In this document: positions 1 through 64,000 of the stretch, in pieces
Numbering within the stretch: position 1 is the stretch's first letter
Layout: every line of letters starts with the position of its first letter
Assembly: GCF_001194135.2 (NCBI RefSeq)
Contig: NC_068991.1
Coordinates: 6,924,780 to 6,988,779, forward strand
Direction: 5' to 3'
Source: Octopus bimaculoides
Lineage: Eukaryota
Length of the DNA: 64,000 bases
Position numbers and translations under genes: made by a program
Notes under the pieces: model-generated
Databases searched by the model: none
What the model saw: only the letters and a program-made list of their open reading frames with translations
Told to the model about the DNA's origin: nothing

Positions 1-96
1 TAGGTTTGTGTGTGTGTATGGGGGGGGGAACATTGATATTAGCACACGTAGGTATTAGCATGACTGTAATTAAGACCATAACTTTTCCAGTGTAGT

Positions 97-155
<59 letters not shown>

Positions 156-160
156 TGCAC
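97..160. repeat. Compound (CT)n(AC)n microsatellite, representative of dozens of (AT), (CA), (CT), (TAA), (CAT), (ATAC), (GATA) and (GGAT) tracts
   Basis: Direct reading; other examples at 2589-2640, 2860-2965, 5550-5600, 17765-17885, 19310-19420, 19935-20005 and 32360-32540. Confidence 0.95.
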
Positions 161-951
161 ACGTAGCCTTTACTAAGACCACTGCAGCAGGTGAAATACG
201 TCTGGTGGCGCCAGTTGAATCAACAAGACATCAACCCTCATGATGCAAACTGGCGGTCAGGGAGAGAATAAAGCACCAACGATCTTTAAATTTGCATAAC
301 ATTAATAAACATCCATCAATGGATTTCCTAAATGGGTTGGCCTTCTGTCTTGCACTGCTTCCATTCACACCTCTCTCTCTTTCATTAGGTGTCACACACA
401 CACACAGAAGCTGATGGGTTGCCTGTCTCTAGGCTCAGTGGTAGGTTTTGGATAGTATATCAGTGAAGGGTATTGAGGGCCAAAAACGCTTTTTGAATAT
501 CTGAGCGGGCCTTCGTCTTTTAGTAAACGACAAAGAAAAAAAAGAAAGCCTTGCATAGCTGTGTGGTTAAGAAGTTTGATTTGCAACTAGGTGGTTTCAG
601 GTTCAATCCTATTGCATGGTACCTTGGGCAAATGTCTTTTATTATATCCAAAGGCCAACCAATCAATTCCTTATAAGTGAATTTGGTTGACAGCGTATCC
701 AGAAAGTTTGCTGCGAACATTTTTGCTGCGAACATTTTTGCTGCAGGAAAATTTACCTCAGGATTTTTGCCCATAGGAAAATTCACCGCATTGGAAATTT
801 TGCTCTAAGACGAAAGATGAATTGATCCCCTTGGTATGTAAGTGTTTCAACCAATGAGAAGGAGTAAAGCAATTACTTAACTCATTTAAAATTTATTCAT
901 CCGACAATATTTTTTTTTGTGTAGCAAAAATGGTTGCAGAAATTTCGCATG

Positions 952-1492
952 GTTTTCTATGGCTTGATGCCCTTCCTAACGTCAAGCACGCTGAGTGTAA
1001 TGGCTGCTTTTACATGCTACTGGCAAGGGTGCCATTTGTGTGACACCAGTATCTGCCATGACAGCGATTTTGCTCAGCTTCATGGGTCTTCTTCTCAAGC
1101 ATGGCACAATGCCAAAGGTTTTGGTCATTGCCTTCATGAAGCCTAACACTCGAAAGGAACTCAGCCACTTTGCCTCTGTAAGGCCCAACACTTGAAAAGA
1201 ACTCAACCACTTTGCCTCCATGAGCCCCAACATTCAAAAGATGAATGTTGGGCCTCACAGAGGCAAAGTGGCTGAGTTCCTTCCAAGCATTGGGCCTCAA
1301 GGAGGCAAAGTGGCTGAGTTCCTCTCAAGCGTAGGGCTTCTTTCAGTTTCTGTCTACCAAATCCACTTATAGGGTTTTGGTCTGCCCAAGGCTATAGTAG
1401 AAGGCATTTGCTCAAGGTGCCATACTATGGGACTGAACCTAGAATCATGTTGTTGGGAAGCAAGCATCTTACCACAAAGCCATGCCTGCACC
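952..1492 (-). mobile_element. Composite SINE with internal 42-bp repeats forming a palindrome
   Basis: Family A head at 1340-1492 (-), inverted 42-bp repeat blocks at 1138-1340, family B tail sequence at 952-1130. Confidence 0.7.
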
Positions 1493-2589
1493 CATAAAAT
1501 TATAATAGGATTTATTAAACTTCAAAAGGCTATAAGGGTCCACCCAAGGGAGATAAGAATCAAAGGGGTCCATAGGAGAAAAGGGTTTAAGAAACACTGA
1601 CCAAAACAATTAAAAGGGATTCAGGCATACTACTCAGTGAGATACCTGGAATATTTCTTTAAAAAAAAAGGCATTATGACATAAAGACAAATGTTCATAA
1701 TTAATTCAATTTTCAAACACTAGAAGAATATTGTCATAACCTTATAAACAAGATTTCAGAATACAATCCAGGCTAATTTAGACAGTTTTTTAGAAATGTC
1801 AAGCAACGTCACTTAAAACCACAACTAACCAACTTGACTTAATTATATTACAATTGAAATGGCAACCATTAAATAGCTCAAATGGTAGCATTTCCTATGT
1901 GAAGGTGGCAGCTTGCTTTCCTTATTGGTGTCTACATTTGAGTGTGTATGACAACGATGACCAACCAGGTTCAGCAAGAGAAAGAAAAAAACAATTTTTT
2001 TCTAAAAAAAAAAAAAAAACCCTAAAACCTACCACACCCAATACTTCTGTTCAACATCAGCCGTCATGGAATATGTCAAAGTGTCAAAAATACTGAAATC
2101 CAGTCAACAGTATCTCTCTCGCCCCCGNNNNNNNNNNNNNNNNNNNNNNNNNNNNNNNNNNNNNNNNNNNNNNNNNNNNNNNNNNNNNNNNNNNNNNNNN
2201 NNNNNNNNNNNNNNNNNNNNNNNNNNNNNNNNNNNNNNNNNNNNNNNNNNNNNNNNNNNNNNNNNNNNNNNNNNNNNNNNNNNNNNNNNNNNNNNNNNNN
2301 NNNNNNNNNNNNNNNNNNNNNNNNATATATAAGATAATGAGTAACAATCAAATAATGAAAGAAATAATAATAATAACAATCCTTTCTACTAAAGGCACAA
2401 GGCCTGAAATTTGGGGGAGTAGGATAACCGATTACATCAACCCCAGCGTTCCACTGATACTTAATCTATTATCCCAGAAAAGATGAAGGGTAAAGTCAAC
2501 CTGAGTTTGAACTCAGAACATAAAGACAGACGAAATGCTGCTAAGCATTTTGCCCAGCATGCTAACAATTCTGCCAGCTCAATGCCTAG

Positions 2590-2632
<43 letters not shown>

Positions 2633-2933
2633 TGATGATGAAAATGATATTACACAGAAAAGGTCTGTGAAATGTTGAAAGGCTATGTTTTTTTTCATGC
2701 TGATTTTATTATATTTGGTTTGGTTTTTGTTTCCTTCCCAAAATACACTCATTTCAATGAGATACATCTTCTTACTGAAAATACAAATTGAGAGTGGATT
2801 AAAACTCCCAGGATTCCATTGATAAATCTCACAGCTTCTCCCCTGACAAATAGCAGTTATATACATACATACATACATACATACATACATACATACATAC
2901 GTACATACATGCAGACAGGCATACATACATGTG

Positions 2934-2964
<31 letters not shown>

Positions 2965-4590
2965 TCTCTCTTTCTCTCATCTTGTTCACCTGTGAATCAA
3001 TCAAAAGGTACACATTAATAAATGTCCACAGTACCTTTTCAGCCTACCTAATTAATTACACAGAGCACAAGCTAGTATTCAGATGAATAAAGAGAACCTG
3101 CAGGCATTGACCAGCAACTATAGCAGCAGAAAATAAAATATTCCAGTTACAGGCAGATGAGTCAACTAAGTACATTCGAAAAGACAAAAAAAGATAGCCA
3201 CAACAAATGGAATTTATCCGTTCTGAGTTATGTATTCTTCATCAATGCTTTTAGAATAATGTAAAGAACACAAGAATATTATTCGTTATAAAACTATTAT
3301 TATTATTATTATTATTTGCAGTCAGTGACTGCAACTATGACCAGTCATGGATTTGGCATGGCTTAGTGATCTCTCTCCGTACTGGTCATAAAAGAGAAGC
3401 ATCCTGTCCACACTGTGAAGTGGTTGGCATTTGGAAGGGCATCCAGTTGTAAAAATTATGCCAAAAACTAATTTCACCTCTGCTAGTGCCACGTAAAAAG
3501 CACTGAATCCACCCTGCAGAGTGGTTGGTGTTAGGAAGAGCATCCAGCTGTAAAAACCCTGCCAAAACACACCCAGTAGCCAGGGGTAGTCTTCTACCTG
3601 GCCGTCTCCTGTCAACCATCCTACCCATACATGCACGGAAGACGGACATTAAACGATGATGATGATGATGAATTCCTTACCACTTCATATTATGGAACTA
3701 TAGAAACCTTCATAATTCTTTCTAAATTTGGCACAAGGCCAGCAATTCTAAGGGAAGGGTGTTAGCCAATTACATCAACCCCCACCAGTGCTAAACTTGA
3801 AAAGCTGAGGATCAAAGCCTCAGTGACATTTGAACTCAAAACCTAGAGCTAGAAGAAAAAATGTCACTATGTACTTTGTCTAGTGCGGTAACGATTCTGC
3901 CAGCACGCCAACTTTAGAATCCTTCATAATGGTTTCAAATTCTAGCGCAAGGCCAGCAATTTCAGTGAAGCAGGTAAGTCAATTACAACGACCTCAAGGC
4001 TCAGCTGCTGCTTATTTTACCAACTCTGAAAGGAAGAAAGGTAAATTCAGCCTCGGTGGAATTCAAACTTAGAATACACAGACAAAATGCTGCTAAGCAT
4101 TTTGCCCGGCATCTTGGTACTTATTTTATCGACCCAGAAAGGATGAAAGGCAAAATCAACCTCAGCAGGATTTGAGAGACGAAATGGCGCTAAGCATTTT
4201 GCCTGGCGCGGTAACAATTCTGCCCACTTGCCACTTTAGATGAAGCTGTAAATAACAGAAAGTAAAGACTGGGTTAAAAAAATAACCTTTGGATAGAAAA
4301 AGCCGAAAGCTGCCTGTGAGACTCAAACCTACCTCTTTAGTAAACATGACAGATGTTCTACCATTATACCAAAACAATCCTTCAAAATTCTTCATCTTTA
4401 GGAGGTTTGTTCTTACCAGCAAGAATTGTACGTTGTTTGTCATAGGAATTTAGAAACCAAGAGGGATATGATATCATTGTTTTTTAACCCTGGAACTGGG
4501 AGTAGATAAAACTATAAATAACAGTAGGCACCGGTGTGGCTATATGGTTAGAAGCTTGCTTCCCAACCGTATGGGTTTGGGTTCAGTCCC

Positions 4591-4764
4591 TGTTATGTCT
4601 CAAGTTACTGCTATCTAGCACCTTCGGATGATCTCTGCTCAACTGCTACACGACGGCTACTCAACTGTCAGTCCACTGTCAGTCGACTGCTACCACGATC
4701 AGACTACTTCTATTTATATGTCTTGGTCGAGCCTACTTCTTCGCTTGAGGGCGTCGACACAACA
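4591..4764. mobile_element. 174-bp putative solo LTR nested in a SINE head
   Basis: TGTT..AACA termini; 5-bp TSD GTCCC (4586-4590, 4765-4769); removing it restores the SINE motif gttcagtccc-atagcatggcacc. Confidence 0.75.
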
Positions 4765-4865
4765 GTCCCATAGCATGGCACCTTGGACAAGTGTTTTCTA
4801 CTATAGCTCTGGGCTGACCAAAAGCCTTGTAAGTGGATTTGGTAGAAGGAAACTGAAAAAAGCTC

Positions 4866-4903
<38 letters not shown>

Positions 4904-5546
4904 CTCCTCTCACCCCATGCCCCTGCCTGATAACTAGTGTTAGTTTAAAAGAGATCGATGGAATAAGTAGCAGATTTTTAAAATAGATAAGTACCGGGGC
5001 CGTCAATTTGTTTGATTAAACCCTTTAAGGCAGTGCACTAGTATGGCCACAACCAAACGACAGAAACAAGCTAAGGACAAAAGGGTTTAAAAATAATTTT
5101 TAAAAAATTTTTTAAAAGAGAGATTCGGAGAATGTCTTTGAGACCGAATCATTCGGTGAAATTCATTAAGAACCAAACTAAAACTTTGTGACCAGAAATA
5201 TTTATGAAAAATGAGAGGAACATTTGATAGCTTTACAAGCTATGAAATGTCTACGTTGAGATTATTTAGGATACAGTATCAACCGGCAGAGTGTTCTCAA
5301 TAAAGAAAATATGAAAATGAAAATTTAATATACCCCACAATCTATTGCTCTGTTACTGTCTGTCCATCTCTCTCTCTCTCTTTCTCTCTGCCCTACTGCT
5401 CTAAATATTGTGTCTGGTGGAAATTACAGCACAGTAAGCTAAAAGTGAATGAGAATGAGTCATTGGATGACTCAACACATGAGAGAAAAGAATTGAAGCT
5501 CTTTGCCATTGGAGGTAGCTTTAGCTCACCACAGACAGGGATTTTT

Positions 5547-5606
<60 letters not shown>

Positions 5607-5794
5607 CATTCATACTTACACACAAACACACACACACAAACTGAATTTGTAAAATGTCTTTCATGAAAAACATTGCTTCAAGCTTTCATACATAAATTAC
5701 TGAAAACAAATATATGCGTTGCTATGGATACACATATAAATACAAAAATACAAACATTAGCGAAAGAAAGGCGCAGCAGAATATATGTACCATG

Positions 5795-6242
5795 ACACAG
5801 GCATCGACTGTGCAGTTAAGAACACTAGCTTCATAACTATGCGGTCTTGGGTTCAATCCCACTGCATGGCATCTTTGGCGGGTGTCTTCTATTACAGTCC
5901 TGAGTAACCAAAGCTTTTTTAGTGGATTTGGGAGGCAGAAACTGAAAGAAGCCTGTTGTGTGTGTGTGCGTGCATGCGCATTATCATGCGTGTGCACATG
6001 TGTTTGGGTGTATCCTTGTCTTGACATCACACAATGGTTGTAAACAAGCATCACCATCATGCAAGTGGTGTCTTTCATTTCCAATCTTCCCTAAAAACAT
6101 GTCTGGCCACGGAGAAATATTATCTTGCTTGGAAACAGGTGAGGGTTGGTGACAGGAAGGGCACCCAGTCATAGAAAAATCTGCCTCAACAAATACCATC
6201 TGACCCATGCTAGCATGGAAAAGTAGACATTAAATGATGATA
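5795..6242 (+). mobile_element. SINE with family A head, alternative body and (GAT)n tail
   Basis: Head, (TG)n, body, then tail ggaagggcacccag..gcatggaaaagtagacattaaatgatgat; related copies at 15295-15640 (-) and 39880-40228 (+). Confidence 0.75.
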
Positions 6243-7347
6243 ATACATGGTCGATACAACTATACAGATGTAGAAACGGCGGCGGCAGTGGTGGTTGTTG
6301 TTTGATCAGGGACTACCTTGGCCTTAACAACAACAATATCTACAAAGGGGCTCTCCATGTGGTTGCTTGGCCTGCAAGAAAGAACAGCCAAATCTCCTTC
6401 AAATCACACAAGCTACCATCTCCAAAAACAAAACGAGGAAGTACACACTGGACAATGCAGATATGCCAAAATGATAAAATTGAAATGGATGGAATAATTT
6501 TGGTCAGAGATAAACTGATGAGATTCTGAGCTTTGCCAGGATGGGGGAGGGGGAAGAGTTTCTATATAAACGACAACAACAATTGTTAATTGCTCCACCA
6601 TTACTACCACCACCCCTACCAAAACCAATACTGACAGTGCTTCCGCTCCAACAGCAGCAGCAGCAAAGTTACCACCCTCTTACCATCATCTGACTCAGAC
6701 AGCTTCTCAAAGTGCTTTTTTCCAGAGACCATGTAATGAATTAACCAGTTGTGTGGTTTCTAAGATATTTCATGTCTATCTCATGCAACACGCCTGAATA
6801 ACGATGTGGCTGTGGTTGTACACGGTGTGTTAGTGTGTATATACACATACATAAGTAGTATATATATGTATAACTATATAGATAGATAGATAGGTGTGTG
6901 TGTGTGTATGTGTGTTAGTACACCTTCCACCATTTGACAACTAGTGCTGGCTTGTTTACCTCCCATAACTTAACAGTTCAGAAAAAGAGACCGATAGAAT
7001 AAGCACCAGATTTTAAAAAAAAAAAAAAGTACAGGAGACATTTGGTTGATAAACCCCTTCAAGATGGTATCCTAGCATTGCCATAGTGGTTTTGTCCCCA
7101 CTCAACTGCTTGACAGTAAATGATAAAAGACAGAATAGACGTTCACACACACATACACACACACATGGACCACACACCAATCTTTTACAAACTTATTGTA
7201 TAATATACACCAGCGGTACTCAGCCAGAGTCCATGTGATCCTTGTGGGTCCATATAAGATTCTGTTGTTAAAATTTATTCGCAATAAATTCTTTATACTT
7301 TTACAATACACAAAACATTTTAACAATTATTTTATACAATTATACAT

Positions 7348-7512
7348 AGGTGCAGGAGTGGATGTGTGGTTAGTAGCTTGCTTACCAACCTATTGATTCT
7401 GGGTTCAGTTCCACTGCAAGGCACCTTGGACAAGTATCTTCTACTATAACTTTGGGCCAACCAAAGCCTCAAGAGTGGATTTGGTAGATGGAAACTGAAA
7501 GAAGCCTGTCAT

Positions 7513-7578
<66 letters not shown>

Positions 7579-7800
7579 GTGTATATGTTTGTGTGTCTGT
7601 GTTTGTCCCAACCCCCACCATCACTTGACAACCAATGCTGGTGTGTTTACCCTGTAACCTAGCAGTTCAGCAAAAGAGACCGATATAATAGGTACTAGGC
7701 TTACAAAGAATAAGTCCTGGGGTCAATTTGTTTGACTAAAGGCGGTGCTCCAGCATGGCCGCAGTCAAACGACTGAAACGAATGAAAGAATAAGAGAAGA
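7348..7800 (+). mobile_element. tRNA-derived SINE family A (full-length example)
   Basis: Head aggtgcaggagtgg.tgtgtgg..ggttcagttcc, internal (AT)/(CA) tract, tail gaaac.agtaaaaga. Other copies or pieces at ~4527-5080, 15925-16292, 20480-20800, 32200-32370, 39390-39550, 41990-42245, 45516-45880 and 49683-49922 (-). Confidence 0.85.
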
Positions 7801-8488
7801 ATTCCTAATAATATTTAACTATGAAAATAGGATTTTCTGGACACCGAATGGCTATGGGGGTCCATCCAAGTAAACTAGGGACCAAAAGGGTCCATAAGAA
7901 CCATTGATATACGCTGATACATCAAACCCTTCCTCTTCAGCCAGATCACATACACACCTCACACCGACAACAAATCTAGTAAGAAGTGGTATATTATGGC
8001 CATTGTGGTAAATCTGAAATGTGTTTCCTGATAGTTGGAAAGTATTTGCTTTTAGAACTACAAGATTTCTTATCTTTAGGGGGAATGCATGATGTCTATG
8101 ATCTTCAGCATTTTGTGAATCAGTATATCAGTGAATAGAGAGTCTGCTAGGCCTGAAATTCTCCTCATGTGTAGGAATCTAGAAATAAAAAAAAAAACTG
8201 ATAAGATATTCCACTTAAACATCTAAATCTATTTGGCTTCTCTTCATGGCACTGACTTTTATCTTGGATTTAGTAGCAACGTTGTGTGTTCTCCAGGGGT
8301 TTTTTCTTCTTACCATTTTGATATCAATCTGCCTGAGACCGCGCCCAACTTCAATGATACAAAATTCCTGTTTTAAAATGGTCTAAATTTAAACCTTCCA
8401 TCAAAATTCCATATTAATTTGTGTTCCAAATATTAGCTTAATAATGACAAAGTTATTTTACTAAATTCTTCATTTTTTTTTTTTAAAA

Positions 8489-8765
8489 ACATGGGCTCTC
8501 AACACTACCATCATGAATGCCCTGGTTAAAGCGTAGCAGAAAATGAAATGAATCATGCTTGGTATCACACCGTGGGAGAAGAAAACCAACACCTGGGTCC
8601 GACAGTACATGAAAGTCAACGGGATCATAAGACCCATCAAAGAAAACAAATATAGACGGGTTGGCCACATCATGCGACTGAAGGGCAAGAGATGGACAAT
8701 CAGGGTGCCAGAATGAACACCGAAGACAATGGACATGATCAAGAGACCAACCAAAGACAAGATGT
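8489..8765 (+). pseudogene. RTE-like LINE ORF2 3' fragment
   Basis: TWALNTT..KA*QKMK*IMLGIT..NTWVRQ..VGHIMRLKGKRWTIRVPE*TP, with in-frame stops. Confidence 0.75.
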
Positions 8766-10093
8766 AAAAACAATGGCAAAGCAGACCTTGCCAGTGCTGG
8801 TGCCATGTAAAAAAACCATCCAGTCCAATCCCTAAAGTGGTTGGCATTACAAAGGGTATCCAGTTATAAAAACCATGCCAAGGCAGACAGTGGAGCTTGG
8901 TGCAGCCCTCTGGCTTGCCAGCTCCTGTCAAACCATCCACCCTATGCCAACATGGAAGACAGATATTAAACGATAATGATAGGGAAACCATTTATTAATC
9001 TCTTCAGTGAGACACTTGTTCTTGTTCCACTATCATCCTTTCATATCCCTCAATACTATATCCCACTCTGTTGAGGGGTCTTGCCTTATGGGTAACTCAG
9101 TGACCTCACCAGTGCTGGTGCCACATAAAATAAGCACCTGGTTAGTGTTAGGAAGGGCATTGAGCCCTAGAAAGCATGCCAATGCAGCCGTTTGGCTCAT
9201 CAGTTCCTTTTGAAGTAGCCACTCCATGCTGCTGCCACATTCACCACCACCATCAAGAGCAGCAGTAGCAGCAGCAGTAGTAGCAGTAAATTGAGTGTGA
9301 TGGTGGTAAAAGAATAAACAGTGAAGACCAACCTGTGAAGTCAAAGCAACTGCACCAAACAGCTGAAAGTATAAGCAGATTATTCCAAGCTATTGTGAAT
9401 TGTGATTCTTTCCATTAATGTGTTGAGTGATTCAAATGAAGACTAAATGTTAATGTATTACAGCAAATTGAGTTTTTGCTGCATGAGAATATCTACTTCA
9501 AATGATGTTTCATTTGATATCTAATTAAACTCATACAAATTATGCTATTAATTTGCTTCATATTCTCAATAAGCAATATTTCCAGCATCCATTAAGCTAT
9601 TTTCGGAAAACCAGATAAATTACAATCAGACTTCCATATATTTATTGTTAATAGAAAGCAATATGTAAGGCAACAAAAATTGCTTAGTGCCAGAAAAATG
9701 GCTTGGTGGTTGGTATTTCTTCTGACCTTATGTTCTGCATTCAAATACCGCCAGGGTTGACTTTGCCGTTCGTCCTTTTTGGGGTCAATAAAATAATAAG
9801 TACCAGGTGAACAATGGGGGTTAATGTAATTGACTTGTCCCCTCTCCCCAAATTTCTGGCCTCATGTCCAAAATTTGAAATCAATATAAGGCAATATATC
9901 TTTGAAATGTTAAGCAGCACCATCATTTCTCTTCCTAGTATCATCACCAATGATGTCACCTTTATGGTTGTGAGTTCTATGACTTAACCACAAGGCCGTA
10001 CACCTTTACTACAAACAAATGCAGATTACAAAGAAATACAGTTTTATTTGGAAAAGATATTTCCACCTCTGAGAAGAATAAATAGACACTTAC

Positions 10094-10228
10094 CATGACA
10101 TTTTCTGCGGACAGGACGTTACGTAAAACCATATGGTTACGTCTAAGGGCTGCTTTCATCTCTATCAGGTTTTCCAAATAGTTGAGAATATCTTTTATCT
10201 TGGTTGTTGGTGGCAACAATTCTAGGGC
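10094..10228 (-). CDS. VPS39: VPS39 exon 23 (last found)
   Basis: ALELLPPTTKIKDILNYLENLIEMKAALRRNHMVLRNVLSAENVM; tggcag / gtaagt; ends at a donor, so more exons follow. Confidence 0.95.
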
Positions 10229-10949
10229 CTGCCAGCATTCAAATAGACATAAAATTTAATATCAGCATTCATAAAGGTACAAAAGTCTATATATTAAAGT
10301 TTTGAATTTGCATTTCTCTCCCTGCCGCTGCTTGACAGCTGGTGATGGTTTGTTTATGTCCTTGTAACTTAGCACTTCAGGAACAAGGACTGATAGAATA
10401 AGTAGCAGACTTTGAAATAAGTCCTGGGGTTGATTTGTTTCACTAAACACTTACAGTCAGTGCCCCAGCATGGCCACAGTCCAATGAATGAAACAAGTAA
10501 AAAGATGAAAAAAAGCAAGCCATTACACTCAATGATACAAACCTACCCCCCAAATATGCAAACAGGGGGCAAAAATGAGAGGAAATACCTACAACTGCGA
10601 CAGGTCATAGCTACAACACCTTTAGAACACTCACGGGTTCAGACAGAAATGTATAATACAGAGGGGGGAAAAAAAAAGGAAAGCAAAACGATAGACAAAC
10701 ATGCCAGGAGCACTCACAGACAGCACATTTGGCCCACACATAGAAACAACAACACTAATGTACATATCCATTATGGAGAATGCCAATCTTGTCTGGGAAT
10801 CCAATCTTTCTCATCAACAAATCAAAACAAACTTCAAAGAAGAGAAAATAGCAGACTTCAGCTCACCACAGACCACCGACATAATGAAATAAAAATAGTT
10901 AAAATCAAAAAAAAAAATAAAACACCTGGATATGTGAAGAGTGTAATTT

Positions 10950-10963
10950 GTTGCCATGGCAAC
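10950..10963. promoter_or_regulatory. Perfect RFX X-box palindrome GTTGCCATGGCAAC (intronic)
   Basis: Exact 14-bp match to the RFX consensus, in unique (non-repeat-looking) sequence; function untested. Confidence 0.45.
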
Positions 10964-11423
10964 TTCAAGCTGCTCAGTCTCAGCCATTGAATGACCGATA
11001 ACTCTGAATCATCCAGACACATCTGCAACAGCGCTACCCCACTAGCTTTTGTAGCAATTGCCCAGGAACTAAAATGTACAGGAATAATGAAAGCAGACAC
11101 CCTTCGCAGATCAAGCTCGATTTCAAACAGTTATGATGGGTGGCTATTTAATTTGACTTTGACCACTCGGCAGATGCTGCTCCATATTAAAGACATCCAT
11201 CATCATCATCATCATCTCATAGCCTCCTCACAACATGGTCTAGAAGATTTAACCCCCCCCCCCACATCAACATGGCCTAGAAGAAATTAACTAACCAGGG
11301 TGCCATGCCACTGGTCAGTTCTGCTACAAGGCAGCACATTTGCTGAGAAATAAAAACTTTAATGGACATTGTCTAACAACAAATATATCAATTCCACAGA
11401 GCAATAATAAATCTATGATTCTA

Positions 11424-12417
11424 NNNNNNNNNNNNNNNNNNNNNNNNNNNNNNNNNNNNNNNNNNNNNNNNNNNNNNNNNNNNNNNNNNNNNNNNNNNNN
11501 NNNNNNNNNNNNNNNNNNNNNNNNNNNNNNNNNNNNNNNNNNNNNNNNNNNNNNNNNNNNNNNNNNNNNNNNNNNNNNNNNNNNNNNNNNNNNNNNNNNN
11601 NNNNNNNNNNNNNNNNNNNNNNNNNNNNNNNNNNNNNNNNNNNNNNNNNNNNNNNNNNNNNNNNNNNNNNNNNNNNNNNNNNNNNNNNNNNNNNNNNNNN
11701 NNNNNNNNNNNNNNNNNNNNNNNNNNNNNNNNNNNNNNNNNNNNNNNNNNNNNNNNNNNNNNNNNNNNNNNNNNNNNNNNNNNNNNNNNNNNNNNNNNNN
11801 NNNNNNNNNNNNNNNNNNNNNNNNNNNNNNNNNNNNNNNNNNNNNNNNNNNNNNNNNNNNNNNNNNNNNNNNNNNNNNNNNNNNNNNNNNNNNNNNNNNN
11901 NNNNNNNNNNNNNNNNNNNNNNNNNNNNNNNNNNNNNNNNNNNNNNNNNNNNNNNNNNNNNNNNNNNNNNNNNNNNNNNNNNNNNNNNNNNNNNNNNNNN
12001 NNNNNNNNNNNNNNNNNNNNNNNNNNNNNNNNNNNNNNNNNNNNNNNNNNNNNNNNNNNNNNNNNNNNNNNNNNNNNNNNNNNNNNNNNNNNNNNNNNNN
12101 NNNNNNNNNNNNNNNNNNNNNNNNNNNNNNNNNNNNNNNNNNNNNNNNNNNNNNNNNNNNNNNNNNNNNNNNNNNNNNNNNNNNNNNNNNNNNNNNNNNN
12201 NNNNNNNNNNNNNNNNNNNNNNNNNNNNNNNNNNNNNNNNNNNNNNNNNNNNNNNNNNNNNNNNNNNNNNNNNNNNNNNNNNNNNNNNNNNNNNNNNNNN
12301 NNNNNNNNNNNNNNNNNNNNNNNNNNNNNNNNNNNNNNNNNNNNNNNNNNNNNNNNNNNNNNNNNNNNNNNNNNNNNNNNNNNNNNNNNNNNNNNNNNNN
12401 NNNNNNNNNNNNNNNNN
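11424..12417. other. Assembly gap (largest); other gaps at 2128-2324, 19388-19397, 30138-30654, 41961-41970, 43944-44272, 44913-44986, 47378-47471, 49923-50175, 55911-56600, 60051-60258
   Basis: Runs of N, mostly flanked by microsatellites. Confidence 0.99.
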
Positions 12418-12485
12418 TATATATATATATATATATATACATGCATATGTATGTATGTGTGTGTATATATATGTATTGGTAATTA

Positions 12486-12539
<54 letters not shown>

Positions 12540-13125
12540 TCATACATACACACCTGTGTTGATATGTGTTTGGCTTTGGGTGTGTTTGTGCATGCGTGAA
12601 TGTAAGCACACTCATGTATGTTGATTTAAGGTCGTTGTTTTTACCTCTACAAAAGCATTAAAGAGAGTCACCAATCTCAAGAGAGAAATAAGGTTATCTC
12701 CAGCTAATATTAGTTACTTTATCGTTCTGACACGGATTCATTCCCCACCACCACCACCACCATAGATATATACATGCGTGTGTGTGTGTGTGTGTGCGCA
12801 CACACATATATGTACATACATACACATACATTTATATATATACACATAGATACTTGCATGTACATACACATATATATATCGTATACATAGTTGCATATAG
12901 ACATATATACACATATACAAACATACATTACATATATATGCACATATATGTACACACCAATGATCCTTTAGAACTAATTAATCCCAGTTGCAGTGGCACC
13001 TCTTTAAGCCAAAATACCAGGTTCATCTAGAGAAAAGACCTACATATATACACACAAACACATACACACACACACACACACACATACATACATACATACA
13101 TATGTACACACATGTACATAGGCAT

Positions 13126-13330
13126 ATGAGGGGGTGCTGAAAAGTTCCTGGCTTTGGGTGAAAGAAAACAGAGGAGGATCAGTTAATCATGATTTTATTC
13201 AGCATATTCCTCTCTCATGTCAACACACTTATTGCAGCGGTCCTTTGGTTTTTCAAAGTCCTATAAAAGACCTTGGAAAGTTGGGGCCTCCAGCCAGGCC
13301 TTTCGTGACACCCTTAAAGCCTGGAACTTT
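13126..13330. mobile_element. Tc1/mariner-type MITE (same family as 38705)
   Basis: Starts TA-TGAGGGGGTGCTGAAAAGTTCCTGGCTTT; interior is the reverse complement of 38705-38912; right TIR truncated. Confidence 0.7.
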
Positions 13331-14493
13331 CCTCCCCCACCATCATGTGTATGTGTGTGTGCGTATATATATAAATATATATACACATATATATATTAGG
13401 GGCGTGTGGTGATCTTTCTTGCTGGGGAAGCAATGACCAAAATTTTCTGTCACATAGATATTTTAATTAAATTGACATGTTCATCATATTATACAGCTAT
13501 TTTTAAGATAAAATTTTTTAAAAATTACATTTTATATTTTAAGGTTTTTCTGCAATTTGAAAAAGTATAAAATATTTGTTGAATAAACGCAGAAGACTAT
13601 GTGTGCTATCTCTTCACCATTTTTCTTATGGAAGCAGAATGTCAACTTGCTTCCCTTTTCCTATGTAACAACGTAAGATTATATATATCATAGGTATTGT
13701 GAATTGGCAGAAACTTAATCTAAGTGTATAAGTATTCATTAGCATCTAAAACTATTCGTTATCAGCTCGTACTAGAAAAAAAAATTGTCTTCGTGGCATT
13801 TTTATCAGAAAAAATGTTAAACTATTACACCCGAAAAGGGATGCAATAGCTCATGTTGCTTCCCTTGCACAGATTTTTGGTGTCATCTGCCACTGTTTGT
13901 CGTCTTATGCTAATTCCGGCAACAAAAATCTGAAACCTATGACATCATATAGTTTATATTAATTATTAATTTTACAGAACATTAGAAGAACAATCTTACG
14001 AAAAATAAGTAATATAGTTTTAATTTTGTTTTCTATAACTTTTAAGGGAAGCATTGCTTTTCTTGCTTCCATGGACTGCATGCCTGTGCTATATATATAT
14101 ATATATATACTTGTTGAAAGCTCTTGTTTAATGAATGTAAGATGTCCCTGCCTGTTATTTGACCCACTATATTTAATACTATAATCATCACATACTGACA
14201 GTGACTTTGTGAAATCAGATCTCTTCATGGAAAAAAAGCACTTTTGGTTGGGTTGTAGCTGTTCAGTTCACATGGAAACACTGAACAAGTGTTCAGAAGC
14301 AATGATAACAGTACAACCTCTTATGTGCAATTTGAAAGGCAAAGTCGGCGTTCTCAGAATATATAATGAATAACAACAAAGGTAGGGGAAGCAGCTGTGT
14401 GGCATTGTTAATTATCCCTTCACACAATAACGAAGCAAATCACGACCCACCTCCACTGCCTTCCTGGGCTGATTTAGGTAAAAGAAAATTTAA

Positions 14494-14714
14494 CCCTTTC
14501 ATTGCTGCATTTCTGTTGAGACACTCTGTGTTTCTTTCAATTAATTTTAAATATAACAAAGAATTTAGTAAAATAACTTAGTTATCATTCAGCTAGTGTT
14601 AGGAACATAAATTGTGACTAAGGTTTGGTGGGAGATTTTAATTCAAAACTTATGAAAACAAGACATTTGTAATCAGAGCCAGAGACGGTTTCAGCTGGGT
14701 TGGTATCGAAAGGG
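14494..14714. mobile_element. piggyBac-like MITE, 221 bp
   Basis: TTAA-CCCTTTC..CGAAAGGG-TTAA; partial related copies near 8320-8470 and 14750-14845. Confidence 0.8.
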
Positions 14715-15924
14715 TTAAACAGATACAAAATAATAAAAAATTCTTCCATGTTTATTTTGAGATGGTCTGTGTTTCTTTCAATTAATTTTAAATATAACCA
14801 AGAATTTAGTAAAATGATTTAGTTATCATTAAGCTAGTGTTAGAAGAATAAAAGACTACATCACATTCTATTGCGAACTGTCTACTAAGGATTGTTCCAA
14901 CTCATTGGTAATGTCAGTGACAGTTCCACTTTCGAAATAAACCTTGACATTCTGCTTCATGGTAAAAAGATGCGATCGGTTGAATTCAATCTTACAAATG
15001 TCAAGTCTAGAGAGTCTCGTATAAAATGAAATTTATGAGTAGAAATTGCCGCCCACATAGAAAATGTTTGAAATATGTCCAAGAGACACACAAACTGAAC
15101 AATAGGGGCATCGAGAAAGCAATCCAAATGACAGACTGGCCTAGAAATATTTGTGTTATAATAAAATACATAGCAAATCCCTTAATGTCAGGTATGCATC
15201 CATTCTGTGACTCAGGTCTGTAATAGCAATAGAGAATTTGGAGATTTCTGGAGCATGTACAGAAGACAGCACACTTAATAATCAAACTGATGAAAGCCAC
15301 AACATCATCGTCATCTGACACCCACTTTTCCATACTCTCAGGGATCAGACAGAATTTGTCGAGACAGATTTTTCTGTGGCCAAATGCCATTCCTTTCATC
15401 AAACAGGGTAATACTATTCTTTGGCTAGACTTGAAACAGATACCTTTGCTTGTAGGATGGTGATGCTCGTTTACAACCATCACATGAGGTTTAGGCAATG
15501 GCACACACACACACACGCGCGCGCACGCACATGCATACATACAATGGGCTTCAATGCAGTTTCCATATCTGCTTGAAAGGTTTTGGTCTGCCGAGGACTA
15601 TAGAAAAAGACACTTGCTCAAAGTGCCATGCAGTGGAACCTTGAGCAAGTGTCTGATTGGCAACAGAAAGAATATCCAACTATAGAAAATATGTCTCAAT
15701 GAATTCCATTTGTCCCTTGCAAACATGGAAAAAGGGAACGTTAAAAGAATGATGACGGAGTCATATTCTAGATTTATTTGGCTTCACTGTGGAATTAGGT
15801 CTTATGGTCTAACCACATTTTCATTCAACAGCTTCAGAAAACGATCAAAGCAAATAGTTTTGCTATTCTTATGGCTTATTGGGATTTGTTTAAAAAAAAC
15901 CCTGAAAGAGAATCATACATATAT

Positions 15925-16292
15925 AGGTGCAGGCGTGACTGTGGTAAGAAGCTGGTTTCCCAACCACAGGGTTCCAGGATCAGTCCCACTGCGTAGCACC
16001 TTGGGCAAGTGTCTTGGGCCGACCAAAATCTTGTGAGTGGGTTTGATAGATGGAAACTGAAAGAAACCCGTCATATATATATGTATGTATTTGTATGTGT
16101 GTCCATGTTTGTCCCTCCACCATCACTTGACAACCGATGTTGGTGTGTTTACATTCCCTTAATGTAGCAGTTCGGCAAAAGAGGCCGATAGAATAAGTAC
16201 CATGCTTACAAAGAATAAGTCCTGGGATCGATTTGTTCAACTAAAGGCGGTACTCCAACATGGCTGCAGTCAAATGACTGAAACAAGTAAAA
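15925..16292 (+). mobile_element. tRNA-derived SINE family A
   Basis: Co-linear with 7348-7800. Confidence 0.85.
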
Positions 16293-16689
16293 TTTTTGGG
16301 CAAGTGGGACTGAACTTAAAATCATGTGGTTGGGAAGCAAACTGACTTACCAGACAGCCACACCTGTACCTAATAATCATTTAAATAGTAATTACACTTC
16401 ACATAGCAGATTGCACTTCATTTCCTTCTGCTTCAATGTTTTGGCATCATAACTGGAACCTCTTAAAATATTTTGTAATCAGCTACACTCTTATCTTTAA
16501 GCAGCCTTGAAACTTAAGACATATTAAGTTGCTTCTGGGTTGAAGTGCTGTGCTACTAATGAAAACATCTTGAATTCAAACCTCATTACATCCATTAATT
16601 ATTAAAGTGCTATACAATGTGGGTTATGAATATATAAGTACAGGTATGGATGTGTGGTTTAGAATTTCATTTCCCAACCATGTGTTTAA

Positions 16690-16910
16690 CCCTTTAGCTC
16701 TCAGATTACTCTGTCAAATGTGTTGCTTATTTATTCACATTGCTTTTGAATAAATCATGCCTTATATTGTAGCTTTGAGATTTCGATGATGGGAGTATTA
16801 ATTTTTATATTGATATTGTAGAGTAGGTGTGAAAAGCAGGATCTGGCCAGTTTGAACATAAAACAGGTAGAATGTTTGGGCCAGATATGGTCAGTTTAAA
16901 TGTTAATGGG
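16690..16910. mobile_element. piggyBac-like MITE (second family), 221 bp, inserted in a SINE head
   Basis: TTAA-CCCTTTAGC..AATGGG-TTAA; related copies near 31935-32133, 40678-40850, 41433-41610 and a split copy at 21716-22372. Confidence 0.75.
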
Positions 16911-17200
16911 TTAAAGTTCAGTCCCACAGCGTCATAACACTTTGGACAAGCGTTTTATGAGAAAGCTCCAGGCCAAGCAAAGCTTTTGTATAACAAAAAA
17001 AAAACTACAATGTGTGTGTGTATTGGTCGGCCCAGCTTGTTTTCCATAAACAACCTTGCCTGGATTTGTACATTGGAGGGTAATTTTGTAGGTGCGATCT
17101 CATAGTCACGCATGACTGAAGGGGGTTTTTACTCAAGAGGTTTTATAAGCAAAGTGAGCCTTCCGCTATTTCTGTGACTGATGGGAATAAAACAACTTAC

Positions 17201-17350
17201 CTTGCTGGCATCGATTTTCACTGCATGGTTGTCTAATATATACAATGCCGGTTGAATTTGTACCTTTACTTCAGATATGTCTTTAACCATGATGCCTAAA
17301 TTAGCAGGATTAGGTGGTTGAAGGTACATTTTTAATAGATGAAGATATAC
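17201..17350 (-). CDS. VPS39: VPS39 exon 22
   Basis: VYLHLLKMYLQPPNPANLGIMVKDISEVKVQIQPALYILDNHAVKIDASK (human VYLSLLRMYLSPP..KLDTTK); cacag / gtaagt. Confidence 0.96.
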
Positions 17351-17790
17351 CTGTGACACACAGAAAACAAAGCAAAAAGAAGTAATTAGACCACAATGAA
17401 ATGAATTAATAATTTTGAAGGGAAGACAAGCCAGGACATGTAAGATTGATGACTAATGAATATGAATTAAGGTCAACTGCACAGAAAGAAATATTTCTCA
17501 TACCTCACCTTTTCTCTCCATACATATGTGAGTGGGCGAGTGTGTATACAAACGTGTGTGTGTGTGTGTGTAGGAGGCTGTGTTTTCCAAAATGGAGGCG
17601 AACACCTTTCTCTGTGTGATCGGCTAGAAGAATTAAGACACTAGGATATTTTCCTAATTTTCTTAACATGAAACCAATGGTAGCCTTAATTCACAAATAA
17701 AGAAATTATATCCACCAATGCGGCGTTGAGCACTCAGTTTCATCATTCGACATTTACGTATATATACATATGTATGTACGTATGTATGTA

Positions 17791-17845
<55 letters not shown>

Positions 17846-19330
17846 ATAGATGGATGGATGGATGGATGGATGGATAGATAGATGTGTATGTATGTAGTTC
17901 CTGTGGCTACTTCTACAAACATGATTTCAACCAACCAAAATCCAACAATTTGGAGACTTAGGTATCTTTTTCGGATCCTGTGATGGTAGCAGGTCACACG
18001 ATGCACAATGTCACCTGTACTCTACCTTTCTGTTCATTATTGATGAGCCATGTTTTATGATCTCTCACACACACATTGTTTTTTATATAAATAAGCACTC
18101 AGCTTCAAACAAATACGATTGATTAGGTCAACTCGGCACTCAGCCAGTATTTATTATACTGAGTGAGTAAAGATGAAAATGCAAAGTTAACTTTGGCAGA
18201 ATTTAAATGCCCCAGTGGTCTCACAAAGTTCATAGGAAATATTTCTTTCTCATTTCTTTTTGTAATCCTTAAGCCTTAGGGGCCCATAAGCCCAGTTACC
18301 CGATTTCCAAGACCAAGATCACCACATCACCCTTAAACGGGATACCAGTCCATTGCAGAGTTCAAGGCCAACAATTTTTGAGGGGAGAGGGCAAGTCAAT
18401 TACATTGACCCTAGTACTTGACTCATCCCTTTTTCCATCAACGGAAGGAACAAAAAGCAAAGCTGACTTAAGCAGGATTTGAACTCAGAACATAAAAAAA
18501 ACCCAGAAGAAATGCTGCTAAACATTTTGTCTGATGAGTTAATGATTCAGCCAGCGCACGGCCTTTTTCTCTCTCAATAGTGAATCATAAAAAAAAAATT
18601 AATCCAATAAAAAAATTCATTATATTAAATAAACACCTTTTAAATCATTCTCTAAGAGTTTTAATATTCTGACATAATGTAATTGTGTGAATGCTTTTAA
18701 TGCAGTCAAATTGTTATCTCTTGCAATAACAAAGACAAAAAAAAACAAAAAAAAGGAAAGCAATGACAGAAACACTTTAATCATTTCTGTCAGCTTCAAA
18801 CACAAAAGCGTTTATATATTAAGTAGTTACCTTGCAGCCATAGGCTAATTAGCATAATATATTCTATACTTTAGTACTAACCCTGCAGAGTTATGTAGGG
18901 ATGATTCTGTTGGTAAAAAACATGTTTATGAAATGTCAAAGTGCTACCAACAGGCTATGTCTACCTATGCTGGATTGATTCTGTTGTCATTAAATTACAA
19001 TAAACTGTTAGCTTTTTTTTTTGTTTTTGTTTTTTTTTTCTCAAAACATACATTGGCTATTTGTACAGATGACAAAAGGAATATGTGCAAACATATTCAC
19101 ATATATACATACCAAACACTTTGGCCAAGAAGATTACCTATTGTTAGCTTTTGGGATTTTTCTATTTTGGTGGGGGGGGGGTTAACTTAGGATTGCCATT
19201 AACACAAACTATCCTGCAAAAAAAGCTTTATAATCCAAACTACAAAAATAAATTTATTGTCATACAGAAGATTCTTACAACAACAAACGACAAAACAATA
19301 TATGTATGTATGGATGTATGTATGTATATA

Positions 19331-19387
<57 letters not shown>

Positions 19388-19959
19388 NNNNNNNNNNTGT
19401 ATGTGTGTGTGTGTGTGTGTTTATATACATAAGTTAATCAGTAAATGTGTAGTAAATCCAAATAGAACAGCTATATTTATCGATCTCCTAAGGATGATTC
19501 AGACAGTTGTTGCGACCAGATGAAAAAAAACAAAAAAACATGTCAGCCCATTATAGCTATGACACATATTACTGTTCAATACTAACAGAAAGCAATAACA
19601 CAAGTGAAACAACTGCCAGCCCCCAACAGCTGTACATGTCTCATCGAAAAACCAGTCATTACAACATTAATCAATGTTGTATTATGGAAGGAGGTAAATG
19701 TCAAACTGACCCCATTTTGAGATAAGATGAGATACAAGATGGGCAGCCATCAATCAGGGGGGGAAATAGTTAATACGAGAATTAGAATGATGGCCAGAGA
19801 ATTGGGAGAAGATTTAGTGCAGGGAGGAGCATAACTAGTGCTATAAGGGCACTTACTAGTAAGCAAGTATAACCAATCACATTTGAAAAGAACCATTTTA
19901 TAAATCTACAAATATATGCACAAATATATTTACATATATATATATATATATATATAAAT

Positions 19960-20006
<47 letters not shown>

Positions 20007-20112
20007 TAGGAGAGTATTGTAGTTCGCTTGAAGCATTGTGTATTGTTTGTAAAGAATAAAAAGTTTTGAACGGTACAACAATGCACTATAATACAAAAAA
20101 TGGACTATATAC

Positions 20113-20418
20113 CTCATTGGTCATTAATGGCCACAGGATTGCATCTAGAAAGTTCCCTTCTGAGACACAAGTCTGGGCAAGGTTGTCTATGGAAGACCAG
20201 CAGTCGCCCATGCATACCAAGCTCCCCTCTCCATGCCACCAATGTTGTCCAAGAGAAAGGCAAAGGCTGATACACCTTGGCACCAGAGACATCACAACTC
20301 ATTTCTACAGCTGAGTGAACTGGAGCAACGTGAAATAAAGTGTCTTGCTCAAGAAGACAACACACAGCCCAGTCTGGGAATCGAACTCACTACCTCACGA
20401 TTGAGCTATGCACCTTCA
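20113..20418 (-). mobile_element. SINE family D
   Basis: Co-linear with 26695-27020. Confidence 0.8.
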
Positions 20419-23400
20419 CTTTGGAAGTTCACTAAATAATCAAGAATTAGAAAACATTTAGTAAAATAACTTTTTGGTTCAGCCCAACTGTGTAACACCT
20501 TGGGCAAATGTCTTCTTTTATAACCCCAGGCCAATCAATGCCTTGTGACTGAATCTGGTAGACAGAAACAGTGTGGAAGTCCATCGTGTGTGTGCATGTG
20601 TGCGTTAGTCTCCCTATACTGCCATCTGACAACAGGTGTTGGTTTGTTTACATTATGTAGCAGTTTGGTAAAAGAGATCAATATGATAAGTACCAGACTT
20701 AAAAATCAACATAAATACTGCAATCAATTTGTGAGACTAAAATCCTTCAAGATGGAGCTCCAGCATGGCCACAGTCCAATGATTGAAACAAGCAAAAGAT
20801 AATAAAAAAATAAAATAAAAGATTCAGAATATTCCAACCATTTCAGCCAAATTTAAAAACCAGAATTAGCGTCAGGAAGGGCATCCAGCTGTAGAAACTC
20901 TGCCAGATCAGATTGGAGCCTGGTGCAGCCTTCTGACTCACCAGTCCTCAGTCAAACCGTCCGACCCATGCCAGTATGGAAAGCAGACGTTAAACGATGA
21001 TGATGATGATGATGATGATGAGAATTATTTGTGCCATCACTTGTTCGGATATTTCTTCCCTTCTTCTAAAACAGCTGCCATACTGTTAGATCCAGCTGTT
21101 ACCGTATTATCAGAAATCTTTCACAACACAATATCTTTGCAGTTAGTCTTCCAAAGCTAACATTATTCAATTCTATCTTTTTATTAGAGTTTAGTCAACC
21201 CCTTTGGTAAATATATCTAAGCATCTTATTGAAAATTTTCCCCCAATTCTAGGGGTTTGCCTACAACACACCTGAACAACGCTTTTGAGTTGGTCGGACC
21301 AAATCTTTAAATGAAAGACATGATAATGGTGTTCTGAAAATAGGTTTCTCAGCTCTGAGCATAAATAGGTCAGCAGTTGACGAAATATTGCGAAAAAAAA
21401 AAGACAAAAATTGATCAATTTTACGAAGGAAATATATTGATGAAATTTTATGGTTTTGCAGTTACTAAAAGCGAAAATTCAATACAAAAGTAAACAAAGG
21501 TGAACATCTGAATAATGTTTAGAAACCAGAAAGCAGAAAAAGAGCAGCAACAAAACTAATTACATTTACCATAAATTCTGTCACAAGAAACCTCTGTGCC
21601 AGTTTGGGATGCTTTTACAAGCATATAATTTCTCCATTGATGGCTTGTTTATGTATAAGAACCACCTACACCACTATCACCACCACCACCATCATCATCA
21701 TCACCATCATTCAGCACTTTAGTATCTAAAGTGGCCATTTCTGACCAAAATATTCCATCTTATGTTCAAACTGGCCAGATTCTACCTCTCACACCTACCC
21801 CACAATCAGCATTTATTTATTTACTGCCCACAGGGGGGCTAAACATAGAGGGGGCAAACAAGGACAGACAAAGGGATTAGGTCGATTACATCAACCCCAG
21901 TGCGTAACTGGTACTTATTTAATCAACCCCAAAAGGATGAAAGGCGAAGTCGACCATGGTGGAATTTGAACTCAGAACGTAACTGCAGACAAAATACCAC
22001 TAAGCATTTCGCCCAGCATGCTAACAATTCTGCCAGCTCACCGCTACAATCACCGCTACAATCACCGCTACAATCACCGTCATCATCATCATTGTTTAAT
22101 GTCCGCCTTCCATGCTGGCATGGGTCGGGCAGTTTGTCAGGAGCCGGCCAAGTCGGAACCCGAATCAGACTTCTGTGTCTGTTTTAGCAGGGTTTTTACA
22201 GTTGGATGCCCTTTCTAACATCAACTACCCGGCAGAGTGGACTATGTTAGTCTAAAAAATATACAGCCACATAATTGAAATCTCAAGACTACAAGATATT
22301 GCAAAATGAATTCAAAACTGTGAATAAACAAGCATCACATTTGATAGAATAATCTCAATGCTAAAAGGCTTAATGTCCACACTTTCATGCTTGCATAGGT
22401 CAGATGCAGTTTGCAGAGGCAGAGAATTTTCTACAGCCAGATGCCTTCCCTGTCACCAACCCTTACCTGTTTCCAAGCAAGGAAATATTTTCCAGTAGCT
22501 TAACTGCAAATGAACAACCTCACTTGTATAACAATAATGCTCATTTACGACCATCTCATAACAAGAGTACACACACACACACACAAACACACACACATAC
22601 ATACACACAAACAAAAGAGGGTTTCTCATTACCTTCTTTACATTTTGTTTTGTTTTTTAACTTTTAACTCAGGCTCAATATTTTACAAATAATTCAGACA
22701 AAGATTAGATGGATAAGCTATCAGACATAATTAGCCATTAGTAATCTGTACCTTCCTACATGTCTTTCAGAAACCAACAATCAAGATTCTAAGCCAGGCA
22801 TGGGCAACCTTTTACAAAAAGTAGGCTGCATGAGACAAGGTTCATCAATAAGGTGGGCCACACTACCAAAATCCTTCAAGTTGTTTTTCATTGGCATGTC
22901 ATTCAGAAAGTCTCAAGGGCCACAGTTAGACTACGACTGCTCTCAGCAGTATTTTGATTTTCTGAAAAGAACAGTGAGGTCTTTCATAAATCACAACCTT
23001 CCTTTCTTAAAATGAAGAAGGTCACATTGGATGATTTAACCCTAGATACACTAGACATGGGAGAGAGAAAAAGAAAACATGACAGCCACAAGTAAAATGC
23101 CTTTGATCAAAGGTCAGCTTGATGAAGGCTGACCTAAAGCTAAACAACAACAATCCATTTTTCAAATAGTCTCTTTACATAATTAAGATACTTTAAAACG
23201 AAGAAATTCATTGATTAGTTAGTGCATTGCAAAGCATATGGAGGAATGACCCATTAAATGAAATGAATTTAAAACATCTGTTCACAAGTGTTAGTTTAAA
23301 TGTCAGTAGAAGGCCATGAGTCTAGCAACACATTTTAGTAATGTAGATCACAAGTCTGGAGCTAACAACCTCTGACAATTAACTGATTGTTAGCATGCAA

Positions 23401-24441
23401 ACGTAACAGTGCTCAGCCTATGTTCAACCTAGATTGCAGAAGCGATTTATACAGGGGTGAGCAAAAATAGATATACAGTTGCTTAATATGAGTGGAATGT
23501 TCTTTTCATTTCTCTATTTCTTTATTAAGATACACTTTAAAACCTAACTGATTCATAGGTTGACTAACGGTTCTACAGGAGGTACCTAGTTCATTGGAAG
23601 CCCTGATTTTGTGATTTCTAGGTACACAACTTCTGCTCACCCCTATATTATTAATTACATCTACCAACTGAAAACTACTGCCATAAGCCTCATCAAAACC
23701 TCTGAAGTTACAGGAACATAAAAGAGAGAAAATTAGATGAAACGTATCAGAAATGATACATTGACCCATACATCCATGTACTCAATATTTTAGCCAAAAA
23801 CAGAAATTCAACCCTTCTAGAAATAGCAGCCAAATTTCCCTCCTCTTATCTCCTTAAAACAGACACATTGGAAAACATAGTCCTTCATCATCATCATCTA
23901 AGGTCCACTGTCCATGCTGGCATGGATTGGAAGGTTTGACAGAAGCTGGTAAGGTTGAGAGCAGCATCAGCCTCCATTATTTGTTTTGTCATGGTTTCTA
24001 CGGCTGGATGCCCTTCCTAATGCCAACCACTTTACAGAGTGTACTGGGTGCTTTATACACGGCACACCAACACGGGTGTGTTTATGCAGCACCAGCACAA
24101 GTGCATTTTATGTGGCATTGGCACCTGTAAATGACAAGCCTGTAATTCATGGAGGACAGTGATTTTATTGAGTTTGATGCATCTTCTCAAGTAAATGTAA
24201 AAAGAGAAGAAAAATCTATGGGATGGTCATGACAGTAACACCTTTTCATCACGAGTCTATTTGATCAGACGTGACTTATGACTAAACATCTGTTGAGATA
24301 TTGTGCATTATTTCCCCCTTCCCCCACCCACCGCTCGAGTGAGTGACAAGTGTGGAGAGAAGGCCATAACTAAATCCAGACAGACAATTTGTCAAATACA
24401 CACTACAGATTCTGCTAATCTACTGGCCATCTTTTAATGAT

Positions 24442-24880
24442 TATTCTTTTCTACTCAAGGCAAAAGGCCCGAAATTTTGGGGGAGGGGGCCAGTCAATTA
24501 GATCAACCCCAGTACACAACTGGTATTTAATTTATTGACCCTGAGAGGATGAAAGGCAAAGTAGACCTCGGCAGAATTTGAACTCAGAACTTAAAGACAG
24601 ACAAAATACTGGTAGGCATTTCGCCCTGTGTCCTAACGTTTCTTGTTTCTTTATTGCCCACAAAGGGCTAAACATAGAGGGGACAAACAAAGACAGACAA
24701 AGGAATTAAGTCAATTATATCAATCCCAGTGCGTAACTGGTACTTAATTTATTGACCCCGAAAGGATGAAAGGCAAAGTCGACCTCAGCGGAATTTGAAC
24801 TCAGAACGTAACAACAGGTTAAATACTGCTGGGCATTTCGCCCAGCATGCTAACGATTCTGCCAGCATGCCACCTTCTTT
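24442..24880 (-). mobile_element. Tandem pair of SINE family C copies with different tails
   Basis: Two consecutive family C bodies; the second carries the cccacaaggggctaaacatagagggg tail variant. Confidence 0.8.
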
Positions 24881-25384
24881 TAACGATCATTAAGTTTCTA
24901 TTGACCAAATTCGCTCATAAGGCATTAAATGTTAAGGTTTAGAAAATGTCTTACATACAAAGACAACACTGGAATCTTTTAACGAAACGAGTTCTGGTAA
25001 ACACAAATTGTTGGGAGTGAAGAAAATTCTCGAGTGGTTAGGTTTTTTTTGGTTTTTTTGTTATTTCGGACAACTTCACATTAATAGGTCAGTCTGAATG
25101 TTATCAGAGAAGAAACGACAACAATGTAATGTTGGAGTATTTCAAAATGTCACATGTTCAAACAATATATTTACTAAATAAACATGGAATAATAAGATAA
25201 TAAATACTGAATGAGTGAGTGAGAAGCTGAGACACAAAACACCACTTTCATACAATGAATTTTAGAATTTGTTTGTTTCATTGGACAGTAGCCATGTTGG
25301 GGGCCACACCTTGAAATAAATTGACCCAGGTACTTATTTTTTAAGTTGGATACTTACCCTAATGCCATCTTTTGCCAAAACGCT

Positions 25385-25785
25385 AATTCACAGATACATG
25401 CTAGTGGCACGTAAATAGCACCATTTGAGTGTGATCGTTACCAGTATCGCTTTACTGGCACTTGTGCCAGTAGCATGTTAGAAAATCATTCGAGCGAGGT
25501 CGTTACCAGTGCTGCTGGACTGGCTCTTGTGCAGGTGGCACCTAAAAAACACCATTTTGAGCGTGGCCGTTGCCAGTACCGCATGACTGGCCTTCGTGGC
25601 GGTGGCACATAAAAGCACCCACTACACTCTCGGAGTGGTTGGCGTTAGGAAGGGCATCCAGCTGTATTAACTCTGCCAGATCAGATTGGAGCCTGGTGCA
25701 GCCATCCGGTTCACCAGTCCTCAGTCAAATCGTCCAACCCATGCTAGCATGGAAAGTGGACGTTAAACGATGATGCTGATGATGA
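25385..25785 (+). mobile_element. SINE family B
   Basis: Reverse complement of 60284-60600 with extra body modules. Confidence 0.85.
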
Positions 25786-26694
25786 TAAACAAACCAACGT
25801 TGGTTGTCAAGTTCGCCATTGCGGATGCCATGTAGAAAGCATGCAGTCCATTCTGTAAAGTGGTTGGCATAGGGTAGGTATTCAGTCATGAAAACCATGC
25901 CAAAACAGATCTTGCCAGCACACTCTGTAAAGTGGTTGGCGTTAAGAAGGGAATCCAGGTGTAAAAACAATGTCAAAACAGACATTGGGGCTTCGTGTAG
26001 TCCGCTGGTTTGCCAGCTTCTGTTAAACTGTCCAACCCATGGATGACAGGTTTTTGATGATGATGAAGATGACAATGATGGCGGTGGTGGTGGGGGGAGT
26101 GACAAACACAAACATACACACATATATATACATATAGCCATTTATGTATCATACCTAATGTACATACACTGTCAATAGGCCAGTTACTGCAGTATTTGAT
26201 CAGAGATAACGTCCCTTATGGACTTGTGGGTTTTAAAAAAATCAGTAAGGTGGCTGTTTGCAACATCAGTGAACGTTTCAATCACTTTTTCCTAATATCA
26301 GAAATGGCAAATTCTCATCTAAACATGTGACTGCATGCAAATATGTCTGAATATTGAAAAGACCCACAAAAAGACCGAAATGCATTTGGTACAATCACAG
26401 ACAATTCCTGGGATGAATTTTCACCTCTCTCTGATATTCATTGTCTTTAAAACAGCACAATAATAGATGTTACTTCAGAATATATACCACAGTAATTGGC
26501 CTATCAACAGTGTGTCTACATTTAGTATGATACATAGATGCCTGTTTAAATTGAATACTGCTTCAATTGCATATATTAGATTTTTTTATTCAGCCAGGTG
26601 GTTACTTGCAACATAAGTGAAAGTTTTATTCACATTTTCTTATATCACAAACGACAAATTCTTGTCCAAGGATGTCATTGGTTATGAGTGAGGA

Positions 26695-27020
26695 GAACCC
26701 CTTCGGTCATGGCTGACCGTGGGATTGCACCTACAAAGTTACCCTCCAAGGCACAAGTCCGAGCAAGGTTGTTTATGGAAGGCCAGCAGTCGCCCTTGCA
26801 TACCAGCTTCCCCTTTCCATGCCACTGATGTTATCCAAGGGAAAGGCAAAGGGGTCGATACAGCTTGGCACCTGTGAAGTCGCAACTCATTTTTGCCAGC
26901 TGAGTGAACTGGAGCAACGTGAAATAAAGTGTCTTGCTCAAGAACACAACACACAGCCCGGTCCAGGAATGGAACTCACAACCTCACGATCGTAAGCTCA
27001 ATGCTCTAACCACTGAGCCA
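26695..27020 (-). mobile_element. tRNA-derived SINE family D (CORE/Nin-like central domain)
   Basis: Sense strand: tggctcagtggttagagc..gttcttgagcaagacactttatttcacgttgctccagttcactcagctg; copies at 20113-20418, 30800-31142 and 48665-48960 (+, two heads). Confidence 0.8.
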
Positions 27021-27108
27021 TTGAAAAGACTCAAAAGGGCTGCAATGTCTCTGGCACTCAACCAAGCCTGTTCCCATATCAATACACAAAAAAACTTCAT
27101 TTACTTAC

Positions 27109-27154
27109 ATCTTTATTACCTTCTTTAGCTCCGTCATAATGGTTGATACAATAC
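27109..27154 (-). CDS. VPS39: VPS39 exon 21
   Basis: QYCINHYDGAKEGNKD (human EYCHKHYDRNKDGNKD); ttttag / gtaagt; 46 nt. Confidence 0.95.
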
Positions 27155-27385
27155 CTAAAAAATAAAATACAACCAAAATTTCATTTCCTTTTTCAATTCT
27201 GTAAAATACATAAAACATTTCTGTTTTTCACACTCAGAATACCTTCGAGGTTTTCGTTCTTATTTCCTCCAATGAACAGTTTTCCTGAATGAATCGGTAC
27301 ATTTTATTTTCTTACAGCAAAGTTGTTTCCCTTTACTGTGCTATTCCGTAGTGCTGGTGTTTGGGATATGCGCAACAATATAGAT

Positions 27386-27505
27386 CAGTGGTTCTCAATC
27401 AGGGTTCAAATAGCCTCTGAGAGTCCATATAAGATTTTTGAGGGTCCACGCAATAAAACTGTAAATTGGGGATCCACTATACTATTATAAGAGCCCCTGA
27501 AAAGA
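27386..27505. mobile_element. hAT-type MITE fragment
   Basis: CAGTGGTTCTCAA start and gggtcc-rich interior; related pieces at ~1527-1600, 7220-7265 and 7850-7900. Confidence 0.5.
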
Positions 27506-28494
27506 TTTTGCTTTAGATGTATGTATTGGTACGTCTTGCAAGAAAGAGTGAGGTTTCTTTCCCTAACATTTTCCATAGTTCAACCTACACAACTAAATGT
27601 GTGAAAAATGAAATAGGAATTAATGCATATATATATATATATATCCTTTTTCTTTGGCCTACTTTCCTAATACAGGTCACCCACATGAAGCTTAGACCCC
27701 TCACACAAAAACTTACATTCCTTCCAAAAGGAAAGGCGCCGTACAAAATCCAGTGAAATACAAGACTGTGAAAATTTAAACGCGGCATCTTTCTAAAGGG
27801 ACGTAACTCTTTATGTCCTACTAGGAGAAAGGTGAAGACTATATTCCTATGCGTGCAATAAATCACCGATTGCCGATATATTTCCTGAAATCACAACCTA
27901 CCAACTTTAGGGAAAGAAAAAAGTGATTCACATGGAACACTGTAGTCCTACATATACAAAAAGACAGGATGATCAAAGCTGAAATGCTAGACCAAGATTA
28001 ACACACGTTCATTCAATGACAATCTTAAATTAATCAAACGTCACATTTTGTGACCATATTTCTCTTGAAATACAGAGTGGCCCAAAAGTAGGTTTACAGT
28101 TATTCAACTATCTCTTTCGCATTCATATATTAACAGTTTAGATCTTAATTATAAAAAAAATATGAAACCATTATTCTATGCTAATTTAGTTAATTCTACC
28201 AAGCTCCCCTTTTCAGTTTGTAAGATAGAAATTTAAATGTAATAAAATGTTTTAAAAGAAATCTAAAGTGCCTACGTGATAACTGTAAACCTAAGCTTTT
28301 AAAATAATGAAGAATTTAAGTAAAATATCTTGGTCGTTATTAAGCTTGTTTGGGACATAACTTAGTATGAAATTTTGATGGAAGTTTATCATTCAAATCA
28401 CTTGAAAACATGGATTTTGTGTCATAGCACCAAGGTGAGTTTAGGCATGTTGATATCAAAAGGATTGAAAAATAGGACGAAACCTAATACTTAC

Positions 28495-28597
28495 TGTTCA
28501 GCCAAACTATGATTGTTGAGAACATGGACATAAATAGCGAGTGCTTGTTCATGCCGGCCAAGTCGCCCAAGTAATATTGCCCGCTCTTCATAGAAAT
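28495..28597 (-). CDS. VPS39: VPS39 exon 20
   Basis: DFYEERAILLGRLGRHEQALAIYVHVLNNHSLAE; atttag / gtaagt. Confidence 0.98.
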
Positions 28598-29404
28598 CTA
28601 AATGAATAGACAATAAAACCAGATCAAAGTATCTTTATAATCTTTATTTCCAAACCTATTTTTAAGCAAAGAATACAAACAGTGGAATAAATTTTAGGCT
28701 GTGAGGAAGAAGAGAAGACTAAACATGTCAGTTGGAATATTTCATTACAAAGATGAAATATTTACTAGTGTAGGCAGGAAAAATAATTATCAATAAGGGA
28801 ATAAGGGAGAAAGGAAACGTTATTAGGTGCCTCTTTGGCAGGTAATCAACAGGGGAGATTACTGTAGGTTACTGTTTAGTTTACTTTTCAATTTCTAAAA
28901 ACCTGTAAGATGTTGGCTAAAGATTTTTACAATGTGATCAGCAACGAGACAAAGGCAGCTGCATCATCATCATCATCATCATCATCATTTAACGTCCGCT
29001 TTCCATGCTAGCATGGGTTGGACGATTTGATTGAGGATTGTCAAGCCAGAAGGCTGCACCAGGCTCCAATCTGATCCGGCAGAGTTTCTACAGCTTGATG
29101 CCCATTTTACAAGAAACCAGTACTAAATTCTCATCATTTCTTAAGACAAAGAAACGTGCTACTTTGCCTTGTGATCTACAGTTTAAAATGAGATTACTTT
29201 GGATTACGAGATCAAAGTAATCAGTAGCGAGACAAGCACAAAACGGATCTGGTTGACATATAGGACAGAGTAATCTCCCTTAGCTATCATCGAACCCCTG
29301 TAATTCTTCGCCAGCTCCCCTTGGCAACCCCTGGTCTAGACCATGATACACACACACATGTACACACATGAACCCACACAAAATCACTTTAATCTGAAGC
29401 TTAC

Positions 29405-29524
29405 CATCAAGGGGAAAGTACGACAAGAGTCGCTCTGGTGTGTAATATTGTGAGCTCTCAAGGAAAGATATGAGTTTACCCTTAAACTGTTCCAGTTCCT
29501 CAGTAGCCGTTTGGAATTCTGGTG
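29405..29524 (-). CDS. VPS39: VPS39 exon 19
   Basis: SPEFQTATEELEQFKGKLISFLESSQYYTPERLLSYFPLD (human LGEYRQKLLMFLEISSYYDPGRLICDFPFD); ttttag / gtaagc. Confidence 0.96.
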
Positions 29525-29770
29525 CTAAAAAGAAACAAAAGAGATTCATTCTATTAAAAATTCTTCAAGACACTGCCCCAATCAAATGACTGAAACAAGT
29601 AAAAGAAAAAAGATAGAAGATAAATCCTAAAAAAAACATCATACAAGTGTATTTCAATTTATTAAAAGTTTATATATTTTGCAGTATGATAATAAAAAAC
29701 AAATAATTAAAAAAATATCTTTTGAGAAATCAAAAATTTTTAAAATTGTCAGTTTAGCATAAGAAAAATA

Positions 29771-29982
29771 TTAGGTTGATGCATAATTACTGCAGCTTTT
29801 CTTCAACAAAAACAATAACAACATGTAACAAAAACATCTTTAAATGATTATTCCAGAGCATATTCACCATCTACTTCAACTATTACTTCCCATTTGCTTG
29901 GCGTTTTTGTTAAATATTGTCATTGTTTTTGTTGAATAAAATTTGTTGAAAAAAAGCCGCAATAATTATGCATCAACCCTAT
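29771..29982. mobile_element. mariner-derived MITE (Hsmar1/MADE1-like TIR)
   Basis: TA-TTAGGTTGATGCATAATTACTGCAGC..GCCGCAATAATTATGCATCAACCCTA; interior minus strand reads PSKWEVIVEVDGEYALE*, like a mariner transposase C-terminus. Confidence 0.7.
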
Positions 29983-30000
29983 GGCTTAGTAAAAACTTAC

Positions 30001-30118
30001 AATCAGAATTTAAAGAGGATCTATGCAATATGATCTCTTGAGTCTTTTCTCTGTACAAATTCACTAATAAGTTGTGGAAATCTGTGTTTGTTTCATTCCA
30101 ATGTTCTATAATGTGTTC
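30001..30118 (-). CDS. VPS39: VPS39 exon 18
   Basis: EHIIEHWNETNTDFHNLLVNLYREKTQEIILHRSSLNSD; tgtcag / gtaagt. Confidence 0.96.
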
Positions 30119-30799
30119 CTGACAAGACAAAAAATATNNNNNNNNNNNNNNNNNNNNNNNNNNNNNNNNNNNNNNNNNNNNNNNNNNNNNNNNNNNNNNN
30201 NNNNNNNNNNNNNNNNNNNNNNNNNNNNNNNNNNNNNNNNNNNNNNNNNNNNNNNNNNNNNNNNNNNNNNNNNNNNNNNNNNNNNNNNNNNNNNNNNNNN
30301 NNNNNNNNNNNNNNNNNNNNNNNNNNNNNNNNNNNNNNNNNNNNNNNNNNNNNNNNNNNNNNNNNNNNNNNNNNNNNNNNNNNNNNNNNNNNNNNNNNNN
30401 NNNNNNNNNNNNNNNNNNNNNNNNNNNNNNNNNNNNNNNNNNNNNNNNNNNNNNNNNNNNNNNNNNNNNNNNNNNNNNNNNNNNNNNNNNNNNNNNNNNN
30501 NNNNNNNNNNNNNNNNNNNNNNNNNNNNNNNNNNNNNNNNNNNNNNNNNNNNNNNNNNNNNNNNNNNNNNNNNNNNNNNNNNNNNNNNNNNNNNNNNNNN
30601 NNNNNNNNNNNNNNNNNNNNNNNNNNNNNNNNNNNNNNNNNNNNNNNNNNNNNNGAAGAAAAAGGAGTAAGAACACAATACATGAACAATCAGCCTCTGT
30701 TAAGTTACCTTACAGTAGAAAAAGGAATATTAACAGCAGTTTTCCAAGAGAGCTGATCGTTTAAAGTTGGATAAGGTACATGAGATAGGGCACAAGATC

Positions 30800-31142
30800 C
30801 CCCCCCCCTTCAGTCACGAATGACCATGGGATTGCACCTACAAAGTTACCCTCCAAGGCACAAGTCTGAGTAAGGTTGTTTTTCGTGGGAGACTACCAGT
30901 CACCCATGCATACCAGCCTGCCCTCTCCACACCACTGATGTTATCCAAGGGAAAGGCAAAGGGGCTGATACAACTTGGCACCAGTGACGTTGCAACTCAT
31001 TTCTACAGCTGAGTGAACTGGAGCAATGTAAAATTAAAGTGTCTTGCTCAAGGACCCAACACACAGCCCAGTCTGGGAATCGAACTCATTACTGCATGAT
31101 TATAAGCCTGATGCTTTAACCACTAAGCTGTGTGCCTTCACT
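30800..31142 (-). mobile_element. SINE family D
   Basis: Co-linear with 26695-27020. Confidence 0.8.
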
Positions 31143-31264
31143 ACATAAGACAGATAGCAGACGATATTCAGAACAAACCAAGGAAGCTAAGTTTCCATTG
31201 TATTTTTCATCTTGCTGATACATCTATTCTCGTTTATCACAGAGGTTTGGTAAACAAAAGAGAA

Positions 31265-31520
31265 AAAGTGATAACGGAATCAGCAATAAACTAATCATCT
31301 GCATGCTTTTTTATAAATGGAACAAATAGTAGATTCATTTAGATTCATTGACACCAAACTCGTGACCCACACTAGTGAAGCTTTCACCATCTCGTATTTT
31401 CTTGATCATCTCTACCTTTTCCTGTAGAGAAAACACTTGTCTGCGTAATTTCACCAGGTGCCTTCATATTTTTCTATTCACGGGACCCATGTTGATGGGT
31501 AGGAGTACATAAATCCCTGT
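31265..31520 (-). pseudogene. Tigger/pogo-like transposase N-terminal HTH fragment
   Basis: Minus strand reads ..VFSLQEKVEMIKKIRDGESFTSVGHEFGVNES..TICSIYKK, typical of the psq-type HTH of Tigger/CENP-B-like proteins. Confidence 0.65.
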
Positions 31521-31817
31521 AAAAAAAACACACAGCCTTGCAGCACAGTCATGTAAATACAAGCAACAGTGCATTCTGGGTAGCTGAGCATTGTGGGTGG
31601 TTGCTGGAGGTTGAACTCACAGTGCAGGGAGCCGGAACAAATACTGCAAAGTATTTTACCAAACTCTCTAACGATTCTGCCAATGAACCCATCCCTTTAA
31701 TCATAATAACAACAACACCAACAACGACTCGCACTTAACTGTTGAATTATAATTTACCGATAAATTTGTAATTCTCACAAACAACATCCAGCTTAGTGAA
31801 CAATCAACAGTACTTAC

Positions 31818-31919
31818 TAAATATAAAATGGTAACAGTGCTGTTAAAATTGGTTTCTAAGAATTCCAACACTTTATCTCTTGGTAAAGATTCAACTTCAG
31901 GCATGTCCTCTGTAAATAT
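31818..31919 (-). CDS. VPS39: VPS39 exon 17
   Basis: IFTEDMPEVESLPRDKVLEFLETNFNSTVTILYL (human IFTEDLPEVESLPRDRVLGFL); ttttag / gtaagt. Confidence 0.98.
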
Positions 31920-32845
31920 CTAAAACAGAAAATATTAACCATTTAACTTTCATATTATTCTGTCAAATGTATTGCTTATTTATTCACTTTGTTTTGAATA
32001 AATTATGCATTATGTTGTAGCTTTGTAGAATGACATTGCAGGGTAGGTGTGAAAAATCAGTTCTCACCAGTTTGAACATAAAATATGGAGAATATTTTGG
32101 TCTGATATGGCTGGTTTAAGTGCTAAAAGGTGAAGTATAAAGTCTTGTTTCCAGAATTAAATCCAAGTATTCCAAAAGAGTCAGGATAGCTATAACTGCA
32201 GGAATGGCTATGTGGTTAAGATGTTCAATGTGTGTTTCTCATCTACATGGGTTCGGGTTCAGTTCCACGGTACAGCACCTTGGACAAGTGTCTTCTATTT
32301 ATCCCCATGCCAACCAAGGGCTTGTGAGGGGGTTTTACAGAAAAACTGAAAGGAGGCTTGTTGTGTGTGTGTGTGTGTGTGTGTGTGTGCATGTGTGTGA
32401 GCTGTGTATGTGTGCGTATATGTATGTGTGTGTGTATATATATGCATGTGTGTGTGTGTGTGTGTGTATGTACGTATGTATGTATGTATATAAATATATG
32501 TGTGTGTGTGTATGTATGTATGTATGTATGTATGTATGTCATCATTCAGTTTATTTCAAGATTTCTTGCCAATAGGGAAAGAACCAGTTCCTAACCTAGA
32601 TCCAAAGCTCCTTCACTGGAATTTCAACATCATCAACAGGATATTTTTGTATGTATGTATGTATGTGCAGATTTGTATATTTTATGTATGTATTCTCATG
32701 CATAAAGTTACATATCTAGACCTGCTCATACATATTTAAATGATAAACTTCTGGAAATGAATTCAGTGAAATATACTGATTGAAAATTGCTAACATTATT
32801 CAATAAAACCAGAATTTCTCCCATAAGTTGTATAATGCTACTTAC

Positions 32846-32919
32846 ACTGAGTCCCTCTACAGGGTCTTTCTGTAGTACAGCAGCAGAATATTCAAAAATA
32901 AGATCAATATGAGATGGAC
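32846..32919 (-). CDS. VPS39: VPS39 exon 16
   Basis: GPSHIDLIFEYSAAVLQKDPVEGLS (human GTENLHLIFSYSVWVLRDFPEDGLK); tttcag / gtaagt. Confidence 0.94.
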
Positions 32920-33219
32920 CTGAAAAGATAATTTGAAAGCTTTATTTAACTATAAGCACAAGCATGGTTGTGTGGTCGTTGCCAGAGCTGCCTGACTGGG
33001 TCCCCATGCTGGTGGCACGTAAAAAGCACCAGCCGAACGTGATCGATGCCAACCACCCCCCACCCCCACCTTCCCTTCAAAATCAAAGGTGCCATATTGT
33101 AGAAGCAGAGGCCATCTGAGTCTGGTTGGTATTGAAACATTTAAATGCATTTATGAGTATTTTGAATACAATATTTGTAGAACCCAATGAAAATTCTATA
33201 TGAAAATGTGACTACAAAC

Positions 33220-33309
33220 CTAAATGCTGGAGATATTCAACAATACCATCCTGACCACTTTGAAGCGAAGAGGCAGGCCGGCACGCTTGTTGCATCAATA
33301 AGGATAAAG
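33220..33309 (-). CDS. VPS39: VPS39 exon 15
   Basis: ALSLLMQQACRPASSLQSGQDGIVEYLQHL (human ALQVLVDQSKKANSPLKGHERTVQYLQHL); ttacag / gtttgt. Confidence 0.93.
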
Positions 33310-33899
33310 CTGTAAAGGACAAAAACATAATTGTAATAACGATAAAAATAAGGAAAACATATTGCAATATTTAAATAATGCAAAATTTCATCTCCACTAA
33401 TCAAAAGTACTAATTATCTATCACACAGCTAAAATCATTCTATTTTCAAAGAGAAACCAATACCTGTTGCCTTCAATGGCATTTACAATAACATCTCAAT
33501 GACCTTGCTTGAATGTTTTCTAACGTGTCACCAGCACAAGTGCCAGTAAGGCGACGCTGGTAACAATCACACTCAAATGGTGCTATTTACGAGCCACTAG
33601 CTGTCTGGCTTCCGTGCTAGTGGCACGTAAATAGCACCATTTGAGCGTAATTGTTACCTTGGGTCAAAATTTGAAACCATTAACGAATAAAAGGGAAAAA
33701 ATTCAAATTTTTATTCACTCCATAATACTATATGGAATAAATACTCTTGACAAACAAGAAATAGCAGCTGAATACACTTCATATGAATTAAAGATAGAAT
33801 GGTCACAGCTGGAGAATTTGTTTGATCAGGGCTGATATTTAAGTAAACAACAAAATATTATTCCCTAAAATACTCAGCTTATATAAACAATATATCTGT

Positions 33900-34130
33900 T
33901 TCTTATTTCTTTATTGCCCACAAGGGGCTAAACATAGAGGGGACAAACAAGGACAGACAAAGGGATTAAGTCGATTAGATCGACCCCCAGTGCGCAACTG
34001 GTACTTGATTTATCGACCCTGAAAGGATGAAAGGCAAAGTCAACCTTGGCGGAATTTCAACTCAGAACATAGTGGCAAACGAAATACCGCTCAGCATTTC
34101 GCCCGGCGTGCTAACGTTTCTGCCAATTCT
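33900..34130 (-). mobile_element. tRNA-derived SINE family C
   Basis: ..atcgaccccag..gaaaggatgaaaggcaaagtc.acct.ggcggaattt.aactcagaac..ctgccag; copies at 2378-2587, 18362-18560, 21811-22045, 24442-24880 (tandem pair), 45090-45205, 47690-47860 and 9735-9885 (+). Confidence 0.85.
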
Positions 34131-34363
34131 CTGACATTATATCTGTTTCTGATAATCAATATAACATTATGTTGTATTTCAGGAGGGACATTATGCCAGT
34201 AATAATTGCATGCACATGGTTCTATTTCACTTATTTTGATTATATGATGAAGATCGTCATCGTCGTCGTCACAAATAATATCTTGCTGTGTCTGGGGAGA
34301 GTCAACACACAAACTCACATAAAGAATCTTGCAAACCAAATCCAAAAACAAAACATATAATAC

Positions 34364-34505
34364 CTTTTTGATGCAATTCTTTCTTCCGGTACAAAATTAT
34401 TAATTCACTAAACTTTTCTTTGCTCCTCAGAACACGTTCACTTTCTTCAATATGACATTGATTGTCCACCCTCCTGAGGAATGGTGCCATCAACGCATCA
34501 TTTGT
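34364..34505 (-). CDS. VPS39: VPS39 exon 14
   Basis: TNDALMAPFLRRVDNQCHIEESERVLRSKEKFSELIILYRKKELHQK; ttgcag / gtatta. Confidence 0.97.
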
Positions 34506-35058
34506 CTGCAAAATGATGTAAAGATTATATAAGTGGGATCCAATAGAAAACAAACAAAAAACAGAAACTGAAAAATAAACCAAAATTCTTAAAACTATTT
34601 ACGGTATTTCAAGGTATATATGATGGACTTATTTTCTAAATAAATATCTCAAAAAAATCATCTCAGGTCCTGTATACAAAGTTGGACATTCCACAAACTT
34701 CAATGCACTAAAATATTTTTTCCTGAATATGCTCTGCTGAACTTGGGTTGCATCTTAAATGTTCATTTTTTTTTATACCATCAAATATAGTATTTGCTTA
34801 TGTTATATGGTATTTATGTTACATGGTGGTGGTGGTGGTGGTGGTGGTGGTCGTGGGGAGAGTGTCAATGTGGTCTGCTTCAACAGCATGAAGACAAAAT
34901 CACTAAATATCAAGAATACAACACAGTACCTTGCCCATCATTAAATAATACAAAACCATTTATCTCCACTTCCCAGACCCCAGTCGAACCGTCCAACACA
35001 TGCCAGCATGGAAAACGGACGTTAAACAATGATGATGATGATGATGAAATATACTTAC

Positions 35059-35193
35059 TTCAAGGTAGCATTTAAGCAAAGTTGTGTCAATAATTTGAGC
35101 AATCTGTCTTTTGGATTTGATAGTTCGGTTCATGTCCCCAATGGCAGTGGTTGTTATTTCTTTGCTAGGAATTTTCATAATATGGTAACGTTT
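35059..35193 (-). CDS. VPS39: VPS39 exon 13
   Basis: KRYHIMKIPSKEITTTAIGDMNRTIKSKRQIAQIIDTTLLKCYLE (human TIKSKKKLLQIIDTTLLKCYLH); tcatag / gtaagt. Confidence 0.97.
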
Positions 35194-36464
35194 CTATGAA
35201 CAAGAGGAAAGAAAAATGTTAAAAGATGTACAAAAAAACCATAATTATAGTTGTTTAGCAGCAGATAATAAAGGAAACGTAAAAGCTGGAAATAATGTAA
35301 GTGATTAACAAGAATATAAAGAAAACATTCTTTCACGACCATACTTCTAATGAAATGCACTTTCTATAAGTTTTAATTAATTTTGAAAAATATTTAAAAA
35401 TCAAAATTTAGAAGAATTTAGTAACATAACATTTCTGTTATTAATCTGATGTTTGGGAGGCAACTAAATGGAAAGGGGTCTTACATAGGGTCATAACATC
35501 TTAACTTTAAACTATGAACACTTTTAAAAAATGAGAGATTTTGTATCATAGAAGGAGAGGCAGTCATAGAAATTAATTACATCAAATGAATTGGCCCTGT
35601 CACCTCCCTTATCCCCACCCCTGTACACCCCTTCATGTTGTCAACAGCATCCCCCTCCCATTATCTCCATATGTCTGCCACTATTTCCCCTCATCACCCT
35701 CCCAGGAATAGTATGTAGAGTAAATGGATAGACAAACAGACAGACGGATGGTCTTTCTTTTATTTTGTTAATTTCTATTTTGGTTTCTCATTTTAACCGA
35801 ACACCTAAAGCTTTCGCGAGTCCTTTTTATCTAAAGAATCAGTATGGGTAAGATTAGAGGAGTTAACATTTAATTTAAATAACTTTCAATTAGTATTTGG
35901 AGTAAGAAGAATTGCAGGAGAATGCAAATCTAGAGCAGAGAGATTAGGAGATGGGGGGGGAGGCAAGACACAAAAGCAGTGACAGAGGAGAAAAAGGAGA
36001 TGCATTAAGTGGATTTGGGTGGGAAAAAAACATGGAAGAAACAACTGCAGAAAGAGTGGGGAGGGGGAGCATTGTAAAAATGGTCTATGGGTCAAAAATT
36101 GCTGGGTGTTTGGGAGTGTTAATTTCTATCAGACAAACAATGTTTTACTTAGATGCAATCTAATTTGAGGGGATTATGTAAGCAGTAATTCATTGTGAAT
36201 CTCTCCGATATATAAAGGAGAATTGCTTTATCATTTTAATGGGTTCTCAGATAAATTTGCTCATTTCTTTCCAACGTTATCTAAATTAGAACAAAAAATG
36301 GTTTTAAAAATTGGTTTTAAAAATGGTTTTTAAAAAAGTGTTTTATTTATTTATTTATTTATTTGAGCTCTGTTCTTCTTCTACAACTTTCGTTAATCAT
36401 TTTTTTGAAATTTGAATAAATTTTAATCTGTCCAGACACTAGCATTTTTGACACTTTCTCTTTG

Positions 36465-36880
36465 CTTTCAATCAAGGTACCAAAACTGCCAAAGCCACTT
36501 GAGACATTTGTATTGTACATGAAGAAGGCACTGTTACTGAAAGAATGGCACAGAAATGGTTTTCATGCTTCATGGAAGAGAAATTCGATTTCACAGACTG
36601 TCTGTGTTCCAGCCAACCTCTACAGTTCAATGACGATTGAACAAGCTCTTCCACAAGGATCCATGCCAATCCACTAAGGAATTGACCCAACAGATGAGAT
36701 GCTTTTATCATATTGTTACCTCTTGCTTTTACTCTGTGGGTAAGGACGGAAAACTCAGTAAATGTGTGCCACATGCTCTGAAGAAAAGAGATACATTGTT
36801 GATTTGACCAAAAATCCTATTCAAGAGAGTGGTTGTAAAGCTCTACTACACCAACCATATTCTCCTGATATTGTCACATA
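36465..36880 (+). pseudogene. Decayed mariner transposase fragment
   Basis: Frameshifted segments read ..EEGTVTERMAQKWFSCF.., ..KDPCQSTKEL.., ..KCVPHAL.. and PYSPDI (mariner YSPDL motif). Confidence 0.7.
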
Positions 36881-37611
36881 AAAAGCACCCGTGCTAGTGC
36901 CATGTGTAAAACATGTGTGCTGGTGCCACATGAAAAGCATCCAGTACACTTTGTAAAGTGGTTGGTGTTAAGAAGGGCACCCAGCTGAAGAAACCATAGC
37001 AAATCAGACAATTGGAGCCTGGTTCCAGCTCTCCAGCTTGCCAACTCGTCAAACCAGCCAACCCATGCCGGCAGGGAAACAATAGCTGTTAAATCATGAT
37101 GATGATAGCACCTCGAAATTATCACCTTTATCACCTTTACTCTCCAATAGTCTGTGAGGCATTTTGTTCAACAATGATGTAGAGCAGCAAATGTGGCTCA
37201 ATGAAGTCAAGACCCAGTGACTGCTACCATCAAGGCATTGACAAGCAAGCAGAACACTTGGCAAGATGTCAAGAACAATGAAGAATATACAATTGACTGA
37301 TTTGATAAAATAAAATTGTTGATGGAAAATAAATATTAAAATAAATGGGGAAAATACAGGGATTTATCTGACAACCCAACGCATGCAATTAACATTTGAC
37401 TGTTGATGGATAAACTAGAGAATAACAATGATTTTTTTAATTCAAAATGCAAATAAAACTAAATAACATACAACACAGGTAAATTACTAAATTCATTTAT
37501 AGTGGTATACTGTGTATTGCAATGTTTGAAAATACTTTGCAGATTTAATTCATGCAGGTTGTATTTAGGAAAGTAGACAATATACAGAAAATTTTGTCTA
37601 TACACACATAC

Positions 37612-37754
37612 CTCGTTAAGGTAATCGATAAGTGCCAATAAGGCATTTTCGAGGTCACCACCATCTAACTCAGGCACAGTATCTGGGTAGGTGAGATCTT
37701 TATGGTAGCAGGAAGGCAGCAGATTAGGGTAGAGACCAATCACATGCGATGGAT
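37612..37754 (-). CDS. VPS39: VPS39 exon 12
   Basis: DPSHVIGLYPNLLPSCYHKDLTYPDTVPELDGGDLENALLALIDYLNE (human DPTHVMGLYPDLLP..AHLALIDYLTQ); taaaag / gtatgt. Confidence 0.97.
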
Positions 37755-38149
37755 CTTTTAAATAACAAATTCGTAAATATAGATGTCAATCACAAGTTTA
37801 TCAGACAACAATAAATCATGAAGAAATTTTATTTTATACAAAGCAGATTTATTAAAATAAAACAACAGTGTAATAAAATATTGCTTATCTGTAAGGGTTT
37901 TTAGTTGGTTATATCAACCCCTGTGTATTGTCTAGTATTTGTTTCAATGATCATAAGAGGGACGAAAATCAAATCAAAATCAAAATCAAATCAAGATTGA
38001 AATCAAAATGGAAATTGTAGTTGTGGCCAATGCCAGTGTCACCTGACTAGCACCCATGCTGGTGGCACGTAACAAGCACCATTCAAGCGTGGGTTGATGC
38101 CAGTGCCGTCTGACTGGTACCCCATGCCGGTGGCACGTAAAAAGCACCA

Positions 38150-38638
38150 TCTTTTTGTCATGTCCAGAATGTAGGACATAGGCAACCACATCCTTCCGCG
38201 ATTCTCTGTGCTTTGTTTTCTCTAACAGTTTCCAATTCCTGATGTTTAATGCCTCTTTTCGTCCAACCAATTCCTCAAACTCGACATCCATATCATCCTT
38301 CTCCTTCATCTGCTTCTTTTCCCATCAATCTTTCCAGTCATTGCTAAACTCTCCAGGTTCTCTTTCCTCATCAAATGACCAAGAAATCTCAGTTGCTTGG
38401 CCCAATGCAGCCCAGGTCATCACTTCGTCATTAGACTCTGTCTATCCTTAATATTCTCCGTAAGAACCACATTTCACAGCTCCCCAAGCACCTTCTTCAT
38501 ACCTAATGTCACAGACCTTGTGTTACTTCCACAAGTAAATCCATCTTTATTGCACTCCCAAAGAAATCAGAGGCAGTGGACTGTGAACAACATCGCACAA
38601 TGAGTCACATGGGTCACGTTACAAAAATCATTCTAAAC
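38150..38638. pseudogene. RTE-like LINE remnant with an inverted segment
   Basis: Minus 38150-38530 reads QLRFLGHLMRKENLESLAMTGKIDGKRS..; plus 38537-38638 reads KSIFIALPKKSEAVDCEQHRTMSHMGHVTKIIL. Confidence 0.7.
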
Positions 38639-38704
38639 TATACAAGAAAAATATCAAATGTGCTAATGGCTCAAACAAACTAAAAAATTATATTGCAACA
38701 TACA

Positions 38705-38912
38705 CGAGGGGGTGTTGAAAAATTCTTGGCTTTAAGGGTACTGCAAAAGGCCTGGTTGGAGGCCAAGATCTTTTACAGGGCTTAGAAAAACAGAAGGACT
38801 GCTGCAATAAGTGTGTGAATCTGAGAAAGTAATATGTTGACTAAAATCATAATTAACTGATCCTCCTGTATTTTCTTTTACCCAAAGCCAGGTACTTTTC
38901 AGCACCCCCTTG
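38705..38912. mobile_element. Tc1/mariner-type MITE
   Basis: TIRs CGAGGGGGTGTTGAAAAATTCTTGGCTTT / AAAGCCAGGTACTTTTCAGCACCCCCTTG followed by TA; sister copy in reverse orientation at ~13126-13330. Confidence 0.75.
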
Positions 38913-38933
38913 TAAACCAATATTAATACAAAC

Positions 38934-39069
38934 CAGTGTCCAATTCCATGAATAATTTCATTGATGCATCAAACTGGTGCTGGCAAAATAAATGAAATGC
39001 TTGTCTGTTCTGAATTTTTTGTAAACGTTTCTTCTTCTCTGCTTCACATTCTGATTCCATATTCTCTGC
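38934..39069 (-). CDS. VPS39: VPS39 exon 11
   Basis: AENMESECEAEKKKRLQKIQNRQAFHLFCQHQFDASMKLFMELDT; ctttag / gtttgt. Confidence 0.95.
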
Positions 39070-39734
39070 CTAAAGAATTAATTTTATCATCGTTAAAACA
39101 TTTTCTTAATAATAAAAAAAAATGTTTGTGTGTGTAGTGCTGATATATTTTTGTGTCTAAAGCATTAAAACAGTTACCTAAAAATACCTGTGAAGTGAGA
39201 GAAAAATTTATATGTCAATCGCTAATATTATTTTATCACTTGCCATGAAAAGTCGGAGATAACTCCTGACATGTTTCAACCTTCCTCTGACCTTCTTAGC
39301 ATGAATAAATCACTAAATAAATATGTAAACTTACAAAACTGTACATTTATTGATGCAAGAATATATGAATATATATGATTTGATCTAGTTGTGTGTCTGT
39401 GTTTGTCCCCCACCATTGCTTGACAACTGATGTTGGTGTGTTTCATCCCCGTAACCTAGCAGTTCGGCAAAAGAGACCGATAGAATAAGTATTAGGCTTA
39501 CAAAGAAGGGTCAATTTGTTCAAGTAAAAGCAGTGCTCCAGCATGGCCACTTGTTTAATTGTTTACTAAAGGACAATAATAACAATATACAAACACATGC
39601 AACATATTATGTCATATCAGTAATTAAAAAAGGACATATAGTGACAGAAAATGTGATAATGACTTACAGCTGTTTCAGTCTATTGGATAGATATTATCCC
39701 TTAGTGGGTTGGATTCACAACCCCTAACCTTCTT

Positions 39735-39781
<47 letters not shown>

Positions 39782-40274
39782 TATATACTGTACTTGATGG
39801 CATATAAGACATGCTTTTTTTTTATAAAATATTCTCTCAAAAACTCATCCTACATCTTATGTACAGTCTTCATGTGCATCATGTTGGGCAAGTGACTAGG
39901 CCCATCAAAGCCTTGTGAATGGATTTGGTAGGAAGAAATTGATCAAACCCCATCCCCTCTCTCTCTCTCTCTCTCTCTCTGTATTTTTGTCTAGGCATCA
40001 CATGATGGTTGTAAAAGAGCATCATCATCATCATATAAGCAATGGTGTTTATTTCCAATCTTCTGTGAAAACATGTCCGGCCTGGGGGGAATATTACTTC
40101 ACTTGGAAACAGGTGAGGGTTGGTGACAGGAAGGGCATCCAACCATAAAAAATCTACCTCAACAAATTCTCTCTGACCAATGTGGGCATGGAAAAGTGAA
40201 CATTAAAACAATGATGATGATGATGATGGCAGAGGAAAGAGAGCTGGTAAAACATCCTGTTATGGTATACTTAC

Positions 40275-40392
40275 CACGAGACGTAAAGCTAACTCAAATT
40301 CTTTGATCTTCACCAAGTCATTCACTTGTTCAGAAATAGGGGCTTTTGTTAATCTCCAACAATGATTATTAGAAGCTACATACACAAGTCCA
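40275..40392 (-). CDS. VPS39: VPS39 exon 10
   Basis: SGLVYVASNNHCWRLTKAPISEQVNDLVKIKEFELALRLV; tttcag / gtaagt. Confidence 0.96.
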
Positions 40393-40972
40393 CTGAAATA
40401 AAGAACAAACAGCAAATGTGAACAAGCTCATAAAATGAATTCCCTTCATTCTTGCAGATTTTTCACTGACTCCAAGAATTTATACACTCTCAAATTAATA
40501 AGTCAATAAATCAAGACAGTGTTGGTGTTCGTTTAATTCTTAATGAATTAATACTTTCCTCTTAGTTGAAGAAAGAAAACAAACACCTAACAGTGTTCAT
40601 TAATGATTCATGAAGAAAAGAGAAGATTATTTTAAGAAATTGAGAATTAATTTTTAAAATTTCCTTCTCATGTTTAACCCTTTAGCATTTAAACAAACCA
40701 TATCCAGCACAAATATTCTACTTGTTTTATGTTAAAACTGGCCAGATCTGGCTTCTTGCATCTATCCTACAATGTCATTCTAAAAATAAACAATTACATC
40801 ATGGAAATCTTAAAGCTATGAGATAAGCCATGATTAATTCAAAATAATGGACTAGCATCTCATCTCATTATTCAAGACAAGAATAAATTCCATTTCGAGA
40901 AAGACTAAAGCAAGAAGTAATACTAAAATAGAGACAAAATTACTGAGAGACTTTCACGTAAAGTACACTTAC

Positions 40973-41093
40973 CTGCCAACACAAATGTATAACGGTTTAG
41001 GAAGCTCAATGCTTTGGATCATCAAACGAGGTTGAATAGTTCGGACTTCAACATATTTTGGAAGGACAGCAATAATGTAAGGAGGATCGTGCA
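40973..41093 (-). CDS. VPS39: VPS39 exon 9
   Basis: VHDPPYIIAVLPKYVEVRTIQPRLMIQSIELPKPLYICVG (human EHQPPYIIAVLPRYVEIRTFEPRLLVQSIELQRP); attatag / gtaagt. Confidence 0.97.
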
Positions 41094-42258
41094 CTATAAT
41101 ATATAATATATAATATAATAAATCAACAATAAATAAATGTTATAACAACAATATGAAAGCAATTCAATATCTACACAATAAACAATTCACAACAGTTTAT
41201 TGATAGTAAAGCCTGCAGATACACATTATGTGTGAGGGAATTTGGCTGCTATTTTTAGCAAGCTGAGCAACCACGTAAATGCATCCTTGTTGGCTCATCA
41301 TTTCACCAAGTTATATCTCCAAGTGAAAAGCCAAGCTATTGAACAGCTATAGTTTGGTTGTGTTGCAATGATGATGCTGAATATTCACGTGAAATAAATT
41401 TTAAAAATAATCAATGCAAAATTGTTCTTTGAGCCTTTAGCATTTAAACTGGCCATACCTGGTCTACATATTCTACCTGTTTTATGTTCAAACTGTCAAG
41501 ATCCAGCCTCTTACACCAACCCTATAATGTCACTTCATAAATATACAATCATGTCACCAAATTCACAAACATAATACAAGATTAATTCAAAACAGTGTGA
41601 ATAAATAGGCAGTCGTGGCCAATGCCAGAGTTGCATAACTGGCTTGTTTAAAAGCGCCCTTCAATCGTCAGGCAATATGCTGTGCTTGTGAAGACCTCTC
41701 AAACTGCATGAAATCACAGTCATGGCCGATGCCAGTGTCACCTGGTGGCACGTAAAAAGCACCATTTGAGTGTGCCCGCTGCCAGTGCCACCTGACTAGC
41801 ACTCATGCTGGTGGAATGTAAAAAGCACCATTCAAGCGTGGCCGATGCCAGTACTGCTTGACTGGCATGTAAAAAGCACCGTTTGAGTGTGGCCAATGCC
41901 AGTGCCGCTTGACTGGCCCCCATGTTGGTGGCACATAAAAAGCACCCACTACACTCTCGGNNNNNNNNNNGAAGGGCATCCAACACTAGAAACCGTGGTG
42001 GTGGTGGCGGTGTGTGTGTGTGTGTGTGTGTGTGTGTGCATGTGTCCTTATGTTTGTGTTTGTGCCCCCTACTGTCTGACAACTGGTGTTTGTTTGTTTA
42101 CATCCCCCATACCATAGCAGTTTGGCAAAAGAGACTGATGGAGTAAGTACTAGACTTGAAAAAAAATAAGCACCAGGGTCACAAGGCAGTACTCCAGCAT
42201 GGCCACAGTCCAATAACTGAAACAAGCAAAAGATAAAAGACGAACTGTAACAACTTAC

Positions 42259-42442
42259 CAAGAGCGATGGGAATGTCAGTCCACTGAAGTGGATATTTCT
42301 GACTTGGGGAACCTTCTTCATCAATAAAGATGGACATTTCATTTCTTCCGAGAGTAATTTGATTATCAGACAATTTAGCAACAAGAGGTTCACTTCTCTT
42401 ACCTCCAAGAGAGAACAGTTCTTTTAAGTTTCCATCATTTAC
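42259..42442 (-). CDS. VPS39: VPS39 exon 8
   Basis: VNDGNLKELFSLGGKRSEPLVAKLSDNQITLGRNEMSIFIDEEGSPSQKYPLQWTDIPIAL; ttcttag / gtaagt; 184 nt. Confidence 0.97.
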
Positions 42443-42880
42443 CTAAGAAGGAAAAAAAAAATATTTTTGAAACAATATATTAGCCTCAATATTTCTCTAG
42501 TTTTTCGGGCCTTGTGCCTAGAGTGGAAAAGAATACTTCTCTAGTAAACCTTGGGAGAGGCATTATGCCGCTAATAAACACATGCACTGGTTTGGTCCTG
42601 CTTGGCCCTCTGTGAGCCTCAGTCTTCTTACAGCTGAATCTCAGACAGACAATTGATCTTACTGACCTTGTTATACACGACATATTTTGGTAGTAGTTGG
42701 TGGCATGCGTCACTTCTAAGTTATACACGAATGCCATCAACTACCACCGAAATGTCCCTCTTGCACACTGCCCCCCTTGTACAAATGTCCCTCTTGCACA
42801 AATGTCCCTTTTGCACAAAGTAAGAAGCAAACAAGAGCAAGAAATAAATGGACATTAAATATTGAAACTCGTTAACTTAC

Positions 42881-42973
42881 TTTTATCACAAAATATTCTC
42901 GTTTGAATCCGACAAATATGGAATCGTTACACCAACTCATGGCTCGTGGTGTGTCGTAAAGCGATAAATCAGG
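42881..42973 (-). CDS. VPS39: VPS39 exon 7
   Basis: PDLSLYDTPRAMSWCNDSIFVGFKREYFVIK (human GDFSVPDVPKSMAWCENSICVGFKRDYYLIR); ttccag / gtaagt. Confidence 0.96.
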
Positions 42974-43259
42974 CTGGAAAGGCAAAATTATTCAATATTA
43001 TTATATCATTAATTAATTACTGTATTTGATGGTACATAAAATGCACCATTTTCTGTCCAAATTCACAGACGCAAAGTGGGGGGGGGGCAGAAGAAGAAGA
43101 AGAAGAAGATGATGATGATGATGATGATTAAATAAAGAATAAGTCCTGGGGTCGATTTCTTCGTCTAAAAAACCCTTTAAGGTGGTGCTCCAGCATGGCC
43201 AGAATCAAAAATGACTGAAACAAGTAAAAGAATAGGAGAGTTAAAAACAGTGGACTTAC

Positions 43260-43298
43260 CTGCATTTCTTTAAATTCACGATTTCTCCAGTAATACAA
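43260..43298 (-). CDS. VPS39: VPS39 exon 6 (provisional number)
   Basis: LYYWRNREFKEMQ (human LYFWKDREFHELQ); ttttcag / gtaagt; 39 nt. Confidence 0.93.
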
Positions 43299-44388
43299 CT
43301 GAAAAAGATAATTTCACCATTACATTGATATTGGGAATGATTTTGAAAACTGGGAAATTAAAAAGAAAAGTACAAAAGCATTTGCTGGTAAAAAAATAAA
43401 TAAATAACAGCAACAACCACTGGCACCAACATTGCCACCACCACCACCACCATCATCTAACATCCATGTTTCATGCTCTGACGGGTTGGATAGTTTGATG
43501 GGATCCAAAAGGCCCAGCAATTGCATTGTACTCTGATGTCTGCATTGCTATGGTTTACATGGCTTCTTAATGTCAAATACAGACAAGATTGAAAGAGAAT
43601 GTTTAAAACAACCCCTTCAATTGCATTGAAGCAAGCAAGGGTCTTATTAAGAAACTGACTGTAAATATCATCACCACCATCATCATCATCATCATCCTCA
43701 TCGTTTAACATCCACTCTCCATGCTGGTATGAGTTGGATGGTTTGACACAGGGAGCTGTCCGGACTCCAGCTGTCTGTTATGGCATAGTTCCTACAGCTG
43801 GAAGCCCTTCTTAACATCAACCACTTGACAGAGATTTCTGGGTGCTTTTTACATGTCACCATCACGGGTGCGTTTACGCAGCACCAACACAGGTGTGTTA
43901 ATGCAGCACCAGCACAGGTGCTTTCTAAGTGGCACCAACACCTNNNNNNNNNNNNNNNNNNNNNNNNNNNNNNNNNNNNNNNNNNNNNNNNNNNNNNNNN
44001 NNNNNNNNNNNNNNNNNNNNNNNNNNNNNNNNNNNNNNNNNNNNNNNNNNNNNNNNNNNNNNNNNNNNNNNNNNNNNNNNNNNNNNNNNNNNNNNNNNNN
44101 NNNNNNNNNNNNNNNNNNNNNNNNNNNNNNNNNNNNNNNNNNNNNNNNNNNNNNNNNNNNNNNNNNNNNNNNNNNNNNNNNNNNNNNNNNNNNNNNNNNN
44201 NNNNNNNNNNNNNNNNNNNNNNNNNNNNNNNNNNNNNNNNNNNNNNNNNNNNNNNNNNNNNNNNNNNNNNNNCACCAAGTGCTACTTGAAATTTCCATAC
44301 ATAAGATGTCTACGTTGCAGAGATTATTAAGCACTTTCTCTCTTTTTCTTTCTCTCCTCCCTCTTTTCCAACTGGAGTAGCCCTGTAG

Positions 44389-44645
44389 CTCCTCTACAGC
44401 AAGACACACCCATTTCTGTCATGCATCTCCTCTACAGCAAGACACACCCATTTGTCATGTATCTCCTCTACAGTAAGACACACCCATTTCTGTCATGCAT
44501 CTCCTCTACAGCAAGACACACCCATTTGTCATGCATCTCCTCTACAGTAAGACACACCCATTTCTGTCATGTATCTTGTCTACAGCAGGACACACCCATT
44601 TCTGTCATGTGTATCCTCTACAGCAAGACACACCCATTTCTGTTC
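44389..44645. repeat. Minisatellite, ~7 x 34-40 bp
   Basis: Unit ctcctctacagcaagacacacccatttctgtcatgcat. Confidence 0.9.
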
Positions 44646-44865
44646 CTCATATTTTATGCCCCTAGATCCACAAAACTGATTCTCACCATTGGCCATGCTT
44701 CCATCCACGTTCACCACTCACTGTATTCAGTTCTGTTCTCATCCCCATCCATCTGCCACACTTCTTTCAAACACCCATAAACTAACCTACCCATTCACCC
44801 TATCAAATGCCCCATATTACTTCTCTTATGTATATATATATACACATATATATATGTACAAATAC

Positions 44866-44912
<47 letters not shown>

Positions 44913-45330
44913 NNNNNNNNNNNNNNNNNNNNNNNNNNNNNNNNNNNNNNNNNNNNNNNNNNNNNNNNNNNNNNNNNNNNNNNNNNATATATGCATATAT
45001 AGACACACATATATAAAATACATTAAATTAAATTAATAATTATATATACATGTATATAATTATATTAAGGGAGTAAGGGCAAAAACAACCTCGAAAGGAT
45101 GGCAAAGTCAACCTCGGCGGCATTTGAACTCAGGACATAAAGATGGACAAAATTCCACTAGGCATTTTGCCCAGTACGATAACAATTCAGCCAGTCTGCT
45201 GCCTTAATCGATATAAATATTTAAAAAGTTGTTTATCTCTAGAAAAAAAAATGAGGTTAACACACAAAAAAAAAATTATAACTTTAACAAATATCTCGTC
45301 CCAGACATGTAATAATTTTTTTTTTCTTAC

Positions 45331-45425
45331 CTTTACATCAACAGCAAATAATGTTGCTCCTTTGGTTCGACTCATTATAGTTAACAATCCAAATGTAGAT
45401 AAGTCATGGACACTTATTACGTTAT
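45331..45425 (-). CDS. VPS39: VPS39 exon 5
   Basis: DNVISVHDLSTFGLLTIMSRTKGATLFAVDVK (human ENNIYVHDLLTFQQITTVSKAKGASLFTCDLQ); cacag / gtaag. Confidence 0.96.
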
Positions 45426-45515
45426 CTGTGTTGAGGATAAGAACAAACACATAAATTAGCAAATAATTTTAGAAAACCGACATTTAAAAAAAAAAAAATG
45501 TACAGAAGTAAATAG

Positions 45516-45880
45516 AGGCGTAGGAGTGGCTGTGTGGTAAGTAGCTTGCTTACCAACCACATGGTTCGGGGTTCAGTCCCATTGCATGGTACTTTGGGCA
45601 AGTGTCTTTTACTATAACTCTGGGCCAACCAATGCCTTGTGAGTGAATTTCGTAGAGGGAAACTGTGAGGAAACCCATCATATAAACACATGTGTTTTTG
45701 CTGTGTTTGTTCCCCCATCACCATTTGTTTACTTGTCCATAACTTAACAGTTCAGCAAAAGAGACCAACTTAACCCCCCCCCCCCCAAAATGTAATGGGA
45801 TAAATTTGTTTGACAAAACTCTTCAAGTATGGTGCCCCAGCATGGCCACAGTCCAGAAACTGAAACAAGTAAAACATAAA
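45516..45880 (+). mobile_element. tRNA-derived SINE family A
   Basis: Co-linear with 7348-7800; tail ends ~9 nt from the exon 4 donor. Confidence 0.85.
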
Positions 45881-45889
45881 AATACTCAC

Positions 45890-45935
45890 CAGACAGACTA
45901 ACCAAGATATATTCTTCATCTGTAATTGCAGACAG
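45890..45935 (-). CDS. VPS39: VPS39 exon 4
   Basis: LSAITDEEYILVSLS; ttgcag / gtgagt; 46 nt, phases 0 to 1 fit neighbours. Confidence 0.9.
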
Positions 45936-46395
45936 CTGCAAAGAATAGTTTTAAAGAATTAATTCAACCGATTTTATGGAAGTAATTAATGTAGAAAATT
46001 ATCAAAGCAAGTTGCGAAATGGAGAAAATTCTTTGTTTTGTGATATTCTAAAGAAACATGGAAATGAACAACAAAGTATAACTACATTTTTACAACATCC
46101 ATATTAATTAGGTTACTTATGACAATACACACACACACACACACACAAGAATATGCTTGTAACAATTTACAGTCCAAATTCTAAAGTAAAACAAAAAACT
46201 AAATCACCAGTTTTTAACATAGATTTAATGAAACAAAACTACTTTAGTACGTAATTAAAAACATGTTGATAAATACATACGTTAAGTCTAAAAGTCCTAA
46301 GGTTTCAATTTACATCTGTTTCACGCTGTTGCTGAAATTACCAGACACTGTGCAGTCGGTCAATTTTGGAGAGAAAGGATCAGAGTGACGTACAA

Positions 46396-46458
46396 CAGTG
46401 GTCCTCAAACATTTTGGCACCACAGACCGATTCCATGCAAGACAATTTTTCCATGGAG
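46396..46458. mobile_element. hAT terminus fragment resembling MER1/Charlie3 end
   Basis: CAGTGGTCCTCAAACATTTTGGCACCACAGACCGATTCCATGCAAGACAATTTTTCCATGGAG, about 80% identical to the recalled MER1 terminus. Confidence 0.55.
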
Positions 46459-46961
46459 TGAGGAATCATGTGCGTAACAAGACACAATAAGGTGCAGAAT
46501 ATATGTAATTCATTACATATATAATACTTATATAATACAGCAAAACCCTGCAGACTGTGATAATGATGATGATGATCATCATCATCACCATCATTTAATG
46601 TCCATTGTCCATGCTGGCATCGGTTGCACAATTTCACCAGGGCTGATAAGCTGAGGAACCCCCCAGCTTGCGAGCTCTGGTCACACCGTCCAATCCATGC
46701 CAGCATGGACAACAAACGTTAAATGATGATGATGAAAGCACCTTGACAAACATAAGTGGTTGACTGATAACCTGAATGATTAATCAAACAATCAATTAGT
46801 TAACTGATTAAATAGTTAATTAACTGACAAGTAAGGAAGAGAAATAAAACTGGTGTATGTGTGTTCATCATTAGCATAATGACCCTCCCAAAATGCAACA
46901 AAGAACATTCTTTTAAAAATTAATGATAATTATCTCATTAAATAAACAGAAAAGTACTTAC

Positions 46962-47026
46962 TTGAGTGATTGGTTTTTTAGCAAATGATTTGTTAGAACC
47001 TTCCAACTGAATGCTGAATTTATTCT
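46962..47026 (-). CDS. VPS39: VPS39 exon 3
   Basis: ENKFSIQLEGSNKSFAKKPITQ (human NRFEVTLEKSNKNFSKKIQQ); gacag / gtaagt; 65 nt. Confidence 0.95.
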
Positions 47027-47904
47027 CTGTCAAAAACAAAATTGACAATATTGTTAGTGAATGCTAGATACAATAATGATAATAATTCATTCTTTTATTA
47101 GCCACAAGGGCTCGCATAAAACAACATTAAATGACAAGCAACAACATAAAAGACAAAAACGGGACGATACAATGTTTTCTGCATGTAAACAATATAAATA
47201 ACAATTAAAAAATTAAACAAATTAAAACTCCCAATAGGGGAGGTGCTTTAAGGTTCTCGTGGAAAAACCCAGAAAAGCCACGGGTGCCTGATCAACAGGG
47301 CAAGAGCCCTTCTCCTTTAATTTTTTACAGGTGCATGCTCAGAATTGGTCCTTTCACACTGGTCATTCTTCCAACATNNNNNNNNNNNNNNNNNNNNNNN
47401 NNNNNNNNNNNNNNNNNNNNNNNNNNNNNNNNNNNNNNNNNNNNNNNNNNNNNNNNNNNNNNNNNNNNNNNNCCCCCCCCCCATCTTTCAACAAACTTGT
47501 TACAAGGCAACACTTCCCTCTCCACCCTCAACTTCCTTTTCAAGTGAAATTTGAAAAAGATGATGAGGGCTTGGCCAAAGAGGAAAGTGTCTGTCTTTAG
47601 CCCTTTCAAACGGGTCCACCATACTACCTCTTTCACTACAGCCACTAGACAAATAAAAATTACCTGCCTCAAATCTGGAGGGAGGGGTCTAGTCATTTAC
47701 ATCGACCCCAGTGCATAACTGGTACTTATTTAATCGATCCCGAAAGGATGAAAGGCAAAGTTGACCTCAGCAGAATTTGAACTCAGAACATAGAGGCAGA
47801 CGAAATACCGCTAAGCATTTTGTCCAGCATGCTAACAATTCTGCCAACTCACTGCCTTCAAGAATAATAATAATGATGATGATGATGATGACGATGATGA
47901 TGAA

Positions 47905-48050
47905 ATTATTGTGTATAGTGCTCAGGTGCACTACAACCTCAGTCTCTGCAGCACTAATTCTCATTCCAGACTTGCAGCACTCAGCAACAAACCCATTCAG
48001 TGTATACAAGAGATCATCTTCTGCTGAGCCAAAGTAGCTGCATATCATCT
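47905..48050 (-). pseudogene. LINE reverse-transcriptase fragment (RTE/Rex-like)
   Basis: SAEDDLLYTLNGFVAECCKSGMRISAAETEVVV resembles the segment after the YADD motif (..LQ.ALDRFAAEC..AGM.IS..K.E.MV). Confidence 0.6.
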
Positions 48051-48257
48051 ACAAATATCAACCAAATGATCCTCTAACACAACAGCTGTGCATGTCAATA
48101 GTTCATAAGAATTATGAAAAGTAGAGCTAACAATATGCACCCCAACTGAAGTTCAACACCCACGTTGAAAGGTTTTGACTTAGCACCATTTAACTGAACA
48201 CAAACATTTAGGCAGTAACAGAGTGGGGATTGTAAACAGGACACAATGAAGTAATAC

Positions 48258-48329
48258 CTTGGTCTTTGTCTTTGCTGATTTTATACTGTAAAAGATGTCC
48301 TTGTTTTGTTCCAACCAACAATACATCCT
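48258..48329 (-). CDS. VPS39: VPS39 exon 2
   Basis: EDVLLVGTKQGHLLQYKISKDKDQ (human EEWLLVGTKQGHLLLYRIRKD); tttcag acceptor, gtatta donor; 72 nt. Confidence 0.96.
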
Positions 48330-50175
48330 CTGAAATATAAATATAAGGGGTAAAATATCAGAGATAAATAATTAGTGATAATTAAATTCACAATAACTAT
48401 GTTGAGAAAATGAAAGGAAACCAAATCAAGGTAATGTAATGCCCACGAAGCAGCAGAATGAGGTACTGTCACTAAATTTAAAAGAATCAGAAGTTTCAAA
48501 TTTGATAATTAATACTTGATGGCAAATAGACTGCTTATGATAAAAAAAAAAAACTTCCATCATTCATAATTTTATGTAAAAGAACAATGCTCAAAGAAGC
48601 AAGGATCTGGATTTAGCAATTCCATTGCTAATGTTAGACACTTTTGCCTGCTATAGATACATCTCATGCTTGGCCTAGTGGTTAAGATGTCGGACTCACA
48701 ATTGTAAGACTGTGGTTTTGATTCCTGGACTGGGTAATGCGATGCGTTCTTGAGCAAAACACTTCACTTCATGTTGCTCCAGTCCACTTAGCTGCAGAAA
48801 TGAGCACCACTAGTGAAGGCGCATTGTTTAAAGGTTAGGTTGTTGGATTTACAACTGTAAGATTGTGAGCTTGATCTCTGGACCAGGCGATCCGTTGTGT
48901 TCTTGAGCAAGACACTTCATTTCACGTTGCTCTAGTTCACTCAGCTGTAGAAATGAATTTAGCCTGGAGAGGGATGGGCTCCACCAGGCTTTCTCACCCT
49001 AGATATGCTGCATAGCTGCAGCACCCCAACGGTACCCAATGGGTTAAGGGACTTGTCAGATATATCTCTCAACTTTCTAGCTCTATAAGTCTATACGAGA
49101 TGCTTTCTCGACTCCAAATTTATTTACCGTTATTTTAATATATACCATGCCGCGACGGGCAGGTATGTAATATAAGTGGGAAAGCATGCGAGGTAAAGGG
49201 AGTTAATTTTGGCCTGTATATATGCTTTGTGTAGTAGTAGTAGTAGTAGCAGCAGCAGCAGCAAGAAGAAGAAAATAGAGATAGGGTAATGTTGTAGAGA
49301 AGAGAAAGTGAGCTAGTGAAACTTAGATTCGACGGAGTTGTATGTCTCGTATTGTTTTCCTTCTCTCTCTGGCCGTTTGTCTCAAGTGGCTGTCTGCCGG
49401 TGGCCATCTCTAGTTGTCTCTGTTCATAAACTGATTTTGGCTAACGGAGTTCTAGTATTTATAACTATACAAAACTAGTTAGAAAAACAGACATACTGCA
49501 AAGACAATAGATTTCGTTGGGGGTCTGTTATCTCAATTCTAACTTTTGGTGAAATAGAAGAGATAACAAGAGTTAAGTGGTAAAGCCATAGTTTCTCTGT
49601 GGGGGTAAGTGCTGTTAAATTAGGTGAAATTTAGCAGATTCAGGTTCGAATTTACTCTATGCCTAAATGAAGTCCACTACATACTCTCTTTACTCTTTTA
49701 CTTGTTTCAGTCATTTGACTGCGGCCATGCTGGAGCACCGCCTTCAGTCGAGCAAATCGACCCCAGGATTTATTCTTTGGAAGCCTAGTACTTATTCTAT
49801 CGGTCTCTTTTGCTGAACAGCTAAGTTACGGGGACGTAAACACACCAGCATCGGTTGTCAAGCGATGTTGGGGGACAAACACAGACACACAAACATACAC
49901 ACACACACATATATATATGTATNNNNNNNNNNNNNNNNNNNNNNNNNNNNNNNNNNNNNNNNNNNNNNNNNNNNNNNNNNNNNNNNNNNNNNNNNNNNNN
50001 NNNNNNNNNNNNNNNNNNNNNNNNNNNNNNNNNNNNNNNNNNNNNNNNNNNNNNNNNNNNNNNNNNNNNNNNNNNNNNNNNNNNNNNNNNNNNNNNNNNN
50101 NNNNNNNNNNNNNNNNNNNNNNNNNNNNNNNNNNNNNNNNNNNNNNNNNNNNNNNNNNNNNNNNNNNNNNNNNNN

Positions 50176-50228
<53 letters not shown>

Positions 50229-52336
50229 ATAATATCGAGGAAAAGTTTTTCAATGTCACACTAAAATTTGTACTTGGAAGAAAAATAATACAATGTTTAC
50301 CAGCAACAGAAAATACAGACAGAAGTGAGGTTTTAAAAAAAACAAACAAACTCCGCTCTAACCAGCTACAGACAAAATTGAGGTATATAAATATTACGAT
50401 GGAGCAGAAAATGTGACGGAACTAGATAGAGAACAGCTACTATGACGATGAGTCATTAAACATAGGAGAGGCAATGACAATGATTTCATGTGATTCCACC
50501 TCCATCCATCCAGCCATCCCTTCAGTTCATTTACTAACATTAAACAAACTTCATTTGAAAAAAAAACGAAAGAAAGAAAGGAAGAAAGAAACAAAGAAAG
50601 CTTCCTCGGTAGTGCATGTTTGTTTATTGTTGTTTATCCGCTCCACCCAACCCCCTGATCAGCATGATCTAGTTGACCTGGCCCTGTGATCAAAGGTACT
50701 CCAACCACGATCAACAAATTGGCCACATTGTGCAATGTGTCCTTTTTTGTTTAAAGAAAATAATTAAAATAAACAAAGTTAGGCGTGGTTTCCCATAAAT
50801 CTGTCTGCTACTTCTAACATGTCAGGCGAACCACGTAGAAATTTGACCCGTACATTACGTTTATGTAGGTAGAGGTTTTGTTGGTGTTGCTTAACCCAAG
50901 GTCAGCACTAATTAAGCAAATATGATCAAAAACAATCCAGTCGTGATCACCTCGTCTTTCGTTCGGACAGCGTAGCCCGGACAAGGCAGTTGAATGTATC
51001 CCGCTTTTTAAGATAGTCTGGTGTAGAATGGGGGAGATTTTGAGTGCAGTAGCACCACCAAAATCGAGCAACCACTAACAAACAGGGTGGAGATATAACT
51101 TAATATACATCTATACACTCTTGAACGATTGTCCAAGTGACGGAAGTGAAGAGAAGTAACTCTGGCTCGAATAAGTTGTTAAAATACCACGGGATGTGTG
51201 AAAATAACAAGTACCACCAATGTGCTTATCTCGACGAACTACACTCTAAATAATAATTATATTCTTGCACTACATGCAGTACAGCGTTGGAACAAAACAC
51301 CAGTAATTCATTAATCGAACAGCAAAACTGCAAATTACTCTCCCCCGATATCTAAAAACGAGAGAGTTTCATAACTAGTCTCCGTCGTCAGACGATATTC
51401 AATAACCGATGGAATTCCACGACGGGATCGAAAGTAACCAGGCTGGTCCCACTTTTTCTGTATACGAAGATTTTGTAGATAAAGTGTTTTACATGTTGCA
51501 TACACAGCGTTTGCCAAAAATTCTATGGTTATGTTCTGTTACACAGAATACAATATCTAATAGTAAGATTCGCATAGACTGAGGTTGTATTTTATTAGCC
51601 CAAGGTCAGTCCTAATCGAGCTGACTAATTATCAAAAAACATGCCAGCCGTGACCACTCGGTGTCTTTGAAGTATGCAAAACCATATTATCTATTTTCCC
51701 AAGACAGAAGAGTATGATATGAGTGAAACTTGACTGCTATTTCTAGCAGGTCGGACGACCATGCTGATGCCCGCTCGGCTGTTGTTTTGATATCAAAGGT
51801 GTTCTACCTTTAACCACTTCACCTTCTGTATATCAAGGACTACATGGCATAATGAAATTCTTTTTTTACTGAAAACGATAGGTTGTCATTTCAGAGGCTC
51901 TCTCGTTATATCGATTTGCATTGCATACATATATGTGATTTGATGAAAGTTAGTGTTCTTCTCTAAAAGCAACAAATGCGTTCAAATTTAATTCAGAACA
52001 ACACGAAAGTCGGCACAAATGACAAGAGAAATGAATTTCCAAATTGACATAGAGCAGAAGATTAGACATATAAAAGCATTTAAACTCACTGGTTACGATT
52101 AGAAGTGTTTAGATGAAATGAATACGATTCTGACGAAAAACTGTAAAAACCGTTTCTATACTACCAACCAGTGTAACGATAATAAAAGTAGTTGTTCAAA
52201 AAAGATTCTCTATTCTATGCTCTTGGAATCATCATGATTAATCTAAGAATCTCCAACGCACAACCAGTGCTTGGTTAGATGAGTTTCCAATCACTAGCAG
52301 TAAGTGTTTTACACGAGGTCAAAAAAGGGGCGGGAT

Positions 52337-52387
<51 letters not shown>

Positions 52388-53871
52388 ATGTGTGTAGGTA
52401 GAACAATGGATCTTCGTGTTGCTTGAAGTGCTACATTATGGCGAAACGAGTAGGTGTAATATAAATTAGGATATCCAGCTATTTTATATATAAAAACTCA
52501 GTGTCCCGTTAATAAATAACATACACGGGTATATAATATCGTCGCCCAAAATATGATGTCAGCCTTATATGTTATATTTAATAACTTGTTCTTGTATCAA
52601 AGAATATAAATGCTCGTCTGTCGACAAAAACTGTTTTAGAAACTAATCGAATTAGCAAACTTAACGTGTAGTGTAGACCCGATGCAATTCAAATCATAAG
52701 AAACACTTGCGAAAGGTAAAACACACAAAATATTTGGTATAGGTGTTAAATAGTTCAAACTTTGATTGACTTTGTTCAATATCTTTTCTCATTACGAAAA
52801 GAAGTTATAATGTTCTCCTCGGAACTACAGCGATCAAATAGTCTCTACCGTGTTATTACAACAAACTTCTGAAGTTCTTTAGGCGAAACGCAAGACAAGT
52901 TGTAAAGGAACGGTGTGGGCAACGGAATCTTTATTGACAGAAATATTAATGTCTCCTAACTTGCAAAAATATCCTCAAGAGCCAGAATTGTGAATCGAAG
53001 GAATAGGATGCAAGTCCCGTGATAACGGGTAACATTCCGGAGGTGATCTTCCCAACAACTATAGAAAAACAGAGCCTTTCTCATAACATAGAAGAAAGTC
53101 TGTAGTGGATTTCGCTTCACACCGGTATAAATTTCAGGTTTCTAACATTATCGACCCAGAGCGACGAAAGGCGAAGTTGATAACGAATTAAGCGGAAAGA
53201 CAAATTATAGAAAAGCGAGATACTTAACCACTTGTCATTGCAATCACTTAAATAATGATATGTCGGGTTGCTATAAAGCTATCAGTTTTTAAGGGAGAAC
53301 TATAAAGGATTTAAACAACCCCGATACATGTACTGTACTTATAAATTAAATAATAAATACGGACTTCGGTCGCTTCAAAAAAAAAAATGATTATAGCTTG
53401 ATAAGTTCTGTCACATGAAATATTTGCCATAAAGTGCATTGTGCTTATTCATTATGAAAAAAATATGTTGTACGAATAATCGAATGTATTTTGCATTTAT
53501 TTCTCCAGCCTGTTAGCATTTTTTCATTCATCAAACGCGTTATTGTAGCATGTACTCTTAATTTTTATAGTTGGCGTCAGATCTGGTGTGTGAAAGGCAC
53601 TCCCAATCCGAACAAATCTACATCGGTTCGGAAAGGATATACAACAGTGTATCTCAATGTCACAATAACGATAACAAAATAGTAATTGAAATAAAGAATT
53701 ATACAAGGTGTTGTGCTGCTAGAGATGTATAAAAGAAACGGAGCGAATTATCTCATCGCCTTTAAAATACTGCGACATACCAAGTGGAATATGAATAAGA
53801 CAACTGATGAACGGGAAGTAAAAGTGATTATATGTTAAAAAGAAATGAATAAACGAGAATCCTGTTCCTAC

Positions 53872-53950
53872 CGTAACATGCAATAGATCCGATTTGAATT
53901 TGTAATGGGAGTTTTTCCAATATTGGAACAGCTTCGTAGGCACAAGGCAT
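53872..53950 (-). CDS. VPS39: VPS39 exon 1 (start codon)
   Basis: MPCAYEAVPILEKLPLQIQIGSIACY + G|gtagg donor; 79 nt, ends phase 1; human MHDAFEPVPILEKLPLQIDCLAAW. Confidence 0.93.
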
Positions 53951-54324
53951 ATTTAAAACATGAGATAAACACGCTAACAAGGATGCGTAAATCTCCCCCT
54001 CTCTCCTCTTCCTTCACTTACAGCTTGTTTGTGTCATGTGACCAGAATCATACACGAAAGAGTTACACTCAAGTCTGATAACTTCAGTTGGTCTGCATCG
54101 TACTGTAAACTTTGATTACCGTACTGTAAACTTTGAAAGACTTGGGCAGTGTGCGAAATTTGAATGGTAGTATAAACTTGATTAACTACTTTATAATCAC
54201 TTTAGATTGAAATTCATTACAAAATATATTTGATTTCTTCTATTTTTTTATGATTATATTGATGTTATAAGATTAATTCCTTCGCGTTGTTAAAAGTGAA
54301 AGTAGTGAAACTATCTCCGCCATT
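53951..54324. promoter_or_regulatory. Putative bidirectional promoter / 5'UTRs shared by VPS39 and TRPT1
   Basis: 374 bp between divergent ATGs; contains GTCATGTGAC (54033-54042) and a 17-bp direct repeat CGTACTGTAAACTTTGA (54099-54115, 54120-54136). Confidence 0.7.
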
Positions 54325-55095
54325 ATGAATCCCTGTGAACGAAGTAGATATCCCGATTATTCTTCAAATAATAACAGTCGGCAAAACTATAAAACTTCCA
54401 GGGGTGCCAGTCATCGTCGAGATAACAGAACTGAAACATGCGATTACCGTAACCAAAATAGGCAACCACGAAGACATCATCCATATAGACCTGATCTGGA
54501 TGTTGTTGCTCTTTCAAAGTATCTCTCTTTCATTTTGCGTCACCCAAAGAAAGATTCGAGACTGCAAATGGATGAAGAAGGATATATATACGTTAAAGAT
54601 ATTTTAAAAACGTGGAAATTCCGTAATCTGGGATTGCAAGATGTTTTACATATCGTAGAAACTAATGACAAGCAGCGATTTGCTGTTAAACAAGATGTTT
54701 ATGAACGTTTCATGATACGAGCTACTCAGGGACATTCAGTAGAAGTAAATCTTCGTTTGGAACCAATTTTAGATCCGGAACACTTTCCTAAAGTGGTTCA
54801 TGGAACCACGTACGAAGCTTGGCAGTTCATTCGGTGCGAAGGCTTAAAGAAAATGAACCGCGCATACATACATTTTGCTATAGGTATGCCAGAGGATTCT
54901 GGTGTCATCAGCGGTATGCGCAGTTCGAGCGAAATATGCATTTTTATCAACTTGGCAAAAGCTCTGTATTTTGGAATTAAATTTTTCCTTTCGGAAAATA
55001 TGGTGATATTAAGCCAAGGAGACCAGGATGGTAGAATTCACCCTACGTTCTTCCTTTATGCTGTGGATAGAAAGACACGTAAATATGTACACTGA
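54325..55095 (+). CDS. TRPT1: tRNA 2'-phosphotransferase 1 (Tpt1/KptA family), single-exon CDS, 256 aa
   Basis: Uninterrupted ORF with family motifs LSKYLSFILRH, NDKQRF, IRATQGHS, VVHGT, MNRAYIHFA, VISGMR, SENMVILSQGDQDGRIHP. The eukaryote-type insert GMPEDSGVISGMR is present. AATAAA at 55235-55240. Confidence 0.96.
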   Translation: MNPCERSRYPDYSSNNNSRQNYKTSRGASHRRDNRTETCDYRNQNRQPRRHHPYRPDLDVVALSKYLSFILRHPKKDSRLQMDEEGYIYVKDILKTWKFRNLGLQDVLHIVETNDKQRFAVKQDVYERFMIRATQGHSVEVNLRLEPILDPEHFPKVVHGTTYEAWQFIRCEGLKKMNRAYIHFAIGMPEDSGVISGMRSSSEICIFINLAKALYFGIKFFLSENMVILSQGDQDGRIHPTFFLYAVDRKTRKYVH

Positions 55096-55427
55096 AAAAA
55101 ATTATATTTTGAGGCATTTCAACATTTACGATGGAATAGATAGGTTTGCTTTGCTAATATATATAAAAGGAAATAAGAGGCAATCTTAACATTTTCTTTT
55201 CGAAATATTTTCCTTGTCCGCTTATATGATACAAAATAAAATCAAAGTTGTAAATCGAAACCTTTCAAAACTTACATCGTGACTATTACTAATCACAAAT
55301 GTTTAATTTTTATAAAGATCATAACCAAACTGATTAATTCTATCAATATCACAATGTTTCTAACATCAATTTATATCCATTACGTTTGCTATTGATTTGA
55401 GCAATTCCTATCTATGTAAGAAAACCC

Positions 55428-55612
55428 GGTACTACTAAGGCAGCGCGGACCCGAACGCGCTAGCTAGTCTTGAGTGGTCGATCCTAACCCTAACCCTAAC
55501 CCGCGTGTGCAAATGAATACGTGTTTAGGGTTAGGGTTAGGATCGACCACTCACGACTAGCTAGCGCCGACGCGCGACTGCGCGTTCGGGTCCGCGCTGC
55601 TTTAGTAGTACC
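55428..55612. mobile_element. 185-bp foldback MITE (Merlin- or Mutator-like) with internal telomeric repeats
   Basis: Termini GGTACTACTAA..TTAGTAGTACC; arms pair over almost the full length; flanked by perfect 9-bp direct repeat AGAAAACCC (55419-55427, 55613-55621); CCTAACCCTAACCCTAA at 55483-55499 and TTAGGGTTAGGGTTAGG at 55525-55541. Confidence 0.85.
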
Positions 55613-58600
55613 AGAAAACCCTAATTATTTTCCTGATCGTCTATTATAATCATTTGTTTATTAAATAACTTGTTATTTTTGCCAGTAGGTTTCAGTCTAA
55701 TGTTACCAATTCTGCTTGTGTTTTAAAGATAAACTTTATTTTTACATACCGATAATGAACTTTTTTTGATCAACACCTTTTCATTTAAGGTGTTGATCAC
55801 CCGTTTTTTATATATGGGTCTCTTTAATTATCATTTTATTCTCGTGGACAGTCGATGTTAAAAAATAATGTTTAGGTTGAACTATGGAAAATGTTAGAGA
55901 AAGAAACCTANNNNNNNNNNNNNNNNNNNNNNNNNNNNNNNNNNNNNNNNNNNNNNNNNNNNNNNNNNNNNNNNNNNNNNNNNNNNNNNNNNNNNNNNNN
56001 NNNNNNNNNNNNNNNNNNNNNNNNNNNNNNNNNNNNNNNNNNNNNNNNNNNNNNNNNNNNNNNNNNNNNNNNNNNNNNNNNNNNNNNNNNNNNNNNNNNN
56101 NNNNNNNNNNNNNNNNNNNNNNNNNNNNNNNNNNNNNNNNNNNNNNNNNNNNNNNNNNNNNNNNNNNNNNNNNNNNNNNNNNNNNNNNNNNNNNNNNNNN
56201 NNNNNNNNNNNNNNNNNNNNNNNNNNNNNNNNNNNNNNNNNNNNNNNNNNNNNNNNNNNNNNNNNNNNNNNNNNNNNNNNNNNNNNNNNNNNNNNNNNNN
56301 NNNNNNNNNNNNNNNNNNNNNNNNNNNNNNNNNNNNNNNNNNNNNNNNNNNNNNNNNNNNNNNNNNNNNNNNNNNNNNNNNNNNNNNNNNNNNNNNNNNN
56401 NNNNNNNNNNNNNNNNNNNNNNNNNNNNNNNNNNNNNNNNNNNNNNNNNNNNNNNNNNNNNNNNNNNNNNNNNNNNNNNNNNNNNNNNNNNNNNNNNNNN
56501 NNNNNNNNNNNNNNNNNNNNNNNNNNNNNNNNNNNNNNNNNNNNNNNNNNNNNNNNNNNNNNNNNNNNNNNNNNNNNNNNNNNNNNNNNNNNNNNNNNNN
56601 TTTCAAAAATTTTTTTTTCAGAATCGGAATCTCCATAGCCTAAAACGTGGGATTCCGTAAAAAAAAATTAATAAATAAGTGGGGGAAAGGTTCAGATTAC
56701 ATATAGTCCATCTCTACCCTCCGGTTTTTATTAGTCTTCAGTGAAAACTAAGTATATTAGTTTTGCATTGATATATAGCTATTTAAAATATTTACGAAGG
56801 ATGCAGATTCTCCATTTTCTTTTTTTTTTTCTCACAGCAACTCGCCTAGCAGAGTTAACTGGTGAGGCGCTATTGTTAATATATTGCTTAATTTGAGATC
56901 GCCTATTACTGCGGAAAAAATATTAAAAAACACATACACTGTTATATTCAATCTCGTTTTATTTTCTAATCGTTTTGTAATTCATTTACTGTTTCTTCAT
57001 AAATCTCGTAAAATCGGCAATAAAATGTCTTCAAAAATTACAACTAAGTTTTCTATCACTCCTGCTTTACTGATAACTTAAATGTCAACGAAATAACGGA
57101 CGAATCTAAATTCACATGTAAAGTTAAACCTTGCGAAATTATAAAATTCAAAGAAAATCACTTATTAGTTTGGCTGCTGCGAAAGATTTACTATTAAGGA
57201 TGTGTAATATTTAACTTCCTTTTCCTGGAAAAATGTCACAAGATGCGACCAACTTTCATTTTAAAGTTTCAGAATAAAGGTACGTAACTCAACGTACTTA
57301 AACCTCGTTTATTTCTATATTCTTTTATTCTACAATTCGATATTCAACAAAGGAATGTAGATGAATGCTGATTCTTTCATGTTTGGCAGAGGTTCCATGT
57401 AAAAGAAAACAAATTATTAAACAGAAATAGAATTTTGTTTTTTTTCAGTGAGAGTCCTTTTAAGATAAAATAAGGTCAAGCGTTTGGCTGTGAAGGGAGG
57501 TAACTCAACAGACTGGACAAACTTCCTATAGGAATTTTATTATGTCCCGTTAAATTGACATTCTACTATTTTTAGGGTAAACACTTGTGGAATCTCAATT
57601 CACATTAAACCTGGTACTTAATCTTATTAGTCTCTTTTAACTGATACTTCAACTTGTCGACTCGGAGTGAATAAAAGAAAATCTTCATCTCGGTGGAATC
57701 TGAACTGGACGTAAAGAGCTAGAACGTATACCGCGGAGCATTTTTTACCTGATGCTCTAATAATTCTGCCTAACCGATTGTTCTCAAATTTGATTTGTCG
57801 AGTTACGTCCCTTTAGACCCTGAACTGATACCCACCTTTTTTTTTTTTTATATTTGACACTCCATCGTCATATATCTGAAAACGGGTGATATTGGAATTT
57901 CAAAAGTTGTAGAAGAACAGGGCTACAGAAAAAATGAAACGAATTTATCTAACAACCACAATGTATAGAAATTTTATTGGTCTATAGAAATAGACCAATA
58001 AAACTTTAAAAGCAATTCTTTTGCTTAGTTTCTTGAATTGAATTACCCTTGTACTTGTATTTTAGCTCCACAAATCCGCCACTACTATCCCCATCCACAT
58101 ACATCATCATCGGTCTAATGTCCTCCTTTGCAGGCTTGCATACCTCACAGCCATGAAATAAAAAGGGATTGATAACCCAGGTGAAACACTTCATAAGCGC
58201 TCTGTAAATGAAGATACATGAGGCTAACAATAATATTGTTATAGATGTGGGAATTCTGATAATCTGAACTCAACAAAATGTCATTAGTCAAATTTGTAAA
58301 CCCTCAGTGTGGTTACCAAATGAAATTGGTACATTACTAGAGTGGTGTATAAAATACACACAAATAACGGATTTATTCATGTACTCATGGCTAACACATG
58401 TTTCTGATAAATATTAGAGAGATCTAGTTCTGTAGCTGTATTAATCAATCTAATCCTTAGTTGAGCAACAACAAAAATATAGAGGATGTCTCACACTTTT
58501 GTCTTCCTCAAATCTACAATAAACTGACTACCAAAAGAAAGGAATTCAACCAAAATGTTATTTGGAAACTAGGTCATCTATTTTAAGCAAGTATCTCACT

Positions 58601-59251
58601 AGTTCTAAACAGGCAACATGGAGGGGGGGGGCTGTAATAGCAGTATCAAAGAACTGTAAATCTGACCATGAAAACAATTGGAATCTGATACCTTATATTG
58701 TTCAGGGTTGTTGCAGACAACAGGTATTGGAAATTACTACTAGATTTTGGAAAAAAACATGTTGACAGATTGATAACTTGCTGAATTAATTAAATAGGAA
58801 GAACAAATTAGAATCAGCTTCCAGTAAATAATACAAATAAGAATACTAATAAACACATTTCATAAAGAAGCCAAAATAAAACAGAGGGGACAACTAAAAT
58901 GATAATGCTGAAAAAAAGGGGCTGCAGAAAATTTATACAATAAATAAAGAATAATTAGAAAGGTACAGGATTGTTCTCTATTTTTCAGTCAGTTAATTAT
59001 AGATTGAGGGATTAATACAATTGGACTATAGAACTAGATCCTCTAATATTTTGCAGAAACATGTATAAAATCGATTATCTGTTTTATATATGCATATACA
59101 CTAACAGAGATGCCCGGCATTGCTTGGGATTAAAATGGCAGTTTCTTATTGTTTTACTTGTTTCAGTCATGTGACTGCAGCCACATAGAATAAGTACTTG
59201 GCTTACAAAGAATAAATCTCACTCTTAGTTGAAGAAATCTACCCCGGGAGT

Positions 59252-59560
59252 GGGTGCTTTTTATGTGCCACCGGCACAGGAGCGACTCAGGCAGACCTGC
59301 CATTGATCATGTTCAGACAGTGCTTTTTATGTACCACTGGCACAGGAGCCAGTCAGTGGGTACTGGCATCAGCCACGTTCAGATGGTGCATTTTACGAGC
59401 CATCGGTATGGGAGCCAGTCAGGAGGACCTGGCATCGACCATGTTCGGATGGTACGTTTTACAGGAGCCAATCAAGAGGACACTGGCATCGACCACGTTC
59501 GCATGATGCATTTTATGTGCCACCGGAATGGGAGCCAGTCAGGGAGCACTCACCACAGCT
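59252..59560. repeat. Tandem array of ~5 x ~66-bp SINE-B body modules
   Basis: Recurring gtgc.tttt-atgtgccaccggcac.ggagccagtcag..actggcatc.gccacgttc.gat. Confidence 0.8.
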
Positions 59561-60283
59561 ACGATTTTGGCTTTTCTTGATTCAACAGGTCTTCTCAAGC
59601 ATATCATATCGCCCAACGTATCAAGGGTACTCTTAAATGGGCTGGATATGCAACACTGGAATTGGTGATGGCAGCAATCTCACTTTAGTTGCCAGGTCTT
59701 CTCAATCAAAGAATATCACCAAAGGTCTGTCTCCTATATATATATATATATATGCGAGTAAAAATAAATACAAAAAAGGTGGATTTTTTTGTATGATTGT
59801 GTATAGAGGAATATATTATTTTGCTTAAAAGAGTTCCAACACTGTCTGTTTTTTATATTTTATTTATATTCCTGCAGAACTAATGTGGGGTATAGAATAT
59901 GGAATATACAATATATAATGATATACAATATACAATATAAAATAAAAATGGATGACACCATGAAAGAAAGTATTGAATGTAGATGAAATATTGAGTGTTC
60001 AATATAAAGGATCAAATATATAAATATATATATATAAAGGCAACTCGAGTNNNNNNNNNNNNNNNNNNNNNNNNNNNNNNNNNNNNNNNNNNNNNNNNNN
60101 NNNNNNNNNNNNNNNNNNNNNNNNNNNNNNNNNNNNNNNNNNNNNNNNNNNNNNNNNNNNNNNNNNNNNNNNNNNNNNNNNNNNNNNNNNNNNNNNNNNN
60201 NNNNNNNNNNNNNNNNNNNNNNNNNNNNNNNNNNNNNNNNNNNNNNNNNNNNNNNNNNTATAAATATATATATATATATATCA

Positions 60284-60600
60284 ATCATCATCGTTTAACG
60301 TCCGCTTTCCATGCTAGCATGGGTTGGACGATTTGACTGAGGACTGGTGAAACCGGATGGCAACACCAGCCTCCAATCTGATTTGACAAGAGTTTCTACA
60401 GCTGGATGCCCTTCCTAACGCCAACCACTCAGAGAGTGTAGTGGGTGCTTTTATGTGTCACCGGCACGAAGGCCAGTCAGGCGGTACTGGCAACAGCCAC
60501 GCTCAAAATGGTGTATTTTATGTGCCACCCGCACAAGAGCCAGTCCAGGGGCACTGGCAACGATCTCGCTCGAAAATCCTACGAAGGCCAGTCAGGCGGT
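60284..60600 (-). mobile_element. SINE family B ((GAT)n tail, ~65-bp modular body)
   Basis: (CAT)n-gtttaacgtccgctttccatgctagcatggg..cccttcctaacgcc on plus; copies at 62685-62965, 25385-25785, 20870-21020, 28963-29105, 23885-24130, 3325-3670 and 8780-8975. Confidence 0.85.
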
Positions 60601-62007
60601 AAGGTAAAATTTCAGTGCTTCAATTAAAAACTAACAAATAAGAATACAACAAAAACAAAAGAAGACCACTGAAATTATTTGTTAAACGTTTATTTCCATT
60701 TTTTTTGTGTATGTTTGTATGTATGTTTGTAATGGGCATTTCACAAGATACACTATGCAAGATAAAAAAATTTTTTTTTGCTTGTAGTTCAACAACTGTT
60801 GAATATTAAAGATAGTTTTCAGAGCAGGAATGAAAAAGATGGTAAAGATAATTAAGAGATAGGACATAAATTAGGTTTTATTATTTTTTTTTTCCATTTA
60901 CACATTTTTTCCCTTCTTTTTCTTGTTTATTGGGTTTTTTTTGGTTTTTTTATTTTTATGTTTAATTTGTAGCCAAATCCTGCCCTGGAATAGCTCAGTC
61001 TGTACATTGTATTTCATCAGAGGAAACAAATGATAAATTCTATCCTTCCAGTCATTAATTGTAGGCCAATTAACCAAGTAGCTTTTGCACTAAATCAGTC
61101 GCAAAAACCAAAAAAGTTTTTTTAACGGAGAAAACTGAATAAAATCTGCTCAGAATGGAGTCCAAGACATTAATGCCAAAAACCTTCTGCTAAATGTAGT
61201 AATTAAAGTATCATCTAGCAGCATTATTATTACAACAGGTTACAGTGCCTGAAGCAAAACAGTGGCAGGAGCATGTTCAGTGTAGAAAACATGAAGACAA
61301 TACAACCATTTACTGTCAAATGGAATTATAAATATTTCAATATAGTATTTGCACCAAAATGGCACTGAAGACTCAAATAACTACAGGCATGATGAATATG
61401 TGGAGGGTTCAAATATTCAAAATAATATAATTCTGAATAAAAAAACCTGGTCAAAATGTCTTCAGCAATAATGAAGAGCCACAATAAAATATATATATAT
61501 ATTATATATATTATATATATATATATATACCCCACCCCAATGCCATTTTAAAATTTTGTCCCTACCCAACCCACTTTCTTACTTGACTTGTTCAAATGTA
61601 TCTACAAAATTAATACTATCATTGTTTCCTCTGTAGTTCAGTTGAGATTGCTCTGGAAGAATTCTGCACCAACATTTCAACTAGCCGTCATTCTCATCTC
61701 AAATTTTGGGGGGTTCTGAAAAATTAAAGGAAATGTTTTAGAATGTAAAAAACAAGCCCCAGCTTTAAACTAAATGAAAGCATAAAGGCTGTTACTTATA
61801 AAATAATGTGAGATATAATTACAATCATTGCTATTTTAAACTAATTTAGCATAATTCTTATGAAGATAATTAAGTTTTTAAGTACTTGAACATTGAAATG
61901 TTAAAATGTTATATATTTCTAAATTAACTCTTGCAATATAGGGACTAGAAAAAAAAAGAAAAGCCAACTTTAAATGAGGCTATAATGCTTCATGACAAGC
62001 TCTAAGG

Positions 62008-62277
62008 CAGAGGTTCTCAAACTTTTAGGGCCACCGCAACCCCTCAGTGCCCCCACCCCTATTTTCATGTATAAATAAATATTATATAATTTGTATACAA
62101 TATTATAATAATAATATAATAAATTCATGGCGTCCCCCAATCCACTGCCTTTCTCCCATAGCTCCTTTTACTCTACTGCCCCCACCCCTTCAGGCACAAG
62201 CGCCCATCTGGACTGTCTCAAAGCCCATGGGGTGGGGGTGGGGGTGCAGAGAGTAGCACCCACTTTGAGAACCTATG
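62008..62277. mobile_element. hAT (Charlie-like) MITE
   Basis: TIR CAGAGGTTCTCAAAC..TTTGAGAACCTATG; 8-bp TSD ctctaagg / ttctaagg (7 of 8 match). Confidence 0.75.
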
Positions 62278-62684
62278 TTCTAAGGGATAAATTTTCTGCA
62301 AAACATGATGCAAAGAATGTGTCAAGAGAATCCAGATCAACAGTTAAAAGGGAAAAAAATTTCAGGAAAAAAAAAATGAAACTTGTTAATAATTGCATTA
62401 CAATTGCAACTTTTGGCTACTAAAAGTTAATTTTCAATGATTGAATTTCATGTACTCCAAATACAGATTAAAAAAAAGATATAGATCAATGTTTTCCAGA
62501 TAATACTGCAAGACTGGTTTCAATTGTAGCTGTGTAAACCCAACGTCAAGGCCAGTTTGGTTTTAAATGATATTTGGGAGACAGTGCAGTAAAAAAAATA
62601 AGATTATTAATCCAAATTATCTAGCTTCAAATGTGAAAACAAAACAAAAACATTAAAAAAAAACCCATTATATAAATTTTACAG

Positions 62685-62965
62685 CATCATCATTTAACGT
62701 CCGCTTTCCATGCTAGCATGGGTTGGACGATTTGACTGAGGACTGGCGAACCAGATGGCTTCACCAGGCTCCAATCTAATTTGGCAGAGTTTCTACAGCT
62801 GGATGCCCTTCCTAATGCCAACCACTCCAAGAGTGTAGTGGGTGCTTTTACGTGCCACCGGCACGAAGGCCAGCCAGGCGGTACTGGCAACGGCCACACT
62901 CAAAATGTTGTATTTTACAAGCCACCTGCACAGGAGCCAGTCCAGCAGCACTGGCAACGATCGCA
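62685..62965 (-). mobile_element. SINE family B
   Basis: Near-identical to 60284-60600. Confidence 0.85.
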
Positions 62966-64000
62966 ATTAAGAAATAATAGTAAATTAGTGTGGCTAAAGA
63001 TATAACTAAGAACTTACTGTAGGAATCCAGGAAAGAAAGGCTGCTAACAATCATCTGCTTCTTCCTCACACTAAAATTGAATTTGAGAAATAAATATGAT
63101 GGGGCTGTAGTAAGAATATAACAGCAGAATTTACTTTGAAAAGAAATTTTACATATGCTTCTTGATACTGATTTTTAACAATGGCTCAAAGCCACAAATT
63201 TAGTGTTGCACAGGGCAGGTAGCATATTAAATAATAATCTCAACACTAGATTCATATTTTACTGACACAAGAAAGGATGAAAGACAAAAGTGGCCTAAAC
63301 ACATGTTCAAAAGAGAGTCAGCAGACAATTTGTTGACAGGACAAATAGCAATATTATTACCACTAGCAGCTTGACAAGACAGAGGTGATATACAAGGAAA
63401 CTAATGATGAATGCAGAAGGTTTTAAAAAAAAATTTTTTAAAAAAACATCAACAAAAACAAAAACTTCTTGAAACTGCTGCCTTTATTTACAATAAGTGA
63501 AATATTCAGAGTGTAAATTCATTTGTTTTATCAGTACAGAAAACAAGGATACCAGCAAACAAAAGAGACATCAGTAGTAGTAGTAGATAATAAACCTGGT
63601 TCACAAATATTCCGTCTCCTCTAACTTTTTGATCATTACTCTAATAGTCTCTGTTTGTTGGAGGTGACTGGTCTTGTACCCCCACCATCCTAGCCCCCTC
63701 GACTCACTCATTTTTTTTCCACCACTCTTCACCTTCCCTGGCCCCACACTCTCTACAATGCCTTCTCCTTTCACCCCAGAGCATCAGCCCCTGAGAATGT
63801 CTTTCCTTTAGTTGTTAACACACATCAGTTTAAAATGGAATATCAATAGTATCACTGGCCTCAGAGATCCTGCAAAGATCATAAGCCCTGCTCCTTCCCT
63901 CAGACTCCACAAGTGGGAAAAGAAAAAAAAAAAAAGAACCTCTAAGATATATCTAAATCAAAGAGAAGACAGATGACCAATGGTCACAATGGATATTGCC

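Follow-up and report, generated by a model that had tools for sequence, protein, structure and literature searches.

Genomic context of Tpt1-B

The 64-kb window, the whole stretch of DNA analysed here, belongs to chromosome CM046611.1 of Octopus bimaculoides and contains an intronless gene of the Tpt1/TRPT1 family, hereafter Tpt1-B, arranged head-to-head with the lysosomal gene VPS39 (Table 1). The list of open reading frames (ORFs) gives an uninterrupted, ATG-initiated frame of 771 nt (stop included) encoding 256 amino acids, in agreement with the original prediction made from the DNA alone, and an identical product is called on assembly GCA_001194135.2. The 374 bp that the same prediction placed between the two start codons, on opposite strands, was reproduced to the base. 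VPS39 is called on the source assembly as a product of 860 amino acids with CNH, Vps39_1 and zf-Vps39_C domains. Using human VPS39 as a tblastn probe solely for locating exons, we found 20 separate blocks, which follow the order of the protein between 53950 and 17132 and together account for residues 1–798 of 875; the gene is multi-exon, as had been claimed, while the accompanying figure of at least 23 coding exons can be called plausible. The peptide of its first coding exon, MPCAYEAVPILEKLPLQIQIGSIACY, is the same in Octopus vulgaris, Argonauta and a fourth octopod.

The segment with the AATAAA downstream of Tpt1-B is missing from O. vulgaris, and the fourth octopod has AATGAA in its place. 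The B-type protein P0002 is encoded on five Logan contigs that all end 210–211 nt past the stop codon; we considered this as a shared polyadenylation site and rejected it, since the contigs align in the same order as the window through the first exon and first intron of VPS39, which marks them as genomic sequence broken at a repeat and not as transcripts. The interval first drawn around the gene pair, 53872 to 55240, runs from the final base of VPS39 exon 1 to the final base of AATAAA.

Table 1. Features of the Tpt1-B and VPS39 locus in window coordinates
Feature	Position	Strand	Remarks
VPS39 gene body	17132..53950	-	multi-exon; blocks reach residue 798 of 875, gene may extend below 17132
VPS39 coding exon 1 (MPCAYEAVPILEKLPLQIQIGSIACY)	53872..53950	-	ATG at 53950; GT donor 53871-53870
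Tpt1-B/VPS39 spacer	53951..54324	.	374 bp, ATG to ATG
VPS39-proximal conserved block TGTTTGTGTCATGTGACC...AGAGTTACAC	54026..54068	.	76-118 bp from VPS39 ATG; contains TCATGTGAC
17-nt motif CGTACTGTAAACTTTGA	54099..54136	+	exact, two copies 21 bp apart (repeat family D3)
TATA-like hexamer TATAAG	54266..54271	+	27 bp upstream of GAAA element; candidate Tpt1-B core promoter
IRF-E/ISRE-like GAAA-repeat element AAAGTGAAAGTAGTGAAAC	54293..54311	+	32 bp upstream of Tpt1-B ATG
Tpt1-B CDS	54325..55095	+	single exon, 256 codons plus stop; Pfam PF01885 E = 1.7e-55
Tpt1-B codons 1-56	54325..54492	+	disordered N-terminal tail, Ser/Asn/Arg/Tyr-rich, fast-evolving
Tpt1-B codons 57-256	54493..55092	+	two-lobe Tpt1/TRPT1 catalytic domain
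AATAAA	55235..55240	+	140 nt past Tpt1-B stop; candidate polyadenylation signal, not conserved

Active site and fold

Tpt1-B matches PF01885 (RNA 2'-phosphotransferase, Tpt1/KptA) with 188.3 bits against a cutoff of 26 and over profile positions 4–177 of 177, far beyond chance. Its top solved relatives are human (E = 2e-40) and mouse (E = 2e-39) TRPT1, while most bacterial and archaeal Tpt1 chains match at 1e-13 to 5e-7, the exception being Runella slithyformis (7kw8, 1.4e-21). In a 35-sequence alignment, the catalytic Arg-His-Arg-Arg tetrad (R23, H24, R71 and R138 in yeast; PMC10415124) is kept in invariant columns as R72, H73, R118 and R179. The same holds for the NAD+ site, which comprises an HGT motif plus an H-H-V triad (yeast H117, H142 and V187; PMC10415124) and is represented here by H159-G160-T161, H183 and V227. 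The donor loop S196-G197-M198-R199 is of the Ser-Gly-x-Arg ('SGR') type, described as conserved across the TRPT1s of eukaryotes but replaced in those of bacteria and archaea (PMC10415124). We also considered whether a His-to-Tyr change specific to B (RAYIHF) had removed the triad histidine and rejected this reading: the position is that of yeast H140, not H142, and the triad is intact.

An AlphaFold2 model of Tpt1-B has a pLDDT of 83 overall, 82–98 in the domain and 46–59 for residues 1–60, and Foldseek superimposes it on mouse and human TRPT1 (7yw2 and 7yw3) with TM scores of 0.88–0.89 and an rmsd of 1.7–2.1 Å. The protein has in common with mammalian TRPT1 and yeast Tpt1 (PDB 7yw2, 7yw3 and 7yw4; identity 40–42%) the two-lobe fold, the tetrad, the HGT motif, the H-H-V triad and the SGR donor loop. 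It differs from them in a coding sequence without introns, in its disordered 56-residue N-terminal tail, in substitutions beside conserved motifs (RAYIHF for the R-x-H-IHF of relatives, HGTTY for HGTY and GMPED for GEPGE) and in being one of three paralogues. In O. vulgaris, 4.9 tandem copies of a 36-nt repeat lengthen the tail of B; a search for this repeat in the O. bimaculoides B tail found none.

The same features bear on whether the gene is a bacterial KptA gained by horizontal transfer, which would account for its lack of introns and draw on an enzyme that is widespread in bacteria. The closest matches are animal TRPT1s, residues 196–199 (SGMR) carry the eukaryote-specific motif, and Tpt1-B lies within metazoan sequences in our trees (see below), all of which upholds the earlier assignment to the eukaryotic type and renders a bacterial source remote in the extreme.

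Intron loss across a three-gene family

Most animals have a single TRPT1 gene. O. bimaculoides has three Tpt1 paralogues on three chromosomes, namely A on CM046602.1 (P0008), B on CM046611.1 and C on CM046623.1 (P0046), and the coding sequence is a single exon in all seven loci (7/7) compared: A, B and C of O. bimaculoides, A and B of O. vulgaris (where B is an intact 304-codon ORF) and A and B of Argonauta. By contrast, Tpt1 of the gastropod Haliotis rufescens has 8 coding exons (7 coding introns) spread across 12.8 kb, so the intronless state of the octopod genes is derived and, for a gene such as Tpt1-B that lacks introns altogether, an RNA-mediated origin is the best explanation. Judged by exon structure, reverse transcription is the likeliest process behind the loss of introns from octopod Tpt1, and in this respect the earlier view of Tpt1-B as a derived, RNA-mediated copy is supported. 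The companion idea, in which the gene is a solitary retrocopy and its parent, introns included, persists at another locus, is not supported, given that A and C are also single-exon genes and that no multi-exon Tpt1 was found among publicly annotated octopod proteins; with no such parent in sight, the pattern suggests retrogene replacement followed by duplication.

Two classical traces of retroposition were sought around Tpt1-B. There is no A-rich tract in the 500 bp downstream, the sole A run being 7 bases long and overlapping the stop codon, and candidate target-site duplications in the flanks amount to 11–12 nt matches that are short, imperfect and AT-rich. Decay of both is expected at the age of this gene.

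Outside the coding sequence, B has no detectable homology to either of its paralogues. A and C are homologous to each other over approximately 145 bp upstream and have a GAAA element in colinear position, which is compatible with DNA-level copying of these two or with a long 5'UTR. Like B, both A and C are single-exon, of the eukaryotic type and furnished with an IRF-E-like element less than 400 bp from the ATG; they are 43–47% identical to B and, unlike B, have no VPS39 called within 10 kb.

Age of the VPS39 neighbourhood

O. bimaculoides, O. vulgaris and Argonauta hians share the gene order VPS39 (−), Tpt1-B (+), C2H2 zinc-finger gene (−). In the fourth octopod, VPS39 and Tpt1-B lie head-to-head on contigs that are 83% identical to the window and stop before the zinc-finger gene. 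In a tblastx comparison of the O. bimaculoides and Argonauta loci, matches were dominated by microsatellites. On the strength of the shared gene order, the placement of Tpt1-B beside VPS39 is old, predating the split of Octopus and Argonauta, and not recent. A recent stray copy also sits poorly with the identity of Tpt1-B to A, C and gastropod sequences, which is alike at 43–50% (gastropod Tpt1, 45%).

Neighbour-joining (NJ) trees recover the B clade with 100% and A+C with 99–100% support and nest Tpt1-B among metazoan sequences, while monophyly of octopod A+B+C is weak (29–44% bootstrap). Sister to B at 98% bootstrap is a set of sequences from Logan and ENA assemblies (the P0178/P0315 cluster, P0181 and P0183; group X), whose ORFs are uninterrupted and one of which, P0183, sits on a 63.7-kb contig. 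These sequences probably come from other cephalopods. They have in common with B the HGTTY, GLK-M and DRKTRK motifs and a Tyr/Ser/Asn-rich N-terminal tail but, unlike B, keep the canonical NHIHF and GEPGE.

The original prediction had named an ancestral arrangement across molluscs as one outcome that would speak against a retroposed copy. Haliotis does not bear it out: its Tpt1 is multi-exon, and no gene, VPS39 included, is called within 10 kb on either side. With a VPS39 N-terminal query taken from the window exons, no mollusc VPS39 was found, the matches being short fish and mammal fragments. A related reading is that the VPS39-adjacent gene marks the ancestral cephalopod position of Tpt1 and lost its introns in situ through recombination between the gene and its cDNA, with A and C as later copies. 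This would suit the B lineage plus group X as the apparently deepest and most widely shared cephalopod branch, as well as an adjacency that is stable in 4/4 octopods examined. It would also entail some seven introns lost together in place, and simultaneous in-place loss of about seven introns is rarer than retrogene replacement; with the lack of called neighbours, VPS39 among them, around Haliotis Tpt1 further against it, we regard in situ loss as decidedly unlikely.

Selective constraint on the reading frame

The Tpt1-B domain has a dN/dS of 0.22 (0.11–0.35) in comparison with Argonauta and of 0.46–0.90 among Octopus-level species, 0.46 being the value against the fourth octopod. Between O. 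bimaculoides and O. vulgaris, the ratio for Tpt1-B is 0.90 (0.51–1.63), an interval that includes 1, which implies that recent constraint is weak or is mixed with positive selection. Five species have the ORF intact, over a dS of more than 1.3, and in neutral simulations it stayed open with a probability of 0.015 when divergence was 0.14 substitutions per site and of 0.002 at a divergence of 0.3.

A decaying pseudogene, which the original prediction had itself raised as a possible outcome, or a chance open frame would be compatible with the ratio between the two Octopus species. It is hard to square with a frame held open in all five species, at odds of at most 0.002 under neutrality once divergence reaches 0.3 substitutions per site, with the ratios against Argonauta and the fourth octopod and with the presence of every invariant catalytic and NAD+-binding residue, and we consider it extremely improbable. 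Retention under selection, in keeping with the retained copy originally proposed, follows from the ratio against Argonauta and the improbability of a neutral ORF; by these measures of constraint, together with its complete active site and TRPT1-like fold, Tpt1-B is a working gene.

Candidate promoter elements in the head-to-head spacer

The spacers of O. vulgaris (629 bp), Argonauta (496 bp) and the fourth octopod (376 bp) are likewise short, so that, measured between ATGs, the head-to-head placement first noted in O. bimaculoides stays within the 1 kb used to define divergent pairs in all four species. O. bimaculoides and O. vulgaris agree at 92% of positions in the 230 bp upstream of B, compared with 84% in VPS39 intron 1. 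Within the GAAA-repeat element, the 12-mer AAAGTGAAAGTA is exact in four species including Argonauta; each of their loci has a single copy, at −32 or −33, and the 64-kb window as a whole has one. An IRF-E-like element lies less than 400 bp from the ATG in 8/8 octopod Tpt1 loci compared with 0.74% of random 400-bp windows, as scored with a core pattern, AAA[GC][TC]GAAA[GC][TC], that was applied after the sequence had been seen. A stricter ISRE pattern, GAAANNGAAA[CG], was tried for B and gave no match; the IRF-E core alone matches. The TATA-like hexamer aligns in a column block that reads TATAAG, TATAAT, TATAAT and TATATT across the four species.

At the other end of the spacer, the VPS39-proximal block is present in 2–3 copies in O. 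vulgaris and lies at +36 to +69 in Argonauta. It contains TCATGTGAC, which we take to be an E-box of the MITF/TFE (CLEAR/M-box) type; the exact E-box is absent from the fourth octopod. The 17-nt motif CGTACTGTAAACTTTGA is single-copy in O. vulgaris and has no exact match in Argonauta or the fourth octopod. Because the VPS39-proximal and Tpt1-proximal blocks are conserved separately, the spacer points to two core promoters within a short interval, not to one shared element. The CpG observed/expected ratio (approximately 1.1 in B and 0.24–0.63 in the VPS39 body) was set aside as a mark of different regulatory classes and carries little weight, as B is no more than 1.2 kb from the promoter region and CpG depletion would not be expected there in any case.

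This layout bears on two accounts of how B came to be expressed. In the original prediction, B was a single retrocopy of a surviving intron-containing TRPT1 parent, expressed through the bidirectional promoter of VPS39 and co-regulated with it. The intronless coding sequence, the 374-bp spacing and the multi-exon Tpt1 genes of outgroups all accord with that proposal. Against it stand the two separate spacer blocks where one shared element would be expected, the intronless state of both other O. bimaculoides paralogues, best matches that include no multi-exon octopod Tpt1, and a gene that is equally far from A/C and gastropods and older than the Octopus–Argonauta split; a single retrocopy is, on balance, very unlikely.

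Alternatively, B may be a segmental or dispersed DNA-level duplicate of an already intronless Tpt1 that brought its own promoter and GAAA element and did not take over the promoter of VPS39. The recurrence of the IRF-E-like element at all eight octopod paralogue loci, the upstream homology of A and C and the TATA-like box of B itself lend this some appeal. Yet the GAAA element of B differs from that of A and C in strand as well as in distance from the ATG, detectable homology of B to A/C is confined to the coding sequence, and three genes on three chromosomes form the usual RNA-mediated pattern. We hold DNA-level duplication to be unlikely.

Origin and precedent

Building on what is observed of Tpt1-B (its ORF, domain, retained residues, fold, synteny, intron contrast and selective constraint), we consider it probable that this is a functional, old intronless TRPT1 paralogue that arose by retrogene replacement and duplication and has since long held its place beside VPS39. 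The ancestral mollusc Tpt1 would have been multi-exon, and in the cephalopod lineage a reverse-transcribed copy would have taken its place. The intronless gene would then have multiplied into the dispersed octopod A, B and C, with B or its ancestor arriving head-to-head with VPS39 before the divergence of Octopus and Argonauta and remaining there. Transcription of Tpt1-B probably relies on a TATA-like core promoter of its own plus the conserved GAAA-repeat (IRF-E-like) element, and this putative promoter would lie approximately 300 bp from the separately conserved VPS39-proximal block. Its predicted activity is that of an NAD+-dependent RNA 2'-phosphotransferase or nucleic-acid 5'-phosphate ADP-ribosyltransferase, which, like mammalian TRPT1, would be expected to bind NAD+ and to use 2'-phosphates or the phosphorylated ends of RNA or DNA as substrates.

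A close parallel is SYCP1 of amphioxus, a case of retrogene replacement in which a bidirectional promoter was co-opted from CHIC and for which transcripts, de novo 5'UTR exons and expression have been demonstrated (PMC5803294). Like Tpt1-B, it has one coding exon where the gene of other animals is multi-exon, no parental copy has been found (in the case of Tpt1-B, among annotated octopod proteins), and it lies across a short head-to-head spacer from an unrelated neighbour in an arrangement conserved among related species. The two differ in the data behind them, genomic sequence for Tpt1-B and transcripts as well for SYCP1, in the further multiplication of the octopod gene to three copies and in the two separate conserved blocks of its spacer. 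Tpt1-B is therefore a good example, with precedent, of an intronless gene settled by a neighbour's promoter, and no new kind of system. As a probable retrogene replacement in an invertebrate, it can be dated and set directly beside amphioxus SYCP1, with one copy fixed head-to-head throughout the Octopus–Argonauta divergence.

Possible roles of octopod Tpt1

TRPT1 is conserved across animals, where its role is unclear. Animal tRNA splicing is not known to leave a 2'-phosphate. Many taxa that bear TRPT1 do not need 2'-phosphotransferase activity (PMC10415124). A literature search combining TRPT1 and cephalopods found no paper on the combination. Octopod Tpt1 has lost its introns, tripled and evolved quickly while keeping every catalytic residue, which makes it well suited to the question of what purpose the enzyme serves. 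In a more speculative reading that we think unlikely, octopods, and perhaps all coleoids, replaced the multi-exon TRPT1 with a small intronless and fast-evolving family, each member driven by a deeply conserved IRF-E/ISRE-like element. The products would then be inducible effectors of innate immunity or stress that ADP-ribosylate or dephosphorylate the ends of foreign or damaged RNA and DNA, rather than housekeeping tRNA-splicing enzymes, and the adjacency to VPS39 would be incidental. The paralogues themselves have diverged in pace and sequence: A is the slowest-evolving copy (dN of 0.037 between O. bimaculoides and O. vulgaris, compared with 0.129 for B), and C, for which impaired activity is predicted, has lost the arginine of the SGR loop (SGMP).

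Tpt1-B, an intact gene facing VPS39

The original prediction of an intact Tpt1 frame lying 374 bp from the ATG of the multi-exon VPS39 gene, on the opposite strand, was borne out in full by the ORF listing, by a measured ATG-to-ATG spacer of exactly 374 bp and by 20 tblastn exon blocks. Found with a human VPS39 probe that served only to locate exons, these blocks keep their order from position 53950 to 17132 or lower. The protein of this intronless gene (Tpt1-B) matches the whole PF01885 profile (RNA 2'-phosphotransferase, Tpt1/KptA; Pfam, E = 1.7e-55). Among solved structures it comes closest to human and mouse TRPT1 (7yw3 and 7yw2; E = 2e-40 and 2e-39), followed by yeast Tpt1, with most bacterial and archaeal Tpt1 chains much weaker (1e-13 to 5e-7) and a single bacterial chain, from Runella slithyformis (7kw8), reaching 1.4e-21. 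The identical protein lies near 6.98 Mb on chromosome CM046611.1 (80.9 Mb) of GCA_001194135.2, flanked by an 860-aa VPS39 (-) on one side and a C2H2 zinc-finger gene (-) on the other.

Features of the Tpt1-B locus and IRF-E-like elements at octopod Tpt1 loci
Feature	Position	Strand	Remarks
VPS39 coding exon 1	53950 (ATG) to 53872	-	then GT donor; peptide MPCAYEAVPILEKLPLQIQIGSIACY
VPS39-proximal conserved block	54026-54068		reads TGTTTGTGTCATGTGACC...AGAGTTACAC
IRF-E-like element, Tpt1-B, four species	54293 (window)	+	
Tpt1-B ORF	54325-55095	+	sole long ORF there; 256 aa, ATG start
Near-perfect palindrome, 185 bp	55428-55612		333 bp downstream of Tpt1-B stop codon
Assembly gap (N run)	~55910-56630		~0.8 kb downstream of Tpt1-B; seen as poly-X 'ORFs'
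IRF-E-like element, paralogue A	L001 9986, L007 9800, L008 9861	-	O. bimaculoides and O. vulgaris, GAAACTGAAACTGAAAG; Argonauta also -
IRF-E-like element, paralogue C, O. bimaculoides	L003 9915	-	GAAAAGTGAAACTA

An intronless family on three chromosomes

Homologue searches resolved octopod Tpt1 into three groups. Group A lies on the 192-Mb chromosome CM046602.1, near TUSC2, in O. bimaculoides (P0008, with P0006 from O. vulgaris, P0043 from Argonauta hians and one Logan sequence); group B on CM046611.1 (with O. sinensis at 71-78% identity, O. vulgaris, Argonauta at 61% and one Logan sequence); and group C on CM046623.1 (P0046, with P0044 from O. sinensis and one Logan sequence). The coding sequence is uninterrupted at every octopod locus fetched (O. 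bimaculoides A and C, O. vulgaris A, Argonauta A and B), and O. vulgaris B is an intact single-exon ORF of 304 codons (L005 10001-10915). The deposited O. vulgaris B model P0010 (194 aa; L005 10001-19873) cuts this ORF with a long intron and splices to a far exon, probably a mis-annotation.

Human TRPT1 is multi-exon, and Tpt1 of the gastropod Haliotis rufescens has 8 coding exons across 12.8 kb; set against the latter, the uninterrupted octopod loci show that the intronless state is derived and common to the whole octopod Tpt1 family. Among the annotated octopod proteins no intron-containing Tpt1 parent could be seen. A family that is intronless throughout, with no such parent in view, follows the pattern termed retrogene replacement or orphan retrogenes (PMC5803294); in octopods the intronless gene appears to have multiplied afterwards and spread over three chromosomes. 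Of the cases described so far, amphioxus SYCP1 (PMC5803294) comes nearest; our literature search found no paper on TRPT1 together with cephalopods.

The original prediction had cast Tpt1-B as a retained retrocopy on a captured bidirectional promoter, which would be co-regulated with VPS39. This reading is supported in part. An RNA-mediated origin of the intronless state is very probable, but a recent landing on that promoter does not hold: the event is old and family-wide, with no living multi-exon parent in sight. Neither a poly(A) remnant nor convincing target-site duplications survive around Tpt1-B, a decay expected at such an age; Tpt1-B may thus have arrived as RNA or as DNA, and any of the paralogues may be the original retrocopy.

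The gene order VPS39(-), Tpt1-B(+), zinc finger(-) is common to O. bimaculoides, O. vulgaris and Argonauta hians. Genomic Logan contigs of a fourth octopod, 83% identical to the window, keep the head-to-head pair with a 376-bp spacer. Neighbour-joining trees built on Kimura distances with 300 bootstraps gave 100% support to the B clade, 99-100% to A plus C and a weak 29-44% to monophyly of all octopod copies; B is about equally similar to A, C and gastropod Tpt1 (43-50% identity). An exhaustive HMMER search added a group X of three clusters (P0178/P0315 with 21 members, P0181 and P0183), which joins B at 98% bootstrap and has in common with it an N-terminal tail rich in Tyr, Ser and Asn as well as the signatures HGTTY, GLK-M and DRKTRK. 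On its 63.7-kb contig, P0183 is encoded by one unbroken ORF. Group X probably comes from other cephalopods, with decapodiforms the likely source, in which case the B lineage and the intron loss would date back to the coleoid ancestor.

Active site, fold and selection

An alignment of 35 sequences has 22 invariant columns, and Tpt1-B keeps every one of them, including the catalytic tetrad (R72, H73, R118, R179), the HGT motif, the H-H-V triad's second His and Val, and the Ser-Gly of the SGR loop; the Arg of that loop (R199) is likewise present (functional roles from PMC10415124). An AlphaFold2 model is confident over residues 57-256, with residues 1-56 disordered; overlaid on the mouse and human TRPT1 structures, it gives a TM of 0.88-0.89 and an rmsd of 1.7-2.1 A. 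Domain-only dN/dS (Nei-Gojobori, bootstrap intervals) for B was 0.22 (0.11-0.35) between O. bimaculoides and Argonauta, 0.46 (0.28-0.75) and 0.63 for O. bimaculoides and O. vulgaris, respectively, against the fourth octopod, and 0.90 (0.51-1.63) between O. bimaculoides and O. vulgaris; paralogue A of O. bimaculoides gave 0.47 against O. vulgaris and 0.09 against Argonauta. The B frame is open in five species over a dS range beyond 1.3, and under neutral simulation the probability that a 256-codon ORF stays free of stops is 0.015 at 0.14 substitutions per site, falling to 0.002 at 0.3. The retained residues, fold, dN/dS and open frame thus establish Tpt1-B as a real gene under purifying selection, which within Octopus is relaxed or mixed with positive selection.

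No part of the protein is more changeable than the N-terminal tail, where O. vulgaris and O. sinensis (L005 10072-10318; P0003, P0004) carry tandem repeats of 36 nt (12 aa, QNQQRRPHPYRPD-like) and O. bimaculoides has none; within this array a difference of 36 residues separates the O. sinensis 'isoforms' X2 and X6. In all three paralogue-C sequences (L003 10001-10603; P0044, P0045) SGMP replaces SGMR, with loss of the eukaryotic SGR donor-loop Arg, a residue that in the human and mouse enzymes contacts the diphosphate of NAD+ (PMC10415124), and paralogue C may be catalytically altered.

Two conserved footprints in the shared spacer

By position, VPS39 and Tpt1-B qualify as a divergent pair, and spacer alignments of three, then four species contain two separate conserved footprints. 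The VPS39-proximal block also occurs in Argonauta and, as two to three tandem copies, in O. vulgaris. It includes TCATGTGAC, which we take to be an E-box of MITF/TFE (CLEAR) type that would suit a lysosomal gene. The footprint near Tpt1-B includes an exact 12-mer, AAAGTGAAAGTA, at -32/-33 from the Tpt1-B ATG in 4/4 species; the 64-kb window has no second copy of this 12-mer, and 27 bp further upstream there is a TATA-like hexamer. Identity between O. bimaculoides and O. vulgaris is 92% over the 230 bp upstream of B, above the 84% of VPS39 intron 1. The evidence points to two putative core promoters, some 260-300 bp apart, rather than one captured element.

The longer O. vulgaris spacer (629 bp) holds a (CT)45 microsatellite, which with the block copies occupies L005 9415-9502 and 9521-9720. 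In 4-kb bins, CpG observed/expected is 0.24-0.5 over most of the VPS39 body and 1.18 in 52001-56000 (promoter, start of VPS39 intron 1 and Tpt1-B), a pattern that would fit a germline-methylated gene body and an unmethylated promoter domain.

An IRF-E-like element at all octopod Tpt1 loci

The Tpt1-B element matches the IRF-E core AAA[GC][TC]GAAA[GC][TC], a consensus applied only after the sequence was seen. The pattern occurs once, at most 400 bp upstream of the ATG, in 8/8 octopod Tpt1 loci tested, compared with 0.74% of the remaining 400-bp windows across ~197 kb from octopods; Haliotis Tpt1 has no upstream match. A 145-bp block of upstream homology links A and C, whose elements are roughly colinear with it, and the loci therefore represent two or more independent lineages, A/C and B, both of which have conserved the element since before the Argonauta split. 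This suggests possible shared control by an IRF-like or PRDM1-like factor.

Extra copies of the IRF-E-like element lie 43 bp past the stop codon of O. vulgaris A and inside codons 3-6 of Argonauta B. The annotated paralogue-A N-terminus, MESWLIIYTHSLKFFKTISISLLFS... (L001 10001-10138; P0007, P0008), precedes MTRNK; it looks like read-through of the 5' leader, with MTRNK the probable true start. Leader-like peptides (F-T-I-x-I-S/P-L-F-S) also precede the Met in group X P0178 and P0183, where TTTC-repeat DNA would fit as well.

Other features

The palindrome downstream of Tpt1-B is relatively GC-rich, with outer arms of 33 nt (97% complementary), inner arms of 43 nt (98%) and, at its centre, (CCCTAA)3 facing (TTAGGG)3, the vertebrate-type telomere repeat. 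It is absent at the orthologous O. vulgaris, Argonauta and fourth-octopod loci and may be a foldback element or MITE.

In Haliotis rufescens five or more further copies of the Tpt1 exon fragment VMIYVDVAKALAAG lie in the next intron (L004 18005-20016), indicating a tandem repeat that takes in part of the exon. Some eukaryote proteins carry two to five tandem Tpt1-like stretches (P0180 from Owenia fusiformis, P0177, P0173, P0176, P0179, P0174), and bivalve Tpt1s have very long low-complexity extensions (Pinctada P0182, 687 aa).
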